From the NCBI GenBank assembly GCA_965200155.1, contig CBDATR010000024.1, positions 352,001 to 416,000 on the forward strand: a stretch of DNA of 64,000 bases, given 5' to 3'. Of the stretch, positions 1-64,000 are shown one piece after another. The notes beneath the pieces are model-generated. The model saw nothing but the letters and a program-made list of their open reading frames with translations. It was not told where the DNA came from and ran no database searches. This DNA is from Nitrosopumilaceae archaeon (lineage in GTDB: Archaea; Thermoproteota; Nitrososphaeria; Nitrososphaerales; Nitrosopumilaceae). Each line of letters opens with the position of its first letter. Positions within the stretch are counted from its first letter, which is position 1. The position numbers and the translations under genes were made by a program.

Positions 1-97
1 CTAACGATTTAAAGTGTACACTGCTCCGTTTTTGCATCACTCTATTCCATATCCGGTTATGCAGTAACCCATACCCTACTAGGCGCGGACTGCTTCT

Positions 98-298
98 CTT
101 GGGCGGACCTACACTACTAATGCATCAGGCATTATCCAGACCCACAACATAGCTGCCACGCACCTTGACTTGGGCGGACCTACACTACTAATGCATCAGG
201 CATTACTGTTAAGCCCATACGGCCAAGAAATGACCACACTTGAAATGATATCACGTATGGGAATGCATCAGGCATTACTGTTAAGCCCATACGGCCAA
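98..298. repeat. Two overlapping 37-bp direct duplications, each flanking a 34-35 bp unique segment (CRISPR-like geometry)
   Basis: cttgggcggacctacactactaatgcatcaggcatta at 98-134 and 169-205; aatgcatcaggcattactgttaagcccatacggccaa at 190-226 and 262-298; shared core aatgcatcaggcatta occurs three times at 71-72 bp spacing. Confidence 0.85.
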
Positions 299-299
299 T

Positions 300-1217
300 A
301 TGCGAGAAGCATTATACGCTAAAGGTACATCATTTCATGCCATGGATCTGCCGCAACTATTGGAGGAACATGTGCCAGGATTGTCTCCGGCCGGTCTTGT
401 CGGTTGTAGGTCTATGGGCAACTTCTCAACATCTTGCATACATGATATTGTGGTATTCGATGATCTGAAGCACCTGCCTCAAATTATCACACACAATGAC
501 GGGAAAGTAATGTTGTGTCACGGTTCCCTGTCTGATGGGCGTCCACTGGTATTGGCAGGTTATCTTGGCATGTCTATAATCCGAGACGATACAATGATCT
601 TGGCGTCATTTCTTCGAAACATAAAGACAAACCATGAAAAGCTATTCCGGGATTGCGCCCGGATATATCTTGCCAATGCAATGTTATGTACACACAAGTC
701 ATCGATTGCAGTTGGTGACGCGGTATCCTGCTGGCAAAAATGCGCCACCTTATACTTGGGCGATGCGGTCTTGGCACTCCATTCGTTTGCCCCTTCATCA
801 CATGCACTGAGCATGTTGAGGAGCATAACTGGCGGTACAGAATATTCGGCTATACCACTGGTGGTGGAAACATTGGAGGCGAAACGGGCGTCTCCTACAC
901 TATTGCACAGGATGATGCTTTCAACCCAACGACTGGCTGAGGTGGCTGGTACAATATCTCCTTATGTAATAAGGCACAAGGCGCAGGCATTGATAGATGA
1001 CTCTCGCCTCGCGGATTGCTATTGGTATTTGTGTCATACCAGTCGTGATTGCTGGATACAAGTGGGAGGTACTGCCATTACAGAACGCGCGATAAGTATT
1101 GCAATTGATATCAACCGTGACATTACAAATGTCCGGAACAACGCCGCGCGTATACAGGAAGCGACCGATAAGTTGCTGGTACAAATTGCCGAAGATGCGC
1201 TTGAAATGAACAATTAA
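300..1217 (+). CDS. Hypothetical protein (possibly degenerate nucleotidyltransferase-like fold); true start may be the downstream Met (MDLPQ)
   Basis: 305-aa ORF with a 'VGC..G......HDIVVFD' segment reminiscent of minimal nucleotidyltransferases. Confidence 0.6.
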   Translation: MREALYAKGTSFHAMDLPQLLEEHVPGLSPAGLVGCRSMGNFSTSCIHDIVVFDDLKHLPQIITHNDGKVMLCHGSLSDGRPLVLAGYLGMSIIRDDTMILASFLRNIKTNHEKLFRDCARIYLANAMLCTHKSSIAVGDAVSCWQKCATLYLGDAVLALHSFAPSSHALSMLRSITGGTEYSAIPLVVETLEAKRASPTLLHRMMLSTQRLAEVAGTISPYVIRHKAQALIDDSRLADCYWYLCHTSRDCWIQVGGTAITERAISIAIDINRDITNVRNNAARIQEATDKLLVQIAEDALEMNN

Positions 1218-1429
1218 ATTTTCTATACATATGTAAAAGGTATTAACTTATCCGATATATAATCTCGGTCATCCATGCACTCTGGTTTATACCGGAAGGG
1301 AGTCTGCATCACGCTCACTCCCAAACCTCACTGGTAATGGAGATCCGTAGTTTATAAATTCAGATGTACGTGAACTCATGCGCATACACACACGGAACGC
1401 TTAAAACTATAATAAAACCATAGAATTGC

Positions 1430-1558
1430 ATGGCTGATGAGACCTGTGGATGTACAGCATCCAAAGAAAATAATGTAGACTGTGATTGCGTAATGCAGAG
1501 CGCGTGTATTTGTGACGAAACGTGCGGTTGCGCATCTACCACGTGTGCTAGTGTATAG
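1430..1558 (+). CDS. Small Cys-rich metallothionein-like protein (42 aa), below the ORF-track cutoff
   Basis: Hand translation MADETCGCTASKENNVDCDCVMQSACICDETCGCASTTCASV*: 9 Cys, four CxC motifs, no aromatic residues; TATA-like ttaaaa at 1401-1406. Confidence 0.75.
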   Translation: MADETCGCTASKENNVDCDCVMQSACICDETCGCASTTCASV

Positions 1559-1585
1559 TGAAGGTAAATCATTGTTTATTTTTAA

Positions 1586-1768
1586 TTACTCTGACTCCTC
1601 GAGTCCCCATGATCTTACCAACTCTTCCCTAAACTTGTCTGCCTGTTTTTCGTTCAAGGAAAAGCCGCAGTTCTTATGTGTAGGTACAACAACCATGTTG
1701 TCTAACTTAAACTCGATCTCAAACATGTGTATTTTTGCACACTCACACAAGGTATTCCCCATACACAC
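1586..1768 (-). CDS. Small hypothetical protein, possible metal-binding (CxC..H..HxxC)
   Basis: 60-aa ORF, TATA-like taaata about 25 bp upstream, T-run downstream region shared with the convergent gene. Confidence 0.65.
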   Translation of the reverse strand: MCMGNTLCECAKIHMFEIEFKLDNMVVVPTHKNCGFSLNEKQADKFREELVRSWGLEESE

Positions 1769-1802
1769 TCTTCACTATATTTATCTATGCGGGTGATATT
1801 TG

Positions 1803-1933
1803 GTAACCGCTTGTTACTCTCAATATCCTGTTCTAGGTGGCCAGAACCTGGACTAGCGTATTTTGAAACTGAACAGTATAATGACCTCTGCAAACTCGTA
1901 CCATGACGTATATTTTGTGACCTGAACGGCTAC
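1803..1933. mobile_element. Degenerate IS66-end-derived MITE
   Basis: Begins gtaaccgctt and ends gtgacctgaacggctac, resembling the IS66-type ends at 17703 and 23462; no target duplication seen. Confidence 0.4.
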
Positions 1934-1957
1934 GCGCCAACTGTAACCATTAAAATA

Positions 1958-3406
1958 TTGGGAACAGTGTTTTTAATTGTGTACATTGCATATACTGTGG
2001 CAGCTGTATTGCTATTGGTCGCGGTAACACCCTCTGCCATGGCACAGTTCCAACAAGGTGGCGTAGACCACCCCGGTGAATGGTATGTGGGCGAGGGCCT
2101 ACAGGCGGGCGACTTTTTCTCGTACTCCATGTGTCATGTTGACTATAGGGAGTGTGCCAACTTTCAGATGGATATCTGGATAAAGGGTGACATAGTAGTG
2201 GGCACAGAGACAAAGTGGCTGGCCCATGTAGTAGTGTATGACGGTAACAAAATCATCAAGGGCGAGATGGAGCTAGGCAGAGTTGCGCCAGAGCCTAGTG
2301 GCGGTAGTGAAGATCTTACCTCATACAGGGGTGCCTTCAAGTCTTCTGTAGTATGGCTATCTGCCTTTGCCAACTCCAATGAGCCCAAAGCATTCTCGCT
2401 TCCATCCTGGGGCAAGATAGCTAACATAGGCGGTGAGCAGATACTGCCCAGGGAGCTGATAGATGGTGGTTTCAGTACTGCAGCTGGCCACTTTGATGAT
2501 GTGGTGCAGGTAGGTTGGAGGACTGGTGGTTATACCAGCAAGGTCTGGGTAGCTGACGGGTTTCCTTTTCCAGTACAGGCATTAACCTGGACTCATGTAT
2601 CCGAGGGCATTCCGCCCAGGGAATATGAGTTTGAACTGCTCCGTTACTACAATACAGATGTTGATCCCCTGGCAGATGTGGTGCCTACGTCACAGGATCC
2701 GGCCATAGTGGGATGCCCGAACTTGGGCGGCCTTGAGCAATCCATCAAAAAGTCTACAATACTCTTCAATTATCAGGTACATGCATTCTACACGCCGGAT
2801 CCACCCGTAGAGAACTGTCCCATGAAGTGGCTTGTAAAATTCATCTCCAAGTATGATGATACAGAATTTCTGAACCAGGTTCAATATGACATACAGGTGG
2901 TGGAACTGAATGAGGAGGGTCAACTGGTCACTACGCGATCAATAGCCGATGAGATTGGCAGGCGTATTCTCTACTCTCCCTCCGGACAGTCGGAGATAGA
3001 GTTCATGGTAAAAGAATCTGGTACCGTCAACTATATGATATTCATACATGGTCTGGCGCCGGAGAACGTAGTACCGTCACAGGATCAGATAGACTATCTG
3101 CTTCTGCCTCTTGATATATCATCGGCAGAGGATGCGTCCATTCCTCCATGGGTAAAGAATACCGCCTTGTGGTGGGCTCAGGGCGATATCGACGACGACT
3201 CCTTCATAAACGGATTACAGTTTCTTATAGGTCAGGGCATCCTGAATGTACCGCCGCCGGATTCTGTCGTGGATGGCGCCCCCGGCCCCATTCCCAGCTG
3301 GGTAAAGAATAATGCTCTCTGGTGGGCTCAGGGCGATATCGACGACGACTCCTTCATAAACGGATTACAGTTTCTTATAGGTCAGGGCATACTACAGGTA
3401 TCCTGA
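1958..3406 (+). CDS. Secreted/surface protein with two C-terminal thaumarchaeal 'IPxWVKNxALWWAQG' repeats
   Basis: N-terminal hydrophobic signal peptide; duplicated C-terminal motif WWAQGDIDDDSFINGLQFLIGQGIL typical of Nitrosopumilaceae exported proteins. Confidence 0.85.
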   Translation: MGTVFLIVYIAYTVAAVLLLVAVTPSAMAQFQQGGVDHPGEWYVGEGLQAGDFFSYSMCHVDYRECANFQMDIWIKGDIVVGTETKWLAHVVVYDGNKIIKGEMELGRVAPEPSGGSEDLTSYRGAFKSSVVWLSAFANSNEPKAFSLPSWGKIANIGGEQILPRELIDGGFSTAAGHFDDVVQVGWRTGGYTSKVWVADGFPFPVQALTWTHVSEGIPPREYEFELLRYYNTDVDPLADVVPTSQDPAIVGCPNLGGLEQSIKKSTILFNYQVHAFYTPDPPVENCPMKWLVKFISKYDDTEFLNQVQYDIQVVELNEEGQLVTTRSIADEIGRRILYSPSGQSEIEFMVKESGTVNYMIFIHGLAPENVVPSQDQIDYLLLPLDISSAEDASIPPWVKNTALWWAQGDIDDDSFINGLQFLIGQGILNVPPPDSVVDGAPGPIPSWVKNNALWWAQGDIDDDSFINGLQFLIGQGILQVS

Positions 3407-3762
3407 TGCCGCGTACCCTATACCCGAAGCGTCGTCTGCGTAAGATGATGCAGGCAGGGGAGTATAGAGAGGCCTTGGAATTTGGACGTTCCCTTGGAGA
3501 GAAGTATGGAGAGGATCATGATTTCCTTTTCATAATGGGAAGCATACATTACGTACTGGAGAACCACAAGGAAGCCATAGAATATTTTGACTCTGCTGTA
3601 TCAATACAATATGATGACATCGAAGCCCTAATGCTAAAGACCAATTCACATCTTGCGTTGGGCCAGTCCCAGGAGGCGATGACATGCTGCATGCACATTC
3701 TAAAAGTGAACCCGGATCACGATAACGCAGCTTCTCTTTTGGAGAATTTACGTAATCTGTAA
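3406..3762 (+). CDS. Tetratricopeptide-repeat protein
   Basis: TPR-like helices (EAIEYFDSAV..., ALGQSQEAMTCC); ATG overlaps the upstream TGA (tgatg). Confidence 0.8.
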   Translation: MPRTLYPKRRLRKMMQAGEYREALEFGRSLGEKYGEDHDFLFIMGSIHYVLENHKEAIEYFDSAVSIQYDDIEALMLKTNSHLALGQSQEAMTCCMHILKVNPDHDNAASLLENLRNL

Positions 3763-3781
3763 CGTGGAAATGCGGGAACGG

Positions 3782-4282
3782 TTACATCGATTCGGTCGCG
3801 GGCCAGTAGACATTCTCTGCCAGCCAGTCACAATATGCTGTCACTGAGTCATCAAACTCTGTCCATACATGTAATGAGTGTGGCAGTATGTCTATCTTGC
3901 CTCCTGCTGTCCAGATACGAGCGCCCTCCTTTCCCTCATACATGTATGCATCTTCAACCTTTACGTCCCCAAATATCTCCCGTGCCTTGGACTTTATTAC
4001 ATCCCGAGATATTGTAAAGTTACGGCGCTGCCTGTCTATTATTATGCTGAGATCCCTCTTGCCATACATGTGGAATTGCTCTATCTTGCCCTCGTGGGGA
4101 AAATTTACGATAAGTTGTACATTATACCTTGAGCCCACATGCCGTCCTATCTCCACTATTGCCGCGTATGCCATGGCGGGATTTTTGTGCACCAAATATC
4201 GTATGCGGGCCATATCCTGAGCCATAGCATCTTGGAGTTCCTGTATTATGAGACTAAACTTCATTTTATCTGCCATAGGCAT
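3782..4282 (-). CDS. Hypothetical protein
   Basis: 166-aa ORF directly downstream of the PhoU-family regulator on the same strand. Confidence 0.7.
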   Translation of the reverse strand: MPMADKMKFSLIIQELQDAMAQDMARIRYLVHKNPAMAYAAIVEIGRHVGSRYNVQLIVNFPHEGKIEQFHMYGKRDLSIIIDRQRRNFTISRDVIKSKAREIFGDVKVEDAYMYEGKEGARIWTAGGKIDILPHSLHVWTEFDDSVTAYCDWLAENVYWPATESM

Positions 4283-4308
4283 GTTCTGGTAATATTCATT
4301 GAGGTATG

Positions 4309-5394
4309 CTATACAACTCTTGGATGAGGGTGCTCTACTATACGATGAATGTTCTTGTCAATGACTATCTCTGCGATGTCCGCGGCATACTCGACTATAC
4401 GTCTCATACTCTCTAGGATTAGTTTGACGATGGCAGAGTTAGGTGATGTATCCCGTATCTCTATCATCATACCCTCCTGCCTTCTGGATATGCGGGAGAC
4501 TGACTCAAATATGTCCTCAGCCATGGCAAAGTCAGACCGTAGCAGGGAATCGATGGAATTCTCGAATACGTCCATAACTACGTCACTGAGCTCTGTTATC
4601 TTTGATAGCATGTCATCGTTCAGCGGCCTGCTCAAATACTTTACCCGTTTGGCAGTAAGCGTTGCATGATCCGCTATTCTTTCTATGCGCGATACTACGG
4701 TTCGATAATACATGCAGTTTGCCGGACTACCCAGTGACATATCGTGCAATGTGCTGGCATTATCAACTGCCATGGTAAGGTTACGAAGAGTATAAAACGT
4801 GAACCGGTCGACCTCGTCATCTAGCCGTACCACCTCTTCTGCATACTTGATATCTCCTGCCTTTAGGGCCACAATTGACTCGCGTAATATGTCCACGGTC
4901 ATTATGCGCATCCGGCGTAATGCAACATCAAACGTGAGATCCGGCAGACGGGTCAGTATCTGGACGGTAATGTGCTCAGGACCTGACTCTACAATCTCCG
5001 CGCCGATTAGTGAGGAGCGAACGAATCGTCTAATCATGTTGACCTGATTGGGCCTTATGTGTATGCCTTTGGTAGCTATCCTGATGAACTTGTAGCCTGT
5101 CAAGTACATGGCTACTATTTTGCGGCATATTGACTCGTCCTGGTCCCTAGGACTGATGGTTACCGTTACGACATGTTCTTCGTTAACGTCGCCGCCATTG
5201 GGGTGTATGGTAAGTGATCTGTTCTCGTTCTTTGTCATGGTCACACTGTATCCTACCTGCAGGCGCATCTCGTCTATCCATGTCTTGGGCAATGACACGA
5301 TGTATGTGGAATTGCCGCTTCGCTGTAGTTTGCGGCTATGAACTGATTTGGTCAATGTTATAATGTAGTTGCGCCTGTTTATACTGTTTTTCAT
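4309..5394 (-). CDS. Phosphate uptake regulator, AbrB + PhoU domains
   Basis: N-terminal RKLQRSGNSTYIVSLPKTW (AbrB-like) plus two PhoU repeats (DDEVDR, ERIADHA); divergent from the pst operon. Confidence 0.9.
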   Translation of the reverse strand: MKNSINRRNYIITLTKSVHSRKLQRSGNSTYIVSLPKTWIDEMRLQVGYSVTMTKNENRSLTIHPNGGDVNEEHVVTVTISPRDQDESICRKIVAMYLTGYKFIRIATKGIHIRPNQVNMIRRFVRSSLIGAEIVESGPEHITVQILTRLPDLTFDVALRRMRIMTVDILRESIVALKAGDIKYAEEVVRLDDEVDRFTFYTLRNLTMAVDNASTLHDMSLGSPANCMYYRTVVSRIERIADHATLTAKRVKYLSRPLNDDMLSKITELSDVVMDVFENSIDSLLRSDFAMAEDIFESVSRISRRQEGMMIEIRDTSPNSAIVKLILESMRRIVEYAADIAEIVIDKNIHRIVEHPHPRVV

Positions 5395-5457
5395 GGCATT
5401 CTATATAGTACTATGTCATGCATGTTGGCGCAGTAATCTATTGGCGCACTTTGCATA

Positions 5458-6459
5458 TTGCCTGTAAATCACCTTAGCATAATGGTGAAGCGGTGGGCGT
5501 ACCCCAAAGGTAAACCTAAGCGGCATCTTTTATCCGAGAAGCTTTTCAAGTATGCCGCGGCCGCGGCAGGCGCATACGTCCTTGCCATAATCTTGGTCAT
5601 GGTGTGGCAGTTAGGGTTGGGCTCAATTCCCATATGGGAGGAAGAGGGAGCGGAATTCATCTATGGCACTGATTGGAACTCTGTCTACGGGCGGGAGTCC
5701 TTTGGTGCACTGCCTTATATCCTGGGCACGTTAATTACCAGCGCCATAGCATTGGCTATAGGATTTCCTCTAAGTGTGGGGATAGCCATGCTTGTGATGA
5801 TACTGCCTTCCAGGGTGGGCCAACCCTTGGGCTATGTGGTTGAATTCATAGAGGCCGTTCCCAGTGTGGTATTTGGTTTGTGGGGTTTGTTCACATTCCG
5901 TATATTCTTTGTAGATTATGTGGAAAAACCGTTACACGAAGCCTTTGGCGATAGTATATACGTGTTTGGTGGAACCCCATTTGGTCTTGACATACTTACC
6001 GCCAGTGTAGTGCTTGCAATAATGATAATTCCCACAATATCGGCCATATCCAGGGAGGTGATGATGGCAGTTCCCCAGCAACAGAAGGAGGCTGCCTATA
6101 TGCTTGGCTCTACCACATTTGAGATGTTCCGCCTTGCCATATTCCCGTACTCCAAGGGTGGGCTCTTTGGGGCCGCGATGCTGGGACTTGGGCGTGCTGT
6201 GGGCGAGACCATGGCGGTCACCATGCTTATAGGAAATGCCATAGGCGCCGCGGCCATCCCCCAATCACTATTCCATCCCGGCCAGACCATGTCCAGCTTG
6301 ATGGCCAACAACTTCTTTGAGGCCTCCTGGGTAAGTTTACAGCTGCCCGCGCTTATAGGCGTGGGGCTCATACTATTGGCGGTGGGGCTGGTCATTAGCT
6401 TGGCAGCCCACTTTCTGGTGGGTCGCATGGTAAAGATAAATGGCGGAGGGATAGATTGA
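5458..6459 (+). CDS. pstC: Phosphate ABC transporter permease PstC (start uncertain)
   Basis: PSVVFGLWG, LGLGRAVGETMAV motifs; multiple TM helices. Confidence 0.95.
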   Translation: MPVNHLSIMVKRWAYPKGKPKRHLLSEKLFKYAAAAAGAYVLAIILVMVWQLGLGSIPIWEEEGAEFIYGTDWNSVYGRESFGALPYILGTLITSAIALAIGFPLSVGIAMLVMILPSRVGQPLGYVVEFIEAVPSVVFGLWGLFTFRIFFVDYVEKPLHEAFGDSIYVFGGTPFGLDILTASVVLAIMIIPTISAISREVMMAVPQQQKEAAYMLGSTTFEMFRLAIFPYSKGGLFGAAMLGLGRAVGETMAVTMLIGNAIGAAAIPQSLFHPGQTMSSLMANNFFEASWVSLQLPALIGVGLILLAVGLVISLAAHFLVGRMVKINGGGID

Positions 6460-7388
6460 GTATAACTACTGAGGAGAGGCGGGCCGCCATACGCTCCATG
6501 TTTCGCTCCAATGTCTCCCGGCGATTGCTGGTAAACAAGATAATGATAGGCGGCGTAATTGCATGTGCCATTATAGCCATAGTGCCCCTGTTCTGGATCC
6601 TTGGAACTGTCGTATATCACGGAATGCCTGCCATGAGCCTGGCATTCTTGACCGAGGAGCCCGGCGCAGTGGGGGCAGGACATATTGCCATCGGACCCGC
6701 CATCCAGGGTACGCTGATTATAATAGGACTAACCATGGCGATGGGCATACCCATTGGTATAATGGGCGGAATATACTTGGCCGAATTCGGGGACAACAGG
6801 TTTGCGCGCCAAATGCGCTTCCTTACGGACGTATTCCTTCATGTGCCCTCCATAGTACTGGGCATATTCGCCTTTCTGATAATTGTGATAGTGCTGGGCC
6901 ACTATTCTGTATGGGCGGGGGCCTTTGCACTATCCCTGATAATGTTTCCCATAGTGGCGCGCTCCACCGAGGAGGCCATACGCATGGTGCCCCGGACCTA
7001 TAGGGAGGCAGGTGCCGCCTTGGGACTAACAAAGATGACCGTAACGCTGCGGGTGGTTCTATCCCAAGCCAAGCGCGGCATACTGGCCGGTGTGCTCCTT
7101 TCTGTCTCTAGGGTGAGCGGCGAGAGCGCCCCACTCATAATGACCATACAGGGAAGTAGCCTGTTCTTCCAGGGTTTTGATTCACCCATGGATGCACTGC
7201 CCCTGCGCATATGGCGATACTCGTTGCAACCATATGATGAGGCGCGCCTGGCCGCGTGGGGTGCCGCATTTACCATACTGTTACTGATATTCGCAATACA
7301 CCTTACCATGCGCTACTTTTTCCTCCGATCCGGTACCGGCAAAGGCTTAATTGATGTGATGGCGAAATGGATAGCATATAAAAAATGA
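6456..7388 (+). CDS. pstA: Phosphate ABC transporter permease PstA
   Basis: [32 protein letters not shown] motifs. Confidence 0.95.
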
Positions 7389-8191
7389 GCACGCTTGCCC
7401 AGGAACAGACTCCGTCCAGTGCAGACTTTGATAAAAAATACAAGGTTGTGACAGAGAATATCAACATATACTATGGCAATGTCCATGCAGTAAAGGATGT
7501 AAACCTAAGGTTTCCGGAAAAGTCTGTCACCGCCCTCATAGGCCCGTCCGGTTGTGGAAAGACTACGTACCTGCGATGCCTAAACCGCATGCATGACATG
7601 ACAAAAGGCGCCCGGGTAGAGGGCAGGGTCTTTGTGGACGAGACTGATCTCTATGACAAGAGCATAAACCCGATATACCACCGACGGAAAGTGGGCATGG
7701 TATTTCAAAAACCCAACCCCTTTCCCACCATGTCCATATATGATAACGTGGTGGCCGGAGTAAAACTGAACGGGGTGCGGGACAGGGCAGTACTAGACGA
7801 GATAGTCGAGGACTGCCTAAAAATGGCATACCTGTGGGACGAGGTCAAGGACACCTTGCGAAAACCTGCCGCGGAGCTCTCCGGGGGCCAACAACAGCGA
7901 TTATGTATAGCCCGGGCCTTGGCAATACAGCCTGAGGTATTGCTAATGGATGAGCCTGCCTCTGCCCTGGACCCGGTGGCTACCCAGAAGATAGAGGAAA
8001 CCCTGACGGACCTCAAGAGTGAGTATTGCATAATAATAGTCACGCACAATATGCAACAGGCTACCCGTTGCTCTGACTATACCGCGTTTATGTATTTGGG
8101 CAATCTCATAGAATACGGTGAGACAAAGCAGATATTTGAAAATCCGCAGGATCCACTAACTGCTAAATATGTGCGTGGTCAATTCGGCTAA
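7385..8191 (+). CDS. pstB: Phosphate ABC transporter ATP-binding protein PstB
   Basis: GPSGCGKT Walker [32 protein letters not shown]. Confidence 0.97.
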
Positions 8192-8848
8192 TTGGCACGA
8201 CTCATAGATCCTTCCCTAAAGCGGTTATCATTTGTGATGGGGGAGATGGGAGATCTTGCCATGCGCTCCCTGAATCTTGCCATGGACTCCTTTATAGTGG
8301 GAACCAATACCAGAAACGATACGCTGCATGTATCGGATAGTATAGTAGAGAAGTACTTTGAGGTCGAAGATCTCACATTTGAGATTCTGTTAAAATACCA
8401 GCCACTGGCCCAGGATTTTCGATTCGTCCGCTCCTCTATCGAGATATCCTATGCATTTCAAAGATTTGGCCGGTATGCATATGACATTACCCAGGTGCGG
8501 GACTCCTTTGGCGATATAAGGCACTGCAAGAATGACAAACTGATGGAGTCGTTCATGCTTGTGCAACGCATGATGAAGGAGGCTATCTTCTCTTTTGCCA
8601 CGCTGGATGTACAGAAGGCCTGGCGCATAAGGGAGCGCGAGGACATGGTGGATACAATATACAGGGAGAGGTTACCATATCTAGTACACAGCACCGATAC
8701 ACAGTGCGCATTGGTGGAGGCTCTCTTGCTCCGGTACTTGGAGCGAATCGCGGATCATGCCCTGTTCATGAGCGATGCCATTACGTACATTGTTACAGGG
8801 AAGCACCAGCATCGTGTTATCCATAATGGCGCAAAGGGTAATGCCTGA
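8192..8848 (+). CDS. phoU: Phosphate transport system regulator PhoU
   Basis: YQPLAQDFR, RYLERIADHA PhoU motifs; last gene of the pst operon. Confidence 0.9.
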   Translation: MARLIDPSLKRLSFVMGEMGDLAMRSLNLAMDSFIVGTNTRNDTLHVSDSIVEKYFEVEDLTFEILLKYQPLAQDFRFVRSSIEISYAFQRFGRYAYDITQVRDSFGDIRHCKNDKLMESFMLVQRMMKEAIFSFATLDVQKAWRIREREDMVDTIYRERLPYLVHSTDTQCALVEALLLRYLERIADHALFMSDAITYIVTGKHQHRVIHNGAKGNA

Positions 8849-8897
8849 TTATCACAGCGAACAAATTAAATGCCATGCATGCACTATTTTGTTCTAG

Positions 8898-9776
8898 TTG
8901 GCGCTTAGAGAGATACTGGAGATTTCAAAACCTCGTATAGTGATATTACTGGTAATTACCGCGGTGGCTTCCCTGTATGGTGCCAGTACGCTGGCGCCGG
9001 GGGATCACCAGGTCGCCTATGTCACATACATCCACATCGCGGTGGCCGGAGCCTTGGCCTCCGCTGGTTCTAGCGCCCTCAACCACTACTATGATAGGGA
9101 TATAGATGCCACCATGTCCAGGACCCGTTCTAGGCCCATACCTTCCAGCCGCATGAGTCCCCGGGCTGTTCTTGTTTATGGCCTAGGCGTATCCTGCGTT
9201 TCTGTGGTGTATGGGTATCTGCTGCTAAATGCAGCTTCGGCCTTCTTTATCGCGCTGGGTATATTCTCGTATGTAGTCATATACACCATTTGGCTGAAGC
9301 GGAAAAATACCAGCAATATAGTAATAGGCGGGATAGCTGGCAGTGCCGCATCTTGGGCAGGGTGGGCCGCGGCCACCGGAACAATGGATTTGCTGGGATT
9401 TTTGGTGGGGTTCTTGGTATTTGTGTGGACGCCGTCGCATTTCTGGTGTCTGGCGATGAAGATACGCGACGAATACCAGCAAGCCAATGTGCCAATGCTG
9501 CCGGTAGTGGTTGGTATGCATAAAACATCTGTCTACATATTGGCCAATACCCTGATACTGGTGCCGTACTCTCTGGCGCTATATGCCTTTGGTATGGGTC
9601 TTGTATATCTGGGAATTGCCGCCGTATCTGGTGGATTGATGCTCGCATACCACTACAAACTTACAAAGAACCCAACTTCCGACTTTGCCTGGAAGGCCTA
9701 CAAAGTCACCGCGCCCTACCTGACTATAATATTTCTGGCAGTAGTGCTGGATGCCGCCCTGCACATACGTCTGTAG
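8898..9776 (+). CDS. ctaB: Protoheme IX farnesyltransferase (heme o synthase)
   Basis: KPRIV, NHYYDRDIDATMSRTRSRP, WTPSHFW, ANVPMLP motifs. Confidence 0.95.
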   Translation: MALREILEISKPRIVILLVITAVASLYGASTLAPGDHQVAYVTYIHIAVAGALASAGSSALNHYYDRDIDATMSRTRSRPIPSSRMSPRAVLVYGLGVSCVSVVYGYLLLNAASAFFIALGIFSYVVIYTIWLKRKNTSNIVIGGIAGSAASWAGWAAATGTMDLLGFLVGFLVFVWTPSHFWCLAMKIRDEYQQANVPMLPVVVGMHKTSVYILANTLILVPYSLALYAFGMGLVYLGIAAVSGGLMLAYHYKLTKNPTSDFAWKAYKVTAPYLTIIFLAVVLDAALHIRL

Positions 9777-9838
9777 ACGTTTAGGGCGCCATATTGGAAT
9801 GCTACATAAAATGAGATCCAAGTTTGACCGTATGTTTT

Positions 9839-9930
9839 GTATGAGTTCACCTGTGTCTAAATTTACGCATAACTGATCGCTACAGTTAATGTGATTTGTG
9901 CATAAGATTCCGGAAGACGTGAACTCATAC
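9839..9930 (+). mobile_element. 92-bp MITE, family 1 (TIR GTATGAGTTCAC)
   Basis: 12-bp TIRs; 8-bp target duplication tatgtttt. Confidence 0.95.
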
Positions 9931-10057
9931 TATGTTTTAGCTCTCTCCAAACCTGTTTTTGTTAGCAGGCATGGTTGCACATTGCGTCCTCTTGGCAATG
10001 TGAATGTCGTGTAGTGCCAGTACGAGATTCAAATGACTTGATGCCCCATCTGTTACT

Positions 10058-10348
10058 CTAGATATCTGCCCTGGGGAAGCTGGCTTCGTACTCTTTCTCG
10101 CGCATGCGCATCTGCTCCTCTTCCTGCTTGTTCTCTTTTATGGCTACCACTTCTATTTTGCGCGCATCCTTGGTGAACCATGTAACGGTTATCAGTCCTG
10201 TTATCTCTAGGTCCAGCAGCATCTTGTTGAATCTGTCTGCTGGCATGGTGATTCCGTCTTTGGCCAAGGACTTTGCCAGCTCTTCGTCTGTCAGTGATCC
10301 GGAATTCTTTATCTTTTCGTATGCCATATTGCGAAGGGGAATGGTCAT
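10058..10348 (-). CDS. Small winged-helix-like conserved archaeal protein
   Basis: 96-aa ORF coupled to cdc48; FNKMLLDLEITGLITV wing-like segment. Confidence 0.75.
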   Translation of the reverse strand: MTIPLRNMAYEKIKNSGSLTDEELAKSLAKDGITMPADRFNKMLLDLEITGLITVTWFTKDARKIEVVAIKENKQEEEQMRMREKEYEASFPRADI

Positions 10349-10349
10349 T

Positions 10350-12512
10350 TTAGCCGTAGAACACCTTGTCTGTTTCTTTGTTCATTATGTTTGAAATACT
10401 TTCGCTTATGCGGGCGTACCACTGGCTCATGTCAGGGGTTATGGAGGGTTTGGCTCGCGTAAGGGCATAGACAAAGTCGGCGTTTGTTATGTGTGCCTGG
10501 TTATTGCGCATGGCATGTATGGCTGCCTCCCTGCACAAGGCGGCCAAATCCGCGCCGGTATAATTATTTGTGGCCACCGCTATCTCCTGCATATTCACAT
10601 CATCCATAAGGGGCATTTTGCCGGTAAGTATACGAGCTATCTCAATTCTCTCCTGCTCGTTTGGCGCTCCTACATGCAGTAGTATGTCTAGGCGTCCTGT
10701 CCTTATGAGTGACGAATCCAACACATCCGGCCTGTTGGTTATTCCAATGACCGCAACGCCGGGAATCGTACCCTCCTCTATCTCGGTAAGCAGCTGGCTG
10801 AGTACGGTCTCGCTGGCACCGCCCTCCCTGTGCCTGGCCAGCGAGTCTAGCTCGTCAAATATTATGACGCAGGGTGCAGAGGCTTTGGCTTTTCGAAATA
10901 TCTCCCGTATGGCCTTCTCGGACTCTCCCATCCACTTTGAGAGGATCTCAGGACCACGTATCAGAATCATGTTGGCCCCGCTCTCAGTTGCCATGGCCCG
11001 GGATACAAGGGTCTTGCCACATCCCGGCGGACCATACAACAGTGCTCCCTTGGGTGGCCGTATTCCCATCTTGGTGAACTTGGATGGTTCTCGCATGGAT
11101 ACCACAAGATTGTTGGCAAGATCCTCCTTAACCTGGCTTAGTCCTCCAACATCTGTCCAGTGTATCTTGGGCTGCTCAACGTAGAACTCCCTCATTGCAG
11201 TGGGTACCACCTCGTGCATGCCCTGGTGGAAGTCGGACAGTCTTATTTGCATACACTCTAGTACATTGGTGGGTATCTTCTCAGACTCCAAGTCGATATG
11301 TGGCAGATAGCGGCGTATGGCTCGCAGGGCCGCCTCCCGGCACAGTGATTTTATATCAGCGCCAGTATAGCCGTGCAGCTCCGAGGCGAGCTCCTTGATG
11401 TTTACATCCTCTGCCAGAGGCATGCCCCGTGTATGTATATGCAGTATGTCCTGGCGCCCGTCCGTATTTGGTACTGATATCTCAAACTCCCGATCAAAGC
11501 GTCCCGGTCGCCGTAGTGCCGCCTCTACACTGTCGGGGCGATTGGTGGCGCCTAGCACCAGAACGTTGCCCCGCTCATCGAGCCCGTCCATCAGGGCTAA
11601 TAGTTGGGCCACTACGCGCTTTTCCACATCCCCGTAAGAGTCCTCCCGCTTAGGCGCGATGGCATCTATCTCGTCAATGAATATTATGCTGGGTGCATTC
11701 TCCCTTGCCTCCTTGAATATGTCACGAAGACGCGCCTCGGTCTCGCCGTAATACTTGTTTACAATCTCAGGACCATTAATGGAATACATGTTGGCGTCTG
11801 ACTCACTGGCTAATACCTTGGCAATCAGTGTCTTCCCGCATCCTGGTGGTCCGTACAACAGGACCCCGCTGTGAGCCTCCACTCCCAACCTCGCAAAGAG
11901 CTCGGGATGGCGCAGGGGAAGCTCCACAATCTCCCTCATGGCCTTTATCTCGTGATAGAGACCCCCCACTTCCTCGTATGTGATACGCGCCTTGCGATCA
12001 ACAGCCGCCTCTGGCGATATACTGAGGCTGGTGGACTCATCTATCCGTACCACTGCGCCAGGCGTGGCCTTCTCAAGACGCAGGAGTATGGGGCTGCCCA
12101 GTATCATAACGGATATCTCATCGCCCACTATAAGGGGCAGGCCGCTCAGCCGTTTCTTTACAAAATTTGTAAATTCCGTATCTGCCACTACAGTGCCATT
12201 TACCGGAACAAAGATTACCGAGCGTGCTGTCTTGGCAGTCGTTTTCTTGACCTTTACAGTATCATTGAGAGAGACGCCCATGATCTTGCGGGTTTGTCCG
12301 TCTATGCGGATGACGTCGGGCATTTTTTCGTCCTCGTCTGCAGGCCAGGCGATGGCGCAACTTGACCGCATACCTGTTATCTCAATTATGTCTCCTGGTG
12401 CTACATTAAGATAGTCCATGGCATCCGGGCCCATGCGCGCCCGTTTCTTTCCCACATCGCGATGCTTTGCCTCGCCCACATGCATTTGTAGGCTACCATT
12501 ACCATTGTTCAA
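10350..12512 (-). CDS. cdc48: CDC48/VAT family AAA+ ATPase
   Basis: N-domain plus two AAA modules (GPPGCGKT twice, FIDEID / FDELD, RRPGRFD). Confidence 0.97.
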   Translation of the reverse strand: MNNGNGSLQMHVGEAKHRDVGKKRARMGPDAMDYLNVAPGDIIEITGMRSSCAIAWPADEDEKMPDVIRIDGQTRKIMGVSLNDTVKVKKTTAKTARSVIFVPVNGTVVADTEFTNFVKKRLSGLPLIVGDEISVMILGSPILLRLEKATPGAVVRIDESTSLSISPEAAVDRKARITYEEVGGLYHEIKAMREIVELPLRHPELFARLGVEAHSGVLLYGPPGCGKTLIAKVLASESDANMYSINGPEIVNKYYGETEARLRDIFKEARENAPSIIFIDEIDAIAPKREDSYGDVEKRVVAQLLALMDGLDERGNVLVLGATNRPDSVEAALRRPGRFDREFEISVPNTDGRQDILHIHTRGMPLAEDVNIKELASELHGYTGADIKSLCREAALRAIRRYLPHIDLESEKIPTNVLECMQIRLSDFHQGMHEVVPTAMREFYVEQPKIHWTDVGGLSQVKEDLANNLVVSMREPSKFTKMGIRPPKGALLYGPPGCGKTLVSRAMATESGANMILIRGPEILSKWMGESEKAIREIFRKAKASAPCVIIFDELDSLARHREGGASETVLSQLLTEIEEGTIPGVAVIGITNRPDVLDSSLIRTGRLDILLHVGAPNEQERIEIARILTGKMPLMDDVNMQEIAVATNNYTGADLAALCREAAIHAMRNNQAHITNADFVYALTRAKPSITPDMSQWYARISESISNIMNKETDKVFYG

Positions 12513-12513
12513 G

Positions 12514-12795
12514 TTACTTCATGTCCACTGACATGCGGCTCATATTCAGCACCTCAAACTCACTCACTCCGTCTACGGATCGGACGGCGTTCTCCAACGC
12601 ATCACTCTGGCCTTCCATGTCCTGTATTACAAACTCCGCCTTGATACACTCCAAGCCAAAGGCGATGGGCTCTATACTGTGCCTTTTCATACTCATGGAT
12701 TCCGGCAGGGAGTCCTTTATGGAATCTGCCAACTTGTTAAGATCTACTTCTATATCTGTTGGCAGTATCTTGGATATGAACAATAATTGGGTCAT
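12514..12795 (-). CDS. ef1b: Translation elongation factor 1-beta
   Basis: [11 protein letters not shown]...EPIAFGL motif; start placed at MTQLL. Confidence 0.93.
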
Positions 12796-12797
12796 TG

Positions 12798-12977
12798 TCA
12801 GGGTCCCTCGAATCCGCATTGATTACAAGCGTATGAACGGGCCGACTCTCTGCAACTTTCACAACGCCATATCTTTATGGCATTACAATCCGGACAGTCA
12901 AACTTCACGCACTTGTCGTTGGGCATTATGGGACGAAAGCAACAACTGCATGTGGGTAGTGATATCTGCGATGACAT
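12798..12977 (-). CDS. Small zinc-finger protein (DUF1610 / HVO_2753-like), 59 aa, not in the ORF track
   Basis: Hand translation [59 protein letters not shown]; four CxxC and terminal CGFEGP; canonical position upstream of EF-1beta. Confidence 0.9.
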
Positions 12978-13002
12978 ATGGTACCGGATTTACGAACTTC
13001 AT

Positions 13003-14154
13003 TTATACCTTGTTGGATGTATGTGTCATTCCCAATATGCGCCGTATCTCGCTCGCGGCTAGGGTACCTGCCACCTCTATTGTGCCCTTTATGCCCAAGA
13101 CATTCAGCAGGGTACCTGCATGAAAATCAAAGTCACTGCCAGATAGGGGCAGCTTGCCGGGGCGTATGCTGGATATGATTCGGCTGATGGCGGTATTATC
13201 TAACATCTCAAGTATCTTCCGGCCTTTGGACTGTAGCCGGAACTCCGCGCCAAATTTGGTCCTCCAAGCTTTCCCGTAATCCAGGGACTCTGGTATACCT
13301 GATTCAAGATGCGACGCGATGGCTCTGCCTGCCAGTATCCCACCGGCGCCACAGGAGTATATGCCGCCACCGGTTGTAGGCTTGGTTTGTCCTGCAGCAT
13401 CTCCAACGGTTACCCTATGACCATGTACGAATTGGGGCATCGCGCCGCCCACCCATATGGGCGCTATAATGCTGCGCAGTATCGCGCCGCCCCCCAAGTC
13501 ACTAAGTAGCGACTCCATAGCTTGAGTGGCGTTTATGTTGCGTCCCGCCACTCCCACTTTCCCGTGCCCGTCGCGCCGGGGAATTATCCATGCAAAGAAG
13601 CCGGGGTATTTATCACGGTCCAGCATGACTGATACCCGCCCCTTTCGTATCCAGTCTGCATGAATTTCACATTGTGCAGACTGCACTATGTGGGACTTGT
13701 TTTCTATGGATACGATGCCCCTGGCATCTACCAGGATATTATACATCACATCCCCGTTAGCGGTCTTAGCTGTGTGATCCCGCGTTCCACGAAATGTCGT
13801 GCCAACCTGTATGTCAGCTCCGGCCTTTTGTGCCTGCATTGCTATCTGCTTGTCCAGCTCCCGCCGGTCTATTTCCTGAGTTCCCATGGCTGGCAGCGCT
13901 ATACTTGAGCCGTCCGGCGCGACTATACTGACCGACTCTATGGTGTTTCCCAGCATCACTCCTGACGGGCTAACCCCTAGATACTCCAAGGCCGCCCTGC
14001 TCAGCAGCCCGCCGCAATGCTGCGGTGTTCCTATCTCGTGGCTCTTCTCCAAGACTAGTACCGAGTGACCAGCGGATGCCACCTCTCGGGCACACAGTAA
14101 TCCTGACACGCTACCGCCGGCAATGACAACATCATATTTCACAAGCATAGTCAT
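13003..14154 (-). CDS. Geranylgeranyl reductase family FAD-dependent oxidoreductase
   Basis: YDVVIAGGSVSG dinucleotide fold, CGG, AWIIP, VGDAAGQTKPTTGGGI. Confidence 0.9.
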   Translation of the reverse strand: MTMLVKYDVVIAGGSVSGLLCAREVASAGHSVLVLEKSHEIGTPQHCGGLLSRAALEYLGVSPSGVMLGNTIESVSIVAPDGSSIALPAMGTQEIDRRELDKQIAMQAQKAGADIQVGTTFRGTRDHTAKTANGDVMYNILVDARGIVSIENKSHIVQSAQCEIHADWIRKGRVSVMLDRDKYPGFFAWIIPRRDGHGKVGVAGRNINATQAMESLLSDLGGGAILRSIIAPIWVGGAMPQFVHGHRVTVGDAAGQTKPTTGGGIYSCGAGGILAGRAIASHLESGIPESLDYGKAWRTKFGAEFRLQSKGRKILEMLDNTAISRIISSIRPGKLPLSGSDFDFHAGTLLNVLGIKGTIEVAGTLAASEIRRILGMTHTSNKV

Positions 14155-14203
14155 TATATGATACACAAAAGTTTTTTTCAGTATGTGATGAGCAAACCTG
14201 GTT

Positions 14204-14557
14204 ATGGGTAACATAAAGCAGGTGATAGCGGTGCGAACTGATCTACGCATGGGCAAGGGCAAGATTGCCGCCCAGGTGGGACACGCCTGTGTCGTGGCCA
14301 CGGAGCGGGCCAGGGTATCTTATCGTGATTGGTATGATATGTGGTGGCACGGCCAGGAGAAGGTGGTTCTGCGCGTGAGTGATGGTGCAAGTCTCGAGCG
14401 CATACGGCAGGAAGCTGCACACACAGGATTGCCTTACCATCTGGTGGTGGATGCGGGCCACACGCAAATCACTCCCGGTACGACCACATGTGTGGCAGTG
14501 GGACCTGCGCCTGAGCATCTGATTGATGGTATAACCGGTGAACTATCCCTGCTGTAG
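14204..14557 (+). CDS. pth2: Peptidyl-tRNA hydrolase Pth2
   Basis: KQVIAVRTDLRMGKGKIAAQVGHA, DAGHTQI, GPAP. Confidence 0.97.
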   Translation: MGNIKQVIAVRTDLRMGKGKIAAQVGHACVVATERARVSYRDWYDMWWHGQEKVVLRVSDGASLERIRQEAAHTGLPYHLVVDAGHTQITPGTTTCVAVGPAPEHLIDGITGELSLL

Positions 14558-14585
14558 TACTAGGTAGTCAACATAAAGATATAAC

Positions 14586-16193
14586 GTGTGCCCGTCTCCT
14601 ACCTGTGTGAAGCGCCCTACCCGTAGCTCAGGTCGAAAGAAGCTAGGCATAATAGTATGCGCATTCTTTGGGTTCATACTACTCTCGTCCACTATCTTGT
14701 TTGCTGTTCCCAGTCCTACTCCCTCTGGAATGGAGGCTCCGGCACCCGATCAGATTACCATTACCGGAACACCACAGGATAACTATCCGGACGCGCAACG
14801 GGCTCAGTTCTGCGGCGTTGCCCCGCCACAGTCAAATACGTATATCCGGGAGTTTGAGATCCCCACTGAATGCACGCAGCCTCTGGCCATTGTAACTGCC
14901 CCGGATGGCGGGGTATGGTTTGCTCAGTCAAACACCGGTAACTTGGCCCGCTTTGATGCAACAACAGAGACGTTCACGGAGTTTTCCAACCCCTTGTGGG
15001 AGTCCGGTCAGCGTTCCATGATCTGGGGACTGGACTATGCTGACGGCTATCTTTGGTATGGTGATGAGGCCAACGACTCTGTGTGGCGCTTTGATACTGC
15101 CACCGAGACATATAGGCAGTTTCCCCTGCCTGGATCAGGAAGCATATTCCCCCAGGTGTTACAAGTTGTGGATACTGACATAATACTAAATGACCTGACC
15201 GGAAATACCATGGTGGTTCTGGACGCCTCTGATATAGAGAGTGGGCTGGAATACTATTCTGTCCCCTCCAATGTTACTGATGCGGTAACAGCGGGCTTTA
15301 CCCTAGACAGGCAGGGTATAGCGTGGTATACAACATGGATCCCGCAGGGAGGCGGCTTACTGGTGGGCCTGGATCCTGAAATAATCAAGAGGCAAGATGG
15401 TCCTGATCCCGTAATAACCACACTACCCCCTGCCCTGCGTACACCCAACGGTATCGCGGTGGATCACGGAGGGAATGTGTGGCTGGCAGATACCAGCAGC
15501 TCATACTTCTTCATGTATGATGCGGCTACGGGCGACTTTTCGCAGTTTGTTACCAGTACGCCGGATGTATTCTCCTATGGTAATGTTACAGGAATAGTTG
15601 GTAACCCCATATCCCGGCCTTACTGGATGCAGGTGAATGATAATGGTATGATAGTCTTTAACCAGCAGACCGCCAACCGCATCGGGGTGATGGATCCGCG
15701 CACCGAGAGCCTTGTAGAATATTCCATACCATCTAGGAATCCACTATGGAGTGACTGTGGAGGTGATCCACTGTGCGGTATCTCGCAGGCACTAACCTTT
15801 ACGGTTGATGGCTCAGATGTCTGGCTTACCCAGTGGGCTGAGAACAATGTCGCCGTACTGGATACCTCAATCCCCTTGCCCTTTGATATAACACTGGAGA
15901 CGCCCCGGGTACAGTTATCTCCCGGCGAGACTGTAATCACATCATATGTGGTAGAGGCGAATGTGGGCAGAACAATAGCCATAGAGCCAATTCAGACGTA
16001 CACGCATTCATTTCTGTATTCACAGACGCATGATCCCCTTCAATTGTACCGACTTGACGGTACCCAGACCATAACACTGGACATTACGTCTTTGCCCAAT
16101 GCGGTGCCTGGTGAGTACAAGATACTGCTGGGAGCAAAGTCCGGAGATGTGACTATCTCGAAGTTTGTCACAGTGGATATAGTATCCCCGTAG
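14586..16193 (+). CDS. Membrane-anchored Vgb/streptogramin-lyase-like beta-propeller protein
   Basis: N-terminal TM segment; repeated P.gI..d.dG.vWf propeller motifs. Confidence 0.8.
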   Translation: MCPSPTCVKRPTRSSGRKKLGIIVCAFFGFILLSSTILFAVPSPTPSGMEAPAPDQITITGTPQDNYPDAQRAQFCGVAPPQSNTYIREFEIPTECTQPLAIVTAPDGGVWFAQSNTGNLARFDATTETFTEFSNPLWESGQRSMIWGLDYADGYLWYGDEANDSVWRFDTATETYRQFPLPGSGSIFPQVLQVVDTDIILNDLTGNTMVVLDASDIESGLEYYSVPSNVTDAVTAGFTLDRQGIAWYTTWIPQGGGLLVGLDPEIIKRQDGPDPVITTLPPALRTPNGIAVDHGGNVWLADTSSSYFFMYDAATGDFSQFVTSTPDVFSYGNVTGIVGNPISRPYWMQVNDNGMIVFNQQTANRIGVMDPRTESLVEYSIPSRNPLWSDCGGDPLCGISQALTFTVDGSDVWLTQWAENNVAVLDTSIPLPFDITLETPRVQLSPGETVITSYVVEANVGRTIAIEPIQTYTHSFLYSQTHDPLQLYRLDGTQTITLDITSLPNAVPGEYKILLGAKSGDVTISKFVTVDIVSP

Positions 16194-16195
16194 CA

Positions 16196-17386
16196 TTGTC
16201 AGTACCTGATATAGACAAAACAGTGGGCATTACCGTATATGGTACAGAGACGCCCGGTACCGGCGGCAGCATACGGGGGAGTACAGAGGACTTTGTGGTG
16301 GATGAAATCCTGTCTGACAGGTATTCTTCCCTTATACGGGATAATGGGAGATATGCAGTATATAGACTGGTAAAGAACGGAATTGATACCGGCCACGCAC
16401 TATCTGACATATTTCGTACACGACGTCTGCGACTCAAGGCTCTGGGACTAAAGGATGCATTTGCACGCACGACTCAGTACGTGTGCTCGAATGGGACCGG
16501 TTCCGGCATAGAACACATGAGGACTCCACGATATGAGATAACCCTGCTGGGATACACGGATCGTCCCATAACCAAGAAAGCCATGGTGGGCAACAAATTC
16601 CGCATACGGGTGCGGGGCCATACCGGCACACTGCATGTATCCTGCGATATTATACCCAATCATTTTGGCTATCAGCGCTTTGGATCCCGCCGTCCCGTAA
16701 CGCATCTGGTGGGAAAGGCCGTTCTGCTTGAAAATTTTGATGAGGCCATACGACTAATACTGTATGAGACCTCCCCGCATGATCGGTCAGAGAACACTAT
16801 ACTGAGGCGCAAACTTGCTGAATTATCATATGATGAGGGGTTGGAGATTCTGCCCCGGGGTATGGATACTGAGCGGACAGTGTTACGCTCCCTGCATGAG
16901 TGCGATGATACGCGCGTAGCATTTATGACGATACCGCTTTATCTGAGGCGGCTATATGTACAGGCATATCAGTCCTACCTGTTCAACCTTACTTTGAGCG
17001 GCGTCATGCATGAAAATATTGATAGCACGATGCCTCATGATGGCGACATCTGTTTTGATAAGACTAGCCGTATTGGAAAGTGGGATGGATGGTCTCAGTC
17101 TCGCCTGGCAATTCCGCTGGTGGGCTATTCATACTACAAGAAGACTCGCTTTCATGGTGTTATATCGAATGTGTTGGAACAGGAGGAAGTTACGCCCAGG
17201 ATGTTCTATACCAAGCATGCCCAAGAGCTGAGCTCAGAGGGTGGGTTCCGGCAGGCAATACTGGAATGTACTGATTTCTCATCATCCGAGGATACTGTGG
17301 AGTTTGTATTGTCCCGCGGATCCTATGCCACCATGGTAATGCGGGAGATAATGAAGCCGCGGGATCCTATCACCGCCGGTTTTTGA
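16196..17386 (+). CDS. truD: tRNA pseudouridine(13) synthase TruD
   Basis: EDFVVDE, GLKDAFARTTQ, GNKFRI, PNHFGYQRFG, LSRGSYATMVMRE. Confidence 0.95.
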   Translation: MSVPDIDKTVGITVYGTETPGTGGSIRGSTEDFVVDEILSDRYSSLIRDNGRYAVYRLVKNGIDTGHALSDIFRTRRLRLKALGLKDAFARTTQYVCSNGTGSGIEHMRTPRYEITLLGYTDRPITKKAMVGNKFRIRVRGHTGTLHVSCDIIPNHFGYQRFGSRRPVTHLVGKAVLLENFDEAIRLILYETSPHDRSENTILRRKLAELSYDEGLEILPRGMDTERTVLRSLHECDDTRVAFMTIPLYLRRLYVQAYQSYLFNLTLSGVMHENIDSTMPHDGDICFDKTSRIGKWDGWSQSRLAIPLVGYSYYKKTRFHGVISNVLEQEEVTPRMFYTKHAQELSSEGGFRQAILECTDFSSSEDTVEFVLSRGSYATMVMREIMKPRDPITAGF

Positions 17387-17594
17387 TATATGATATAACG
17401 CCCGCTGCAAGCACGACTATCCCTATGATAGCTATGGCAAGACCGTATCCGGTCCACTGCGGGTTTTCGTACATGAACGATTCCTGTGGACCCGCGAGAC
17501 CGTGGCTTTGCATGTAGAATAATATACCAAACAGAAATAGCGCCGTTCCTGATAGCCATGTAACTTTATGTGCGGTTCTGGTGTGGGGCTGCAT
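17370..17594 (-). CDS. Small two-TM membrane protein
   Basis: Two hydrophobic helices around GPQESFMYENPQW. Confidence 0.7.
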   Translation of the reverse strand: MQPHTRTAHKVTWLSGTALFLFGILFYMQSHGLAGPQESFMYENPQWTGYGLAIAIIGIVVLAAGVISYIKNRR

Positions 17595-17710
17595 CTTACT
17601 GTCTAGCCTGCACTAATCGCCGCGCCCCATCGTTAATGAGTACCCGCATGAATTAACTCATATCGGCGGCGCTAATATGTACCTGTATTTTGTCACTTTA
17701 CAGTAATCGT

Positions 17711-18710
17711 TTAGGTCACGTCTGGTTCTCTGACTTTTTGTTTCAGATAACCAGTGGCTAGATTGTTATATCCGGCATATCCGTAACACGTGATTAGCTT
17801 GTCCAGTATGTCTGAATAGTACATTTTGATTATCTCCGATGAGCGTGAGGTGGCCAGCTTGTATGCTATGCTGTCATTTCCACTGCACGCCCACGCGTAT
17901 GCAGTCTTGCCGTTCAGCGAGAGGGGGGTCTCGTCCATCAGTATGGTCTCGGATTTGATCAAATCCTCCCGGATTTTTCCCACCTCTTTCTCCATTTTTT
18001 CAGATGCAGCTTCCATGGCGTGCTGTATTGTTGTCTTGCAGGAGCCACTCATCCTTGATTTGATCCCGATTGTATCGCTTCCATGGCGTGCTGTATTGTT
18101 ATCTTGCAGGAGCCTGCCTCGTACATTTTCATGGTGTCCGCGATACCCTGCAGTGTGGAACCATTGTAATATGCAGTGGTCATTATGGTCAATAAGTTGG
18201 GTCCAAATTGTGTGCCCGGGATACTCCGGGTTCATGTACCATATCCGTAATGTTATGACATTCCCGGCACCGTCACTCCTCTGTTATGTGCGCGGTAACC
18301 TCGGCTTTCGGAATAACGGGTATGTCTGTTGTGGTGTTGCCGGTCTTTTCCAGGTTTTTAGAGCCGCATTTTGAACACTTGTCAGGGGTCTTGTCAGGGG
18401 TCTTGCGGACTATTTTGTCAGGCCTTCTGTTGTGGTATTTTCCCGGGTGCCCGCTCCTCCGGCCTCACTTGAGTGGAGTTTACCTTTTTCTTTGCGGCTT
18501 TTTTTCATCTTCTGAGGAATGGAGTTCTGTGATGGTTGGGGTATGCGGGTTTTCATAGTATCGGAGACGATTCTTTAATGATTTTACTTCCACATCCCTC
18601 GCTGTGAGTATTATCTTCAATTCTGTCTTGTCTGTCTCCAACCTTGTAATCTTGTCTGATTGTATCTCGATGATCATGTCTTTCCCTTTGATTATTCTGA
18701 TCAGTTTACC
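17711..18710 (-). pseudogene. IS66-family transposase, central/C-terminal fragments (frameshifted)
   Basis: RYYENPHTP, ILMDETP...AYAW, SRSSEII, (D)GYAGY motifs spread over several frames. Confidence 0.8.
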
Positions 18711-18959
18711 GGGAATTATATATGAAAGTAGCACAGAAGAAGCGTATCGCTCCAACTAGGGACGAAAATGGAATGTAACCCGTTCCAGTCCAAGAATGGC
18801 GCTACGCGTAACTAGAATGATTCACCATTCCATGGAATAGAACCGGTTCCCTGGTTGAACTTGTTACACGACTTATTGTAACTATGCCGCCATTCCTGGA
18901 CTGGAAATCATTATTCTAGTGAAAGCCCTACTGCAGTGCTACTTTCGTATATAATTTCC
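18711..18959 (+). mobile_element. ~250-bp MITE, family 2 (left arm of composite transposon)
   Basis: 24-bp imperfect TIR gg(g/a)aattatata(t/c)gaaagtagcac; near-identical inverted copy at 22836-23088. Confidence 0.9.
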
Positions 18960-19114
18960 TGCTCAAGTGTGGCAACCATCTTATCCAACCAGAATCCAGC
19001 ATGGCGAACAGGTACACCGCGAATCATGTATATTCACCAGTCCTCCACTTCTCACCACCTGTAGTTCCATGATTCTGTATTGACGTTCATCATGAGTGGT
19101 GGCAGTCTTGCGCG

Positions 19115-19244
19115 GTATGAGTTCGCCTATGTCTAAATGGAACGGGTCATTCTATAACTGATCGCGACAGTTAAAGAGTAACCGGTTACTATTTTGTGCA
19201 TAAGATTGGAGTAACCGGTTACGTTCCAAGACGTGAACTCACAC
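19115..19244 (+). mobile_element. MITE family 1, expanded variant (130 bp)
   Basis: Same TIRs with mismatches; three internal segments replaced by short palindromes; no target duplication. Confidence 0.9.
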
Positions 19245-19266
19245 ACCCATTCTTTGTAATTGCAAG

Positions 19267-21498
19267 TTACTGGAGTGTCGTGAATGTCTTGATATTTGAG
19301 AACATAGTAGTGTCGCCCTTGAGCCGGACTAGTACCTGGTATGAGGTATCTGAATCCAAGCCTGTTATAGTATACGTGGTACCTGAGACATGATGTGCAG
19401 AGTGACGACTGCCATCATTGTTATTGATACGCACTACATAATCTGTCATGGAATGGTACTGATTCCAAGATAGAGTGGCGCCATTAGTGGTTGGGTTCAC
19501 ATTCAGTACTATGGAGTCTTCGACTCCCGTCAAGCCGCCATTCGCTGAGAGTGTAGTGAATGTCTTGGTATTTGAGAACATAGTAGTGTCGCCCTTGAGC
19601 CGGACTAGTACCTGGTATGAGGTATCTGAATCCAAGCCTGTTATAGTATGAGTGGTTCCGGCAACATGATTCACGAGTACTCTTGCGCCATTGGAATCAT
19701 TCACGCGAATCACATAGTCGTTTGTATCACCATATTTCTGCCAGGAAGCAGTAGCACCATCAGTTTTACTAGTCACTACAAGTCCCCACATATGTGTCGG
19801 GAATGAGGGAGTGAAATGTATCTTGTGTGACTTTGTATTTTCATTACCATTTAGCTGGACCTCAACTCTATACGTGGTACCTGGTATCAAATCATGTATA
19901 GTATGTGAGATTCCATTTGCCACATGTCTGGTCGTATCGCCATCGTTCCCTGTTAGAAACACCACATAGCTATTACCATTCTCATACCGGTCCCAATGTA
20001 TTGTGATACTACTCTCATCTAAATAGCAGTAGCCAACACGTGACACTTTGTCTATACTACGTATTGGTTTAGTATTCCAAGTGGAGAATGTGATTGGGTC
20101 TGAATCCGTGGCCGGACCGGTAACCGGGTGAGATGGGGCCGATACCGTTACAGTATAAGATTGACATGGTTCAAGTCCATATAATCTATATTTAACAATG
20201 GAATCGGCCGGGGCGTGGTGTGTTGTATGACTCGTTACATGACCGGATGAATCCGTTACCTTCACAATATACTCAGACTGCCTGGATATTGCGGTCCACG
20301 TTAAATCTACATGAGTAGAGAATGTCTTGTGTACGGCAAGGTCTGCCAGTGGAAGATTAGTAGTAGAGAATGATTTTGTCGCGGAGCCTACCTCCATATA
20401 AGCACCAGTTCCATTATATAGGGCGCTGACCTTTAAGTTGTAGTTGGTGCCCGGTTGCAGGCTGTCAACGTCTAGATTAATGGTTGTATTGGCCTGATAA
20501 TAACCTGTATGGCCCTGTGTTATAATATCATCGGAGTCAGTCGTCACCCTATACCCAAAGAAACCCGGATGATTCGCCATCCACGAGAAGGATGCGGCAT
20601 GGTGCGATATAGCAGTGGTATCCAGGTCCTCTATCATAATGGAATGGTTCGTGTCCCTGGTTTCAAAGTTGAACGAGCCGACGCTCATTGCTTTGGTATT
20701 ATCAGCGTATACATTTACCATATAGGTTGTGCCTGGTTCTAGTCCGGATATGCGTGTCATGCCCTCACTAGCCATACCAGATGCTACTACCTCATCACTA
20801 GTAGATACCTCATAGTATGATGAGTCTACATTCCACGACATGAATATAGTGTCATGCCCTATTTCTGTAGAGGGGATGAATGGACTGGTGGTCACAATAT
20901 CTAAACTTAGAAGGATAGCATTATCAAGACCAAATACATAGCCGCCAGTATACCTTGTCTCCGGTTTCAGATCCGTAACAGTAATAGTCGATCCTGTCGT
21001 GTAGTATACAGTCTCCGGACCATCAAGAAAAACTCCAGTGGTAGATACTCGGTCCTCTGGCGCTAGTTCTACGGTGAGAGTAGTATCCGTTATTTCTATG
21101 ATACGGGGTACCTCTATGCTACTTTCAGTGACGTTCAGTATAAAGTCATCATTGGCACGATCATTAACATTGGTTTTGTCCCATATGGTAATGCGAAGTT
21201 GGTATAAGCCAAATTGAGTACGGTCGGGTACTGCAAAAAGTTCAAATAAACCATGCCGTGAAGGTTTAGTTCCAATAAAATCGGGCGCTTTGGTACCGTT
21301 CTGATATTTTACCTCATAGTAGGAGTCAGTTGCATTAATTATGTAAGACCCTATCGTGCCCGCTTCTAGTTCGACTTCACCTAGTGGAGCGGTGAACTCT
21401 GGTGCAGCGGCGTATGCGGACGTTGCAAATGTAGTTATGATGATGAGTAATAGGATTGATTGTACCCCCCCCGGGAACCATAATAATACTAACAACAT
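19267..21498 (-). CDS. Secreted fibronectin type III repeat protein with an N-terminal cadherin/Ig-like domain
   Basis: Signal peptide; repeated ITGLxPxTxYxVxV FN3 signatures (about seven modules); G8 tract at 21465-21472 in the signal region. Confidence 0.88.
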   Translation of the reverse strand: MLLVLLWFPGGVQSILLLIIITTFATSAYAAAPEFTAPLGEVELEAGTIGSYIINATDSYYEVKYQNGTKAPDFIGTKPSRHGLFELFAVPDRTQFGLYQLRITIWDKTNVNDRANDDFILNVTESSIEVPRIIEITDTTLTVELAPEDRVSTTGVFLDGPETVYYTTGSTITVTDLKPETRYTGGYVFGLDNAILLSLDIVTTSPFIPSTEIGHDTIFMSWNVDSSYYEVSTSDEVVASGMASEGMTRISGLEPGTTYMVNVYADNTKAMSVGSFNFETRDTNHSIMIEDLDTTAISHHAASFSWMANHPGFFGYRVTTDSDDIITQGHTGYYQANTTINLDVDSLQPGTNYNLKVSALYNGTGAYMEVGSATKSFSTTNLPLADLAVHKTFSTHVDLTWTAISRQSEYIVKVTDSSGHVTSHTTHHAPADSIVKYRLYGLEPCQSYTVTVSAPSHPVTGPATDSDPITFSTWNTKPIRSIDKVSRVGYCYLDESSITIHWDRYENGNSYVVFLTGNDGDTTRHVANGISHTIHDLIPGTTYRVEVQLNGNENTKSHKIHFTPSFPTHMWGLVVTSKTDGATASWQKYGDTNDYVIRVNDSNGARVLVNHVAGTTHTITGLDSDTSYQVLVRLKGDTTMFSNTKTFTTLSANGGLTGVEDSIVLNVNPTTNGATLSWNQYHSMTDYVVRINNNDGSRHSAHHVSGTTYTITGLDSDTSYQVLVRLKGDTTMFSNIKTFTTLQ

Positions 21499-21946
21499 AG
21501 AACAATAAAAGGATTACGTGGTTGTCAGTTATATGTCACCTTTTGGTGATCAGAGCAGGACGCAATTCTCTTTATAGGTATACCATACCCGGATATCGTA
21601 GAAATGGGACCCACACTCCGGGTAAGGACGGGGATAACAGGGTAATCAGTCCATATTCAATCCATGTATTGCACTTGAATCCATGTACCTACTTTACAGC
21701 GCCAATGACAGGTATGTGTTTAATTGGAATCTTTTCCGCACGTAACGCATCCCAAATCTTTGGCACGCCCACAGCTGGTTCTTCGCCGCACATTGAAGGG
21801 TCTCTGATTCTAGCCGGTATTAGTGTGGTTTCCAATTATTGCCGCGCTAGATTGGGATTGTGTGGGCAGGAGACCCCCCTCCTGCGCGCCATGAGTGGAG
21901 AGGCAGGAATCCCATGCGGGACATATGTCAAAGATGAGCAAACTAG

Positions 21947-21968
21947 GGGACTTTTATCTAAAAGTCCA
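21947..21968 (-). mobile_element. 22-bp hairpin micro-element with 5-bp target duplication
   Basis: actag-[gggacttttatctaaaagtcca]-actag; same length and ends as the insert at 36554-36575. Confidence 0.75.
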
Positions 21969-22192
21969 ACTAGAAGGTAGCGAAAGGATGTAACAGGCGA
22001 TGATTAGTGGAGATATTCATGAAACCGTATTCAAGTGAGTGGACGTGACAGTCATAATCATGTATTAACATCAAAGACACCGTTGCAAACCTTGCTCTAT
22101 TCCCATACTGTACCTGCAATGACTAGGCGACTGGTGGGAAAAATCATTCCTGGACGCTCAGGTTGGATTGACCCGCAACAGGAGTCCAAACA

Positions 22193-22786
22193 CTACTTGG
22201 TTATGCTTATCTGTCCGACTAACAGACTTTTAGATTTCAGTGTCCGCCGCAATAACCCATGGCAGGTATGAGTTCACCTGTGTCTAAATGGAACGGGTCA
22301 TTCTATAACTGATCGCGACAGTTAAAGAACCGGTTCTTTTGTGCACAAGATTCCGGAAGACGTGAACTCATACCATGGCAGTGGTCGCGGCTCCAAAGAG
22401 TATGTTTAGGACATTGGCATCCACGCCGGTGGACATCATTGTAAACATCAACATCATTAATCCACCCAGACCGGCAAATATCATCATGGTTAAAGGAAGC
22501 TGCTTTGGCGGAGGCCTTGTCTGCTTGCCAGTGGGCTTTTCCGGAATGACGCCATTCTTTACTGCCTCCAGGCATACGAACAGTACCGACCATGATTGTG
22601 TGATTTCAGGTAATAGTATTCCACGCCGCAGAATGAGCAGGGCTTAGTGGGTATTCCGTGATGATCAAACTCCCGGCCAAGATCCACCATGCAATTCTTG
22701 CAGTAGTGGCCGGGAATTCGCCACATGTTCTGGAACTTGTATTTCTTCCAGCTTAGCGTCTTGCCACAACCACTACAGTTAGTCAT
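22193..22786 (-). pseudogene. Zinc-finger membrane protein, frameshifted and MITE-interrupted
   Basis: CSGC/CKNC N-terminus; TM part (MMIFAGLGGLMML...ILFGAATTAM) in another frame; tail (LLRRTLKSKSLLVG) beyond the MITE at 22266. Confidence 0.65.
22266..22373 (+). mobile_element. MITE family 1, variant (108 bp)
   Basis: TIRs intact; 8-bp target duplication catggcag; two internal palindromic replacements. Confidence 0.95.
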
Positions 22787-22835
22787 GTCTTTCTCTCATC
22801 ATTACCTTCTTAATACCTGCTCTGGCCTCTATTAT

Positions 22836-23088
22836 GGAAATTATATACGAAAGTAGCACGGCAGTAGGACTTTCACTAGAATAATGATTCCAGTCCAGGA
22901 ATGGCGGCATAGTTACAATAAGTCGTATAACAAGTTCAGCCAGGGAACCGGTTCTATTCCATGGAATGATGAATCATTCTAGTTACGCGTAGCGCCATTC
23001 TTGGACTGGAACGGGTTACGTTCCATTCCACTTTCGTCCCTAGTTGGAGCGATACGCTTCTCCTGTCCTACGTTCGTATATAATTCCC
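22836..23088 (-). mobile_element. ~250-bp MITE, family 2 (right arm of composite transposon)
   Basis: Reverse complement of 18711-18959 with scattered substitutions. Confidence 0.9.
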
Positions 23089-23401
23089 AGTTTACCGTTA
23101 GCGCCTATAGATCCGGCTAGTTTGTCCCGCAGTATTTTGACTTTCGGATGTACCATCCGTCAGTTATTGAGCAAATTAGTATGTGCTTGCGGTTGAGCTG
23201 CTCCCTTAGTTGAGCTAAATATTCCTCACGCAATGCCAATTCTTTACGTTTCCTTGGCATTGGTTGACTCCAGCTCTTCCCCCTCTCAGACAACCGGCAG
23301 ATAATCAAATCTTTCTCTTCATTGATCTTGGTGTTTCTTTCGTATTCAGCCATGACCTTGGCTAACTTGTCCCGTAGAATCTCAACCTCGGGGTCTTCCA
23401 T
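23089..23401 (-). pseudogene. IS66-type transposase N-terminal coiled-coil fragments (two paralogous starts)
   Basis: MEDPEVEILRDKLA (ATG 23401) and MVHPKVKILRDKLAGSIGANGKL (ATG 23156); the latter runs in frame into IRIIKGKDM at 18702 once the composite is removed. Confidence 0.7.
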
Positions 23402-23479
23402 ATGTCGTGTATTGGACTAATCAGAATATATGGTTAAGTCATGGTGCGACCTAAACAGTTACGGACACACCGTTAGTCA

Positions 23480-24060
23480 GCGCGTTTCCGGGTGGCGGCT
23501 TATCTGTTGGTCCTGCCAGAGATGGCAACTGTTGCAATGGGTCCGGAACTTTCCAATTCCAGGGTGTGCTCCCTGTCCAGTTGTGGCTCTTCTGCATACG
23601 AGCCCAGTACTGCATTGTTTAACATGCACGTATCCCCAACCCACTCGCCGGTAATCGTAAATGCATATGCTCTCCCAGTCCGCGAGCACTGATGAATCCG
23701 CGCCTCTTTTTCCATTTGGCCCTTATCCACTCAGCACGATTCAAGGCCGGTCGAGTCAACAATCATGGTTCTAGTCAGCTTTTTGTCTGTGCCGACAATC
23801 ATGCCATTCCCCTTGTCGATGTCAAGATCTTTTCCGCGTCTGTATAGTGGAGTAGTACGGGGTTTGGTGCCCTTCCAGTAGTCCTGCAAGGAATCCGGAT
23901 ACCTACCTGTATCTCATACCTAATGCCGTTCTCAGTGTCATGTAATATGCCCACGGCATACTGGCAGGGAGCACCTCCTTGTTATGGTTGGCCTTTTCAA
24001 TCCCATGCATGATCAAGCCAAATAGCTTCCCGCTGGACGTACTTGACATTGTCGGTGAAT
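23480..24060 (-). pseudogene. IS5-family (IS903-like) transposase remnant
   Basis: PYYST/LYRR...MIVDSTGL...EWIRAKWKKRRGFI motifs with frameshifts; second copy at about 41692-42073; boundaries approximate. Confidence 0.7.
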
Positions 24061-24149
24061 ACCATCAAGTTTGTTTAAAAAATCTCAGATGTTAATGCTT
24101 GGATCCAAGTTAGTAATCACTGACAGAATAAACGAAAATACTCAAACCG

Positions 24150-25059
24150 TTTCCCACATACATTTTTGATCTAACTTGTTTGGAGTTATGCAACAAACTA
24201 TGTCGTAGTCGAGTGATTTGTTTCTCAATCTTTCGCTTTCTGCGCTTGCCCTTTCGCGTTCTAATACTCTGGAGTGCGCTAATCTCCCGCAATATGGAAC
24301 GATGTCTCATGTCATGATCATCGTTCTGCCATTCGTGTCAGCTGTTACAGCTAGATGTTTCCCGCCTACATCCATGCCACGAACAACGCCGGTCGGCAGG
24401 TGGTTTCTCCCGTATATTGATGTGAGTCGCGAATTGACGCTCTCTGCTCTTGTTAACTCGTTCCACTATCTTGAATGAGCGCATATCTTGGGAACGATCT
24501 ATTGGTTTGGTTGTTCTCACCACATCAATGCCCGACAGGCATAGTTCGCGAGAACCGCGCCTTATTGGCGGATTCACACAAGACAGTATTATTCTATTAT
24601 GGTCACGCCGGTGTGGTATATAATTAGAATGATCCTCGTACGCCCGCCTGCACGCGATAGACGCCTGTGGTATGGCACCCCGACCATAGTTGGATGGTAA
24701 CTCGCGCACCCACTCCAGATCACGGCGCCACTTTATCAATTCCAAGAACAAACCATTCTTGTTGGGCAGGTAAACCGTCCCCTGATAACCGTTCTAGAAC
24801 GCGGTAGCTGATTCACGTATAATGAATCACCCTTCTTTAGGCCGTATGGTGACTTGGCTGACTCGTTCTTATTCTTGACCTTGGCCGGATCATGCTTCAA
24901 TTCAAGAGTGGTTCCGGGTATGCAGTAGCCACCAAGACTGATCTCGGATACCGCTCTATTATAGACATAATCGGATGTGTGATCAAATATCTTGGCGCGC
25001 CGGGAGAACTCCTTATCATTCTTCAACGGTATAACGACGGTCCGAATTATGTCATCCAT
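24150..25059 (-). pseudogene. tnpB: TnpB (IS200/IS605/IS607) RNA-guided nuclease remnant, frameshifted and 3'-truncated
   Basis: N-terminal YVYNRAV helix, RuvC-I-like VRGMDVGGKHLAV, basic helix LQSIRTRKGKRRKRKIEKQITRL; lower boundary approximate. Confidence 0.75.
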
Positions 25060-25246
25060 TATCTGGTGATTCTACTCTAGTAGTGGTTCTATAAGAGTAC
25101 GGTCCTATACCCGGCAAAGACTTGTGGTGGGCGCTATACAATTTATGCGCATAGTCAATACCGGAACTCGTACTGTGAGTAGCCCTACAGAATACTGATT
25201 CGTGTGTTTTTAAAATAGTTAAATTCTATTCTGATACCACCGAATC

Positions 25247-25867
25247 ATGGAGAAGATATACCCTCTCGGATACAAACCGGCCAAGTCCGGAAGTGAGCCA
25301 GACACACGCAACAAGTTACTCGATGCCATACTGCAGGTGAAGACTGGCGAGCGTATAGACACAGAAATGTTCGCGGTCATGGCAAAACGCCGATCCACCA
25401 GAAGATTCAGGGACGATGTGGTAGAGCAGTCCAAGATAGACAAGATAATAGCGGCGGCAGATACTGCCCCAACCGCCGGAAACTTTCAGGGTTTTGAGAT
25501 ATATCACATCAAGGATGCAGAAAAGAAGCGGAACCTAATAGGCGCCTGTAATAATCAGGCATATGTGAATGCGCCTGCAGTATTAGCATTCTGCAAGAAC
25601 CCCGCAAGGGTCAAGTTCGATTTTCCAGAGGATATACTGGAAAAATTTGCCATACAGGATGCCACACTAGCCGCGGCATATTCGCAGTTAGCCGCCCATG
25701 CAGTCGGACTGAGTACAATATGGATAGGCATGTTTGATGAGCAGAAAGTAATGGATGTTATTGGTACCACCCTTGTTCCATCATCCATACTGTGCATAGG
25801 ATACGCTCAGAAGCAAAAGTACCCCAAGCGCCGCAGGCACCTGGAAGACGTGACACATATCGTGTGA
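25247..25867 (+). CDS. Nitroreductase family protein
   Basis: RRSTRRF, APTAGNFQ, GLSTIWIG motifs. Confidence 0.92.
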   Translation: MEKIYPLGYKPAKSGSEPDTRNKLLDAILQVKTGERIDTEMFAVMAKRRSTRRFRDDVVEQSKIDKIIAAADTAPTAGNFQGFEIYHIKDAEKKRNLIGACNNQAYVNAPAVLAFCKNPARVKFDFPEDILEKFAIQDATLAAAYSQLAAHAVGLSTIWIGMFDEQKVMDVIGTTLVPSSILCIGYAQKQKYPKRRRHLEDVTHIV

Positions 25868-25868
25868 G

Positions 25869-26972
25869 TCACCGACGAATCATTAACAACATGTCATCGC
25901 TGTCTGCCGGAAAGCCCTTGCCGTCTGTGTTGGAGGTTATCACGTATAGTGCCCCTGCATCATCCTGTGCTACATCCCGGATGCGGCCCACACCACTAAG
26001 TATGTTCTTCTGGGATGACAATCCCGTATCGACATCTATCTCAAGCAGGCTGGAGGTACGCAGTGATGCAATCACCGCATAACCGGGAGTGGCCACATCT
26101 CCGGACGGGAAGAGTATTCCCCCAGGCTCAATGGCTGGATCATAGCATATAACGGCATCAATATAGTCGCCACCTGCACACTCTACATCGGGCCAGCCGT
26201 AGTTGCCGCCAGGCACTATGCGGTTTATCTCATCGCTCTTTTCCGGGCCGGACTCTGCCACATACATCTCTCCCTGATCATTCCATGCAATCCCCCGGGG
26301 ACTGCGATGGCCCAAGGAATAGACCAGCGAGTCCTCAAAGGGGTTATCAACAGGTACGCTTCCGTCGGGCATCATGCGCAACACCTTGCCCGCCAATGAA
26401 CTCACATCCTGTGGCAGATGCGATGAGTCTGAGGGCGTCCCGGTCCCCACATACAGCATGCCATCAGGTCCAAAATGCATTACCCCCCCATTGGTAAACT
26501 GGGATCCTGGTATTCCGTCCAGTATTGTTGTCGCGTCCACAAGTTTGTTGTCCACGATTCTTACCTCCAATATTCGGTTGTACAGCATATCGTTATCGGA
26601 TACGTAAGATATGTAGACGTACACCAAACCGTTACTGTCATGGTCCGGGTGTATAGCCACACCACTAAGTCCCGCATCAAAGGCCTCGGCGGGCCTTAGT
26701 GTGGCAACGGGATCTTGTTGCAGTATGCCACCCTGTACAAGCCGGAGGCGCCCTTCCCGCTCTGTTATGAATATCATGTCCCCATGAACAGCAATGTGAC
26801 GGGGCTTGTCCAGGTTCTGTGCCAATATAGTCACAGAATCATCAGGTCCGCCGGTAGGGGGTGCGGGGACCTGTACCGGATCCGACGGAGATGTCAATAC
26901 CCATACCGAGAATGCCACCGCGGCCCCTATGGCCACAATGCGTATCTTTTTGTCCAAACTCATCGTAGACAT
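25869..26972 (-). CDS. PQQ-dependent glucose/sorbosone dehydrogenase family protein
   Basis: ITEREGRL, FGPDGMLYVGTG, SLAGKVLR, DEINRIVPGGNYGWP, GRIRDV; N-terminal anchor. Confidence 0.92.
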   Translation of the reverse strand: MSTMSLDKKIRIVAIGAAVAFSVWVLTSPSDPVQVPAPPTGGPDDSVTILAQNLDKPRHIAVHGDMIFITEREGRLRLVQGGILQQDPVATLRPAEAFDAGLSGVAIHPDHDSNGLVYVYISYVSDNDMLYNRILEVRIVDNKLVDATTILDGIPGSQFTNGGVMHFGPDGMLYVGTGTPSDSSHLPQDVSSLAGKVLRMMPDGSVPVDNPFEDSLVYSLGHRSPRGIAWNDQGEMYVAESGPEKSDEINRIVPGGNYGWPDVECAGGDYIDAVICYDPAIEPGGILFPSGDVATPGYAVIASLRTSSLLEIDVDTGLSSQKNILSGVGRIRDVAQDDAGALYVITSNTDGKGFPADSDDMLLMIRR

Positions 26973-27393
26973 GTCTTTACATTGGTATAATCTTAGTTAT
27001 CCAAAATCCAGTCCCTGTACTGAAAATAAGCATCCTTGAGATGGAGTTAACCCATACCGGATTCTCCTGCATAATCGCAATGAACCAAAAAAAAAGGCGG
27101 CATGATCAGGCGCGGATAGTTTGAGATTATCTCAGCATTGAAAGTGCGCATGGATACGACAGCTGCGGCAAGCATGAGCGTATCACATGGAATCTGTTTC
27201 CATATCTACCCGGAATGGCCATCATTCTTGCGTGCGTGACGCACAAGCAGGACAGGAATGGTACGGCACTGATTCCTTGTTAGTCGGCATCATAAAAGTG
27301 GGGCTGCATGCACCTACTGTTATTGTGAAGTCGGGAGTTGAATATACGTCCATTTCTGCAACAAACTTCAGACCGCGCATGTACGGCAGCATT

Positions 27394-27843
27394 TCAGCGC
27401 ATGAGCCAAGACCAGTATTTGGTAAAAATTGATCTCTCCTTGTGCAGGCTCACCTGAGCTTTGCAATCTTGATCCTTTAACCTACTCTCGAATATTGCCA
27501 GTGCAGCATCCTCATTATGTACACGACCATTTTTAGACTGCATATGTGTGAGCAACCCGTGTACGAACCACTCTTGAACGTATACGGTGTAGAACCACCA
27601 TCCCATGGCGAATTGAGCCTCGTCACTAAGTTTGTGGCCGGAACCGACAGCTGGTGAACCCTCCATACTAACAGATGCCAACACCGCAAGATCCGCCAGT
27701 ATTTTTCGTACAACAGGGGCATCAGAGTCCAGATTTCTGGAAGCGATTTTAAAAAATGGTATCCATTCATCGGTCAATGACAAGCATAGCGCCATCATGG
27801 ATTTAAGAGACACCCGCTTTTGCAACTCCTCAAGCCATCTCAA
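27394..27843 (-). CDS. Hypothetical protein, possibly a frameshifted pseudogene continuing to about 27222
   Basis: 149-aa ORF; another minus-strand frame stays open downstream (EMLPYMRGLKFVAEMD...). Confidence 0.4.
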   Translation of the reverse strand: MRWLEELQKRVSLKSMMALCLSLTDEWIPFFKIASRNLDSDAPVVRKILADLAVLASVSMEGSPAVGSGHKLSDEAQFAMGWWFYTVYVQEWFVHGLLTHMQSKNGRVHNEDAALAIFESRLKDQDCKAQVSLHKERSIFTKYWSWLMR

Positions 27844-27902
27844 GCAAGGTGTATCATAGCCTCATCAAAAAGGCAAATATAATGCACCCACACAGACATT
27901 TT

Positions 27903-27993
27903 AGCGGGGTGGGGAAGTCAGACCACTTGTGGACTAAGTCATCCCGGCGGGCTCATAACCCGCAAACCAGTAGTTCAAATCTACTCCCCGCTA
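27903..27993 (+). tRNA. tRNA-iMet (CAT) with apparent ~16-nt intron in the D-loop
   Basis: Acceptor stem AGCGGGG/CCCCGCT with A1-U72, anticodon arm gcggg-ctCATaa-cccgc with three G-C pairs, T-loop gttcaaat; 91 nt total. Confidence 0.9.
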
Positions 27994-27995
27994 CA

Positions 27996-29297
27996 TCAAT
28001 ACAATGAGAACCACTGTATACTGTTATCAAATGATATCCGGTTAAAGCGTCCCGCCCTTTGTGCAGGACGGCTGAGATGACGCTGTGCAGATATTTTGGG
28101 AAGGTACTGACACACATGTACGAGGCGCCTCATGGACACAGGTATACGATACGGAAATTGGTTCCCGCACCGGACGCATTCATAACCCTGGCTCCGGCCC
28201 TGCGACTTCATGCTCTTGTTGCATATACCACATCTCGGATTATGATACGATACTGATGCAGCCAGGCGCATTACCTGTAGTATCTCCACGCTTAGTGTAT
28301 CGGGATGATTCCCGTGGCCAGGCCGGACTCCACCTCCCACCATAACCTCATCTCCGGGTGCAAGTTTTGTCGCCACGCCAGATAGTCCCGTCGGCCGGTA
28401 TACCCAACACACTACATCACGATACCCGGCAGATATGCTAAACCACACGTGGCCACCGGCTGTCACTACACCAGGCTGCCGTACAATACCGCGTACCATC
28501 CCGGAAGCATGCGGCCTAAATGTTATCTTGTTCAAGATGTGATTCAGGTGCTCACCGGTCCCCTGATTCGTGCGAAATATCATGTGTCCGTGTAGCGGCT
28601 CATCATATGCAAGCATGCAGGCAGCCTGCCGCACCATGCCTGGACTCTCACCCCGCAGGCCATAGAACACAGGATCCGGGCCCCGGGGCATCATCAGTAC
28701 GCGAGAAGTATCAGTATCATAACTAGCAAAAGTCTGAGGGTATGTATCATCCTGCATGTTCATGACACTTGTAGCATCCATACTACGGGGCGTACCCAAT
28801 GCATCATCACGGCGATAAGTGATCAACTCTGCGGTAGAGTCACCAAACGTGTGCCCCACCGCAGCCATGGCACCCACCACTCCCTGACCATTTCCTATCT
28901 GCACGGTATGAACATGGCTGTTCCGGGCCACCCGCAAGGCATCATTCACATCTACCACATTCCACAGGGCATTGCGTCCCAGCGACACCATATCACGGGG
29001 CACGTCATGCCCCTCAAGAAATACTATGCCAGGATTGGCATCATTCATGGAATGACGCGTCACCATGTCTGTTACATACTGTTGTACAGCTACTGGATCC
29101 TGCGTCTCCACATGCAGTGATACAGCACCATTTCCCCTGGTCTTCCAGGGTATGTTTGGGTTAAGGCGCACAAGTCCAGGATACTGCAGGAATGTGACTC
29201 CGCGCCGCCGTAGTCCGCCAGCTATGAGGTACGCCAAGTATGTAGTGCACATACCATGTACAGAGTCGGTATCATCCATTCCTATGCGCAGCTCCAT
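27996..29297 (-). CDS. tiaS: tRNA(Ile2) 2-agmatinylcytidine synthetase TiaS
   Basis: IGMDDTDS..GMCTT, LVRLNPNIPWKTRGNGA, GPDPVFYGLRG, TNQGT, C-terminal Zn ribbon. Confidence 0.96.
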   Translation of the reverse strand: MELRIGMDDTDSVHGMCTTYLAYLIAGGLRRRGVTFLQYPGLVRLNPNIPWKTRGNGAVSLHVETQDPVAVQQYVTDMVTRHSMNDANPGIVFLEGHDVPRDMVSLGRNALWNVVDVNDALRVARNSHVHTVQIGNGQGVVGAMAAVGHTFGDSTAELITYRRDDALGTPRSMDATSVMNMQDDTYPQTFASYDTDTSRVLMMPRGPDPVFYGLRGESPGMVRQAACMLAYDEPLHGHMIFRTNQGTGEHLNHILNKITFRPHASGMVRGIVRQPGVVTAGGHVWFSISAGYRDVVCWVYRPTGLSGVATKLAPGDEVMVGGGVRPGHGNHPDTLSVEILQVMRLAASVSYHNPRCGICNKSMKSQGRSQGYECVRCGNQFPYRIPVSMRRLVHVCQYLPKISAQRHLSRPAQRAGRFNRISFDNSIQWFSLY

Positions 29298-29347
29298 TAT
29301 AACACGCCAAAGTTTGGTTTAAATTAAAAATTAGCCTCAACTGCCAT

Positions 29348-30337
29348 GTGATAATTATAGACTACGAACGTATACGCCGAGAGATATTAGTGACACGACC
29401 GGCATCAGTATCACTCAATGGACCGGAAGGGATGCTACCACAGGTGCAACAGGCAGCCGTATCCATAACCAAGGAGTTTGGCATACCCGCATATGTAATA
29501 GCCGACACTACATGGGGAAGCTGTGATCTAAATCACAACGGATCCCGTACGTTGGGGGCAGGCATCCACTTTAACATAGGACACACCATATCTGCCGACA
29601 CCTTGGAGGGTACAGTCATGGTTGATGCGTATGATGACGTACTGTTTGACAAGGTGGCCACAAAGTGCGCCGGAATGATACGGGGTACCGCGGGTATACT
29701 GACAGATAGTCAGCACCTCAAACAGATGGATGTGGTGCGAAGCATACTGGAAAAGCACGGGATCAGTACGGTTATCGGGAACGGTGTAGGACAGCTTAAT
29801 CACGGACAGGTCTTTGGTTGTGAGTTCTATCCGGCCACGTCCATAAAGGATAGTGTGGACTCGTATGTCTTTCTGGGCCAGAGCAACTTTCACGCCGCGG
29901 GTATAGCGCTGGCAACAGGAAAACCCACTTACGTATTGGATCCCTACTTTAACGAGGTCCGGGAAATATCTGAGTTTGCAGCCAAACTGCGGCGCCGGGC
30001 CACATTGGCCATATACAAGGCCGCCGAGGCTCAACGATTTGGTATAATAATAGGGCTCAAGGAGGGCCAGCTCTCCAAGGTAACAGGACTGCGCATAAGA
30101 AGGGAGCTGGACGCCTTGGGAAAGTATACGGAGCTATTCGCGCTAACAGACATAACCAATGAGCGTCTGCGGAACATACGAGACATGGATGTCTTCATAC
30201 AGGTAGCCTGTCCGCGCATATCGACGGACAACAAATTTGACATGCCTGTCCTCTCCACACCCCAGGCTAATGCGCTACTGCAACTGCTAAAGGGCAATGA
30301 CATTGGCAAATACCTGCAGATACCACATTGGTTGTAA
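29348..30337 (+). CDS. dph2: Diphthamide biosynthesis radical-SAM enzyme Dph2
   Basis: WGSCDL, GQVFGC, QVACPRI cysteine motifs. Confidence 0.95.
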   Translation: MIIIDYERIRREILVTRPASVSLNGPEGMLPQVQQAAVSITKEFGIPAYVIADTTWGSCDLNHNGSRTLGAGIHFNIGHTISADTLEGTVMVDAYDDVLFDKVATKCAGMIRGTAGILTDSQHLKQMDVVRSILEKHGISTVIGNGVGQLNHGQVFGCEFYPATSIKDSVDSYVFLGQSNFHAAGIALATGKPTYVLDPYFNEVREISEFAAKLRRRATLAIYKAAEAQRFGIIIGLKEGQLSKVTGLRIRRELDALGKYTELFALTDITNERLRNIRDMDVFIQVACPRISTDNKFDMPVLSTPQANALLQLLKGNDIGKYLQIPHWL

Positions 30338-30339
30338 AG

Positions 30340-30506
30340 CGTTACTGGAAACCTGCCACGCCGGAGTGGCATTATCAAGGGGACTCGTTTGTCATACCCA
30401 AATATTAGCCATATACCGGTACAGGGAAACTGATACGAGACCGTTATCAAGAACGGTCTGTTTTTGGAGCTGACCAAGTGGTACCGTGACCATGAGCAGT
30501 TGCGCG
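30340..30506 (+). pseudogene. tnpB: Second TnpB N-terminal fragment
   Basis: caagaacggtctgtttttggagctgaccaagtgg (KNGLFLELTKWYRDHE) is homologous to KNGLFLELIKWRRDLE of the remnant at about 24720-24765; cut off by the MITE at 30507. Confidence 0.65.
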
Positions 30507-30598
30507 GTATGAGTTCACGTCTTCCGGAATCTTGTGCACAAATCACATTAACTGTCGCGATCAGTTGTGCGTAAATTTAGACACAGGTGAACTCATAC
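30507..30598 (-). mobile_element. 92-bp MITE, family 1
   Basis: Reverse orientation; no target duplication, different elements on each side. Confidence 0.95.
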
Positions 30599-30600
30599 AG

Positions 30601-30663
30601 GCAGGAATGGGTATGTTAGCGGTGTATTTTAAGCGGTTGCACAGGGGTGATCTAAACGGTTAC
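30601..30663. mobile_element. Half of an IS66-end-derived MITE
   Basis: gcaggaatgggtatgttagcggtgtatttt...ctaaacggttac matches the reverse complement of 53260-53320. Confidence 0.7.
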
Positions 30664-30916
30664 ATCTAGAATGTAACTACCTGTATGATAGCATGGAGAA
30701 AGCGCGGACTCAACACAGATGCTGCCCATACCGGGGGCAAGGTAGACGGCTATCACAAGAACAATCGAAGCAACGCACTTTTCTTAGCTTGGAGTTCCTA
30801 AACGGTTACGATCCTCAAAGTACGTCTCCATATTGTGCAGACTGCGATAGAATTACGACACATCAAGGGACATGAAGAAAAGTATGAACCAAATACGCCA
30901 AGTGTCTACTGTCTCT

Positions 30917-31164
30917 GCTTGAAGTGGTATGAATGGTTCCTGCTCCCTCTCAATCTCCTCTACGGTATCGTGGCTGCGTATGGTCACCAGCTTGAAGTGA
31001 CATGAATGGTTCCTGCTCCCTCTCAATCTCCTCTACGGTATCGTGGCTGCGTATGGTCACCAGCTTGAAGTGACATGAATGGTTCCTGCTCCCTCTCAAT
31101 CTCCTCTACGGTATCGTGGCTGCGTATGGTCACCAGCTTGAAGTGACATGAATGGTTCCTGCTC
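30917..31164. repeat. 73-bp tandem repeat, about 3.4 copies
   Basis: atgaatggttcctgctc starts at 30929, 31002, 31075, 31148; units essentially identical; ends at the IS481-like element. Confidence 0.95.
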
Positions 31165-32097
31165 TCAATAGTACGAAAAGTAAGTCCGCTTAGGATCCGG
31201 CGTACAGTAGTTCAGATTGCACAAGCCATATGGTAAAGAGAATAACAGAGGAATCACGACAAAAGAGGCGTTGCCGCCACCAAAATAGCTCAAGACCTGA
31301 AACAAGACACGTACGAAGATTGTGAACCAGAGAACGGGAACGACTCGAGTAAAGAGGGGCAGGCCCATGATACCAATCACCGCCACCCAGATACGAATGG
31401 TGACTGAAGCATATCACAAGGATCCCGCCGGAGTAGTACGTATTGCAAAGAGACTTAGACAGAATTACAATATATCGCGCAGTATATCGCATAATTAAAA
31501 AGAACGGTACGGCAGGATCATCACCTGCAAAGTCAGAGTGGGTACGCTATGAGCGTAAATATTCCAATGCAATGTGGCACTGGCATGTCATGAAAGATGA
31601 GCGCTTCAGGGGACTGAATCTCATAGATGATGCATCCAGGTGTATAGTCGGAGCGGCACTATTTTAGCATGCAACCTCAGAGAACGCCACTCTATTACTG
31701 AGATTGGCTATAGAACGATTCGGCGCCCCTGCATCTCGGATAACGGCGCGTGTTTCGTAGGACAATAAAAGGGCAAGAAAAGCTGGAAACCCACTATTCT
31801 AGGAAGAACTGCTGAATCAAGACATCATACTAATCAATTCCAGGTCATACCATCCACAGACAAATGGCAAACTGGAGCGCTTCCATGGAATGATTGAGGA
31901 CGAGATATGGCATTATGACAGTCTCCGGGATTATGTTGACTACTACAATGAGAGAAGGTTGTACTTCTCACTGGATATAGATAACGGCGAAACATCGCTT
32001 CAGGAATAAAAAGGCGACCCAGACAATTAGGGCAAATGATGCAAAATGGATGGAGCGGGATGCCAATGACTAGCGGACCGACTTTTCATACATTACA
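31165..32097 (+). mobile_element. IS481-family non-autonomous derivative, copy 1
   Basis: Imperfect TIR (tcaatagtacgaaaagtaagtccgct / tgtaatgtatgaaaagtcggtccgct); broken integrase-core ORF (RYERKYSN, DDASR, SDNG, HPQTNGKLERFH, YYNERR). Confidence 0.85.
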
Positions 32098-32149
32098 ATG
32101 GTGGGCGCTATACAACAACTCTTATTTACTTTTATTGGACTGTTGACTT

Positions 32150-33562
32150 ATGGAAGAGTTTGACAGCCTGCTCCAACGACTGCTAGATTCCAGTCCGGAC
32201 CTGGATCGCGAAGATATAATGACTCGGATAAAGGAGAAGAAGCACAAGATTGGTGCCGGATACCTGACGGATCAGGGTGCTCTGTTCTTGGTGGCATCAG
32301 ATTTGGGCATACAAATCAGCGAACCACTGTCTAACCAGATAAGCCTGAAAGAACTCTACGCCGGGGCCAAGGATGTAACCCTCGATGCCCGTGTCATGAC
32401 AATCTCCCCGCCTCAGCAATACTCCCGCAGGGATGGCACGAATCATTATCGCCGTACCATGCTCATATATGATGCAGATACAGCATGTCAGGTAAGCATA
32501 TGGGATGATCACGCAAAAGATGACATACTAGATCAGTTGGCTCCTGGTGATACAATAAAGATTACCGGCGCATACATAAAATCTGACATAAGGGGTGACT
32601 GCGTAGTGAACTTGGGCGAGGGCTCGGAGGTATCTGCCGGTTCCGAGATGCCTAGCATTCCCGGTATTGATAAAATTGCCAAGGATGCAGAAGATTTGGA
32701 GGAGACCGACAGGAATGTTGTGATAACGGGTCTCTTGGATGGAATGATTACTACCATGAACTTTACCAGAAAAAGCGGACAGCCCTCTTCTGCACTAAGG
32801 ATGAGGCTGAAAGGCAGGAATGGCTCCAATTACCGGGTTGTGATATGGGGCCAGAATGACTCTGATATTCCCAAGATGATACCAGTCAATGCATCAGTCA
32901 AGCTTATCGGGGTACATGCACGAAAAACCAACTCAGGTCTGGAGATACATGGATCTGAGGCAACCATGGTGGATGTGGCAAGCCATGATTCACAGTCGCC
33001 GCTGGTTTTGCGCGTTTTATCCCTGTCTCAGGGTGATCGTGGCAGCGGAATGATACTGTGCGTAAACAAGGACAAGACCCTCTACTTTGTAACGGACGAG
33101 TCAGACCATCACAAGGCATGTAGGGAAGACGGTGTAGTGGAGCTTGTTCCCACAAAGACATTTGGCCAGTACGTCATTTTAGGTGGGGATTCCTACCTTA
33201 TTCCAGCCGATGATGACGGATCAATTCCGCGCCGAAACCAGCTCAGGACGCGTCTCGCGGACACCGACATAGGTGGAAGTTACTGCATAGAGGTGGTGGT
33301 TCTGCAGGATCCGGAGATTCGGGATATCCAGACCAGATCCGGCGAGTCCATTCAGCTATTGGAGATGCATGTAGGTGATGACACTGACCAGATGTGGTTG
33401 AAAGGATGGAGGACACAGGCGCGACTAGCTAGCAATTGCAAGGTGGGTGATAGGCTGTCTATAACCGGACTGAACGCGCGGCAGGGTTTGGAGGGTCGCA
33501 TTGACTTGGTGCTTTCGGCATATTCCTCAATAAACCCAATCACTGACTCCAAAACTTCCTAG
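32150..33562 (+). CDS. rpa: Replication protein A / multi-OB-fold ssDNA-binding protein
   Basis: GAGYLTDQGALFLVASDLG N-terminus; several OB folds (VGDDTDQMWLKGWR). Confidence 0.88.
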   Translation: MEEFDSLLQRLLDSSPDLDREDIMTRIKEKKHKIGAGYLTDQGALFLVASDLGIQISEPLSNQISLKELYAGAKDVTLDARVMTISPPQQYSRRDGTNHYRRTMLIYDADTACQVSIWDDHAKDDILDQLAPGDTIKITGAYIKSDIRGDCVVNLGEGSEVSAGSEMPSIPGIDKIAKDAEDLEETDRNVVITGLLDGMITTMNFTRKSGQPSSALRMRLKGRNGSNYRVVIWGQNDSDIPKMIPVNASVKLIGVHARKTNSGLEIHGSEATMVDVASHDSQSPLVLRVLSLSQGDRGSGMILCVNKDKTLYFVTDESDHHKACREDGVVELVPTKTFGQYVILGGDSYLIPADDDGSIPRRNQLRTRLADTDIGGSYCIEVVVLQDPEIRDIQTRSGESIQLLEMHVGDDTDQMWLKGWRTQARLASNCKVGDRLSITGLNARQGLEGRIDLVLSAYSSINPITDSKTS

Positions 33563-36233
33563 TCAGCACATACTGTCGCTCAGCCTCGTATATCTGCTGT
33601 AGTGTGTACTTTTGGTCTACCATGTTTCGCAGTATGCGCGCCCCGGTATCGGCACCTACTCCATACCCCGAGAGTACCAGCAGGGCAGTTGCACCAAACG
33701 TCTCTATGAGTGAGGATACCTTCCATGCCCTCTTGTATGCATGGCTCTCCTGCGCGCTGAGTCTTTGCCCCGCATACTTTTTTGATATTATCTTTGGCAG
33801 TTCATGATCTGAGTAAAAAGTGGCCGTGACCTGCCGGGCCTTGCAGTATGGGCAGGGTTGTATGGTCTTGACTTCCCGGGTTTCCATTACTCTCTGCCAC
33901 TTCCCGCATCTGGCGCAGACAAGGCGGTGCTTGGTCTTTTGCAGTCTCTCATACACTATGCCAAGTAGCTCTGGGTCTATCTGTGTTGATTGGTATTTTT
34001 TCGTTGTATGATCCAGTATGGGTTGGGCCAGCGATGATAATGTATCCATGTCCCTCCATTCCAGGGGAATGGCGCCATCCCTTATGCGCTCCAGCACAAG
34101 GCCGGTTCCCTCTATGTCATATTTGCCATGAAAGAGATCACGCAGGGCCTCCTGGACAATGGGTGTGCCCTTGTACCTCTCATACATGAATCGTGACCTT
34201 TTGCGGTCGTACACCTCATCCTTGCTTAATACGCCAAACTTTTTGCATGCCTGCCACACCCGCCAGTTGACGTTATGGGTGCCTGCCACCGATGCTATTA
34301 CAACCTCGCGCAAGTCATACTGATCCTGCAGTGCCTCGTATACGGCCGCCTGTGTTATTCTGCCCGGCGAGGTCAGGGCGATCCTGTATGCATCCGAGCG
34401 GGAGCGCACCACGCTGCCACGGGCAGCAGATATTATGGATGAAAGCAGGGCTGCCAGTGTAGCATTTATGCGTGTACCCATGCAGGAGTGTATTACGACC
34501 AGTCCCTTGGATCTTGTAGCCTCAATGATTATGGATACTGCCTGTATCTGGGCGGGTGGTCCCAGGGAGCGGCGCTCCTCCATGGTTCCCACTATGGCAG
34601 CGGTCTCCATATCAACTGACAGACTCTCACCCTCCCAATACGGTATGGCTATGTCTTGGCTTCTAGCTGGCTCCACATTAACCTGGAGTGCCTTCTCGTC
34701 TACGTCTACTATCCTCCACTGGGAACCGCGCAGTATGAATACACTACCTGCCTCCCCATTATCTCCTACAAAGCGCTGATCCAGACTGCCGATTGGGCGC
34801 TTGGCCGCCGTATCAAATACGCGAAACTTGAGAATGTCGGGGATAGTGGTCAAATTCTCCAAATGATACATGAAGGCCCGCCTCCCCAGCGTATATGTGG
34901 CACTGTCACGATCAAACACCACTATTCGCCGGGCGTCCAACACATCTAGCACATCATACAGGTCTTTCTCTGTAATGAGACGATATGGATATGCCTCGGT
35001 TACCGTGCTCAGGACCTGCTGCAGGGTCAGTGGCCCGCCAGTCTGGTACAGTAACCCTACCATGTGATGGGCCATTACGTCCAGGGGGGCGCAGTGCACT
35101 CTTTGGCTCTCAATACTGCCTTCCTGTACCCTTTTGATGATTGCGCGGGCCTCGTACATGTCGTCTTGGTGGTTTGCGACAATGAGTCCATGCGCAGATC
35201 TATGCCCGTGGTGCCTGCTCCGTCCTATGCGCTGTACAAGTTTTGAGACCTGCCGGGGCGATCCATAGTGTATTACAAGTTCCACATCACCAATGTCCAG
35301 GCCCAGCTCTAGCGAGGAAGTGCATACAACCATTCTCTCCCCTCCCTTTCGCAGGACTTCCTCTGTGTCCTGGCGAACCTGCTTTGAGAGGGATCCATGA
35401 TGCATGTCAACGGGGATGGCTGTTCTCTCCCTAAGAGTGGCTGCCAAAAGCTCCGCCTCACCCCTAGTATTGGTAAAGAGCAATACTGGCGACTTTATGT
35501 TACACTTTGTAATGTGCGCCACTATGGCATCGGACACATTTGTAATCTCCCCTTCCGCAAGAACAATCTCCACATTATACTCTCGCAGGGTTCTGTCCCT
35601 CACTATGCGGCACCGGCGATGCGTTCCGGCAACAAACTTTGCCGCCTGTTTGGTATTACCCAAAGTGGCTGACAGGCCTATCCTAGTTAGCGGATATGTC
35701 GTATTCTTCTGTAGTCGTTCCAGGGTTATGCTAAGCTGGGATCCCCGCTTGTTGGGCACTATCTCGTGGACCTCGTCTATAATGACCCATTTCAGTTTGG
35801 AGAGGGCTGAGAGCATCTTGGGCTGAGATAGCAATACAACGGCGGTCTCTGGGGTTGTAATCAGTATGTCCGGTGGCGACTTGGCTATTTGCTGCCTTTC
35901 CCTGGCTGTTGTGTCCCCGTGCCTCACCTTTATCTCTAGATTGTTATTCTCTGCATACTGCGTAATGCGCCTGAATATGTCCCGGTTAAGGGCGCGCAGC
36001 GGTGTTATGTAGAGACAGCGTATGTGGCCAGGCGCGCGGTCATGACTTATGCTGTGAAATACGGGAATCACGGCACACTCAGTCTTGCCGGAGCCGGTTG
36101 GCGCCACAATCACGGAGTCTTTCTTTTGTAGTATTTGCGGTGTCGCCATGTACTGTATCTGGGTTGGCCTGGCAAAACCCATGGATGCGAAGATATCTTT
36201 TACCTTACTGGTTATTCTTGTGTGCTCTTTCAT
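33540..36233 (-). CDS. lhr: Lhr-like DEAD/DEAH-box helicase with C-terminal Zn finger
   Basis: APTGSGKT, PLRALNRD, IIDEVHE, GLSAT, HHGSLS, TSSLELGLDIG, QRIGRS. Confidence 0.95.
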   Translation of the reverse strand: MKEHTRITSKVKDIFASMGFARPTQIQYMATPQILQKKDSVIVAPTGSGKTECAVIPVFHSISHDRAPGHIRCLYITPLRALNRDIFRRITQYAENNNLEIKVRHGDTTARERQQIAKSPPDILITTPETAVVLLSQPKMLSALSKLKWVIIDEVHEIVPNKRGSQLSITLERLQKNTTYPLTRIGLSATLGNTKQAAKFVAGTHRRCRIVRDRTLREYNVEIVLAEGEITNVSDAIVAHITKCNIKSPVLLFTNTRGEAELLAATLRERTAIPVDMHHGSLSKQVRQDTEEVLRKGGERMVVCTSSLELGLDIGDVELVIHYGSPRQVSKLVQRIGRSRHHGHRSAHGLIVANHQDDMYEARAIIKRVQEGSIESQRVHCAPLDVMAHHMVGLLYQTGGPLTLQQVLSTVTEAYPYRLITEKDLYDVLDVLDARRIVVFDRDSATYTLGRRAFMYHLENLTTIPDILKFRVFDTAAKRPIGSLDQRFVGDNGEAGSVFILRGSQWRIVDVDEKALQVNVEPARSQDIAIPYWEGESLSVDMETAAIVGTMEERRSLGPPAQIQAVSIIIEATRSKGLVVIHSCMGTRINATLAALLSSIISAARGSVVRSRSDAYRIALTSPGRITQAAVYEALQDQYDLREVVIASVAGTHNVNWRVWQACKKFGVLSKDEVYDRKRSRFMYERYKGTPIVQEALRDLFHGKYDIEGTGLVLERIRDGAIPLEWRDMDTLSSLAQPILDHTTKKYQSTQIDPELLGIVYERLQKTKHRLVCARCGKWQRVMETREVKTIQPCPYCKARQVTATFYSDHELPKIISKKYAGQRLSAQESHAYKRAWKVSSLIETFGATALLVLSGYGVGADTGARILRNMVDQKYTLQQIYEAERQYVLTRKFWSQ

Positions 36234-36355
36234 AGAATAATGCGCCCGCTATGCCAATAACAAAGAGGACTGGCACTATTATTGGTATTGCGTCGTACAA
36301 TTGTGTGTAATGCTTGCTTGTAATGAATAAATACATTTTGAGAGTCCAGTATTAT

Positions 36356-37313
36356 TGTAATGTATGAAAAGTCGGTCCGCTAGTCATTGGCATCCCGCTC
36401 CATCCATTTTGCATCATTTGCCCTAATTGTCTGGGTCGCCTTTTTGTTCCTGAAGTGGCGTTTCGCCGTTATCTATATCCAGTGAGAAGTGCAACCTTCT
36501 CTCATTGTAGTAGTCAACATAATCCCGGAGACTGTCATAATGCCATATCTCGTTGGACTCTTAAATAGGAGTCCCCTCGTCCTCAATCATTCCATGGAAG
36601 CGCTCCAGTTTGCCATTTGTCTGCGGGGGGTATGGTCTGGAATTGATTAGTATGATGTCTTGATCCAGCAGTTCTTCCTAGAATAGTGGGTTTCCAGCTT
36701 TTCTTGCCCTTTTATTGTCCTACGAAACACGCGCCGTTATCCGAGATGCAGGGGCGCCGAATCGTTCTATAGCCAATCTCATTAATAGAGTGGCGTTCTC
36801 TGAGGTTGCATGCTCAAATAGTGCCGCTCCGACTATACACCTGGATGCATCATCTATGAGATTCAGTCCCCCTGAAGCGCTCATCTTTTCATGACATGCC
36901 AGTGCCACATTGCATTGGAATATTTACGCTCATAGCGTACCCACTCTGACTTTGCAGGTGATGATCCTGCCGTACCGTTCTTTTTCATTATGTGATATAC
37001 TGCGCGATATGTATTATGTCTCAGTCTCTTTGCAATATGTACTACTCCTGCGGGATCCTTGCTGTATGCTTCAGTCACCATTCGTATCTGGGTGGCGGTG
37101 ATTGGTATCATGGGCCTGCCCCTCTTTACTCGAGTCGTTCCCGTTCTCTGGTTCACAATCTTCGTACGTGTCTTGTTTCAGGTCTTGAGATATATTGGTT
37201 GCGGCAACGCCTCTTTTGTCGTGATTCCTCTGTTATTCTCTTTACCATATGGCTTGTGCAATCTGAACTACTGTACGCCGGATCCTAAGCGGACTTACTT
37301 TTCGTACTATTGA
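36356..37313 (-). mobile_element. IS481-family non-autonomous derivative, copy 2
   Basis: Reverse-complement copy of 31165-32097; carries a 22-bp hairpin insertion. Confidence 0.85.
36554..36575 (+). mobile_element. 22-bp hairpin micro-element with 5-bp target duplication
   Basis: ctcgt-[tggactcttaaataggagtccc]-ctcgt; copies 1 and 3 of the host IS show the empty site with one ctcgt. Confidence 0.85.
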
Positions 37314-37366
37314 ACGCCATGAGTGTGGCACAAATTATATACAAACGAAAAAATCCAGACAATCTA

Positions 37367-38833
37367 ATGTATCGGGGCAGGCTCTCAGAGGAATTAAATC
37401 ATGATGCCAAAGAGTATGTATCATCCACAGAGTCCGATAAAAAAATACAGATTCATGACATACAGGGAACCCGGGTGCACGTACTCATGTTATACAAGAT
37501 AGGCATGATGCCAAAGAAGGATGCCGTAAACATACTGTCTGTACTGAGTGAGGCGAATACAACACAAGGCATTTCAGAGAAGGAATACAATGACGCGGAA
37601 GATGGACACGAACTTTTAGAGGCATATGTAGCTAGGCAGGCAGGCGAGTCTGGCGGCAGTATGCATGCAGGTCGCTCCAGAAATGACCAAGTAGCCTTGG
37701 CAATAAGACTGAAACTGCGTGCAGACACCATAATCATACAGAGAGGCATACTGGCCCTAGCTGAGGTACTGTTAAGACAAGCGGAGTCCAATACAGGTAC
37801 GCGCGTCCCGCTATACACACACCTGCAGCACGCCCAGCCAGGTCTTTTGTCACATTATATGATAGCATATATGGACGCACTTCTGCGAGACTACCACAGG
37901 TTCCAGGACATGTACGCGCGAATAAATGCCAGTCCACTGGGGGCAGGCCCGGTGGCTGGGAGTAGCTTGCCCATAGACAGGCTGCTTACCGCTGAGATGC
38001 TGGCCTTTCCTAGCATAGTGGAGAACTCCCTTGATGCCACCGGTACCCGAGACGGTATTTCAGAATTTGTCTCTTGTGTGGCCTTAATGATGGTTAATCT
38101 AAGCAGGATGGCCGAGGATTTTGTTTTGTGGTCCAGTGATGAGTTCTCGTTTATAGAATTGGGAGATGATGTGTCCTCACCGTCTAGCGCCATGCCACAG
38201 AAAAAGAATCCCGATGTCATGGAGTTGACACGGGGAAAAGCCGCGCGAGCAATAGGGGACTTAACCTCAGTTTTGGCCATACAAAAGGGCCTAGCATCAG
38301 GGTATGGCAGGGATCTTCAGGAGACAAAGGAGCCAGCATGGTCATCCTCAAGCAATGCACAAGGAGCGCTTAGTGTTATGATGCAAGTAATAGAGGGTAT
38401 GAAGATAAACCGGAACCGGATGGGCAAGTCTGCGCATAGTAATTCACTGCTGGCGCTGGGCATAGCAGAAGAACTTGTGCGCCGGGGCGTATCTTTCCGT
38501 GATGCACACAGGGTAGTTGGAGCCCTTGTACAAAAGGCGCACGCCATGAATAAACGGTTGGGAGATATGAACAAAGACGAGATAGAGGAGGCGTGTGATC
38601 TGGATGCTGCCATTGTGCTGGACGCAATATTGCATTGCGTGAAAAGCGACGTAGTATCATACACCAGCATAGGCTCCGCGTCCGTGGAACAGCAGCATCA
38701 CATGATAAAACATCGCAGAATAGTTCTTGCACGCCTCTGTGAGATGCTAGAGCAACAACAAACAAGTATCAGCCAAGGCATGTCAAAAACTGACAAAGAG
38801 ATAGAGGCACTGCTGTCCCAGCCCGCCGAGTAG
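37367..38833 (+). CDS. argH: Argininosuccinate lyase
   Basis: HAGRSRNDQV, YTHLQHAQP, SSAMPQKKNPD, YGRDLQE; start placed at MYRGRL, with TATA-like ttatat about 30 bp upstream. Confidence 0.96.
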   Translation: MYRGRLSEELNHDAKEYVSSTESDKKIQIHDIQGTRVHVLMLYKIGMMPKKDAVNILSVLSEANTTQGISEKEYNDAEDGHELLEAYVARQAGESGGSMHAGRSRNDQVALAIRLKLRADTIIIQRGILALAEVLLRQAESNTGTRVPLYTHLQHAQPGLLSHYMIAYMDALLRDYHRFQDMYARINASPLGAGPVAGSSLPIDRLLTAEMLAFPSIVENSLDATGTRDGISEFVSCVALMMVNLSRMAEDFVLWSSDEFSFIELGDDVSSPSSAMPQKKNPDVMELTRGKAARAIGDLTSVLAIQKGLASGYGRDLQETKEPAWSSSSNAQGALSVMMQVIEGMKINRNRMGKSAHSNSLLALGIAEELVRRGVSFRDAHRVVGALVQKAHAMNKRLGDMNKDEIEEACDLDAAIVLDAILHCVKSDVVSYTSIGSASVEQQHHMIKHRRIVLARLCEMLEQQQTSISQGMSKTDKEIEALLSQPAE

Positions 38834-38842
38834 ACATTCCCA

Positions 38843-39958
38843 TCATGACTCTTCTATATGAGCCACACCCTTGCATATCATATATGCGGCGGCAAACGCT
38901 GGAACCTGGACATACTCGTTACTGTATGGGCCAAACCGCATACCCCTAAGCGTGAACTGTATTGGGCAAGTGGCACGTACACCTGTTTCCTCACTGTGTA
39001 TTTGTACTGCATGTACGTATGGATCAATATTCATGTCGGCGCATCTTATCTTTACAAGAGAGCTCTTGCCGTTTATGGTGCCGGGCATGCGGAATATACG
39101 ATGCACATCTGAGGTTACATTGGGATCAATACAGACTCCAATAGTCCTGGATACACTATCAATTACGCGCTCCATGGAATCATAGCCAGCCCGCACAAAT
39201 TGTGGTGCCTTTTTGTGTCGGCCAGACTTTGAGCCGAATACACCCCGAGCAAACCTCCCCCGCCACCCCCTTTCATCTAGGCGCGGTAGTAACGAGACAG
39301 TTGCGTTGCTCTTTTTCATGCCCAGCGTGTCAGGCATCAGACCCCGGCACCGGATATAGTCGGTCAGATCATGGCGTTCACGAGATTTTATCTTTGCCAA
39401 AGCGGAACTAGTTACGTGTATGTGATAGCCATCATTTCCCGAAAAGTATACCCGTATACCAGACTCTATTCCCAGATCCTCCTCCAGTATGTCTATTAGT
39501 TTTTCAACCTCTTTCTTGCACTGATCCATGCAGTTATTGCACGGCAGTGATAATGTCGTTGTACGGTTCGAGTCACAAAATGAGCATTTTAAATCCGTGC
39601 CAACAAGACCGCAATCAGAGCATACATGTACAGTATGGGATGAACGACACTTTGCATTGAGATCCTTGGCATCTATATCAAATATTATATCCGCGTCCTG
39701 CCACTCTTTGTCGGACATCGGCAATGCAGGAAACAGATACCTAGCGTTGGATGCGTAGACATCAGTGGGAGCTTCTCGCATCAATAATGGAAGTAAGTCA
39801 TTTTTATCCATTTGGATATGCCGGATCATACCGGAATCATGTCTTTGATATCCAAACTCCCGCTTCTCCATGTGTGGGGGCAACTCTACTGTGGAAAATC
39901 GCTCAAAGTAATAGCGCCGAATGCACGCAGTGATAAATTCGGCATCTGTGGAGATCAT
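38843..39958 (-). CDS. priS: DNA primase small (catalytic) subunit
   Basis: REFG, FDIDAKD, FSGNDGYH, IDPNVTSDVHRIFRMPGTINGKS; start placed at MISTD. Confidence 0.95.
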   Translation of the reverse strand: MISTDAEFITACIRRYYFERFSTVELPPHMEKREFGYQRHDSGMIRHIQMDKNDLLPLLMREAPTDVYASNARYLFPALPMSDKEWQDADIIFDIDAKDLNAKCRSSHTVHVCSDCGLVGTDLKCSFCDSNRTTTLSLPCNNCMDQCKKEVEKLIDILEEDLGIESGIRVYFSGNDGYHIHVTSSALAKIKSRERHDLTDYIRCRGLMPDTLGMKKSNATVSLLPRLDERGWRGRFARGVFGSKSGRHKKAPQFVRAGYDSMERVIDSVSRTIGVCIDPNVTSDVHRIFRMPGTINGKSSLVKIRCADMNIDPYVHAVQIHSEETGVRATCPIQFTLRGMRFGPYSNEYVQVPAFAAAYMICKGVAHIEES

Positions 39959-40968
39959 CGTGAGCCAAATTGTAAGGGGTTTGATATACCGGCGCATTCT
40001 GGTATGGCATAGCATAAATCCAAGGAGCGCAGTTTTTCACAAGACTGACATGTGTATCTTGTAGATTTTCCAAGCTTGCCAGCCAAATGGTTCAGCTGAT
40101 ATTCAGTAATTGATTGGTTATAGTCAGGAGCATTTTCAAAGTATGGTATAATATCAGGAATGGGATATTCTTGTCCCAGCATATATGTAGCAAGCATAAA
40201 ACGACCTGAGTGGGATAGATTCTTGCCCGCCTTCAAAGTGTCGATTGCATGACTTATGCATGGAGGAATTTTATTGGAAACTATAGTACGAGGCTGGAAT
40301 TTTGCTTCCATATTTTTTAATTGTGCCACAAAATCCTCTAGTCCGGGCACCATACTAGGAGTGGTAGCTGCATGTATCTTGGCAGTAATGTAGTTCACCA
40401 GCTCCTGTCGTATGAGCCGCACCGTTTCATGGGGAGTAAGAAATACCTTGCCTGATTCTACCCGGCGATTTATTAATTTCCATTCTCGTGCATGAAAATA
40501 TACTGCTCTACTAAGATAGTCTGCCACATTTATTATAAAATGATCATCGCTCTCTGATATTTCCACACCGGATATGTCATGTATTATTTTTGTAGCCAAT
40601 CTTCTTGTATCCATGGAGCTTCGTCTTAGATCAGATTCAAGAAAAAACTCGGCACCACGGGCTTCCTGCAGTGAAAATTTTTTTATCAAATACTGGGCGC
40701 GACTAAGTTTTAGCAATATCACAGATAACAGAAAAGACAGTACTTCACGAGGTAGACTGTCAGCAGCGAGATCGCGATTGATATCAGACTTGTATACCTT
40801 ACCCTCTTGCGTAGCCACCTGGATACGGGCAAACGCCCTCTCGCGTATGGATACAAGATCCGGGTCTTCACTGATCTGATCCAGCGTGAATCCGGACTCT
40901 CTCATGTAACGACCTGCATCAGTCAGAAATGGATACTTGGCTAGCTCGTGCGGCCCCAGCTCTATCAA
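39955..40968 (-). CDS. priL: DNA primase large subunit
   Basis: AKYPFL, WKLINR, PPCI, H.GRF.LA.Y, C-terminal Fe-S cysteines; adjacent to priS. Confidence 0.95.
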   Translation of the reverse strand: MIELGPHELAKYPFLTDAGRYMRESGFTLDQISEDPDLVSIRERAFARIQVATQEGKVYKSDINRDLAADSLPREVLSFLLSVILLKLSRAQYLIKKFSLQEARGAEFFLESDLRRSSMDTRRLATKIIHDISGVEISESDDHFIINVADYLSRAVYFHAREWKLINRRVESGKVFLTPHETVRLIRQELVNYITAKIHAATTPSMVPGLEDFVAQLKNMEAKFQPRTIVSNKIPPCISHAIDTLKAGKNLSHSGRFMLATYMLGQEYPIPDIIPYFENAPDYNQSITEYQLNHLAGKLGKSTRYTCQSCEKLRSLDLCYAIPECAGISNPLQFGSR

Positions 40969-41093
40969 CCCACATAGTACATTTGTTCTACAATATTGGT
41001 TTTGTGTCCCATAATTACCTGCGTAAACTAAGAATTTATGTAACGGACCAAGGATATGGATTTACACCACTAATCACATGCACAAGCCATACT

Positions 41094-41185
41094 GTATGAG
41101 TTCACCTGTGTCTAAATTTACGCATAACTGATCGCGACAGTTAATGTGATTTGTGCATAAGATTCCGGAAGACGTGAACTCATAC
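41094..41185 (+). mobile_element. 92-bp MITE, family 1
   Basis: 8-bp target duplication gccatact. Confidence 0.95.
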
Positions 41186-41264
41186 GCCATACTAATTATG
41201 TTGATTTGTTGTGCATGAATTTGAGCATATATGTCATTTAGCCAAATGGTTGCCATATGATGAA

Positions 41265-41352
41265 TGGTGCGGGAGATGGGATTTGAACCCACGAACTCCT
41301 AAGAGATAAGGACCTGAACCTTACGCCTTTGACCGGGCTGGGCGACTCCCGC
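41265..41352 (-). tRNA. tRNA-Leu (CAG), CCA encoded
   Basis: GCGGGAG acceptor stem, taagg-ttCAGgt-cctta anticodon arm, long variable arm, gttcaaatc T-loop. Confidence 0.95.
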
Positions 41353-41691
41353 AATTATAAAACTTTGATTATATAATATGACTCTTTTGGAAGGAAACAA
41401 ACATGTAACAACGTGCATAAACATCTAGCCTACAATATCACATAATGGTTATTTTTAGTTAGTTTACACCAATTATGAGTAAGTCTTACTAATTATAACG
41501 ATCCGCTGTAAGTAAATTCAGATATAAGTAACTCAGAATTTTATTAAAAATATTTATGAATTAGATGGAGATTATGCATAAAGGTCAGGGAATTCATGAC
41601 AGTAATGGGTTTTGTGCGTGATCGTTTTGGACATCGTTGCTTTGCAGACCTATTTGCATAATGTCCGATCTTTACCAGCTTATGTAGTAAT

Positions 41692-42073
41692 TGCATTGTT
41701 TAACATGCGCGTATCCCCAACCCACTCGCCGGTAACCGTAAATGTGAGTATTCTCTTGCTTTCACCGTCCGCGAGCACTGATGAATCCGCGCCTCTTTTT
41801 CCATTTGGCCCTAATCCACTCGCCACGATTCAAGGCCGGTCGAGTCAACAATCATGGTTCTAGTCAGCTTTTTGTCTGTGCCGATAATCATGCCATTCCC
41901 CTTGTCTATGTCAAGATCTCTTCCGCGTCTGTATATTGTGGAGTAGTACGGGGTTGTATGAGTTCACCTGTGTCTAAATTTACGCATAACTGATCGCGAC
42001 AGTTAGTGTGATTTGTGCACAAGATTCCGGAAGACGTGAACTCATACACGGGGTTTGGTACCCTTCCAGTAGT
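41692..42073 (-). pseudogene. IS5-family transposase remnant, second copy, MITE-interrupted
   Basis: Close match to about 23610-23882; MITE inserted at 41956. Confidence 0.75.
41956..42047 (+). mobile_element. 92-bp MITE, family 1
   Basis: 8-bp target duplication acggggtt; empty site visible in the paralogous IS5 remnant at about 23857. Confidence 0.96.
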
Positions 42074-42079
42074 AATTTT

Positions 42080-42171
42080 GTATGAGTTCACCTGTGTCTA
42101 AATTTACGCATAACTGATCGCGACAATTAATGTGATTTGTGCATAAGATTCCGGAAGACGTGAACTCATAC
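42080..42171 (+). mobile_element. 92-bp MITE, family 1
   Basis: Intact TIRs; no own target duplication. Confidence 0.95.
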
Positions 42172-42350
42172 CAACCAAACTGTATCAAAAAGGCGCACAT
42201 TAATCGAGCATGTCATACGTATGCTCAAGGTGTACCGTAGATTAAGTCAGGTATATGATGGCAGTCGTGAGGAATTCCGGATCTACTCGTAGTATCCGGG
42301 TTGCATAATTTGCACATTATGCACAAGCATACCAGGTACAAGAAATTTTT
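42172..42350 (+). pseudogene. Transposase C-terminal fragment (IS5/ISL2-group-like)
   Basis: Hand translation NQTVSKRRTLIEHVIRMLKVYRRLSQVY resembles the N...s..R..iEh....lK DDE helix. Confidence 0.5.
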
Positions 42351-42443
42351 GAAAAATATCTGTCCATAATTTCCGTGATATTATAATTCAAATATTACTC
42401 ATCAGAAAATCCACTAAATTAATGGGTTTTGTGGTAACAGTTT

Positions 42444-42535
42444 GTATGAGTTCACGTCTTCCGGAATCTTATGCACAAATCACATTAACTGTCGCGATCA
42501 GTTATGCGTAAATTTAGACACAGGTGAACTCACAC
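42444..42535 (-). mobile_element. 92-bp MITE, family 1
   Basis: Reverse orientation; flanks aacagttt / aaccgttt (7 of 8 match). Confidence 0.95.
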
Positions 42536-42786
42536 AACCGTTTAGCTCACTCATGATATACGTCATCAATATCCGGTCACCCCACTACACGACATTTGCA
42601 ATCACGGCATACGTTAGTGCTGGCAGGTGGCATTAACATTGTTCATGCTTGACTGATTGTGTGCCATAAAATACACCCTAGTTTGAAGCAACATGTGCTG
42701 CTACTGTCAATCATGCGCATAAGGTTTAATGTCCATTATTTACATAAATTCCAATGGACTAAATATGGTGATGCCTAGAGGTCTAT

Positions 42787-43515
42787 GTGGACCTTATACT
42801 TGGAATGGGTGAGGTTGGAACAGCCCTGAATGAACTATTAACATTACGAGGGTTTGCAGTATCTGGTCTAGATTCCATTAAATCTAAATGTGTGGGCCAT
42901 CCCCCCGATGTACCAGAGATCCTTCATGTTTGCATACCCGGAAGTTTTAAAAAATTTAACGAAATAGTTTTAGAGCACGCTAAAAGTGGCACGCAGGCAG
43001 TAATGATACACTCTACAGTCAAACCAGGCACCGCAGAGGCAGTACAAAAGAATACTATCATCCCAATAATATCATCCCCTACACGTGGAGTGCATATTAG
43101 ATTTGTTCAAGACATGACTAGGTATACAAAATTTGTAGCTGCCGACACAACTGTTGATGATGCACTCAAGAGATCCATTGATGCTAGATTTGTAAAGACA
43201 CAATGGATGTCTGGTACTCGAGTACTAGAATTAGCAAAAATATTAACCGATACTACCTACTACGGATGGTTGATAAACTATGCCCAAATAACAAAGATGA
43301 TCTGTGATACTGAAAGAGTAGATTATGATGAGTTGTGGACATTTGCGGAAGAAATACAGCAGTATCTGGGTAATCGTCCCAAGATGTATCCAGGCGTGAT
43401 AGGCGGGCATTGTGTAATACCAAACTTAGATCTACTTACATATGATCAAATTAACACAGTCGCAAATATTAATCAAATTTATCGTTCATACTTATCTGAA
43501 AGATCTAATCAATAA
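42787..43515 (+). CDS. Nucleotide-sugar (UDP-glucose/GDP-mannose) dehydrogenase family protein, short form
   Basis: ILGMGEVG Rossmann motif, IHSTVKPGT, ELAKI, PGVIGGHCVIPN. Confidence 0.85.
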   Translation: MDLILGMGEVGTALNELLTLRGFAVSGLDSIKSKCVGHPPDVPEILHVCIPGSFKKFNEIVLEHAKSGTQAVMIHSTVKPGTAEAVQKNTIIPIISSPTRGVHIRFVQDMTRYTKFVAADTTVDDALKRSIDARFVKTQWMSGTRVLELAKILTDTTYYGWLINYAQITKMICDTERVDYDELWTFAEEIQQYLGNRPKMYPGVIGGHCVIPNLDLLTYDQINTVANINQIYRSYLSERSNQ

Positions 43516-43602
43516 TTTTTTACATTTATCTAGATTTTTGTACGTGTTCGTTTATATTCAAATTTATGCATAGCGATTCTCTATTACTATGGGTATCTAT
43601 CT

Positions 43603-43694
43603 GTGTGAGTTCACCTGTGTCTGAATTTACGCATAACTGATCGCGACAGTTAATGTGATTTGTGCATAAAATTCCGGAAGACGTGAACTCATAC
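43603..43694 (+). mobile_element. 92-bp MITE, family 1
   Basis: TIRs with one mismatch; no own target duplication. Confidence 0.93.
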
Positions 43695-43701
43695 ATAATT
43701 T

Positions 43702-44559
43702 TTACAAGCCAATTTTATTTTTTATTTGTTTTTTCATTAATTTTAACTGATATTTTTTTATTTTTTCCCTCGTTTCATCTGGAAACTGAGAATAATACCC
43801 ATCTTTCTTAGGCCGGTATGTACAATATTGCCAAAACATATTCAAAACACCTCTTTTACTAATATCTGATTTTTTTAAAAAATGGGAAAAACATCTTGCA
43901 ATTGCATAAATAGGATGATACCCTACAGCCCTCATACCTCTGCCAAATCCTGAGAAGCCATGACTGTGGCCCAATTGGTCTACATGTTCAAAACCAATGT
44001 CATGAAATATTTTACTTGAATAACCCTCAACAAGTGCATTAAGTAGTATCTCTGATTCATAACCAACTATCTCGGGACATTTTTCATAGTGATCAAAGAA
44101 CCATTTTTGTTTTACAAATCTTCCAGCACCATGTGGAGCACTCGATTGTCTGCTTCCATAATCTCCGGATGCAACCACGATTTTTGTATCAGATTCCATT
44201 CTTTTAATTATTTTTTCTGCATAATTGTGTTCAAAAATCACATCTCCGGCAGCAATCATATAATAATCAAATTTTTTATCCCAGCACATATTAAATAACT
44301 TTGGTAGTCTTCCATAATCTCTGGTTTGACTATCTGTATGTATAACACGGATAATGTTTGGATACTTATTTTCAAATTCTTTTAAAATATTACTTGTGTT
44401 GTCTGTAGATCCGTCTTCAGCAACAATAATTTTTGCTGGTTTGTGAGTCTGTTCTACCAAGCTAACCATAACCTGCTGAATGGATTTCTCACCATCTCTT
44501 ACTGGCAAGATGCAATAATAGGTAGGTTTTGCTGATTTATAGTTTTGTGCAGATTTCAT
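43702..44559 (-). CDS. Glycosyltransferase family 2 protein
   Basis: ILPVRDGE, IVAEDGSTDNT GT-A motifs; strongly AT-rich coding sequence. Confidence 0.9.
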   Translation of the reverse strand: MKSAQNYKSAKPTYYCILPVRDGEKSIQQVMVSLVEQTHKPAKIIVAEDGSTDNTSNILKEFENKYPNIIRVIHTDSQTRDYGRLPKLFNMCWDKKFDYYMIAAGDVIFEHNYAEKIIKRMESDTKIVVASGDYGSRQSSAPHGAGRFVKQKWFFDHYEKCPEIVGYESEILLNALVEGYSSKIFHDIGFEHVDQLGHSHGFSGFGRGMRAVGYHPIYAIARCFSHFLKKSDISKRGVLNMFWQYCTYRPKKDGYYSQFPDETREKIKKYQLKLMKKQIKNKIGL

Positions 44560-44632
44560 ACGTACTATCTCTATCTAATTATACTTTTAAATGCTAGTCA
44601 CACTTGTGGGGCATGGGTCCACATGTGTTCCA

Positions 44633-44724
44633 GTATGAGTTCACCTGTGTCTAAATTTACGCATAACTGATCGCGACAGTTAATGTGATTTGTGCATAAG
44701 ATTCCGGAAGACGTGAACTCATAC
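44633..44724 (+). mobile_element. 92-bp MITE, family 1
   Basis: Intact TIRs; right flank gtcaatag is the reverse complement of the right flank of the copy at 48427-48533. Confidence 0.95.
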
Positions 44725-44725
44725 G

Positions 44726-45748
44726 TCAATAGTACGAAAAGTCCGCTTAGGATCCGGCGTGCAGTAGTTCAGATTGCACAAGCCAGATGGTAAAGAGGAT
44801 AACAGAGGAATCAAGACAAAAGAGGCGTTGCCGCCACCAAAATAGCTCAAGACCTGAAACAAGACACGTACGAAGATTGTGAACCAGAGAACGGGGACGA
44901 CTCAAGATGGGCAGGCCCAAGATACCAATCACCGCCACCCAGATACGAATGGTAACTGAAACATACGGCAAGGATCCCGCCGGAGTAGTACGTATTGCAA
45001 ATAGACTTAGACAGAATTACAATATATCGCGCAGTATATCGCATAATGAAAAAGAACGGTACGGCAGGATCATCACCTGCAAAGTCAGAGTGGGTACACT
45101 ATGAGCGTAAATATTCCAATGCAATGTGGCACTGGCATGTCATGAAAAGATGAGCGCTTCAGGGGACTGAATCTCATAGATGATGCATCCAGGTGCATAG
45201 TCGGAGCGGCACTATTTGAGCATGCGATCTCAGAGAACGCCGCTCTATTACTGAGACTGGCAATGAAACGATTCGGCGCCCCTGCATCTCGGATAACGGC
45301 GCGTGTTTCGTAGGACAATAAAAGGGCAAAAAGAACTGGAAACCCACTATTCTAGTATGAGTTCACCTGTGTCTAAATTTACGCATAACTGATCGCGACA
45401 GTTAATGTGATTTGTGTATAAGATTCCGGAAGACGTGAACTCATACCTATTCTAGGAAGAACTGCTGGATCAAGACATTATACTAATCAATTCCAGGCTA
45501 TACCACCCGCAGACAAATGGCAAACTGGAGCGCTTCCATGGAATGATTGAGGACGAGATATGGCACTATGACAGTCTCCGTGATTATGTGGACTACTACC
45601 ATGAGAGAAGGTTGCACTTCTCACTGGACAGATAACGGCGAAACACCACTCCAGGAATAAAAAGGCGACCCAGACAATTAGGGCAAATGATGCAAAATGG
45701 ATGGAGCGAGATACCAATGACTAGTGGACCGACTTTTCATACATTACA
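44726..45748 (+). mobile_element. IS481-family non-autonomous derivative, copy 3 (with MITE insertion)
   Basis: Matches 31165-32097; MITE at 45355-45446. Confidence 0.85.
45355..45446 (+). mobile_element. 92-bp MITE, family 1, nested in IS481 derivative
   Basis: 8-bp target duplication ctattcta; empty site in copies 1 and 2. Confidence 0.97.
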
Positions 45749-45793
45749 ATGTGATGACAATATTTATATTATTGTATACCATATTTTATCAAA

Positions 45794-47626
45794 ATGTTAA
45801 AATCTACTAACCGTAACAATATCGTACTTAAAGCTTTAATCGGGGGGGGGGGTCTCCTCCTTGCACTTTTACTAGTATTAGTACCGGCCACTGATCTTGC
45901 GTTTGCTCAAACAATCGAGTCTATCCACATATCTGTAGGTCCCGCCTCCACTAGTGCCACCGTTACATGGCATCAGTACCCAGGTGATACCGAATATGTC
46001 GTGGTGTTACGTAATGGATTTGGAGATAGAATTCCCGGTGGGGTAACACGCACTTCAGGAGACACATATGATATTACCGGACTGACTCCTGACTCCCAAT
46101 ATATCGTATTTGTCAGAACCATTGGAGACGGCTTTGTCAAGTCCAACACTGTACAGTTTAAGACAAAAGTCGCTCCCTCTAGTTCCATTAATACTATACC
46201 AGACATTACCATGGATGAGTCCGAGAGAAGAACCATACCACTCAGTGTAACCCCTGCGAGTGATTCTGTCACATATGCAATAACCAAACAGGACGGCACG
46301 GCTGCACCCAGATTTGCATACATAGCTGACGTATCTCCTGACCGTACATTTAGAGACGGCATTGTTTTGGCTCCTAACAGAAGCGAAAGTGGACAATATT
46401 CACTGCGTGTCACAGCAACTATTGGTAGCGACACCATACATGAGGACTTTGCACTTACCGTGAATGACGGCACTATAGATCCACCTAGTATCTCAGAAAT
46501 AACACCAAATTCTATAACTATTGAAGTACCTGGAACTCAACCAAAAGATGTTAAAAACTCACATCTTTGTATGATGGCTGATGTCTCTGAATCTTCTCCA
46601 TTGAAGTATAAACTGACCGAATCTCTGACTATTCATGGTACCATGACAATCACAAACCTCTTACCTAATACTGATTACACCATCCGTGTGATCAACGAAT
46701 GCGAAGATATAGGTTTAGCAACCTTCAATGTCAATACTGGCTCCTCCGCCCTAAGCTTCACTGACACCATAAATGACATTACCATGGCCGAGGGCACAAC
46801 ACGTAACATACAGATCAATGCAACTGATTCTGATAATAGGGACATTACATATAGTGTAGAGGTCCTGAACGACAAGACATTACCTGGCTCTGCGAAAATA
46901 TTAGATAGTACCCTCGTTTTGGAGCCTGATAGAACAGCAGCAGGGGAATACACTCTACGTGTCACAGCAACTGCTGGCAGCGACACTAAACGTGATGAAT
47001 TTGTACTTACCGTAAGTGACCCTGGTATTAATCCACCCCAAATCAAAACTCAAAATAGCACCTCTGTAACTATAGAGGTCGCCTCAGAGGACTATAATAC
47101 AAAAGACCCAACCTGTACAACCGCCGCTATCTTCAAAACCTCCTCCGGAGCTGCAAGTGCTGATTTAGAGGATTTCGAATCAAACCCCCTTACAATTACG
47201 GGCCTCTCACCTGATACTGCGTACACCATACGTGTGTTTAAATCCTGTGAACCCGATGTTGGAAGGCTGGGAATCCTAAAGTTCACTACATCTAGTAACA
47301 GTCAGACATCACCTGATAACAGTCAGACATCACCTGATAACAGTCAGACATCACCTGATAACAGTCAGACATTAGTACTAAGTAGAACCATAAGTGGCAA
47401 TGATGTTACTCTAAGCTGGAACGACTTGGCAGATACTGCCTATATCGTGGCGGTATTTGATGGGGACGGAGACCGAGTCATTACTGGCGGATCAGCACGC
47501 GTATCAACTAACTCCTATACCCTCGAAGACCTAGATGCTGACACATATACGGCATTTGTGAGAACCCCTGGACCCTCAGGAACTCATACCATGTCCAACA
47601 CTGTAACCTTTACCATCACTAGTTAA
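45794..47626 (+). CDS. Secreted FN3 / cadherin-like repeat protein
   Basis: Signal peptide with G11 tract (45842-45852); ITGLTPDSQY, ITNLLPNTDY, ITGLSPDTAY FN3 motifs alternating with DITMxE...GxYxLRVTAT cadherin/Ig-like modules; TATA-like tttatat at 45763. Confidence 0.88.
   Translation: MLKSTNRNNIVLKALIGGGGLLLALLLVLVPATDLAFAQTIESIHISVGPASTSATVTWHQYPGDTEYVVVLRNGFGDRIPGGVTRTSGDTYDITGLTPDSQYIVFVRTIGDGFVKSNTVQFKTKVAPSSSINTIPDITMDESERRTIPLSVTPASDSVTYAITKQDGTAAPRFAYIADVSPDRTFRDGIVLAPNRSESGQYSLRVTATIGSDTIHEDFALTVNDGTIDPPSISEITPNSITIEVPGTQPKDVKNSHLCMMADVSESSPLKYKLTESLTIHGTMTITNLLPNTDYTIRVINECEDIGLATFNVNTGSSALSFTDTINDITMAEGTTRNIQINATDSDNRDITYSVEVLNDKTLPGSAKILDSTLVLEPDRTAAGEYTLRVTATAGSDTKRDEFVLTVSDPGINPPQIKTQNSTSVTIEVASEDYNTKDPTCTTAAIFKTSSGAASADLEDFESNPLTITGLSPDTAYTIRVFKSCEPDVGRLGILKFTTSSNSQTSPDNSQTSPDNSQTSPDNSQTLVLSRTISGNDVTLSWNDLADTAYIVAVFDGDGDRVITGGSARVSTNSYTLEDLDADTYTAFVRTPGPSGTHTMSNTVTFTITS
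47296..47372 (+). repeat. In-frame 21-bp tandem repeat (NSQTSPD) x3.7
   Basis: taacagtcagacatcacctga perfect copies. Confidence 0.95.
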
Positions 47627-47633
47627 TTTTTTT
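47627..47633 (+). terminator. Oligo-T archaeal terminator candidate
   Basis: T7 immediately after the stop codon of the FN3 gene. Confidence 0.5.
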
Positions 47634-47688
47634 CTCAGTTTAAGTTGGCTCACGCGTTCAGATGCCAACCTGGCTTGTATGAGAGTGC

Positions 47689-48007
47689 GGCATAGCCATG
47701 AAATTGTTCTAGCCGCCCAACCACGGGATGGCATAGCCATGAAATTGTTCTAGCCGCCCAACCACGGGATGGCATAGCCACGAAATTGTTCTAGCCGTCC
47801 AACCATGGGGTGGCATAGCCATGAAATTGTTCTAGCCGCCCAACCACGGGATGGCATAGCCACGAAATTGTTCTAGCCGTCCAACCATGGGGTGGCATAG
47901 CCACGAAATTGTTCTAGCCGCCCAACCATGGGGTGGCATAGCCACGAAATTGTTCTAGCCGCCCAACCATGGGGTGGCATAGCCACGAAATTGTTCTAGC
48001 CGTCCAA
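47689..48007. repeat. 41-bp minisatellite, about 7.8 copies
   Basis: ggcatagcca(t/c)gaaattgttctagccg(c/t)ccaacca(c/t)ggg(a/g)t at 47689, 47730, 47771, 47812, 47853, 47894, 47935, 47976; no spacers. Confidence 0.97.
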
Positions 48008-48426
48008 TCGCCAAAAGACAGTAAGGTTGGCGCATATCCTGTCCCGACAGAGTACACATAACGGAATTAATGCCAGCTAGAATGTGCGGTAGCAGTGAGC
48101 GGGAATGATTCCAATTGGGTGCGGTAAACAAGGGGGCGGCCATTCCAGGGCCGATTATACCTGGGAACAATTCATGGTACATGTGGAATAGCAGAGAATA
48201 GTGGCTGGATTTGGATGATGTAAGTAGTTCATATGGACGGCTACCATGTAATGAGTCACGAATGGCGTGTATCCGCACCTGGGCGCTATCAGGACGCCCG
48301 GATCATCCCTGAATCGTTGCGGGTCGTCCGCGCAAATTACTGAGGGGATTGAATCATTCTTGGACGTGTTCCGGGAATGATTCCCGGCCAGTTAAAGTCC
48401 ACACCGGGCCTTTCTGTAGTAGAATG

Positions 48427-48533
48427 GTATGAGTTCACCTGTGTCTAAATGGAACGGGTCATTCTATAACTGATCGCGACAGTTAAAGAACCGGTTCTTT
48501 TGTGCATAAGATTCCGAAGACGTAAACTCATAC
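48427..48533 (+). mobile_element. MITE family 1, variant
   Basis: Same two internal replacements as the 22266 copy; right flank ctattgac. Confidence 0.93.
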
Positions 48534-48960
48534 CTATTGACGTCCGGCTCCACCCTCACTACAAGGGTCGTTTTCCTGTCATCATTTATTGGTGCTAATC
48601 GGCTCTCGCCTCCCTTACCCAATAGTGTCACCAAATCATAACCGTCCGGTAATATATCCGGTAGCGGGATTGAAAGTCGGTTATTGCCATCAGGTCCTGT
48701 TACTGTACCAGCGTCACGTCAATTTGGGACTGGTATGATGGAATCACATTATCGTTAGCCGCGTGTACGGTAGTCACAGGCATTATTCCGGTAACAGCAA
48801 ATACAAGGTATGAGTTCACCTGTGTCTAAATTTACGCACAACTGATGGAACAGGTTGTTCTAGTTAATGTGATTTGTGCACAAGATTCCGGAAGACGTAA
48901 ACTCATACAATACAAGACTCACTGTAGCCAAGATTGTAATTATGGTAGTTTTGTTATTAA
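48534..48960 (-). pseudogene. Remnant of an exported-protein gene, MITE-interrupted
   Basis: Removing the MITE at 48808 gives NNKTTIITILATVSLVFAVTGIMPVTTVHAAND (signal-peptide-like), then a frameshifted continuation; upper boundary approximate. Confidence 0.45.
48808..48908 (+). mobile_element. MITE family 1, variant (101 bp)
   Basis: 8-bp target duplication aatacaag; cgcgac replaced by ggaacaggttgttct. Confidence 0.95.
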
Positions 48961-49272
48961 TTGCAGTTCACGCTCCCATACATGGTTGGTCGTAGCGCGT
49001 GCTGCGTATAGTCTCGCTCTATCGGGGGAGGGGCGAGGATAACTGATGCCAGCGAGCGTTGCCACCATTAGTAAATCCAGTCGTATTAAATAAGTATTTT
49101 TTAGTGTAAATCATAGTAAATCATTCAAATAAATCGACAAATATCAGCAATCACACACAGAATTCATCACTTTTTTGAATTTCCTGACCTATTGGAATGA
49201 CTGCCGTAGTCTTTGATCATGATTAGAAGCAGAACCCCAGATTTATGTACGTGTCATAATATCACTGAATTC

Positions 49273-49683
49273 ATGGCACCGTATAATACACTAGAGCATT
49301 CCACCGACGCCCTCATCGAGGTTGTCTCCCCCAGTATCGCTGAGGCGTTCCAGGATGCCGGATATGCCACCATAGACATAATGATAAACCGGGAACACGT
49401 AAAAAAGTCCTACAGTCGCACCATACACGTCGAGGCAGACAGTATGCACGAACTGCTATTCCTGTGGCTGGAGGAGATGATATTTCAGACCATAACTGAT
49501 GGCTTTGCAATATCGGAAATATGCGTCACGTACCGGGACGGCCACATAGACTCTACAGTACACGGCGAACCATTAGACATACGGAAACATCACTTTAGAG
49601 TGGAGGTAAAGGCGCCCACATATCACGAGATGGCCATACAATATGATAGTGATGCCACAATGAGGTTCCTGCTGGATTTATGA
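49273..49683 (+). CDS. Archease
   Basis: LEHSTDA, LLFLWLEE, VEVKAPTYHEM, terminal LDL; start placed at MAPYN. Confidence 0.93.
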   Translation: MAPYNTLEHSTDALIEVVSPSIAEAFQDAGYATIDIMINREHVKKSYSRTIHVEADSMHELLFLWLEEMIFQTITDGFAISEICVTYRDGHIDSTVHGEPLDIRKHHFRVEVKAPTYHEMAIQYDSDATMRFLLDL

Positions 49684-49698
49684 GACGAGACTTTTATT

Positions 49699-49816
49699 GT
49701 ATGAGTTCACCTGTGTCTAAATTTACGTATGAGTTCATTACTGTCTAAATTTACACACGACTGATCGTAACTATTGGTACGGCTCACGTGTGATTGGCGA
49801 ATACGTGAACTCATGC
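49699..49816 (+). mobile_element. MITE family 1, chimeric copy with duplicated left end and divergent interior
   Basis: gtatgagttca occurs at 49699 and 49727; 8-bp target duplication cttttatt around the whole unit. Confidence 0.9.
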
Positions 49817-49846
49817 CTTTTATTGTCATAACCAGTCACCACACAC

Positions 49847-50227
49847 ATGACAGACCCCGAGATAGAGCGCATCATGCACGAGAAGATGCGTCGTATGATG
49901 ACCCCCAAGAGAGTCATAATAGACATTACTGATGGAAACTTTAACGATATACTGACACAAAATCACCACGTATTGGTGGACTTTTGGGCGGAATGGTGCG
50001 GCCCCTGCCGTTCCATGCATCCCGTATTCGAGGACATATCAAAGACATATGAACACATCCAGTTTGCCAGAATGAATGTAGACCAGAACAGTCTTGTTCC
50101 CGCCAAATACTCTGTGCAGTCCATACCGACTTTCATACTATTCTGTAATGGAACGGCTACGCAGAGACTGACCGGTGCGGTGAGCCCCACCACATTACAT
50201 ACACTGTGCAGGGGTTGTAAGGACTAG
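49847..50227 (+). CDS. trxA: Thioredoxin
   Basis: VDFWAEWCGPC, SIPT. Confidence 0.96.
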   Translation: MTDPEIERIMHEKMRRMMTPKRVIIDITDGNFNDILTQNHHVLVDFWAEWCGPCRSMHPVFEDISKTYEHIQFARMNVDQNSLVPAKYSVQSIPTFILFCNGTATQRLTGAVSPTTLHTLCRGCKD

Positions 50228-52002
50228 TACGCGTAGGCAGGATCCCGCTTTCGCTGGGCTGATATGATATAATCAAGGGCCTGTCGCTGATCCTTGCTTA
50301 GTCTGTCAATGAACCGGCCCTGAAGATTCTTGGCATCCCGGGAGCCGGGCAGCGTATAGTATATTCCGTCCTCAAAGACATGACGACCCACCGTTATATC
50401 CCGAACAGAGCAGGCCACCTCCTGGCCGGTCTCCGCACGGGATATGCTCTGCCCGTCATGCTGTAATTGGTGAATCACTCCCACTCGCCGACCAGATTCA
50501 TTCATGAAGGGAACCTTGGTGCGCAACTGTCCGGCATCCACTCTTATACCGAATACCGCAGGGTTGTTATTCCGGAATACATACCCCTTGAGAAGGGTGA
50601 ATTTGGCCAAGGGTGTTATCTCGCCAAATACGGCATCCTCCTCGTGTATTATATCATCCTGTACCCACTGCAAATACTCATCCACCAGTCGGTATATGAC
50701 CCTCTCGCTGAATATTCGTATATGACCCATCTCGGACTCCTCCAAAGCGTCAGGGAGTGTCTTGACGCCAAAGGCCAAGATTACGCCCAATCGGCGGTCC
50801 CCCTCCTTTATAGCCCGGGCACCCACAACATCCCGGCGATTTACAGGACCAATATCTGCCCTCGCTATCTTTACACCCTTGTCATTTAGCATCTGTACGG
50901 CCGCCTCCAAGGATCCTATGGTATCGCATTTCAGTGTGATACCCTGGCTCTGCGTATCAATGAATACTGAGCGCATCTCCGACTCTATTATGTCAGTATA
51001 GCGGGATATGTCATCGGGGGAGCGGGACACGTATAGTGTGCTCCCGGGCAGAACGCCACCCATATCAGGAGAAGCTATCTTGAGACCGGCAGCCGCATCC
51101 ACCTTGTCTATGGCCATGAACTTGTCCCGGGGATCCCGCATCTCATCCAGCGGCCTAGGTAATAGTATGGCCTTTGGCTTGGTCACTATAACGCCATCCC
51201 GCCGGGCCATGACCAGCGTATCGGTCTTTTTTATGGAGCCGTCTATGAGTATTATGTTGGCAGTATCACCCAGGCCGGGCTCGTGATTTGCCTCCAGGAC
51301 TATTCCCCTGGGCTCCTTGGCTTTTTGCTCCAGTCGTGCCTGCATGTATTGCTGTGTAAGAGCTACTAGAACCGTCAGCAATTCCGGTATGCCCATGCCC
51401 CGGCGCGCAGAGACCGGTATTATGGCCACCTCACTCTTGTAGTCCTTGACTCTATAGAATGCCTCGGACTTGTACCCCAGGACAGACAAGGTACCAACTA
51501 CATCATATATGCTGGTGTCCAGCTGCTTCCTGACCGATATATCCTGTTTCGTGACGGACTCGGAGATATACGGAGTGTCAAGGGTGCGCCAGCCGGATAA
51601 CTGATCACACTTGTTCAAGGCAATAACGAATGGCACCTTCCGGGCACGCAGTATGTCCAGGCTCTCCCTGGTTTGGGGCTGAAAACCCCTGGCGGCATCT
51701 ATGACCAGTACGGCAATGTCTGCTGCGGATCCGCCCCGGCTGCGCAGGTTCTTAAAGACCTCGTGGCCGGGCGTATCAATTACAAGTATACCCGGTATGT
51801 CGGCGCCGGACTGTAATTTCTGGTGCAGGCGACCACACTTTTCTTTTATTATGTCAGGCGGCAGAAAGCTTGCGCCAATATGCTGGGTTATTCCGCCAGC
51901 TTCCCGGCCCTGGACACCCGTTCCCCGTATGCTGTCCAGTAACGTGGTCTTGCCGGAATCAACATGACCCAGTACTGCAACTATAGGTTGCCGAACGGCC
52001 AA
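50224..52002 (-). CDS. infB: Translation initiation factor aIF5B (IF-2)
   Basis: RQPIVAVLGHVDSGKTT, EAGGITQHIGA, DTPGHE, NKCD; TTG start at 52002. Confidence 0.97.
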   Translation of the reverse strand: MAVRQPIVAVLGHVDSGKTTLLDSIRGTGVQGREAGGITQHIGASFLPPDIIKEKCGRLHQKLQSGADIPGILVIDTPGHEVFKNLRSRGGSAADIAVLVIDAARGFQPQTRESLDILRARKVPFVIALNKCDQLSGWRTLDTPYISESVTKQDISVRKQLDTSIYDVVGTLSVLGYKSEAFYRVKDYKSEVAIIPVSARRGMGIPELLTVLVALTQQYMQARLEQKAKEPRGIVLEANHEPGLGDTANIILIDGSIKKTDTLVMARRDGVIVTKPKAILLPRPLDEMRDPRDKFMAIDKVDAAAGLKIASPDMGGVLPGSTLYVSRSPDDISRYTDIIESEMRSVFIDTQSQGITLKCDTIGSLEAAVQMLNDKGVKIARADIGPVNRRDVVGARAIKEGDRRLGVILAFGVKTLPDALEESEMGHIRIFSERVIYRLVDEYLQWVQDDIIHEEDAVFGEITPLAKFTLLKGYVFRNNNPAVFGIRVDAGQLRTKVPFMNESGRRVGVIHQLQHDGQSISRAETGQEVACSVRDITVGRHVFEDGIYYTLPGSRDAKNLQGRFIDRLSKDQRQALDYIISAQRKRDPAYAY

Positions 52003-52003
52003 G

Positions 52004-52402
52004 TCACGGAAACACCACGCCTGACTCGTGTGTAAAACTCTCTTGAGAGTCAGATGCATGAATGGCGTTCTCGGAGAGTAGCAATGACAAGTCACCCCGT
52101 ATGGAACCGGGTGCTGCCTCGTATGACTTTGTGGAGCCGACCATGGTGCGAGTGGCCGGGATTGCATTATCTCCTTGCAGTATGCAAGCCACAACAGGAC
52201 CAGAAGTGATGAACTCTACTAATTCCCCAAAGAAGGGCTTGTCTTTATGTACTGAGTAAAAGCGGCTTGCCATTTTATCATCGAGTGTCATCATCTCCAG
52301 CCGTTCTATTACAAAACCCTTCTTCTCGAATCTTTGAATGATATTGCCGATGAATCCCCGTCTCACAGCATCAGGCTTGATGACTATAAGGGTGCGCTCC
52401 AC
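52004..52402 (-). CDS. ndk: Nucleoside diphosphate kinase
   Basis: ERTLIVIKPDAV, PGSIRGD, NAIHASDS. Confidence 0.97.
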   Translation of the reverse strand: MERTLIVIKPDAVRRGFIGNIIQRFEKKGFVIERLEMMTLDDKMASRFYSVHKDKPFFGELVEFITSGPVVACILQGDNAIPATRTMVGSTKSYEAAPGSIRGDLSLLLSENAIHASDSQESFTHESGVVFP

Positions 52403-52606
52403 CTAGCCCCGCCTCCTTATTCCACCTTTGACGTACTTGCGGGTCCATTTCAATTTGCGTGGATCCCGCTTTAGAACCAGTGCGTTCTTTTTGCATTTTG
52501 CCGAGCAGAACCACAGTATGTTGCCATCATTCTTGGCCAGCATGGTGCCAGTCCCCTTGGCTACGGGCTTGTTACAGAAACTACAAGATTTTACCAGCAG
52601 ACTCAT
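52403..52606 (-). CDS. rpl24e: 50S ribosomal protein L24e
   Basis: CSFC...GTG...DG...FCSAKC...PRKLKWT. Confidence 0.96.
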   Translation of the reverse strand: MSLLVKSCSFCNKPVAKGTGTMLAKNDGNILWFCSAKCKKNALVLKRDPRKLKWTRKYVKGGIRRRG

Positions 52607-52618
52607 TATACATGTCAC

Positions 52619-52831
52619 CTATTTGATCTTCTTTGCCTCACGCTCGGTCTCCCGCAACATTAGTGTCTCCTGTACACGGACAGAGCCTTTTACATTCCTT
52701 GTAAGTATACGACCCTTATCCTTGCCTTCCAGGATTCGCACCCGTACCTGGATTACCTCACCGGCTATACCAGTACGGCCCACTATTTGTATGACTTCAG
52801 CTGGTATTACTTGCTCGGCCTCGGCGCTCAT
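52619..52831 (-). CDS. rps28e: 30S ribosomal protein S28e
   Basis: [14 protein letters not shown]...RNVKG...LRETEREA. Confidence 0.97.
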
Positions 52832-53208
52832 TTGGATGCGCCCCGGATCTTGGACATGGACTGCACTACTTGCTCCACGATATGCTGCGCGTCTCCGGCG
52901 TCCAGTATGGCCGTGGCGGCAGAGCGGGTATTCAGACCCAAGGACTTGCCCAGCTCCTGCTGGCTGGGAACAAATGCATATGGTAAACTCTGCTCATCAC
53001 ACAATATGGGGAGGTGTGCCACTACCTCTGGGGGATCCACATCCTCGGCGATAACGATTAGCTTACCGGTACCGCGCTCTATGGCCTTTGTGACCTCGTT
53101 GGTTCCCTTCCTTATCTTGCCGGTACTGGCGGCTACCCTTATTGCCTCGTATATGGGATTGACTAGGTCTTCGGGTGTTTCAAATTTCACGTAATATCCT
53201 TTGGCCAT
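52828..53208 (-). CDS. rpl7ae: 50S ribosomal protein L7Ae
   Basis: [32 protein letters not shown]; start placed at MAKGY. Confidence 0.97.
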
Positions 53209-53259
53209 ATTATGATTTGACTTGGAATTGGTCTTAAAAGTGTTGGGCGTTGTTATATG

Positions 53260-53388
53260 GTAACCGTTTAGGACCCTTGGACAACTGTTCAAAATACACA
53301 GCTAACATGTCTATTCCTGCTTTTTCTATCTTACATATACTCATGAATTTACCGTCTAGGTGATCTTTAACGCGACCTAAACGGTTAC
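53260..53388. mobile_element. IS66-end-derived MITE, family 3
   Basis: Perfect inverted ends gtaaccgtttagg / cctaaacggttac; interior shared with 30601-30663; ends match the IS66 remnant. Confidence 0.8.
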
Positions 53389-53467
53389 CATTTGGTTTTG
53401 CCATCATGAAGCACGGGAACACCATCACCCAACAAGACCATTATAACATGACACGAATCATTCCATA

Positions 53468-54814
53468 ATGGGACTGTTCGGAACTAATGGCGTCCGGGGC
53501 GTCTTTGGTAGTGAGTTCACCCTAGAGATGGCGCAAAGGCTCAGTATTGCCATAGCACGGCACTGGGGGAGAGGTCCCGTCCTTGTAGGGTATGATGGAA
53601 GACACGGGGGAAGCATAATCGCGGACACAGTCTGCGCCGCGCTAAACTATTCCGGGCTAAACTGCAACAATGCAGGACTGGTGCCCACCCCCTGTCTTGA
53701 GTATGGAGTCCGGGAATTGGGATATTCCGGCGGCATAATGATAACCGCATCTCACAACCCGCCACCATATAACGGCATGAAGGCAATAGCCTCAGACGGG
53801 GTGGAGATAGCACGGGAACATGAGAGAGTAATAGAGAGGCACTATTACAGTGATGTGACAAATGAGGCGCCCACCAGTCAGTGGGGAGCAACAGGTACCG
53901 AGACCCGCACGCTGGAGACATACATTAGTGGCATCATCTCAAAGGTGAATGCTAAAGCCATATCCGGAAATAACTATACTGTAGCCATAGACATGGGAAA
54001 TGGTGCCCAGGCCGCGGCGGCGCCCCTCCTGTGCCAAAGACTCAACTGCAACATGATACCCATACATCATACAATTGACGGGGACTTTCCGGGCCGGGGA
54101 CCGGAACCCACACCCCAGAACCTGCAAACGTTATCCGGTACTATAACAAAAGAGAAGGCGCATCTAGGCATTGCCTTTGACGGGGACGGGGACCGCAGCA
54201 TACTATGCGATGAAACCGGGAACATACTGACCGGTGACGCGTCCGCCCTAATGCTGGTAAGATATCTCTTGGAGAAGAATCCCCGCTCCAAGGTGGTGAC
54301 CTGCATAAATTCCGGCGACGCCATAGAGGACATGGTACACGATAGTCAGGTGATACGCACCAAGGTAGGCAGCGTCGAGGTATCCCGCATGATGGTAGAT
54401 ACGGGGGCGCTGGCAGGCTTTGAGGAGAATGGTGGTTTTATGTATGGGAACCATAACTGTGTGCGCGACGGGCTCATGACACTTGCCCTGACCCTGGATA
54501 TGATGGCCCATCACAACAGCACGATATCACAGGAGACAGGTACGCTACCCCCGTCTTACACCACAAAAACAAAGGTGCCATGTGATACTCATATGGCTAG
54601 CGCCATTATGGACAAGTTATACTCATCATACTCCCAGGGCCAGAGAGAGGACGGTGTAAAGATAATCCTAGGACAATCGCACTGGGTCATGATTAGACCC
54701 AGCGGAACTGAGCCCATACTCCGGATATATGCGCAGGCACCTACTGGAAAAATGCTGGAGAAGACTATTCAGGAGTATACGGACATGGTGGAAACATTAA
54801 CGCGTACAACTTAA
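53468..54814 (+). CDS. Phosphoglucosamine/phosphomannomutase family phosphohexomutase
   Basis: LFGTNGVRG, MITASHNP, FDGDGDR, GFEENGG, RPSGTEP. Confidence 0.95.
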   Translation: MGLFGTNGVRGVFGSEFTLEMAQRLSIAIARHWGRGPVLVGYDGRHGGSIIADTVCAALNYSGLNCNNAGLVPTPCLEYGVRELGYSGGIMITASHNPPPYNGMKAIASDGVEIAREHERVIERHYYSDVTNEAPTSQWGATGTETRTLETYISGIISKVNAKAISGNNYTVAIDMGNGAQAAAAPLLCQRLNCNMIPIHHTIDGDFPGRGPEPTPQNLQTLSGTITKEKAHLGIAFDGDGDRSILCDETGNILTGDASALMLVRYLLEKNPRSKVVTCINSGDAIEDMVHDSQVIRTKVGSVEVSRMMVDTGALAGFEENGGFMYGNHNCVRDGLMTLALTLDMMAHHNSTISQETGTLPPSYTTKTKVPCDTHMASAIMDKLYSSYSQGQREDGVKIILGQSHWVMIRPSGTEPILRIYAQAPTGKMLEKTIQEYTDMVETLTRTT

Positions 54815-54840
54815 ATTATGGACAGTACTACATTTCGCAA

Positions 54841-55128
54841 ATGTCGAATGAAGCGCGCGATACCATCTTTATCGGCAAAAAACCACTCATGGCATATGTG
54901 ACATCAACGCTAATCCAGCTCACAAATCTTCCGGCGGTAACAATCAAGGCCAGAGGCATGAGCATAGGCCGTGCCGTAGATGTGGCCCAGATAATATCTC
55001 GCAAGACCGAGAATGCTGGCTACTCCATTGGTGACATAAAGATAGGATCCGAGTCTCTTGAATCTAACGACGGCAAGGCACGACAGGTGTCAACCATCGA
55101 AATAGAAGTGAAGAAAAACGCAGACTAG
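54841..55128 (+). CDS. albA: DNA/RNA-binding protein Alba
   Basis: IFIGKKPLMAYV, IKARGMSIGRAVDVA, VSTIEI. Confidence 0.96.
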   Translation: MSNEARDTIFIGKKPLMAYVTSTLIQLTNLPAVTIKARGMSIGRAVDVAQIISRKTENAGYSIGDIKIGSESLESNDGKARQVSTIEIEVKKNAD

Positions 55129-55167
55129 AACTGCGCAAGTGCATTTTTGTGATATTTTTATCGTATA

Positions 55168-56013
55168 CTAGGATCTTTTATACCGCTCTTCTAGCTCACG
55201 CATGTCATGTAACCCAACCAGCTGGTTGAACTGATCAAAACTCATGGAAGTGCCACTGGTGACACCATTCTGGCGCAGATGCCGTAGTGCCGACATGGAC
55301 GCGGCAGTGGCCGCGTATAATATTGACAAGGGATACAAGACTATTGAGAATCCCATATTATGCAATGATGATGCAGGCTGTATGGGGGTAGCACCGCCCT
55401 CTATCATGTTTGCCACCAAGGGGGCATCTATGGCCTTGCCTATGGTTTCCATCTCCTGGACTGACTGGGGCGCCTCTACAAATATGGCAGTGGCGCCTGT
55501 CCTCTTGTTTTCCAGTCCCCGCTGTATGGCCTCGTCCAGTCCCAGGGTTGCCCTAGCATCAGTCCTTGCCACAATCACAAAGTCCCTACTCTGGCGCGCA
55601 TCAAGTGCAGCACCCAGCTTCTCTGTATACTCTTCCTGTGATATAACCTCCTTGCCCTTCATGTGACCGCAACGTTTGGGCCATTTTTGGTCCTCCAAGA
55701 ATATGCCACTAGCTCCTACACTCTCCAGCTGCCTCACCAGGCGATGCACGTTTAGCGCCCCACCATAGCCGGTATCCGCGTCCACTATAACTGGAATATT
55801 CACCGCGGAGCATATGCGGCTGGCATTATCAATGGTCTCGGCGGCACCCACAAAGCCGTAGTCTGGCATGCCGAACAGTGTAGCCGATGTCCCGTAACCG
55901 GTCTGGAACATTGCATCAAAGCCTGCCATCTGCGCCATGCGTCCCCCCAGGGCATCATAAACACCGGGAACCACCAGTGGCTTTCTTGACGATATGTCTG
56001 CTGCAAGACTCAC
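55168..56013 (-). CDS. Isocitrate lyase/PEP mutase family protein (methylisocitrate lyase-like)
   Basis: PGVYDA, VDADTGYG, EDQKWPKRCGH, ARTDA. Confidence 0.92.
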   Translation of the reverse strand: MSLAADISSRKPLVVPGVYDALGGRMAQMAGFDAMFQTGYGTSATLFGMPDYGFVGAAETIDNASRICSAVNIPVIVDADTGYGGALNVHRLVRQLESVGASGIFLEDQKWPKRCGHMKGKEVISQEEYTEKLGAALDARQSRDFVIVARTDARATLGLDEAIQRGLENKRTGATAIFVEAPQSVQEMETIGKAIDAPLVANMIEGGATPIQPASSLHNMGFSIVLYPLSILYAATAASMSALRHLRQNGVTSGTSMSFDQFNQLVGLHDMRELEERYKRS

Positions 56014-56372
56014 GGTATGAGTTGTATTGATACTATTATCAATGTATCTTGGTGGAATGAGGTGGTGAGCTAGGTTGAATGATGCAAGAGCAAATACATC
56101 AAAACCGCCACTGGAACTCTGAAGGCATTAGTCGTGCCGCGTCATACATGTCATTATTGATTGCAGAGTCATCCGGCCATCATTGTTACAAGATAAACCA
56201 GTACACACCCACCCTGTATGTTACTGGTAAACGGAATAGTGATTATCAAGGCGCCATCCATAAAGCATGAAGATGAAATTTCCACTGGAACCGGTCTATG
56301 TGGACGGTGAGGGACATTTGACATACAACCAAAAAAGGGATGGGAAAATCGTATCATGTATGAAGAATTTTT

Positions 56373-56464
56373 GTATGAGTTCACCTGTGTCTAAATTTAC
56401 GCACAACTGATCGCGACAGTTAATGTGATTTGTGCACAAGATTCCGGAAGACGTGAACTCATAC
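56373..56464 (+). mobile_element. 92-bp MITE, family 1
   Basis: 8-bp target duplication gaattttt. Confidence 0.96.
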
Positions 56465-56565
56465 GAATTTTTACTGATAAGAAACCAAAACCGTTACAAA
56501 TTCCTTAATGACTATCAGAAGTGTAACGACTCATACAACACTAGCATGCAAATCCCCCAAAGTTA

Positions 56566-58035
56566 CTATTCCAGCGCCTTTGGTGCGATGGGCTTTTCCT
56601 GTTCCAGCTGCGGTGCCTGCTGCGGTTCGGCTAGCTTGGGGAGCTCCCGGACCGGGGCAGGGGGCGGCGGCGGGACCTTCTTGGACTGGTTCATGCCGTA
56701 GCGGTACATGTGGAAGAATGCCGCAAAGACTATCATGATCATGCCCACCAGGAATAGAGAGACATTCTGCATGCCAGTCAGCATGGCGTTATACGCTGCG
56801 ATATTCAGGAATACCTGGAATGCCAGCAGTGCCACAATGACCCAGTTTATCCACTTTTGGGACAAGTTGATGGTGGCAGCCTTGTTGGGACCCTTCTCCT
56901 TGATTAGCTTGGACTTGCGCTCGGCTTCCTTTGCCAGCTTTATCATCATGTACGTGAATCCAAAGCTTAGTGGCACCAGCAGTATCATTACCAGATACAG
57001 GAATACCGGATCAATTACCAGCCTGTCCACCAAGGCCAGACTCGTATCGGCCGGTATGTAAAAGCCCCAGTATGTGGTGACCATTATCTGGGCCAGCCCG
57101 GTTATCCCAAAGGCCGTGATAATGGGCCTGTCCTTCCAGGAGAACTTTTTGTACCTGTCCAGGAACGGGACCAGCAACAGGGATCCTATGAACAAGCCCG
57201 GCCACAACACCCCCGTGACAAACTTGTCATACTGCGTCCGCAGGAACGCGTAGAGACCTGTCAGATACCACTCCGGGACTGTAATACCCGGAGGAACAGT
57301 AGGCTGGAACTTGAAGCCCAAGTCAATGGGAAAGACACCACCCGTAAGCAGGATGGCGCCCACCACCGCAAAGACCATTGGAACATCAAAGACCAAGAAC
57401 CGTGGAAAGTGCACCGCCATGAGACCTAGCATCACTAATGGTAGCAGGAATACGTGCTGCGCGTAGAACCGCAGCACAAAGTCCGAGAACCCGTTTCCGA
57501 ACATGGCATCCCTCACGACCGGCCCTATAACGGGAATCGAATTAGTTAATGACGCGGCGATACTAATGGCCAGCTGCGCCCGCTCGCTGAATATTACGTC
57601 ATAGCCGGTAAATGCCTCCAGTATTGTAACGGTTCCCAGGATGACTCCGGTAACCCACAGTATCTCGTTGCGTATCTTGTAGCGGCCGCTAAAGTACTGA
57701 TAGTACATGTGCAGGACTGCTAGGAGTACCATGGCATTGGAACCGTGATAGTGTATGTTACGAATATGGAAACCAAAGGGAACCTCGTCATTTATGAACG
57801 CGACACTGTCCCAGGCCCTGTCCAGTATGGGCTGATAATAGAACATCAGTAACGCTCCGGATATACCCAGAACCACAAAGACAATGAAGGTAAGCATGCC
57901 CAGGAATCCAAAGGGGCTCACAAACCGGGCCGGGAAGGAGAATTTTATGGCAGTAAATATGGTACGATCCAGCCCGTCCCATATCCATGCAAAGAAGGCG
58001 ACGGCGCCCGTCCGCCTACTTAAGGAAACGGCCAT
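56566..58035 (-). CDS. petB: Cytochrome b of the bc-type complex
   Basis: Heme-ligand His (RNIHYH, VLHM, AQHV, AVHF), PEWY motif, multiple TM helices. Confidence 0.95.
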   Translation of the reverse strand: MAVSLSRRTGAVAFFAWIWDGLDRTIFTAIKFSFPARFVSPFGFLGMLTFIVFVVLGISGALLMFYYQPILDRAWDSVAFINDEVPFGFHIRNIHYHGSNAMVLLAVLHMYYQYFSGRYKIRNEILWVTGVILGTVTILEAFTGYDVIFSERAQLAISIAASLTNSIPVIGPVVRDAMFGNGFSDFVLRFYAQHVFLLPLVMLGLMAVHFPRFLVFDVPMVFAVVGAILLTGGVFPIDLGFKFQPTVPPGITVPEWYLTGLYAFLRTQYDKFVTGVLWPGLFIGSLLLVPFLDRYKKFSWKDRPIITAFGITGLAQIMVTTYWGFYIPADTSLALVDRLVIDPVFLYLVMILLVPLSFGFTYMMIKLAKEAERKSKLIKEKGPNKAATINLSQKWINWVIVALLAFQVFLNIAAYNAMLTGMQNVSLFLVGMIMIVFAAFFHMYRYGMNQSKKVPPPPPAPVRELPKLAEPQQAPQLEQEKPIAPKALE

Positions 58036-58615
58036 ATCCTATCACACCATTCTCGTTAGTACCCCACACAGGGGGCAGGATCCACAAAAATCCCTCCGCA
58101 TCGGCCTCAAACTCCAGCTGCGGCAGTACGTCCGAGGGAGCCGCTTGCAGTGATGCCGGGCCAGCTACTGCCTGTCCTGTTTGGGCATCATAAATCGAAC
58201 CATGACAGGGACACTCACCCCTCTTTTTATCATCAGAGGGGTAATACTTCCACAAACACCACAAATGCAGGCACACCATGGAGTATCCCCGAAAGGCTGT
58301 CACATCCGGAGCGTTACCCCCCATCTCGTCCGGTAATCTTATGAACTGCCACTTGCGGAAGGCCTCCTCGTCCAGTACACGATCCCCGGTTTTGGGATAC
58401 GTTATGACCTCAGCATAATTTGTGGGAAACACATTGACGTTGGCTTGCGTACCGTCCGGCAGCTCAACGGGCACCTTCTCCAGCGAGGCGGAGCTGGGGT
58501 TGGGCATGAAGTTTCCCCAAGGCACAAAGGGCGCAAACGCCAGTCCCGTTCCCGCGGCCCCCATAAGCTTGAGAAAATCACGCCGAGAGAGCCCGTCGCT
58601 CTGCGCCTCTGTCAT
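58016..58615 (-). CDS. Rieske iron-sulfur protein with Tat signal
   Basis: SRRDFLK; CLHLWC and CPCHGS boxes. Confidence 0.96.
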   Translation of the reverse strand: MTEAQSDGLSRRDFLKLMGAAGTGLAFAPFVPWGNFMPNPSSASLEKVPVELPDGTQANVNVFPTNYAEVITYPKTGDRVLDEEAFRKWQFIRLPDEMGGNAPDVTAFRGYSMVCLHLWCLWKYYPSDDKKRGECPCHGSIYDAQTGQAVAGPASLQAAPSDVLPQLEFEADAEGFLWILPPVWGTNENGVIGYGRFLK

Positions 58616-58817
58616 TTGTTATAAATAGTGTGATTATGTTATAAATCTTGGTAAGTTTGGAAAAAGCATCCATTAAGCATATACCCACCCTGTCAAAGTG
58701 ACAGGAGACCAAGACGTACATAAATTCGTGCACGAAAACCGTGATGAACAAATGCAGGATATCACGTCTTTCGGGAATCTCGTACCACGATCAGTCATGG
58801 AATTACAGGTGAACACA

Positions 58818-59288
58818 TCAGAAAGGTGAGGCGGACGTAGAGCCACCCAGCGTCTGCACTATGGTATAGGAGAGAATCCACATGAACAGGTACAGGAAGA
58901 TAAAGCTGGGCAGCGCATGGGTCACTATCTTTTTACGATCCGAGGATGGCAACTGTATCCTCATGAACTTGGCCACAAATACCGTCCCGGCAAACAGTAC
59001 AATCATGAACATAATGGACGACCAGCGCCTTGTCTCGCCCTCAAATGGTTCAAACAAGAAGGTGGCCACTATACCCGCTATTACCGCAAGTCCTATGCGG
59101 AACCAGTATAATCGGTCCATCTTGCGGTTGCGATCCTCAATGTCCATGTTACTCCGGGGTCTCTCCTGGGGTACATCCGGCGGTGGCACGTTACTATCAT
59201 CAGGCGATGGCACAGGCTCTAGGGGTGGTGTAATATCATCCGGAGTCTCACGGATGGGGGGACTCTTTTTCTTCTTGTGTTTTGCCAA
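58818..59288 (-). CDS. Three-TM membrane protein (EMC6-like topology)
   Basis: Pro-rich hydrophilic N-terminus, then three hydrophobic helices ending FMWILSYT. Confidence 0.75.
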   Translation of the reverse strand: MAKHKKKKSPPIRETPDDITPPLEPVPSPDDSNVPPPDVPQERPRSNMDIEDRNRKMDRLYWFRIGLAVIAGIVATFLFEPFEGETRRWSSIMFMIVLFAGTVFVAKFMRIQLPSSDRKKIVTHALPSFIFLYLFMWILSYTIVQTLGGSTSASPF

Positions 59289-59340
59289 GGCTACCCTACC
59301 ATGACATATGGATGGTTATATTTGCATCACTGTACAGTAC

Positions 59341-62300
59341 TCACTGGAAGCGTGTCCATACCTGGATGGGCTCATATACTGACTCGCCCCCGTGCAGCGT
59401 CGCATGCAGCATTATGGTATAGGTACCCGGCTCCTCTGTATTTACCAGAAGGGAGGTGGTAGTGTCATTCCAGGTCTTGATCGGAAAGAAGCCACCCTGT
59501 CCTATGGCTCCCACTCCCAGCCAGTTCGAGGATGGCCAGGCGGCAAACTCCCTAAAGACGCCGGGCTCCACATTACTCTGTATTAGGCTGCCTTCCGGAT
59601 CCGCCACAAAGACCGCCACACTTGTGTCATTCGACGACCAGGTGACATCTATCACTCCGGAGCTTACATCATCGGGCACATTAACATAGTATAATCGCCA
59701 GTCCCCGGACGAAAAGAGACCGCCCATGTCAAAGGAGCCCCGAACAGTATCTGATGAATACAGGGAATGAGAGCCGACACCATCATTGAGCATCTGGTAT
59801 TCACCGGCAGAGCCCGTAACCGCATAAGAGACGGGCAGATTAACCGTATGAGAATCAGACTGGAACGTCATGAACCCCTGATACACGCCACTGCCCATGC
59901 CATATGGTACCGAGAGACTGGCCCGCAATGTCACCTCTGATTGTGCGGGCACGATCACAGTATGGGTGTCCAGCCATATAGCATCCCACGTATCACGATC
60001 ATAGTAGCTGGCAGTAAGGGTATAGTCCAGGGCAGTAGAGTTGGTATCAGAGAGCCCGCTCCAGTACGACAGCTTGTACGGCACAGGATACACGCCTACA
60101 ACTGGCACCCCCGAAAATACATCTTGCGGATAGGATACCCGCATCTCCTGTACCGTACCCCAGTTGCCCGCCCTGTTCACCAGTTCAAGCTCCGAGGCAG
60201 AAATAGTTTCATCACCGTTATCATCATGCCAGTCATACAAGTATAATGAGGAAATGGTCAAGTCGTCGCCATATATCGCCGTCCCGTTTAGGAAATGATC
60301 AAACTCAAAGTTCAGGTTCAGTACTAATAGCGATGATTCCGGTATCATATCCGGCATGTAAGAGTCCGATATCGTGTTTGCCGTGCGCACCTCCGAGAGC
60401 GGTATGTAATTGGGCGCAAATACACTGGTGTCATTTATGATTGGGTCATTCTGGCGGGGCTGCGTCGTACCATTTACGTGATGGGATCGTACCAGCGACA
60501 TTTCATTGGGCTCCACCCGCACCGTAATGGGGGAGTCGCCGGGATTGTGTATGGTAAATGTGGCAGAGCTTCGACCTCCCGGTTCCAAGTGACCGGCAAA
60601 CCATGACGACATGGGATACGTCTTGTGCGGTATGTAGATATCGCCAATGCCCAGCTGAGTCCTGTTTAGTGCGTCCAGGGCAGGGCCTGTCACTTCCAGT
60701 ATATTCCGGTATGAGGCATCATTGGTGACCAAGAATATTTCTGCATCATCCTCAAAGTACTGGACGGCTGCCTCCGCGTTTACTATACCGGCACCCTGAA
60801 CCAGTGGGTCATTTCCCAGGTCTAATGCGGTAGACATTAGTATGTTCTTTACCAGGAATGGGTCATAGGATATATCATTCTTGTATGTCTGCTCCATTAT
60901 TAGGGCCGCGGCCCCGGCCACCAATGGACCGGACATGCTGGTACCGCCATATACTTCATGGGGATCCTGTTCCATCTCGATTGTAGAGCGGGTAACGGAA
61001 CTGGGAGCAAACCCAAAGGCGCCGGTCGCCATTATATCCGGAGAGACAGTCCCTATGGTTCCGGGACCCCGGGACGAAATATCTGCTACATGTCCGTAAT
61101 GACTGGAATAGTTCCCAAATCGCGGCTCGCCCTCAAATACCGGAGTGCCCACAAATATGTAATGTGAGGTAGCACCCACCATGACAGCCAGCGGGGACTC
61201 CGGGGAGTGAACTGTCCCGTATCCGTGGCCCGTATTACCCGCGCTTATCACAGTAAGCATTCCCGGATAATTATCATACAGGGAACCGGGAGTGGACATT
61301 ATACCTGCCAGTATGGAGAGGTAGTCATAACCGGGAGCGGCATCAAGTAACGGAAAGGAAGATACGCCCCAGCTATTTACGGATATATGGGCGCGGGGAC
61401 TGCCGGAATAAGTCCAGCCGGTACCATCATTGTCCATGCCCGCGGCCCACAACCATCCGTACTCGGTCCCGCCATACCACAGGGACTTTATGGGCAGTAT
61501 ATTCGCGTCCGGTGCCATTCCCGATAGGGCGTATAATTCCGTATTATTGTACACGTTATGCTGATACTGACCCTTGGATACAATGACGCCTGAAACGGCA
61601 GTACCGTGCCCGTAATAGTCCGTCATTAATCCCAAGTAGTTGCCATCAATATCAAGAGGCTCCAGCAGGGTAGCGTTTATGGATCCTGTGATGAAGCCTT
61701 CCGGCGTGACAGTGTCGCTTATAACACCGTATATATCCAAGACACGGGCCCCGGCCATTCCCGCCGAATAATCATTGAGACCATCCTCATCATGATCGTA
61801 CAATAACATCTCGTTGCCGCTACCCAGTATTATGGGGGTCTCGTCGGTAAAGTCAAAGTCATATTCGGGCAGCTGGTCTTCCGGAAGATCGAACCTTGTA
61901 AAGTCCGCCCATGACGTGGACATATCAGGGATGATAGTATCATAGACTCCCGGCGTGTGCGAGTCCGTAACCAGAATGGGCACTGCCTGTATGCCCGCGT
62001 CTGATCCCAGCACCAGTATCAATGCAACGCCCATATGGTACACGCCACTCCTGGACATGATATAGTCATCCTTGGAGTTGCCTATCTTCATGTCCGACTC
62101 TAGTAGTCCCTCCACTACGGGCTCAAGTCCCAAATCCGGGTACAGTGAATTATAGATTGGTATTACGGTGCCCTGACCCCCCCGTTCTATGTCCAGGAAT
62201 ACGCCATCACTATTCACGTATACGCCGGAGGTATATCCTTCCGGAACGGCCCCGTTCCGTATGATATCGTCGTGAATGTGCGCATAGAACGTGGAATTTG

Positions 62301-62721
62301 TGAGAACGATACCCTGACCGTCCGCATCCAGCATCAATGGCATGTTATTATCACCCCGTGCGACCGAACCTGACATGTCTGGATTGGAAAAGTCCACACC
62401 TGTATCCACGACGGCAATTACGATGCCCTTGCCGGTCACGTTGTACATGGTATTAGCGATTGTCGCGCCAGTCACGTTGCCCTGCCCCACGTCATTACTA
62501 TCATGGGTCAGTCTAATGTCCAGCGTTCCCTCCTGGGAGTCATGACCTATGCCTATCCCGCCGCCGTCCAGTATGTACCGGTATAAGCCGGACTCCTGGA
62601 ATGTATCCATCTGAACTATGTAGGGCATTCGTATGTCATGCTCTACTGTTATGTCATATTCCAGCGCATATGCGGCCGGTATTATAGCCAGCAGACCCGC
62701 CAACAACCAAGCGCCATTCAA
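59341..62721 (-). CDS. Secreted S8 subtilisin-like serine protease
   Basis: VIAVVDTGVD, GHGTAVSG, SAGNTG, GTSMSGPLVAGAAAL catalytic motifs; signal peptide. Confidence 0.95.
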   Translation of the reverse strand: MNGAWLLAGLLAIIPAAYALEYDITVEHDIRMPYIVQMDTFQESGLYRYILDGGGIGIGHDSQEGTLDIRLTHDSNDVGQGNVTGATIANTMYNVTGKGIVIAVVDTGVDFSNPDMSGSVARGDNNMPLMLDADGQGIVLTNSTFYAHIHDDIIRNGAVPEGYTSGVYVNSDGVFLDIERGGQGTVIPIYNSLYPDLGLEPVVEGLLESDMKIGNSKDDYIMSRSGVYHMGVALILVLGSDAGIQAVPILVTDSHTPGVYDTIIPDMSTSWADFTRFDLPEDQLPEYDFDFTDETPIILGSGNEMLLYDHDEDGLNDYSAGMAGARVLDIYGVISDTVTPEGFITGSINATLLEPLDIDGNYLGLMTDYYGHGTAVSGVIVSKGQYQHNVYNNTELYALSGMAPDANILPIKSLWYGGTEYGWLWAAGMDNDGTGWTYSGSPRAHISVNSWGVSSFPLLDAAPGYDYLSILAGIMSTPGSLYDNYPGMLTVISAGNTGHGYGTVHSPESPLAVMVGATSHYIFVGTPVFEGEPRFGNYSSHYGHVADISSRGPGTIGTVSPDIMATGAFGFAPSSVTRSTIEMEQDPHEVYGGTSMSGPLVAGAAALIMEQTYKNDISYDPFLVKNILMSTALDLGNDPLVQGAGIVNAEAAVQYFEDDAEIFLVTNDASYRNILEVTGPALDALNRTQLGIGDIYIPHKTYPMSSWFAGHLEPGGRSSATFTIHNPGDSPITVRVEPNEMSLVRSHHVNGTTQPRQNDPIINDTSVFAPNYIPLSEVRTANTISDSYMPDMIPESSLLVLNLNFEFDHFLNGTAIYGDDLTISSLYLYDWHDDNGDETISASELELVNRAGNWGTVQEMRVSYPQDVFSGVPVVGVYPVPYKLSYWSGLSDTNSTALDYTLTASYYDRDTWDAIWLDTHTVIVPAQSEVTLRASLSVPYGMGSGVYQGFMTFQSDSHTVNLPVSYAVTGSAGEYQMLNDGVGSHSLYSSDTVRGSFDMGGLFSSGDWRLYYVNVPDDVSSGVIDVTWSSNDTSVAVFVADPEGSLIQSNVEPGVFREFAAWPSSNWLGVGAIGQGGFFPIKTWNDTTTSLLVNTEEPGTYTIMLHATLHGGESVYEPIQVWTRFQ

Positions 62722-62747
62722 TTTATACTACATTTGTTAACGGGTTT

Positions 62748-63710
62748 TTATCTGCTTCGTGCCAAGGTGGCTATCTGTAATGCAACAATAATGGCTATCA
62801 ATGCCACAACAGGAAAGAAGAGCGAGTTCAGCTGGGATGATGCCTCCTCTATATTCAATACGGATTCGGATACGGCGCCCACGCTGCCGTCAATGTTTGA
62901 GCTTGCCTGCCGTAATGTATGGTTAAAGTTATCCACCTGCTCCTGTAGTTGGCGCAGCTCAGATGAGGTCTGTGTCAGCATCAGGTTGAGGTTAAGTATC
63001 TGCTCGGATATGCCGCCAATATCCTGCTTTAGTATGGTGGTGGCGACTGAGCCATGGGATATGGTCCCCTGATCAAAGGCCACCGCATGGAATACGTAGG
63101 TACCCTCCTGTTCCGGGATATAATCCGCATAGAATAACCCTTGGTGAAGTGTCCGAAAGGTATCAGTAATGTCCTGGACAGTGCCGTCCGGCAGGTGAAC
63201 GTGGGTGGTGCCCAGCAATGTTGTAGGGTCATTTCCCACAAGTAATCCGTCACTTGTGACCTGCACGAATATTCTCATGCTTGTATTCACCGCCGCGGTT
63301 TCCGGCGCAAACATGCTCATGTGCAGTGTGCGCTGCACCGGCGTATCCACCAATTCAGAGGTAGCAGCGAATCGCACGTTCGTGGTATCAGAGAGCCCGC
63401 CCTGTTGTGTGCTAAGTGCCTCGATAGTATAAGTGCCATAAGGGAACGTGATTGATGCTTCCGGCCACATCAGTATGGTCTGCTGAAAGTAGCCGGTTTC
63501 ATCTGCAGTAATTTGGTCGAATCGCGTAATGGTGTTGTCTGGACCAAATACCCGTATTATAATGTCCTCGCCGGGTATGGCCTGGCCGAATACAAAGAGT
63601 GGGTGACCGGTGGCATATACCTTGCTGTTAGTGTACATTTCCAGCTGGGCGTATGATAATGGTATGGTGCATATTATCAGGATACCGCACAGTAATGGTA
63701 TGGCGCGCAT
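62748..63710 (-). CDS. Exported Ig-like protein with C-terminal coiled coil and TM anchor
   Basis: Signal peptide, beta-rich domains, heptad region, C-terminal hydrophobic helix. Confidence 0.8.
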   Translation of the reverse strand: MRAIPLLCGILIICTIPLSYAQLEMYTNSKVYATGHPLFVFGQAIPGEDIIIRVFGPDNTITRFDQITADETGYFQQTILMWPEASITFPYGTYTIEALSTQQGGLSDTTNVRFAATSELVDTPVQRTLHMSMFAPETAAVNTSMRIFVQVTSDGLLVGNDPTTLLGTTHVHLPDGTVQDITDTFRTLHQGLFYADYIPEQEGTYVFHAVAFDQGTISHGSVATTILKQDIGGISEQILNLNLMLTQTSSELRQLQEQVDNFNHTLRQASSNIDGSVGAVSESVLNIEEASSQLNSLFFPVVALIAIIVALQIATLARSR

Positions 63711-63879
63711 GAAGTTTTATGTATGACTCCCGATAATATGGATTATGGGTCAGTGCCAGGGATGTAATGTAGTGCCAGTTGCGACTAGCGCTCTTGTGAT
63801 CACGCGCTCAACCAGTATGCACAATCTTGGGCGCAGTTGGACTCATATCAGTTGTTCAACAAATATGGCAATACGCATG

Positions 63880-63978
63880 GTATGAGTTCACGTCTTCCGG
63901 AATCTTATGCACAAAAGAACCGGTTCTTTAACTGTCGCGATCAGTTATGCGTAAATTTAGACACAGGTGAACTCATAC
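63880..63978 (-). mobile_element. MITE family 1, variant (99 bp)
   Basis: 8-bp target duplication tacgcatg; carries the agaaccggttct replacement. Confidence 0.95.
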
Positions 63979-64000
63979 TACGCATGAGCTGATAACGTGT

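What the first reader, a model, noticed from the sequence alone, without database searches (positions are those of the whole stretch)
18703..23096. MITE-bounded composite transposon moving an FN3 surface-protein gene
Seen: two inverted ~250-bp MITEs (18711-18959, 22836-23088) enclose about 3.9 kb with no transposase. The same 8-mer agtttacc lies only at the two outer ends. Deleting the unit plus one 8-mer restores the frame MVHPKVKILRDKLAGSIGANGK-LIRIIKGKDM...RYYENPHTP. The cargo is an intact 743-aa FN3 protein gene plus a decayed membrane-protein gene. Established: paired MITEs can mobilise cargo in bacteria, and FN3/cadherin proteins are enriched in sponge symbionts. Inference: a non-autonomous vehicle spreading host-interaction genes in an archaeon, which I do not know to be described.
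Basis: partly seen in the sequence, partly recalled or inferred. Interest (0 to 1): 0.82.

Follow-up and report, generated by a model that had tools for sequence, protein, structure and literature searches.

The report
MITE-flanked gene-carrying transposon in an archaeon
A 4.4-kb piece of DNA carrying an intact cell-surface-type (FN3) gene, bounded by two inverted copies of a 250-bp repeat and lacking any transposase, jumped as one unit into a dead IS66 transposase gene of an ammonia-oxidiser-like archaeon; this kind of element is known in bacteria.

Summary
Two inverted 249/253-nt repeats (93.7% identical), each with about 32-nt terminal inverted repeats, bound 18711-23088. AGTTTACC abuts only the two outer ends. 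Removing the unit and one 8-mer rejoins an IS66-family N-terminal reading frame.

New support: three uninterrupted copies of that frame exist in public protein data (P0002, P0007, P0009). They read straight through the junction, and P0002 and P0007 match 21/22 and 22/24 residues on its two sides. This is an empty-site allele at protein level.

The cargo has no transposase domain. It holds an intact 743-aa FN3 gene, a frameshifted Zn-ribbon/membrane gene and two small MITEs of another family.

The FN3 gene has one relative among 5.8 billion proteins, 98% identical. It lies on another contig, most probably of the same genome, so the gene is duplicated.

Gene content confirms an archaeon, and TruD relatives are Nitrosopumilales.

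Not shown:
- that the 250-bp repeat is an independently mobile MITE (no solo copy seen);
- the partner transposase;
- a second copy of the unit;
- any sponge link.

MITE-bounded composites are established in bacteria. My library searches found no archaeal case. Verdict: real, and a new member of a known kind.

The parts
18703..18710 (.). Left copy of the 8-bp target-site duplication, AGTTTACC.
   Evidence: Read directly. Positions listed. Chance of an 8/8 match is 1.5e-5.
18711..18959 (+). Left bounding repeat ('family-2 MITE', 249 nt). The outer end starts GGGAATTATATA and the inner end is the GGAAATTATATA type.
   Evidence: (I1-I4). It folds as a long single-strand DNA hairpin, -45.5 kcal/mol, z=-7.35.
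18960..19114 (.). Spacer between the left repeat and the first family-1 MITE. No family hit.
   Evidence: Stop-to-stop frames gave no Pfam family.
19115..19244 (+). Degenerate family-1b MITE (130 nt) without its own target duplication, lying just past the 3' end of the FN3 gene.
   Evidence: Flanks are CTTGCGCG / ACCCATTC, 0/8 match.
19267..21498 (-). Intact 743-aa gene. It has an N-terminal hydrophobic signal-like segment, an Ig-like module and then FN3 repeats. The last two repeats are a 93% tandem duplication. No C-terminal membrane anchor is seen.
   Evidence: ORF. Pfam fn3 E=4.8e-33 with 6 stretches. Repeat D1. The Atlas gave the lead He_PIG/fn3 at score 0.90 for residues 30-215. A native paralogue at 45794-47626 shares both module types at 33-42% identity.
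21499..22236 (.). About 740 nt of unassigned sequence between the FN3 start and the decayed gene. It contains a TATA-like ACATATAA 31-38 nt upstream of the FN3 ATG; calling this a promoter is inference.
   Evidence: The sequence was printed. No Pfam or NCBIfam family in any frame.
22237..22786 (-). Decayed gene. A Zn-ribbon N-terminus (75-aa ORF) is frameshifted into a C-terminal hydrophobic segment, which is further interrupted by a family-1b MITE.
   Evidence: translation after removing the MITE and one duplication copy. No family hit.
22266..22373 (+). Family-1b MITE (108 nt) with its own perfect 8-bp duplication, CATGGCAG, at 22258-22265 and 22374-22381.
22836..23088 (-). Right bounding repeat (253 nt), inverted relative to the left one. 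Both outer ends are therefore the same end type.
23089..23096 (.). Right copy of the 8-bp target-site duplication, AGTTTACC.
17711..18710 (-). Target, downstream part. This is the rest of the IS66-family transposase pseudogene: the coiled-coil N-terminal ORF, a Zn-finger region with in-frame stops, and a partial DDE domain.
   Evidence: Pfam DDE_Tnp_IS66 at 1e-12. NCBIfam transpos_IS66 at 2.4e-13, below its cut-off. Read-through.
23097..23162 (-). Target, upstream part: the first 22 codons of the same IS66-family N-terminal ORF.
   Evidence: 21/22 residues identical to P0002 and P0007.

Best explanation
The segment 18711-23088 (4,378 bp) is a non-autonomous, composite-type DNA transposon. Two inverted copies of a ~250-bp repeat, each bearing terminal inverted repeats and MITE-like in form, enclose a stretch of ordinary chromosomal DNA.

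That stretch holds an intact secreted FN3-repeat protein gene with its own upstream region, a decayed Zn-ribbon/membrane gene and two small MITEs of another family.

A transposase supplied in trans, not encoded in the unit or the window, acted on the two outermost ends, which are of the same type. It inserted the whole unit into codon 22-25 of an IS66-family transposase (pseudo)gene and duplicated 8 bp (AGTTTACC).

Shown: the anatomy, the outer-only duplication, precise restoration of the target, uninterrupted sister copies of the target, the absence of a transposase domain, and a 98% second copy of the cargo gene elsewhere.

Inferred: that the bounding repeats are independent MITEs, that a DDE-type enzyme making 8-bp staggered cuts did it, and that the second FN3 copy is related to this mobility.
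For: - Structure and ends.
- Duplication only at the outer junctions. P=1.5e-5.
- Frame restoration.
- A gapless alignment across the junction with the neighbouring IS66 fragment 23117-23401(-): 15/34 identical.
- Empty-site evidence. A scan of 1.84 billion representatives with the 76 residues left of the unit found P0002 (E=2.9e-27). Its N-terminus continues into the 22 residues encoded right of the unit.
- P0002, P0007 and P0009 are all uninterrupted at that point. On the right/left sides of the junction they match 21/22 and 22/24; 21/22 and 22/24; 13/22 and 20/24.
- No transposase family in any stop-to-stop frame of 35 aa or more between the repeats, nor in NCBIfam.
- Both outer ends are the same end type. 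A single collapsed repeat therefore cannot explain the junctions (alignment).
- The same genome clearly supports 8-bp-duplicating insertion of small non-autonomous elements. Of 16 family-1 MITEs in the window, 9 have perfect and 1 has 7/8 own duplications.
- The cargo gene is duplicated. Its only relative in the 5.8-billion-protein set, P0001, is 476/484 identical and lies on a 540,264-bp contig.
- The window's TruD has no relative above 64% identity, and its cluster's longest contig is 512,672 bp. That other contig most likely belongs to the same genome.
Against: - No solo copy of the 250-bp repeat was seen. There are only the two copies in 64 kb.
- An exact-pattern scan of 185,579 species genomes gave 0 hits. 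That collection evidently lacks this genome, so the copy number in the genome is unknown.
- No candidate transposase with matching ends was found. The only transposase remnant in the window is the decayed IS66.
- Only one insertion event is documented.
- The DNA around the 98% FN3 paralogue could not be fetched. Its duplication may have nothing to do with the repeats.
- The window's own 743-aa protein is not in the protein set, although other window proteins are. I cannot explain this.
- The source appears to be a multi-contig assembly. The junctions rest on assembly through 250-bp repeats.
Confidence: 0.72

Rival explanations
1. It is one transposon with long (~250-bp) terminal inverted repeats, not a composite of two independent MITEs. 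On this reading it is an internally deleted or replaced derivative of an autonomous element, and the inner copies of the 24-32-nt end motif are subterminal transposase-binding sites.
For: The 250-bp sequence occurs only as the two ends of this unit in the window. It was not found elsewhere (though that collection lacks the genome). Neither copy has its own target duplication.
Against: Each 250-bp copy is a complete unit bearing terminal inverted repeats, with a strong hairpin fold (I4/I5). The inner ends are the best-conserved part, with 24 nt identical in the two copies. No transposase remnant is detectable inside. The interior is ordinary host-type DNA: a paralogue of a native gene family peppered with the genome's other MITEs.
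Confidence: 0.2
2. It is an assembly artefact. The interior (cargo) was joined wrongly through the 250-bp repeats, so the FN3 gene does not really lie between these ends.
For: Contig lengths reported for the window's proteins (512,672 bp) and for sister proteins (540,264 and 238,848 bp) indicate a multi-contig assembly. The junction ORF P0008 is reported on 2 contigs while TruD is on 1. A near-identical FN3 copy exists elsewhere.
Against: The two repeat copies differ by about 6%, including a 5-nt indel, so they are distinguishable. The window's FN3 differs from the other copy at 8 of 484 residues, so it is not a collapsed copy. Whatever the interior, the two flanks still demand an element with two like ends at one 8-bp target.
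Confidence: 0.05
3. Two independent insertions of the repeat were followed by inversion or recombination, or an intramolecular replicative transposition created the inverted pair.
For: Inverted repeats can recombine. Replicative intramolecular events are described for other families (passages of PMC7986276; PMC13367494).
Against: These routes predict that an inner flank equals the reverse complement of an outer flank. Here the inner flanks TGCTCAAG and TCTATTAT match neither AGTTTACC nor its complement. They also do not predict that the two outer flanks rejoin into one uninterrupted gene.
Confidence: 0.03

Closest known systems
TIME-COMPs: composite transposon-like units bounded by two Tn3-derived miniature elements in Enterobacteriaceae (PMC13367494; passages read)
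   Same: Two ~250-bp non-autonomous elements, often in inverse orientation, bound 1-10 kb of cargo. There is no transposase inside. Past movement is inferred from direct repeats flanking only the outermost ends. Mobilisation is in trans.
   Different: TIMEs make 5-6-bp repeats and have Tn3-type ends, whereas here the repeat is 8 bp and the ends start GGGAATTATATA. TIME-COMP hosts are bacteria, their replicons are mostly plasmids and their cargo is resistance genes. Here the host is an archaeon, the site is chromosomal and the cargo is an FN3 gene. In-trans mobilisation of TIME-COMPs has been shown by experiment (passages); here nothing has been tested.
439-bp MITE pairs flanking class 1 integrons in Acinetobacter (PMC3934969, passages; summarised in PMC10969869 and PMC6382973)
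   Same: A MITE pair encloses kilobases of cargo and is inserted into an ORF, with a target duplication at the outer ends only. The parent transposase is unknown.
   Different: Those MITEs are identical copies in the same direction with a 5-bp duplication. Here the copies are 6% diverged and inverted, with an 8-bp duplication, in an archaeal host.
Classical IS-bounded composite transposons (Tn5/Tn10 type; Tn6645 with ISAba3 ends and 8-bp duplications, PMC6382973)
   Same: Inverted bounding elements, use of the outermost ends, an 8-bp duplication (Tn6645) and arbitrary cargo.
   Different: Their bounding elements encode the transposase. Here the ends are 250 bp and non-coding.
IS6/IS26 pseudo-compound transposons (PMC7986276, passages)
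   Same: An 8-bp duplication, GG at the tips, and presence of the family in archaea.
   Different: IS6 units are invariably bounded by direct repeats and have cTGTt/caaa end motifs. Here the copies are inverted and the ends lack those motifs.

Membership tests
MITE-bounded composite transposon | Two copies of one short, non-coding element bearing terminal inverted repeats flank the segment. | tested here: met
   The copies are 249 and 253 nt, 93.7% identical, each with ~32-nt terminal inverted repeats. No open frame of useful length lies in either copy.
MITE-bounded composite transposon | A target-site duplication flanks the outermost ends only. | tested here: met
   AGTTTACC lies at 18703-18710 and 23089-23096, and the inner flanks are unrelated. 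P=1.5e-5.
MITE-bounded composite transposon | An uninterrupted (empty) version of the target exists. | tested here: met
   Met at protein level only. P0002, P0007 and P0009 read through the junction. These are sister copies of the IS, not the same locus in another strain.
MITE-bounded composite transposon | No transposase is encoded between the ends. | tested here: met
   The interior frames gave 0 transposase families in Pfam (E up to 0.05) and NCBIfam. The limit is the sensitivity of the profiles.
MITE-bounded composite transposon | The bounding element is itself a multicopy mobile family, with solo copies that have their own duplications. | tested here: inconclusive
   There are 0 solo copies in the 64-kb window. 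The pattern scan of genome contigs gave 0 hits, but that collection does not hold this genome. The rest of the genome could not be read.
MITE-bounded composite transposon | A cognate autonomous element with the same ends supplies the transposase. | not testable with these tools
   There is none in the window, and the genome was not available.
TIME / Tn3-derived miniature element | A 5-bp (sometimes 6-bp) duplication and Tn3-type inverted repeats. | tested here: not met
   The duplication here is 8 bp. The TIME criterion is taken from passages of PMC13367494.
IS6/IS26 pseudo-compound transposon | The bounding copies are in direct orientation, with cTGTt and caaa motifs in the ends. | tested here: not met
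   The copies are inverted and the ends lack the motifs. The criteria are from PMC7986276.
Fibronectin type III repeat protein (cargo) | Pfam fn3 above the gathering score, in repeated copies. | tested here: met
   113.7 bits against a cut-off of 25, with 6 stretches.
IS66-family transposase (target gene) | DDE_Tnp_IS66 domain present and reading frame intact. | tested here: not met
   The domain is present in part (Pfam 48.5 bits against a 23.1 cut-off, profile positions 38-143 of 284). NCBIfam gives 49.9 bits against a cut-off of 180. In-frame stops and frame changes are seen. It is a relative of the family, but a pseudogene.

The most novel reading that the evidence does not exclude
The unit is one of at least two copies of a still-mobilisable, trans-driven MITE composite that copies secreted FN3/Ig-repeat genes around a thaumarchaeal genome. 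On this reading the 98% FN3 paralogue on the 540-kb contig is either the donor, bounded by the same two repeats with TGCTCAAG and TCTATTAT as their private duplications, or a second insertion. This would be the first documented non-autonomous cargo shuttle in Archaea, and a route by which surface-protein families expand there.
Probability: 0.25. Interest if true: 0.55.

Novelty: new member of a known kind. Interest (0 to 1): 0.38.

Why it matters
MITE-bounded composites are documented as gene movers in bacteria, mainly for resistance genes. The 2024 MITE review I read in passages gives only bacterial examples of MITE-flanked mobilisation.

This locus is a clean archaeal case, with a precise duplication and an uninterrupted sister target. 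It would show that the same shortcut operates in Thaumarchaeota: two small non-autonomous repeats capture whatever lies between them. Here it acts on a secreted FN3-repeat gene that is duplicated in the genome.

It is also a practical warning for annotation. Transposase-based mobile-element scans would miss it entirely.

The gain is incremental. The mechanism is not new, and only one event is documented.

Tried and rejected
- Exact scan of genome contigs for the 21-nt end pattern: 0 stretches.
- The search for related loci with the FN3 protein: 37 pattern matches, none confirmed by tblastn. No DNA context was obtained for any relative, no empty site at DNA level, and no census of the repeat.
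- Transposase search inside the unit and in the unassigned ORFs of the window: nothing.
- Rfam on the whole window: one tRNA only, nothing in the unit.
- IS6/IS26 origin was rejected on orientation and end motifs. Tn3/TIME origin was rejected on duplication length.
- Inversion or intramolecular replicative origin was rejected on the flanks.
- Looking for MITE copies through translated spurious ORFs was considered and dropped. All six frames of the repeat are full of stops.
- The Atlas search on FN3 residues 30-215 gave only a lead, He_PIG/fn3 at score 0.90.
- Library searches for an archaeal MITE-bounded composite returned only bacterial cases or unrelated papers. The library omits most subscription journals, so this is not proof of absence.
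- I did not run structure prediction, fold search or complex prediction. None would bear on the mobility claim.
Full report
**1. What is in the sequence**

Positions 18711-18959 (249 nt) and 22836-23088 (253 nt) are inverted copies of one sequence. They are 93.7% identical over 254 aligned columns and differ by about ten substitutions, a 5-nt indel and a 1-nt indel.

Each copy carries its own terminal inverted repeat of about 32 nt, 84% and 82% complementary (I4 and I5). Each also folds as a long single-strand hairpin; the left copy gives -45.5 kcal/mol, z=-7.35, and 0 of 200 shuffles fold as well.

A 21-nt end pattern, allowing up to three mismatches, finds exactly these four ends in the 64-kb window and none in 100 shuffles.

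Because the copies are inverted, both outer ends are the same end type (starting GGG). Both inner ends are the other type (starting GGA) and are identical to each other over 24 nt.

**2. The duplication and the target**

AGTTTACC abuts the outer ends at 18703-18710 and 23089-23096. The inner flanks, TGCTCAAG and TCTATTAT, match neither it nor its complement. The chance of 8/8 at fixed positions is 1.5e-5.

The 8-mer is not unique in the window. It also occurs at 18477, and its complement at 26493 and 52982.

Removing 18711-23096 rejoins a minus-strand frame of 96 codons. Downstream of it lie a Zn-finger-like stretch with in-frame stops and a partial DDE_Tnp_IS66 domain (Pfam 1e-12; NCBIfam transpos_IS66 2.4e-13, below cut-off). 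The target is thus an IS66-family transposase gene that is dead irrespective of this insertion.

**3. Independent test of the junction**

Two tests support it. The first uses the neighbouring IS66 N-terminal fragment at 23117-23401(-). It aligns without gaps across the rejoined junction, 15/34 identical.

The second uses public protein data. I searched 1.84 billion representative proteins with only the 76 residues encoded left of the unit. The best hit, P0002 (115 aa, E=2.9e-27), extends N-terminally into the very 22 residues that the window encodes right of the unit.

A follow-up search gave four proteins:
- P0002 and P0007, both on a contig of 540,264 bp.
- P0009, on a contig of 238,848 bp.
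- P0008, shown with masked sources and therefore the window's own ORF. It starts inside the left repeat.

All three non-window copies are uninterrupted at the junction. On the two sides they match 21/22 and 22/24, 21/22 and 22/24, and 13/22 and 20/24 residues. P0007 is 80/85 identical overall.

It is at protein level and comes from sister copies of the IS, not from the same locus in another strain.

**4. The cargo**

*FN3 gene.* ORF 19267-21498(-) encodes 743 aa with a hydrophobic signal-like N-terminus and six Pfam fn3 stretches (E=4.8e-33). Its terminal FN3 unit is tandemly duplicated at 93% (D1). An N-terminal module looks Ig-like to a language-model search (He_PIG/fn3 clusters, score 0.90; a lead only). 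I saw no C-terminal anchor, so 'surface protein' is plausible but not shown.

A second FN3 protein in the window, 45794-47626(+), shares both the N-terminal module (32-33% identity) and the FN3 modules (36-42%). The cargo gene therefore belongs to a family native to this genome.

G+C content of the unit is 0.42-0.48, against 0.49-0.55 in the flanking housekeeping genes.

*Decayed gene.* Between 22237 and 22786(-) lies a Zn-ribbon ORF frameshifted into a hydrophobic C-terminal part. It is further split by a 108-nt MITE of another family that has its own perfect 8-bp duplication, CATGGCAG. A second, degenerate copy of that family lies at 19115-19244.

*No transposase.* Stop-to-stop frames of 35 aa or more from 18882-22853 gave no transposase family, only three chance-level hits (E 0.02-0.03) to unrelated families. 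NCBIfam gave none either.

**5. Host and the second FN3 copy**

The window encodes TiaS, both archaeal primase subunits, an aIF5B-type factor, L7Ae, archease, PTH2, TruD and a diphthamide synthesis protein. The host is an archaeon. Named relatives of its TruD are Nitrosopumilus, Nitrosarchaeum and Nitrosopumilaceae, at 49-52% identity.

The FN3 protein has a single relative in the 5.8-billion-protein set. This is P0001, 484 aa, equal to residues 260-743 with 476/484 identical, on a 540,264-bp contig.

The window's TruD is found at 100% on a 512,672-bp contig, and the next best TruD is only 64% identical. No closely related genome is therefore in that set. The 540-kb contig cannot be the syntenic region of a sister strain, because it carries no TruD of 90% or more.

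The simplest reading is that the 540-kb and 238-kb contigs belong to the same assembly as the window. On that reading the FN3 gene has a recent paralogue and the IS66-like element has several copies. This is inference from identity and contig-length columns. I could not read the DNA.

**6. Mechanism**

The anatomy matches a composite transposon in which a trans-acting transposase uses the two outermost ends. The inference is the same as that used for TIME-COMPs (direct repeats flanking only the outermost inverted repeats, PMC13367494 passages). It is also the inference used for the 439-bp MITE pairs around Acinetobacter integrons (PMC3934969 passages).

The 8-bp duplication excludes a Tn3/TIME origin. 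The inverted orientation and the ends lacking cTGTt/caaa motifs argue against IS6/IS26 (PMC7986276 passages).

The window shows that small non-autonomous elements making 8-bp duplications have been active in this genome. Of 16 family-1 MITEs, 9 have perfect and 1 has 7/8 private duplications; the other 6 have none.

From memory, not from a call: IS66-family elements make 8-bp duplications and have ends beginning GTAA. This makes the family-1 MITEs (ends GTATGAG) candidate IS66 derivatives. The 250-bp repeat has different ends, and I cannot name its parent.

**7. Rivals**

- *(a) A single long-TIR element rather than a composite.* This remains open, because no solo 250-bp copy was seen. Against it stand the complete, hairpin-forming structure of each end with its own terminal inverted repeats, the host-type interior and the lack of any transposase remnant.
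- *(b) Mis-assembly of the interior.* It is unlikely because the two repeats and the two FN3 copies are distinguishable. Also, the flanks by themselves require an element with two like ends at one target.
- *(c) Independent insertions plus inversion, or intramolecular replicative transposition.* These predict inner-outer complementary flanks, which are absent.

**8. What stayed open**

Several things were not shown:
- the genome-wide copy number of the repeat;
- the partner transposase;
- the context of P0001;
- why the junction ORF P0008 is reported on two contigs when TruD is on one;
- why the window's own 743-aa protein is missing from the protein set.

The sponge-symbiont framing is untested. 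[quoted passage not shown]

**9. Novelty**

MITE-bounded composites are established in bacteria. Six library searches found no archaeal example. The 2024 review of prokaryotic MITEs, read in passages, lists archaeal MITEs but gives only bacterial examples of MITE-flanked mobilisation. The library lacks most subscription journals, including older surveys of archaeal insertion sequences, so priority cannot be asserted.

I rate it a new member of a known kind. It is well documented at this locus and of moderate interest.

Noticed in passing
window 9839-63978 (16 copies, e.g. 9839-9930, 41094-41185, 56373-56464): There is a dense family of 92-130-nt MITEs with ends GTATGAGTTCAC...GTGAACTCATAC. Nine of 16 have perfect private 8-bp duplications, one has 7/8 and six have none. 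A longer subfamily (99-130 nt) lies at 19115, 22266, 48427, 48808 and 63880.
   Followed up: partly
window 31165-32100 (+), 36354-37313 (-), 44726-45751 (+): Three copies of a ~935-bp repeat, 87-94% identical, with imperfect inverted ends and no visible target duplication. The third copy carries a family-1 MITE (45355-45446) with its own duplication, CTATTCTA. Its only ORF of 100 aa has no family hit. It is possibly another non-autonomous element.
   Followed up: partly
window 44725-44732 and 48534-48541: The right flank of the MITE at 44633-44724 (GTCAATAG) is the exact reverse complement of the right flank of the MITE at 48427-48533. This could be the footprint of an inversion between inverted MITEs. 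However, the left flanks do not match, and the 8-mer is also the start of the 935-bp repeat.
   Followed up: no
window 23611-23864 and 41692-41955: A 254-264-nt repeat, 91% identical. The second copy ends exactly at a family-1 MITE with duplication ACGGGGTT, and the first copy ends with a single ACGGGGTT.
   Followed up: no
window 23117-23401 (-): A second IS66-like N-terminal fragment lies directly upstream of the interrupted one. The 17.6-25.2-kb interval between TruD/DUF202 and the nitroreductase gene is a graveyard of mobile-element debris with no intact gene apart from the cargo FN3.
   Followed up: partly
window 45794-47626 (+): A second secreted-type FN3/Ig-repeat protein of 610 aa, a distant paralogue of the cargo gene (33-42% identity in shared modules). 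It is flanked by a copy of the 935-bp repeat and followed by an 82-nt-period tandem array at 47689-48007.
   Followed up: partly
protein set: P0008, P0010, P0001: The window's junction ORF P0008 is reported on 2 contigs, while single-copy TruD (P0010) is on 1. The window's own 743-aa FN3 protein is absent from the set although smaller window ORFs are present. Unexplained.
   Followed up: no
window 18711-18735, 18935-18959, 22836-22860, 23064-23088: All four ends of the 250-bp repeat contain a TTATATA motif that resembles an archaeal TATA box. The inner end of the right repeat lies about 50-60 nt upstream of the Zn-ribbon ORF start at 22786. Outward or inward promoter activity is speculation.
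   Followed up: no
window 3138-3243 / 3288-3393 and 30917-31164: Further short tandem or direct repeats: 106 nt at 91% inside ORF 1958-3406, and a 73-nt-period array next to the 935-bp repeat.
   Followed up: no

Follow-up and report, generated by a model that had tools for sequence, protein, structure and literature searches.

Ultra-short hairpins between repeated pentamers: a family of putative mobile elements in a Nitrosopumilaceae archaeon

Within the genome of a Nitrosopumilaceae archaeon, one copy of an insertion sequence (IS) contains a 22-bp hairpin enclosed by a repeated pentamer, and the locus raises the question of whether so short a piece of DNA could be a mobile element in its own right and, if so, what might move it. 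The locus lies in a stretch of 64,000 nucleotides, hereafter the window, corresponding to C24:352001-416000 in an assembly of 2.38 Mb and 51 contigs (46.6% G+C, 87.6% complete). The source is an incomplete assembly of an uncultivated symbiont; two studies supplied runs, labelled sponge metagenome, in which the window stretch was present, and the host is archaeal, with a full-length match to the archaeal SSU rRNA model (1437.6 bits). At least three copies were found for 21% of the genome. One hairpin locus was bridged by run contigs from two studies, indicating that the hairpin is not an assembly artefact.

The window hairpin and its empty counterparts

The features of the locus and its relatives in the window are listed in Table 1. 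The initial annotation had described a 22-bp hairpin insert with a 5-bp duplication, based on a CTCGT present twice in IS copy 2 and once in copies 1 and 3. The alignment of the three copies confirmed this description, as copies 1 and 3 lacked exactly 27 bases (22 + 5) and had a single CTCGT each. The 30 bases to the left of the hairpin were found again at 31900-31929 and 45553-45582, both on the minus strand, and the 22-mer itself occurred once in the window and had no match in 100 shuffles. The A>G change in its right arm shortens the stem to 6 bp, with a folding energy of -4.6 kcal/mol (as DNA) and a z of -1.8; the family consensus has a stem of 8-9 bp. No Rfam match was detected in window positions 36300-36800. 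The host IS measures about 930 bp, encodes an rve-type DDE transposase and has imperfect 25-bp inverted ends and a target duplication of its own of 15-16 bp. All its copies were pseudogene-like, with a longest open frame of 272-278 codons. The hairpin lies antisense to the transposase, with an in-frame TAA about 12 codons past the NGKLERFH motif.

Table 1. Hairpin features, host IS copies and related elements in the window (positions are those of the window).
Feature	Coordinates	Strand	Remarks
Left target pentamer CTCGT	36549..36553	+	Occurs once in paralogous IS copies
22-bp hairpin TGGACTCTTAAATAGGAGTCCC, subfamily A	36554..36575	+	One A>G in right arm relative to consensus TGGACTCTTAAATAAGAGTCCC
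Right target pentamer CTCGT	36576..36580	+	Occurs once in paralogous IS copies
IS copy 2, filled; rve-type DDE transposase pseudogene	36356..37313	-	PF00665 rve, E 4.4e-12
IS copy 1, empty; CTCGT at 31900-31904 (minus strand)	31165..32097	+	Alignment of IS copies
Empty site in IS copy 3, single CTCGT	45553..45557	-	Alignment of IS copies
Sister element, subfamily B: CTAGT, TGGACTTTTAGATAAAAGTCCC, CTAGT	21942..21973	-	-7.8 kcal/mol, z -5.1
Longer GGACT...GTCC shell in low-copy repeat: CTTG-GACTGGAACGGGTTACGTTCCATTCCACTTTCGTCC-CTAGT	22996..23047	+	

The sister insert that had been placed near 21947 was recovered as a subfamily B element between two identical pentamers, and its locus has a second copy elsewhere in the genome, on contig C5. 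The disrupted shells that had been proposed were seen only in part. One longer shell was found in a low-copy repeat, and its GGACTGGAACGGGTTAC.TTCC stretch has a second copy at 18770-18791 on the minus strand; this shell is possibly a relative that was disrupted, or one that is nested.

The empty IS copies had further been taken as a proven empty site. The single CTCGT in the paralogues stands; they are, however, paralogues, not the same locus before insertion, and what they show is a gain of 27 bp by the IS lineage, not the landing of a hairpin at window position 36549. Since 47 of the 84 IS copies are filled, the one in the window among them, a local insertion of the hairpin is not the simplest account of it, and the window hairpin is most simply due to carriage by the IS or to exchange between IS copies. 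The insertion and its 5-bp duplication are themselves real, and the hairpin is a member of a family found on its own at many unrelated sites.

A hairpin family with a common plan

The genome-wide pattern search that had been suggested as a check, with TGGACT-N6-16-AGTCCC, gave 62 matches in the genome, and broader scans showed many relatives. A strict pattern of pentamer plus shell gave 37 matches in the genome versus none in the reversed genome. Moreover, all 5,656 perfect hairpins were scanned without bias for 5-bp flanking direct repeats. Of the 127 whose base is GGAC or GGGC, 32 had such repeats, as against 62 of the 5,529 others, and no other hairpin family was prominent in that scan. A strict automatic census returned 114 copies at 32 sites, 13 of these with at least one copy having identical flanks, and about 10 of its single-copy sites are chance-like and good sites were missed by it (e.g., C9:130690 and C35:40316). 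By approximate count, the hairpin family occupies at least some 20 independent sites besides the IS site.

The elements follow the plan pentamer-T-GGRC-stem-loop-stem-GYCC-(C)-same pentamer. The spacer between the left pentamer and the stem is T, sometimes TA, AA or CA, and the right one is C, sometimes T or none. The hairpin foot reads T-GGRC preceded by CTNGT. Element size is 13-31 bp, most often 22, and coding capacity is nil. Some insertions interrupt reading frames, namely rve, TnpB and IS1595-like ones. The hairpin GGGCGG-GTAAA-CCGCCC (GGGCGGGTAAACCGCCC) was present in the YT|SQTC motif of a TnpB gene, in about 13 copies and with CTCGT on both flanks; at a second site, in an array of three hairpins, with CTCAT on both flanks; and at a third site with the flanks CCGGT and CCGGA. 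Its GGAC twin was found at two more sites. Subfamily E occupied at least five sites and subfamilies C and D (the TGGACTGTTTGAATAACAGTCC and TGGACTGGAATARCAGTCC types) about eight. A hairpin at C5:93123 with a T.G mismatch is intermediate between subfamilies A and B. In arrays, neighbouring units have one pentamer in common; examples are two 31-bp units at C9:117771, different hairpins adjoining each other on C12 and at C5:64.4 kb, and two IS copies with a double insert.

An in-register alignment of 17 distinct elements allowed their flanking pentamers to be compared. They were identical in 10 and matched at four of five positions in 4 more; the flanks were thus unequal in 7 of the 17. The targets were CTNGT-like, with CTTGT as the commonest pentamer and CTCAT, TTTGT and ATGGT also present. 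A close variant of the TnpB-gene hairpin was flanked by ATGGT on both sides. That the same hairpin was found with different matching pairs at different sites indicates that the pentamer comes from the target and that the duplication is a true one. At the oldest multi-copy site (site A), a clean duplication was absent when compared with its three empty paralogues. The orientation of the hairpin was fixed relative to the asymmetric target consensus, and the loop was oriented the same way in 5/5 cases of subfamily E and in about 8/8 of subfamilies C and D.

The alignment of the 17 elements also showed that the 8-bp helix was paired in 90.4% of cells, and pairing dropped to 38-62% when the helix register was slid. 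Both partners were changed in four of the eight stem pairs: position 3 went from A:T to G:C and position 5 from T:A to G:C, while five pair types were seen at position 6. Doubly changed cells numbered 17 as opposed to 4.7 ± 1.7 in shuffles, none of 500 reaching 17. The conserved part is the stem base only (GGRC/GYCC), and the rest varies via compensatory changes. It is the hairpin that is kept, rather than its sequence.

The motif had 61 matches in this genome versus 0-4 in each of 40 relatives, which does not exceed the level of the reversed-pattern control, and a generalised motif had 36 matches here and none in 120 other genomes from 27 genera of the same taxonomic family. With the pattern GT-TGGACT-N8-12-AGTCCC-CTNGT, single matches turned up in species genomes (7 among 185,579) and in metagenome contigs (24), and viral contigs yielded none; this search covered one form of the motif, and other subfamilies would escape it. 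None of the outside matches resembled this genome, their stems were mostly the 5 bp imposed by the pattern, and matching flanks were observed in one of them, with about 0.5 expected by chance. Judging from these sequence comparisons, the hairpin family is probably restricted to this lineage, and it was found in this genome only. Among the indels listed for five hairpin loci (C22:39500-59408) in the contigs of four runs, there was no gain or loss of 20-30 bp; run contigs mask rare variants, and the absence of listed polymorphism weighs neither way on activity.

Taken with the site and stem data, these elements may represent a lineage-restricted family of ultra-short, non-coding and non-autonomous putative mobile hairpins on which an enzyme acts in trans, a reading to which we give about an even chance of being right. 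The integrating enzyme would be encoded outside the element and would recognise the hairpin by its GGRC/GYCC base, either as snapped-back single-stranded DNA or as an extruded cruciform. Its cut in a CTNGT-like target would be staggered by 5 nucleotides, the element would be joined in one orientation, and gap repair would duplicate the target pentamer. As each insertion would double the target, later insertions could build tandem arrays. At the IS site, the hairpin would owe its 47 filled copies mainly to being carried along as the IS multiplied, with copies of the IS later exchanging the insert or losing it precisely.

Filled and empty copies of the host IS

Among the 84 IS copies spanning the site, the filled ones comprised 45 with one hairpin and two with two hairpins in tandem. 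The 37 empty copies had CTCGT (20), CTCAT (8), CTTAT (4), CACAT (2) or, in three cases, other pentamers at this position. Homologues of the IS, 63-73% identical, were found in five related genomes (G002, G004, G005, G009 and G015), and all of them were without the 27 bp, which makes the empty state ancestral and the insertion derived. A tree of the IS copies, from a quick maximum-likelihood search over 84 recombining paralogues with the insertion site masked, required at least 22 changes of the filled or empty state, at least 8 of which were forced by well-supported branches. The window copies 1 (empty) and 2 (filled) were sisters in this tree (SH-aLRT 98). One gain of the hairpin by the IS is certain. 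Later, either a 27-32-bp module was moved again between diverged IS copies, or many precise losses occurred, or both.

The pentamers of the filled copies were not symmetrical. The right pentamer was CTNGT in 47/47 and never CTCAT, and the left one was CTCAT in 28 and CTCGT in 19, an asymmetry that is unaccounted for by simple duplication. CpG decay was considered as the origin of the left CTCAT and set aside: the CpG observed/expected ratio was 0.82 and the G in CpG was substituted in 6.1% of cases across the IS, which cannot give 28/47.

Sequence variation around the site was also analyzed. The IS hairpins contained 2 variant calls in 990 bases (0.2%), whereas variation reached 2.8% in the near flanks (30 bp) and 6.3% when the flanks were taken as 120 bp. 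When mutational events were counted against the nearest 43 columns, 2 were found in the hairpin and about 7.7 were expected (P ~0.02). A much more recent origin for the hairpin than for the IS copies was not retained as a conclusion, since the raw contrast shrank on this event count, and it is suggestive only. Variants in the flanks up to 14 bp from the site were found in filled and empty copies alike. On contig C5, a chimeric junction joined the left flank of one site, via a hairpin, to the right flank of another site.

These last observations are those expected if no dedicated machinery exists and existing hairpins are copied to new CTNGT sites by replication template switching or short-tract gene conversion through 5-base microhomology, the IS mosaic being explained by ordinary exchange between paralogues and by slippage deletions that the hairpin stimulates. 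The state of the site would then be independent of flank variants as close as 14 bp, the near-invariant hairpins would look like a module that spread recently, and the C5 junction is in keeping with it. This explanation is nonetheless quite improbable. It predicts a right pentamer copied from the donor, whereas the right pentamer matches the left, that is, the target, at sites with different pentamers. It leaves the conserved GGRC base and the fixed orientation unexplained, as well as the restriction to one genome when the 120 relatives have similar repair systems, and the conservation signal on which it draws is modest (the 2 events against 7.7).

Candidate sources, candidate enzymes and known analogues

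The initial annotation had named internal deletion of a known IS with 5-bp duplications as the origin that would speak against its view. No element of 30-6,000 bp with hairpin-type ends and a duplication was found anywhere in the 2.38-Mb assembly, and none of the IS or miniature inverted-repeat (MITE) families measured makes 5-bp duplications: the duplications were 15-16 bp for the rve IS, 8 bp for a 92-bp MITE (in 324 of its 556 copies) and 2-3 bp for a DDE_Tnp_4 IS. The resident TnpB element has 24-bp inverted ends unrelated to the hairpins. The resident IS and MITE families were accordingly rejected as the source, since both their ends and their duplication lengths differ. Of the traits of a MITE, the hairpins have the inverted-repeat arms and the flanking duplication, but a parent IS with the same termini and duplication length was not found in the assembly.

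A related possibility is that each hairpin is a footprint, or an extreme internal deletion, of an inverted-repeat transposon with 5-bp duplications, so that the hairpin would be its fused ends and the short forms would be immobile. A palindrome inside a target duplication is exactly what two fused inverted-repeat ends would give, and the varying length of the centre (13-31 bp) and the varying bases between pentamer and stem are in keeping with it. Against this, no full-length partner occurs within 6 kb windows across the assembly, several distinct stems would require several lost parents, and identical short variants, loops included, are found at unrelated sites, which independent imprecise repair would not yield. 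The single pentamers that different hairpins have in common in tandem arrays also argue against this origin, which we regard as very unlikely.

Enzymes were sought in the 87.6% complete assembly by protein family, and there were no matches to the Y1 transposase (PF01797), to tyrosine recombinases (PF00589) or to serine recombinases (PF00239). The initial annotation had proposed integration of a short oligonucleotide or hairpin, or resolution of a larger element that leaves one recombination site; in this incomplete genome, the missing tyrosine and serine recombinases speak weakly against the leftover site. The sole Cas1 is a Cas4-Cas1 fusion adjoining a long CRISPR array, whose 36-bp repeat is unrelated to the hairpins. 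CRISPR integration duplicates a whole repeat, of tens of bp, and casposons make duplications of 14-15 bp. Integration of the Cas1 type was discarded, as the duplication here is 5 bp and the Cas1 is part of a CRISPR locus of the usual type. The genome also has a reverse transcriptase gene, which is broken. An archaeal bulge-helix-bulge intron, defined by two 3-nucleotide bulges with a 4-bp helix between them that forms with the flanks, was likewise discarded, as on inspection of both strands by hand no 4-base complementarity was seen where the helix would have to lie. The integron attC core has the consensus GTTRRRY, which GTTGGAC fits on one side only, and this was taken as a coincidence.

The main rival to a trans-acting enzyme that duplicates its target is a peel-and-paste movement like that of IS200/IS605 or REP-RAYT systems, in which a HUH/Y1 enzyme would bind the hairpin on single-stranded DNA and cleave 3' of a CTNGT-like left pentamer and at the right end of the element, and an excised circle of about 27 nucleotides would reinsert 3' of another CTNGT; the apparent repeat would then consist of the target and the element end. 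Miniature elements derived from IS200/IS605 (PATE-like) insert in this way, 3' of a fixed tetra- or pentanucleotide and with no duplication, and bring their own cleavage site at the right end. The size of the hairpin would be feasible only as single-stranded DNA, and the orientation fixed against the asymmetric pentamer in subfamilies E, C and D is as this movement would have it. So is the scatter of filled and empty states over the IS tree, resembling precise excision and insertion, and it would give a right pentamer that is always CTNGT at the IS site and a left one that varies like the empty sites. About 40 TnpB relics in the genome moreover indicate that IS605-type elements were once resident. 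However, the Y1_Tnp search of the assembly gave no match, and one hairpin having different matching pairs (CTCGT/CTCGT and CTCAT/CTCAT, with ATGGT/ATGGT in the close variant) is what target duplication predicts. Moreover, the ends of IS608-type elements use a guide sequence, for which cleavage one base from the hairpin foot leaves no room. We consider peel and paste unlikely, and the footprint and template-switching models explain less than it does.

The preferred reading, a hairpin inserted by a trans-acting enzyme, also has points against it. To our knowledge, no two-ended transposase complex would fit on a duplex of only 22 bp, and an asymmetric target consensus with fixed orientation is unusual for DDE enzymes. 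It is further weakened because no candidate enzyme was found in the 87.6% complete assembly, because of the unequal flanks and site A, and because of the left-CTCAT asymmetry. In a bolder form, which is possible but on balance doubtful, the elements would be the smallest true transposons yet seen, each moving as one DNA hairpin. The enzyme would be of a sort so far unrecognised as a transposase, perhaps a nuclease or integrase of host or viral origin that is specific to the sponge-symbiont lineage; it would read no more of the folded strand than the GGRC stem base of 4-5 bp and make a 5-base staggered cut at CTNGT, and the module would also re-home between diverged IS copies. Such re-homing would explain why 45 near-identical hairpins sit in hosts several percent apart.

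Among described systems, the nearest analogues are the cyanobacterial SDRs and the mitochondrial GC clusters. SDR4-6 of Nostocaceae were reported by Elhai et al. (2008, Genome Res 18:1484). They are repeats of about 21-27 nucleotides, and SDRs are said to form hairpins, to be nested in other repeats and to be present in some copies of otherwise identical sequences. By description, they are like the archaeal hairpins in being tiny, confined to one lineage, provided with a defined short target, devoid of coding capacity and obscure in mechanism; they differ in their bacterial host and HIP1 target, whereas the archaeal hairpins have CTNGT, a 5-bp duplication and the GGRC/GYCC base. According to citing papers, SDRs are confined to Nostocaceae, and SDR5 inserts precisely between the third and fourth bases of HIP1.

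The mitochondrial elements described are yeast GC42, a 42-nucleotide palindrome, and repetitive hairpin-forming elements with arms of 15-18 bp in fungal and sponge mitochondria; they have putative short target-site duplications, of 2 bases (AG) in GC42 (PMC4478555, PMC2800124). Their stems are under selection with changes concentrated in the loops, they form tandem or merged arrays with occasional genic insertion, and they are scattered and lineage-specific; proposals for a helper include endonucleases or reverse transcriptases encoded in introns, and the mechanism is described as unsettled (PMC4478555, PMC2800124). Those elements are organellar, longer and GC-rich or AT-rich, whereas the archaeal hairpins reside in a cellular genome with only a broken reverse transcriptase and have a 5-bp duplication.

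MITEs, of about 50-500 bp, are likewise non-autonomous and have inverted-repeat ends and a target duplication, but their ends are common with a resident IS, whereas the hairpins of 13-31 bp have ends matching no IS in the genome. REPs are not known to make a target duplication. With hairpins of 21-65 bp, REPs have been counted among the smallest known repeats (PMC3184786); the foot of the hairpin in REPs and REPINs has a conserved motif, and they are mobilised in trans by RAYT, a Y1 enzyme (PMC3184786, PMC3733652, PMC3116915). They carry a GTAG/CGTC tag, are extragenic and are accompanied by a RAYT gene, whereas the archaeal hairpins have duplications, no tag and positions inside IS genes, and no Y1 was found. 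The hairpins do not fit the REP/REPIN class, with no Y1 match in an 87.6% complete assembly, no tag and insertions inside genes.

The initial annotation had seen here the best candidate for an undescribed system, which is too strong, since tiny mobile hairpin repeats have been published for cyanobacteria and mitochondria. Within the limited coverage of the literature searched, no such elements were found in archaea, nor was this sequence or anatomy. Tiny mobile hairpins of poorly understood mechanism are already known as a kind. At 13-31 bases, the hairpins are among the smallest mobile DNA known. The mechanism of tiny hairpins elsewhere has stayed open partly because of ambiguous target duplications and empty sites, and the anatomy of the archaeal family is unusually clean: the duplication is defined at 5 bp, the target has a consensus and the orientation is fixed, the conserved stem base is minimal and the stem evolves by compensatory changes, and there are arrays and both paralogous and orthologous empty sites. 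The family indicates that an integration machinery needs to recognise at least some 13-22 bp, as a lower bound, and offers biochemistry a concrete substrate and target. For the symbiont, with 21% of its genome in repeats, it means that a tiny element can both inactivate transposase genes and ride on them.

Pentamers at the hairpin site of the rve IS

The rve-type insertion sequence (IS), of about 930 bp, carries at one site, in 47 of the 84 copies that span it, a small mobile hairpin flanked by 5-bp direct repeats. Across these filled copies the two pentamers are not equivalent: the left one reads CTCAT in 28 of 47, and the right one in none (0/47). General CpG decay was considered as the cause and does not account for this asymmetry; it may instead reflect methylation that depends on sequence context, or something in the chemistry of insertion. 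The IS itself generates unusually long target duplications, of 15-16 bp, which were seen at several copies in the set made up of IS copy 2 (a filled copy in the window) and 70 others. The genes neighbouring IS copy 2, encoding an Lhr-like helicase (897 codons) and an argininosuccinate lyase, are both intact. Elsewhere in the genome, a chimeric junction was found in which the left flank of a CCGGT-type hairpin site leads into the hairpin and then into the right flank of a CTGAT-type site, suggesting that dispersed hairpins recombine with one another.

Coordinates and extent of the features discussed (C5, C9, C22 and C24 are contigs of the assembly)
Feature	Location	Extent or remark
IS copy 2	window 36356-37313(-)
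Genes either side of IS copy 2	window 33540-36233(-) and 37310-38833(+)
Chimeric hairpin junction	C5, minus-strand coordinate 59656
NPPY-motif reading frames	C22:24690-28650	about 10 other places; repeat families 7 and 17
Segments of locus L043	C22:39500-59408, locus positions 9297-10624 and 15937-17264
CRISPR locus L058	C9:68770-80000
92-bp MITE, example copy	C24, about 315482-315574	outside the window
rve IS repeat family		about 95 segments
IS66-like repeat family		31
TnpB relics		about 40

Methyltransferase frames, variable islands and CRISPR

Large reading frames with the NPPY adenine-methyltransferase motif form a multi-copy family and may represent a mobile or duplicated restriction-modification gene. 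Two runs of one study left two segments of L043 bare, or almost bare, of contigs, and two runs of a second gave them low cover, which suggests that these segments are strain-variable islands. At L058, the CRISPR array exceeds 8 kb and adjoins a Cas4-Cas1 fusion of 549 codons; the 36-bp repeat of the array, ATTTCCGCAGCCTAACGGTTGCGGCCTCATTGAAGG, recurs about every 72 bp.

Repeat load of the genome

Sequence present in at least three copies makes up 21% of all bases in the genome. Among the families that contribute to it, the DDE_Tnp_4 IS retains many intact frames of 390-414 codons and is probably still active. The TnpB-bearing element (about 25 copies) has inverted-repeat ends of about 24 bp, TATAGCGSYCACCATAAGTCTTTG, where subterminal hairpins would be expected of an IS605-type element, and no TnpA was found. 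The 92-bp MITE, with termini GTATGAGTTCAC...GTGAACTCATAC, is present in 556 copies genome-wide; 390 are exactly 92 bp long, and 324 of the 556 are flanked by an exact 8-bp target duplication. For an archaeal genome of 2.38 Mb, 556 copies constitute an extraordinary burden.

What the first reader, a model, noticed from the sequence alone, without database searches (positions are those of the whole stretch)
45842..45852. G11 tract in the signal peptide of FN3/cadherin gene 2: candidate archaeal phase variation
Seen: atc-ggg-ggg-ggg-ggt (I-G-G-G-G) at codons 16-20, directly before the hydrophobic core; the longest homopolymer I noticed in the window; in frame, with no alternative in-frame start before the core. 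Together with the G8 in the paralogue this is two of two adhesin-like genes. Established: G tracts of this length slip at high frequency in bacterial contingency loci. Inference: a family of stochastically switched, MITE-mobilised adhesins, essentially undescribed in archaea to my knowledge.
Basis: partly seen in the sequence, partly recalled or inferred. Interest (0 to 1): 0.8.

Follow-up and report, generated by a model that had tools for sequence, protein, structure and literature searches.

The report
Poly-G on/off switches in archaeal surface genes
A run of eleven G's at the start of a secreted adhesin-like gene in a sponge-associated ammonia-oxidising archaeon is one of about a dozen copies of the same switch-like tract, some in frame and some not, which looks like the random on/off gene switching known from bacterial pathogens but hardly described in archaea.

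Summary
The G11 tract is real (window 45842-45852, codons 17-20 of a 610-aa secreted multi-FN3 protein) and is the only G/C run of 9 or more in the window. Twelve genes in the genome share the same promoter, start codon and signal-peptide module, with G11, G12 or G13 at the same place. One copy has an interrupted tract, G5AG5. Five copies are in frame. Seven are out of frame, and the six of these not cut by a contig end keep intact 495-689-codon frames behind the tract.

Near-identical copies differ almost only in tract length. G/C run lengths are bimodal: 16 runs of 11-13 in the large contigs against 0.05 expected. Three of the remaining long tracts lie in restriction-modification or defence genes, and one lies in another signal peptide. 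All 9 same-genus genomes searched also carry long G tracts, some of them in DndB and methylase genes.

The best reading (about 0.7) is slipped-strand phase variation of an opa-like adhesin family within a wider set of switchable genes in an archaeon. Length variation at a single locus within a population was not shown, because only contigs of public runs were available. Those contigs hold G10, G11 and G12 forms, but paralogues collapse onto one another. Mis-sized tracts in the assembly remain the main rival. MITE mobilisation is unsupported. I found no paper describing this in archaea.

The parts
45842..45852 (+). G11 homopolymer, the proposed slippage tract; read as GGG GGG GGG GG(T) = Gly17-Gly20
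   Evidence: The same position carries G11, G12, G13 or G5AG5 in 11 other genes of the genome.
45794..47626 (+). Gene for a 610-aa secreted protein of six beta-sandwich (FN3/Ig-like) domains; in frame (ON) with G11
   Evidence: ORF and translation. Pfam fn3 E 4e-15. AlphaFold2 model, mean pLDDT 73.2, all-beta. Best Foldseek PDB matches are multi-Ig/FN3 ectodomains (Robo2, contactin 2, RPTP sigma) and the bacterial protein GhpA.
45794..45910 (+). Signal-peptide coding part (aa 1-39: basic n-region, Gly4 from the tract, hydrophobic core, AFA|Q cleavage-type motif). Nearly identical in all 12 paralogues
   Evidence: Read and the alignment. The signal-peptide assignment is by eye; no predictor was run.
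45749..45793 (+). Conserved upstream module with an A/T-rich TATA-like box (about 45760-45773) some 25-30 nt before the ATG. Probably an archaeal promoter giving a leaderless or short-leader mRNA (inferred)
   Evidence: Homology between paralogues begins here. Promoter function is inferred and was not tested.
47296..47372 (+). 21-nt tandem repeat, 3.7 copies, coding the SPDNSQT linker before the last FN3 domain. Copy number differs between near-identical paralogues
47627..47633 (+). T7 run directly after the stop codon; possibly an archaeal oligo-T terminator (inferred)
   Evidence: One RNA contig has one T fewer here.
47689..48007 (+). 41-nt tandem array, 7.8 copies, 60 nt downstream of the stop. 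Found only downstream of family members, with 0-7 units
44701..45700 (+). Remnant of an rve-type transposase (IS with about 90 copies) directly upstream; shared by 4 of the 12 family loci
21465..21472 (-). G8 tract (C8 on + strand) in codons 9-12 of the signal peptide of a different FN3 gene
19267..21498 (-). 743-aa FN3-repeat protein carrying the G8 tract. Not a member of the G11 family; its 5' end is unique in the genome

Best explanation
The G11 tract is a slipped-strand 'contingency' switch.

The host is an ammonia-oxidising archaeon whose DNA and RNA are found in sponge metagenome runs. It carries 12 copies of a species-specific gene family for secreted proteins made of strings of FN3/Ig-like domains. 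All copies share one 5' cassette: a TATA-like upstream box, an ATG, 15 further codons, a poly-G tract, then the hydrophobic core and cleavage motif of the signal peptide.

Proposed mechanism (inferred): during replication the G run gains or loses a base. Only one length class keeps the ATG in frame with the body of the gene: G11 for copies whose tract is followed by TCTCC, and G12 for those followed by CTCC. The other lengths end translation after 24-33 codons. Each copy would therefore flip on and off independently, so that a cell shows a random subset of a diversifying adhesin repertoire. This is the arrangement of the Neisseria opa genes.

The same kind of tract sits in restriction-modification and defence genes of this genome and of its genus, so the family would be part of a genome-wide set of switchable genes.

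Shown here: the tract, the family, the in-frame and out-of-frame states in the assembly, the intact frames behind out-of-frame tracts, the excess of long G/C runs, and the gene classes involved.

Inferred: that the lengths change reversibly at high rate in living populations, and that this changes surface display.
For: 1. Family and states. Twelve loci share the module and all have ATG 48 nt before the tract.
- G11: 4 loci. G12: 5 loci. G13: 2 loci. G5AG5: 1 locus.
- Five are in frame, with ORFs of 552-784 aa.
- Seven are out of frame, with as-is ORFs of 24-33 aa. Six of these have an intact frame of 495-689 codons after the tract; the seventh is cut by a contig end.

2. The out-of-frame copies are not decayed.
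- No stops occur in any of the 11 full copies, and every indel between them is in frame.
- Pairs differ by 174-205 substitutions, and 3.0-3.7% of random substitutions would create a stop. My arithmetic from those figures gives roughly 6 stops expected per pair under neutrality.

3. The tract changes faster than its surroundings.
- C9:122573 (G11, ON) and C34:158244 (G12, OFF) differ over 2.45 kb by 3 substitutions, the tract, and one 21-nt repeat unit.
- C12:1-4031 and C22:44451-48483 are identical over the first 3994 nt except G11 versus G13.

4. Long tracts are in excess.
- In the 21 contigs of at least 12 kb (2.21 Mb), G/C runs number 349, 47, 5, 1, 1 for lengths 6-10, then 4, 9, 3 for lengths 11-13.
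- Extrapolating the decay predicts 0.048 runs of 11-13; 16 are seen.

5. Tract purity is not explained by codon usage. GGG is the rarest Gly codon, 102 of 627 (16%) in 18 window ORFs, yet 11 of 12 copies keep a pure run. The one interrupted copy also has its last FN3 domain out of frame.

6. Gene classes. Of the 19 G/C runs of 9 or more in large contigs:
- 11 are the family.
- 1 is in the signal peptide of another secreted protein.
- 3 are in defence genes: a type IIG/ISP-like RE-MTase in frame, a type IIG RE-MTase that stops 4 codons after the tract while another frame runs 73 aa further, and an HmaC-like ATPase split into 406 + 415 aa.

7. Relatives.
- 9 of 9 same-genus genomes and 27 of 60 other family genomes have G runs of 10 or more.
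- In a closed same-genus genome, tracts lie at or in DndB, a D12 MTase, an N6_N4 MTase-HNH gene split at the tract, and the start of a secreted GSDH.
- DndB of another species has poly-G where this one has poly-C.

8. Repair. No MutS domain V and no NucS were found in the genome, which is 87.6% complete.

9. Public runs. Contigs with one G more and one G fewer than G11 occur beside the reference form in the runs that cover the tract (X1, X3, X4; X9 does not). Contigs of an RNA run hold the gene.

10. Assembly quality. Only 13 of 1420 A/T runs of 6 or more show a split-gene signature, so the assembly is not riddled with homopolymer errors.
Against: No raw reads could be laid, so length variation at a single locus within a population, and its reversibility, are not shown.

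At the tract the contigs of all 12 paralogues collapse: depth is about 1000 against about 90 for single-copy DNA. The minus-one and plus-one contigs are only 4-5% of that depth in the DNA runs (50.5 of 1219; 37.7 of 1034.3). That is what homopolymer read error could give.

The plus-one contig (depth 38-41) is much shallower than five fixed G12 copies would predict, about 450 by my arithmetic. Either the contig tables are incomplete, or those runs hold other states than the assembly, or the assembly mis-sizes some tracts. I cannot tell which.

The long contigs run through an IS of about 90 copies and a MITE of about 570 copies, which suggests a long-read assembly. In such assemblies the exact length of 11-13-nt runs is the least reliable feature.

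Four of 11 pure tracts are in frame, close to the one third expected from random lengths. This fits free switching but also fits noise.

dN/dS of 0.75-1.24 in most pairs is also what relaxed constraint gives.

The family was found in no other genome or protein collection, so no orthologous locus from another strain could be compared.
Confidence: 0.7

Rival explanations
1. Artefact of tract sizing. The tracts are real, but their exact lengths in this assembly are consensus errors. In the cells all copies would be in frame, and the run would simply code a Gly3-4 hinge in the signal peptide.
For: The contigs span highly repeated IS and MITE copies, so long reads were probably used. Homopolymers of 11-13 are the hardest feature to size in such data. 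In the DNA runs the plus-one and minus-one contigs are only 4-5% of the collapsed depth, and the plus-one form is much shallower than five G12 copies would give. The share in frame (4 of 11) is what random sizing would give.
Against: Only 13 of 1420 A/T runs of 6 or more look like split genes. C12 and C22 differ by 2 nt in the tract and by nothing else over 3994 nt. This rival does not explain why runs of 11-13 exist at all when runs of 8-10 are nearly absent, why GGG, the rarest Gly codon, is kept pure, or why the other long tracts sit in RM and defence genes here and in closed genomes of the genus.
Confidence: 0.13
2. One-way decay. The tract is a mutational hot spot, and the out-of-frame copies are young pseudogenes in a symbiont genome that is degrading (IS and MITE bloom). 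There would be no adaptive, reversible switching.
For: The genome carries about 570 MITE and about 90 IS copies. There are 5'-truncated FN3 gene fragments. One family copy has a second frameshift. dN/dS is near 1.
Against: All six full-length out-of-frame copies keep 495-689 codons open despite 174-205 differences between copies. Every indel between copies is in frame. An ON-ON pair has dN/dS 2.5 (39 non-synonymous against 5 synonymous changes), which points to diversifying selection and not to neglect. Decay would interrupt or shorten tracts, yet 11 of 12 are pure and 11-13 long.
Confidence: 0.12
3. Correction at expression level. RNA polymerase stuttering or ribosomal frameshifting on the G run yields some full-length protein from every copy, so the DNA length tunes output without switching it.
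For: In the RNA run the one-G-shorter form makes up 291 of 1321.6 depth (22%, 2 contigs), against 4-5% in the DNA runs. This is a weak hint of extra slippage at the RNA or reverse-transcription level.
Against: The same difference can come from reverse transcription and PCR. No plus-one form was listed in the RNA run. No frameshift-stimulating structure stands out: the RNA fold of the 5' end has z = 0.31 against shuffles. This would add to DNA-level variation, not replace it.
Confidence: 0.05

Closest known systems
Neisseria opa genes (opacity adhesins; CTCTT repeats in the signal-peptide coding region). Comparison from my own knowledge; no paper read on it here
   Same: About a dozen dispersed paralogues per genome. 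The repeat lies inside the signal-peptide coding part, so its length sets the reading frame of an otherwise intact gene. The 5' end is conserved while the bodies are variable and mosaic. In a single genome some copies are in frame and most are out of frame.
   Different: The repeat here is a homopolymer (G11-13), not a pentamer. The host is an archaeon with archaeal replication genes in the window (PriS/PriL, RPA) and no MutS or NucS found. The product is a string of FN3/Ig-like domains, not an outer-membrane beta-barrel. There is no sequence relationship. Switching has not been observed here.
Poly-G/C contingency loci of Campylobacter, Helicobacter and Haemophilus, and phase-variable RM systems ('phasevarions'). 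Reviewed in PMC11868660 (one passage read) and PMC13076061 (passages read); PhasomeIt paper PMC6321876 (search listing only)
   Same: G/C tracts of about 9-13 nt in 5' coding regions. A bimodal tract-length spectrum. The gene classes are surface proteins plus restriction-modification and methyltransferase genes. Many loci per genome. The host is animal-associated.
   Different: All described cases are bacterial. The 2025 review names PV locus distributions across archaeal and phage phylogenies as a future expansion. Here most tracts belong to one gene family that shares a whole promoter and signal-peptide cassette.
General over-representation of homopolymeric tracts at 5' ends of prokaryotic genes (Orsi et al. 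2010, PMC2831843; passages read)
   Same: Proposes homopolymer-based gene inactivation as a general prokaryotic device, and included 18 archaeal genomes.
   Different: That study found signal for poly-A/T runs of up to 7-8 nt. Poly-G/C runs and runs above 8 nt were not nearer to 5' ends, and it described no archaeal gene family or set of loci.
Eukaryote-like FN3/Ig/cadherin-domain proteins of sponge-associated Thaumarchaeota (Haber et al. 2021, PMC7848895; passages read)
   Same: Same kind of organism and same domain types, thought to mediate contact with the host. RM systems are enriched in some sponge archaea.
   Different: My term search of that paper found no occurrence of homopolymer, poly-G, frameshift or phase variation. 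It reports no clear difference in FN3 abundance between symbionts and free-living forms.

Membership tests
Simple-sequence-repeat contingency locus (translational phase variation) | A hypermutable repeat inside the 5' coding region, longer than chance allows | tested here: met
   G11 at codons 17-20. Shuffles give 0.05 per window. In large contigs, 16 runs of 11-13 against 0.048 expected.
Simple-sequence-repeat contingency locus (translational phase variation) | Alleles or copies that differ in repeat length by non-multiples of three, with the rest of the gene intact | tested here: met
   G11, G12 and G13 among 12 paralogues: 7 out of frame, with 495-689 codons open in the 6 full-length ones. 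Near-identical pairs differ in the tract. This compares paralogues or duplicate contigs, not proven alleles of one locus.
Simple-sequence-repeat contingency locus (translational phase variation) | Length heterogeneity at one locus within a population, above sequencing error, and reversible | tested here: inconclusive
   Contigs of public runs hold G10, G11 and G12 forms. Paralogues collapse at the tract, and the minor forms are 4-5% of depth in DNA runs. No raw reads were available.
Simple-sequence-repeat contingency locus (translational phase variation) | Switching of the phenotype (protein present or absent) with tract length | not testable with these tools
   Needs proteomics or reporter assays.
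Simple-sequence-repeat contingency locus (translational phase variation) | Typical gene classes: surface or secreted proteins and restriction-modification genes | tested here: met
   15 of the 19 G/C runs of 9 or more in large contigs lie in secreted-protein genes (12) or defence genes (3).
opa-type multigene adhesin family | Homology to Opa beta-barrel proteins | tested here: not met
   Pfam gives fn3 and Ig-like families only. The model is six beta-sandwich domains. The likeness is in gene organisation only.
Fibronectin type III domain proteins (PF00041) | Pfam fn3 match above the gathering score | tested here: met
   P0001: 56.2 bits against a cut-off of 25. All 8 paralogue proteins scanned match fn3. 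39 fn3 matches in the genome.
Cadherin domain proteins | Match to a cadherin Pfam family | tested here: not met
   No cadherin family at E <= 0.01 in P0001 or P0002. One paralogue (P0004) matches He_PIG 'putative Ig domain' at E 8.9e-11.
Phase-variable restriction-modification system (phasevarion) | Repeat tract inside the ORF of an RM methyltransferase or RE-MTase fusion | tested here: met
   C12 tract in a type IIG RE-MTase (PADLOC E 1.7e-76). G12 in a type IIG/ISP-like RE-MTase (E 1.6e-143). G12 splitting an HmaC-like ATPase beside an HmaB-like methylase.
Phase-variable restriction-modification system (phasevarion) | Methylation and gene expression change with tract state | not testable with these tools
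   Needs methylome and transcriptome data sorted by tract state.

The most novel reading that the evidence does not exclude
A whole genus of host-associated ammonia-oxidising archaea may run a set of switchable genes of the bacterial-pathogen type. In this species that would be a 12-gene, opa-like family of independently switching FN3/Ig adhesins built on a shared promoter, signal-peptide and poly-G cassette, together with phase-variable restriction-modification and defence genes. It would be the first multi-locus simple-repeat contingency system in Archaea. It would operate with an archaeal replisome and with no MutS or NucS found, and would have evolved independently of the bacterial cases.
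Probability: 0.55. Interest if true: 0.85.

Novelty: new variant of a known kind. Interest (0 to 1): 0.8.

Why it matters
Repeat-driven phase variation is textbook for bacterial pathogens and commensals. The 2025 review I consulted names PV locus distributions across archaeal and phage phylogenies as a future expansion (PMC11868660, one passage read).

If this holds, bet-hedging by hypermutable repeats evolved in a second domain of life under the same pressures: an animal host on one side and viruses on the other. It would also hand sponge-symbiosis research a concrete set of candidate host-contact proteins whose display varies from cell to cell.

It would matter for annotation too. Gene callers start the out-of-frame copies at internal methionines, giving proteins of 468-648 aa without a signal peptide, and they split the RM genes. 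Such loci are therefore being read as truncated proteins or pseudogenes.

It also makes a testable point about replication fidelity in archaea that lack MutS/MutL and NucS.

Tried and rejected
- Other collections, DNA level. The 211-nt module was not found in 40 relatives, 9 of them same genus. Two pattern scans of metagenome contigs and one of genome contigs found nothing.
- Other collections, protein level. The search for related loci found nothing in genome contigs. The search for homologous proteins returned only the genome's own 9 proteins. The family profile found no match in 9 same-genus genomes at E <= 1e-10. No orthologous locus from another strain could therefore be compared.
- Public runs. 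All 11 runs are kept as contigs. Laying 4 of them showed G10 and G12 forms but cannot assign them to a locus or separate them from read error. Run X9 has no cover at the tract.
- RNA hairpin. The G run can pair with the following CUCCUCC, which the terminator-like scan flagged. The fold is no more stable than shuffles, z = 0.31, so I dropped the idea.
- G8 and G10 tracts at C9:85970 and C9:88898. I first took these for a second small gene family. They are spacers of a CRISPR array.
- MITE mobilisation. Considered and rejected as unsupported.
- Poly-G as a two-colour sequencing artefact at contig ends. Rejected for the family, because its tracts lie well inside large contigs, except C12:212. 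The very long runs (18-30 nt) of all four bases on contigs under 12 kb were left out of all counts as probable host DNA.
Full report
**Observation**

The window has G11 at 45842-45852. It lies in an ATG-initiated ORF, 45794..47626, of 610 aa. The tract is read as Gly17-Gly20. It sits between a basic N-terminus (MLKSTNRNNIVLKALI) and a hydrophobic core ending in AFA|Q, which by eye is a signal peptide.

It is the longest homopolymer and the only G/C run of 9 or more in the 64 kb. Dinucleotide-preserving shuffles give a mean of 0.05 such runs; 4 of 100 shuffles had at least one.

It covers codons 9-12 of a 743-aa FN3-repeat ORF on the minus strand.

**The organism**

The window encodes the two archaeal primase subunits, aIF-2, TiaS, Dph2, Cdc48 and RPA-type replication factor A. 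Archaeal AmoA lies on the same contig (E 1.7e-115). The genome held for it has 2.38 Mb in 51 contigs, 46.6% G+C, and is 87.6% complete.

Public runs that hold the gene include a sponge metagenome and metatranscriptomes. The host is therefore an ammonia-oxidising archaeon that occurs in sponge-derived runs.

**The tract is one of a family**

A scan of the whole genome found twelve loci with the same 5' cassette. The cassette has these parts:
- about 45 nt of conserved A/T-rich upstream sequence;
- an ATG;
- 15 further codons;
- the G run;
- (T)CTCCTCCTTGCAC...CCGGCCACTGATCTTGCGTTTGC, which codes the hydrophobic core and the cleavage motif.

Tract lengths are G11 (4 loci), G12 (5), G13 (2) and one interrupted G5AG5.

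Frame states, all:
- Copies followed by TCTCC are in frame at G11: C24 (this window), C9:122573 and C9:23308.
- They are out of frame at G12 (C5, C9:53966, C34, C35) and at G13 (C10).
- The three copies followed by CTCC need G12. C43 is in frame; C22:44662 (G13) and C12:212 (G11) are not.

In total 5 of 12 are in frame, with ORFs of 552-784 aa. Seven are out of frame, with as-is ORFs of 24-33 aa.

Six of the seven out-of-frame copies have an uninterrupted frame of 495-689 codons behind the tract. The seventh is cut by a contig end. In the out-of-frame copies the long frame is closed by a stop 2-10 nt before the tract. No start codon lies between the tract and the core. A shifted copy therefore cannot make a protein with a signal peptide.

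**The out-of-frame copies are not old pseudogenes**

All 11 full-length copies end in the same C-terminal FN3 domain (...TVTFTITS), and their centres are mosaic, with 61-99% amino-acid identity.

Pairs differ by 174-205 substitutions and by many indels, yet there is no stop and every indel is in frame. Because 3.0-3.7% of random substitutions in these genes would create a stop, about six stops per such pair would be expected without selection; that figure is my arithmetic.

dN/dS is 0.75-1.24 in most pairs and 2.5 in one ON-ON pair (39 non-synonymous against 5 synonymous changes). This is the pattern of diversifying surface proteins, although relaxed constraint cannot be excluded from dN/dS alone.

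The single copy with an interrupted tract is also the only one with a second defect: its last FN3 domain is out of frame.

**The tract changes faster than anything around it**

C9:122573 (G11, in frame) and C34:158244 (G12, out of frame) match over 2.45 kb. The match starts 45 nt before the ATG. They differ by three substitutions, the one-G difference, and one unit of a 21-nt repeat.

C12:1-4031 and C22:44451-48483 are identical over the first 3994 nt except for G11 versus G13. I cannot say whether these are two loci or two haplotypes of one locus.

**Genome-wide picture**

In the 21 contigs of at least 12 kb (2.21 Mb), G/C runs number:

| Run length | 6 | 7 | 8 | 9 | 10 | 11 | 12 | 13 |
|---|---|---|---|---|---|---|---|---|
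| Count | 349 | 47 | 5 | 1 | 1 | 4 | 9 | 3 |

There is also one G24. Extrapolating the decay predicts 0.048 runs of 11-13; 16 are seen.

GGG is the rarest glycine codon, 102 of 627 in 18 window ORFs, so codon usage does not explain pure GGG strings.

The 19 runs of 9 or more break down as follows:
- Eleven belong to the family.
- One (G9, C34:6414) sits in the n-region of the signal peptide of another secreted protein.
- Three sit in defence genes:
  - G12, in frame, in a 1418-aa Mrr-helicase-methylase fusion (PADLOC type IIG RE-MTase, E 1.6e-143);
  - C12 in a 1237-aa type IIG RE-MTase (E 1.7e-76), which as assembled stops four codons after the tract while another frame runs 73 aa further;
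  - G12 splitting an HmaC-like ATPase into 406 + 415 aa, next to an HmaB-like methylase.
- One is a CRISPR spacer.
- Three are intergenic or unexplained.

Surface proteins and restriction-modification genes are the two classes that carry such tracts in bacteria (PMC11868660, one passage read).

**Relatives**

The family itself was found nowhere else:
- not as DNA in 40 relatives;
- not as protein in 9 same-genus genomes;
- not in genome contigs or metagenome contigs;
- only as the genome's own 9 entries among 5.8 billion proteins.

Long G runs, however, are a trait of the group. Nine of 9 same-genus genomes and 27 of 60 other genomes of the family have at least one G10.

In one closed same-genus genome (G005) I looked at all 11 tracts:
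- poly-C just before the DndB domain;
- G12 in a D12 adenine methylase;
- G13 splitting an N6_N4 methylase-HNH gene;
- G12 between two open frames without a Pfam family;
- G10 at the start of a secreted glucose/sorbosone dehydrogenase;
- six in short frames or intergenic DNA.

DndB of another species (G002) has poly-G at the corresponding place. In three further genomes a G/C run of 10-11 lies between a TATA-like box and the start codon of a secreted protein: a Big_12 protein, a subtilase, and one without a family. These loci were the first hit listed per genome, not a controlled sample.

**What the protein is**

Pfam finds fn3 (56.2 bits) in P0001 and in all eight paralogue proteins scanned, He_PIG in one paralogue, and no cadherin family.

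An AlphaFold2 model built on the nine-sequence family alignment (mean pLDDT 73.2) shows six beta-sandwich domains and a disordered SPDNSQT linker. Foldseek against the PDB ranks highest the multi-Ig/FN3 ectodomains of Robo2, contactin 2 and RPTP sigma, and the bacterial grappling-hook protein GhpA.

'Adhesin-like' is a fair description. The binding partner is unknown.

**Population and expression data**

Eleven public runs from four studies hold the gene. All are kept as contigs only. I laid four of them on window 30001-50000.

Contig depths at the tract (form depth / total depth at that place):

| Run | One G more | One G fewer |
|---|---|---|
| X4 (DNA?) | 37.7 / 1034.3 | 50.5 / 1219 |
| X3 | 41 / 653.1 | 40.4 / 750.6 |
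| X1 (RNA) | none listed | 291 / 1321.6 (2 contigs) |

Single-copy depth in X3 and X4 is about 90. Depth at the tract is the collapsed family, so the variant contigs cannot be assigned to a locus. At 4-5% of total depth they are within what read error at G11 could give.

X3 and X4 have nearly the same depths and contig lengths, so they may not be independent. The plus-one contig is also much shallower than five fixed G12 copies would give. I have no explanation for that.

The contigs of the RNA run hold the family at high depth (913-2041) beside neighbours at 4-265. The tool warns that contig depth cannot rank genes, so I take this only as presence in an RNA library.

**Assembly quality**

Contigs of 0.5 Mb run through an IS with about 90 copies and a MITE with about 570 copies. 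This points to long reads, in which runs of 11-13 are hard to size.

Against a general problem: only 13 of 1420 A/T runs of 6 or more show a split-gene signature.

**Mechanism**

I found no MutS domain V and no NucS in this incomplete genome. That fits poor correction of slippage loops; this step is inference.

I therefore propose replication slippage at the G run as the event, the reading frame as the read-out, and independent switching of the 12 copies as the outcome. The restriction-modification and defence genes would switch in the same way.

**Rivals**

- Mis-sized tracts in the assembly: 0.13.
- One-way decay at a hot spot: 0.12.
- Correction at the RNA or ribosome level: 0.05.

**Literature**

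Searches for phase variation, contingency loci, homopolymeric tracts or poly-G together with archaea found no description of an archaeal repeat-driven gene family or set of switchable loci.
- Orsi et al. 2010 (PMC2831843, passages read) covered 18 archaeal genomes and found signal only for short poly-A/T runs.
- A 2025 preprint states that contingency loci are known in archaea (passages read). The one archaeal item among the references it cites for this is a paper on simple repeats in archaeal genomes (reference list passage).
- The 2025 phase-variation review names PV locus distributions across archaeal and phage phylogenies as a future expansion.
- In papers on sponge archaea, my term searches found no occurrence of these terms.

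Subscription journals are not covered by these searches.

**Verdict**

It is unproven at the level of living populations, and it is wrong or unsupported on MITE mobilisation and on the 'cadherin' label.

Noticed in passing
G000:C9:85000-90000 (locus L054): CRISPR array with a 36-37-nt repeat. Two spacers share the same 3' part but carry G8 and G10, as if taken from two length variants of a poly-G tract in a virus or mobile element.
   Followed up: partly
window 47689-48007: A 41-nt tandem array (7.8 units) starts 60 nt after the stop codon. Units occur only downstream of family members, with 0-7 units per copy. Function unknown.
   Followed up: partly
window 47296-47372: A 21-nt repeat codes the SPDNSQT linker. 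Copy number differs between otherwise near-identical paralogues, so it is a second, in-frame, variable repeat in the same gene.
   Followed up: partly
window 43601-43700, 44601-44700, 48801-48900 and 44701-45700: A MITE-like element of roughly 100 nt has about 570 BLAST hits in the genome, and an rve-type IS has about 90. This is a repeat bloom typical of recently host-restricted symbionts.
   Followed up: partly
G000 contigs under 12 kb (C2, C4, C6, C8, C11, C14, C18, C26, C29, C33, C38-C41, C49): Runs of 18-30 nt of all four bases, and (AC)n microsatellites. These contigs look like eukaryotic, probably host, DNA binned with the archaeon. I left them out of all counts.
   Followed up: no
G005 locus L087 and G002 locus L045: The dndB genes of two same-genus species both have a homopolymer just before the DndB domain, poly-C in one and poly-G in the other. 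This suggests a tract was gained or kept independently at the same place.
   Followed up: partly
Loci L025 (G010), L032 (G041), L034 (G023): In other genera of the family a G/C run of 10-11 lies between a TATA-like box and the start codon of a secreted protein (Big_12 protein, S8 subtilase, one without a family). It could act on transcription or leader length and not on the reading frame.
   Followed up: partly
G000:C24:154002-154014 (locus L055): An intergenic C13 lies about 175 nt upstream of a polytopic membrane protein with no Pfam family. It may be a promoter-located tract.
   Followed up: no
window 45841-45842, RNA run X1: The one-G-shorter form is 22% of contig depth in the RNA run against 4-5% in the DNA runs. 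It could be stuttering in transcription or an artefact of reverse transcription and PCR.
   Followed up: no
window 41265-41352 (-): An 88-nt tRNA-Leu (CAG) lies between the primase genes and the repeat-rich region.
   Followed up: no
G000:C10:484954-486456 and C5:42750-43973: Two 5'-truncated copies, 98% identical to the C-terminal two thirds of the G8-bearing FN3 gene. These are gene fragments without a start or a tract.
   Followed up: partly
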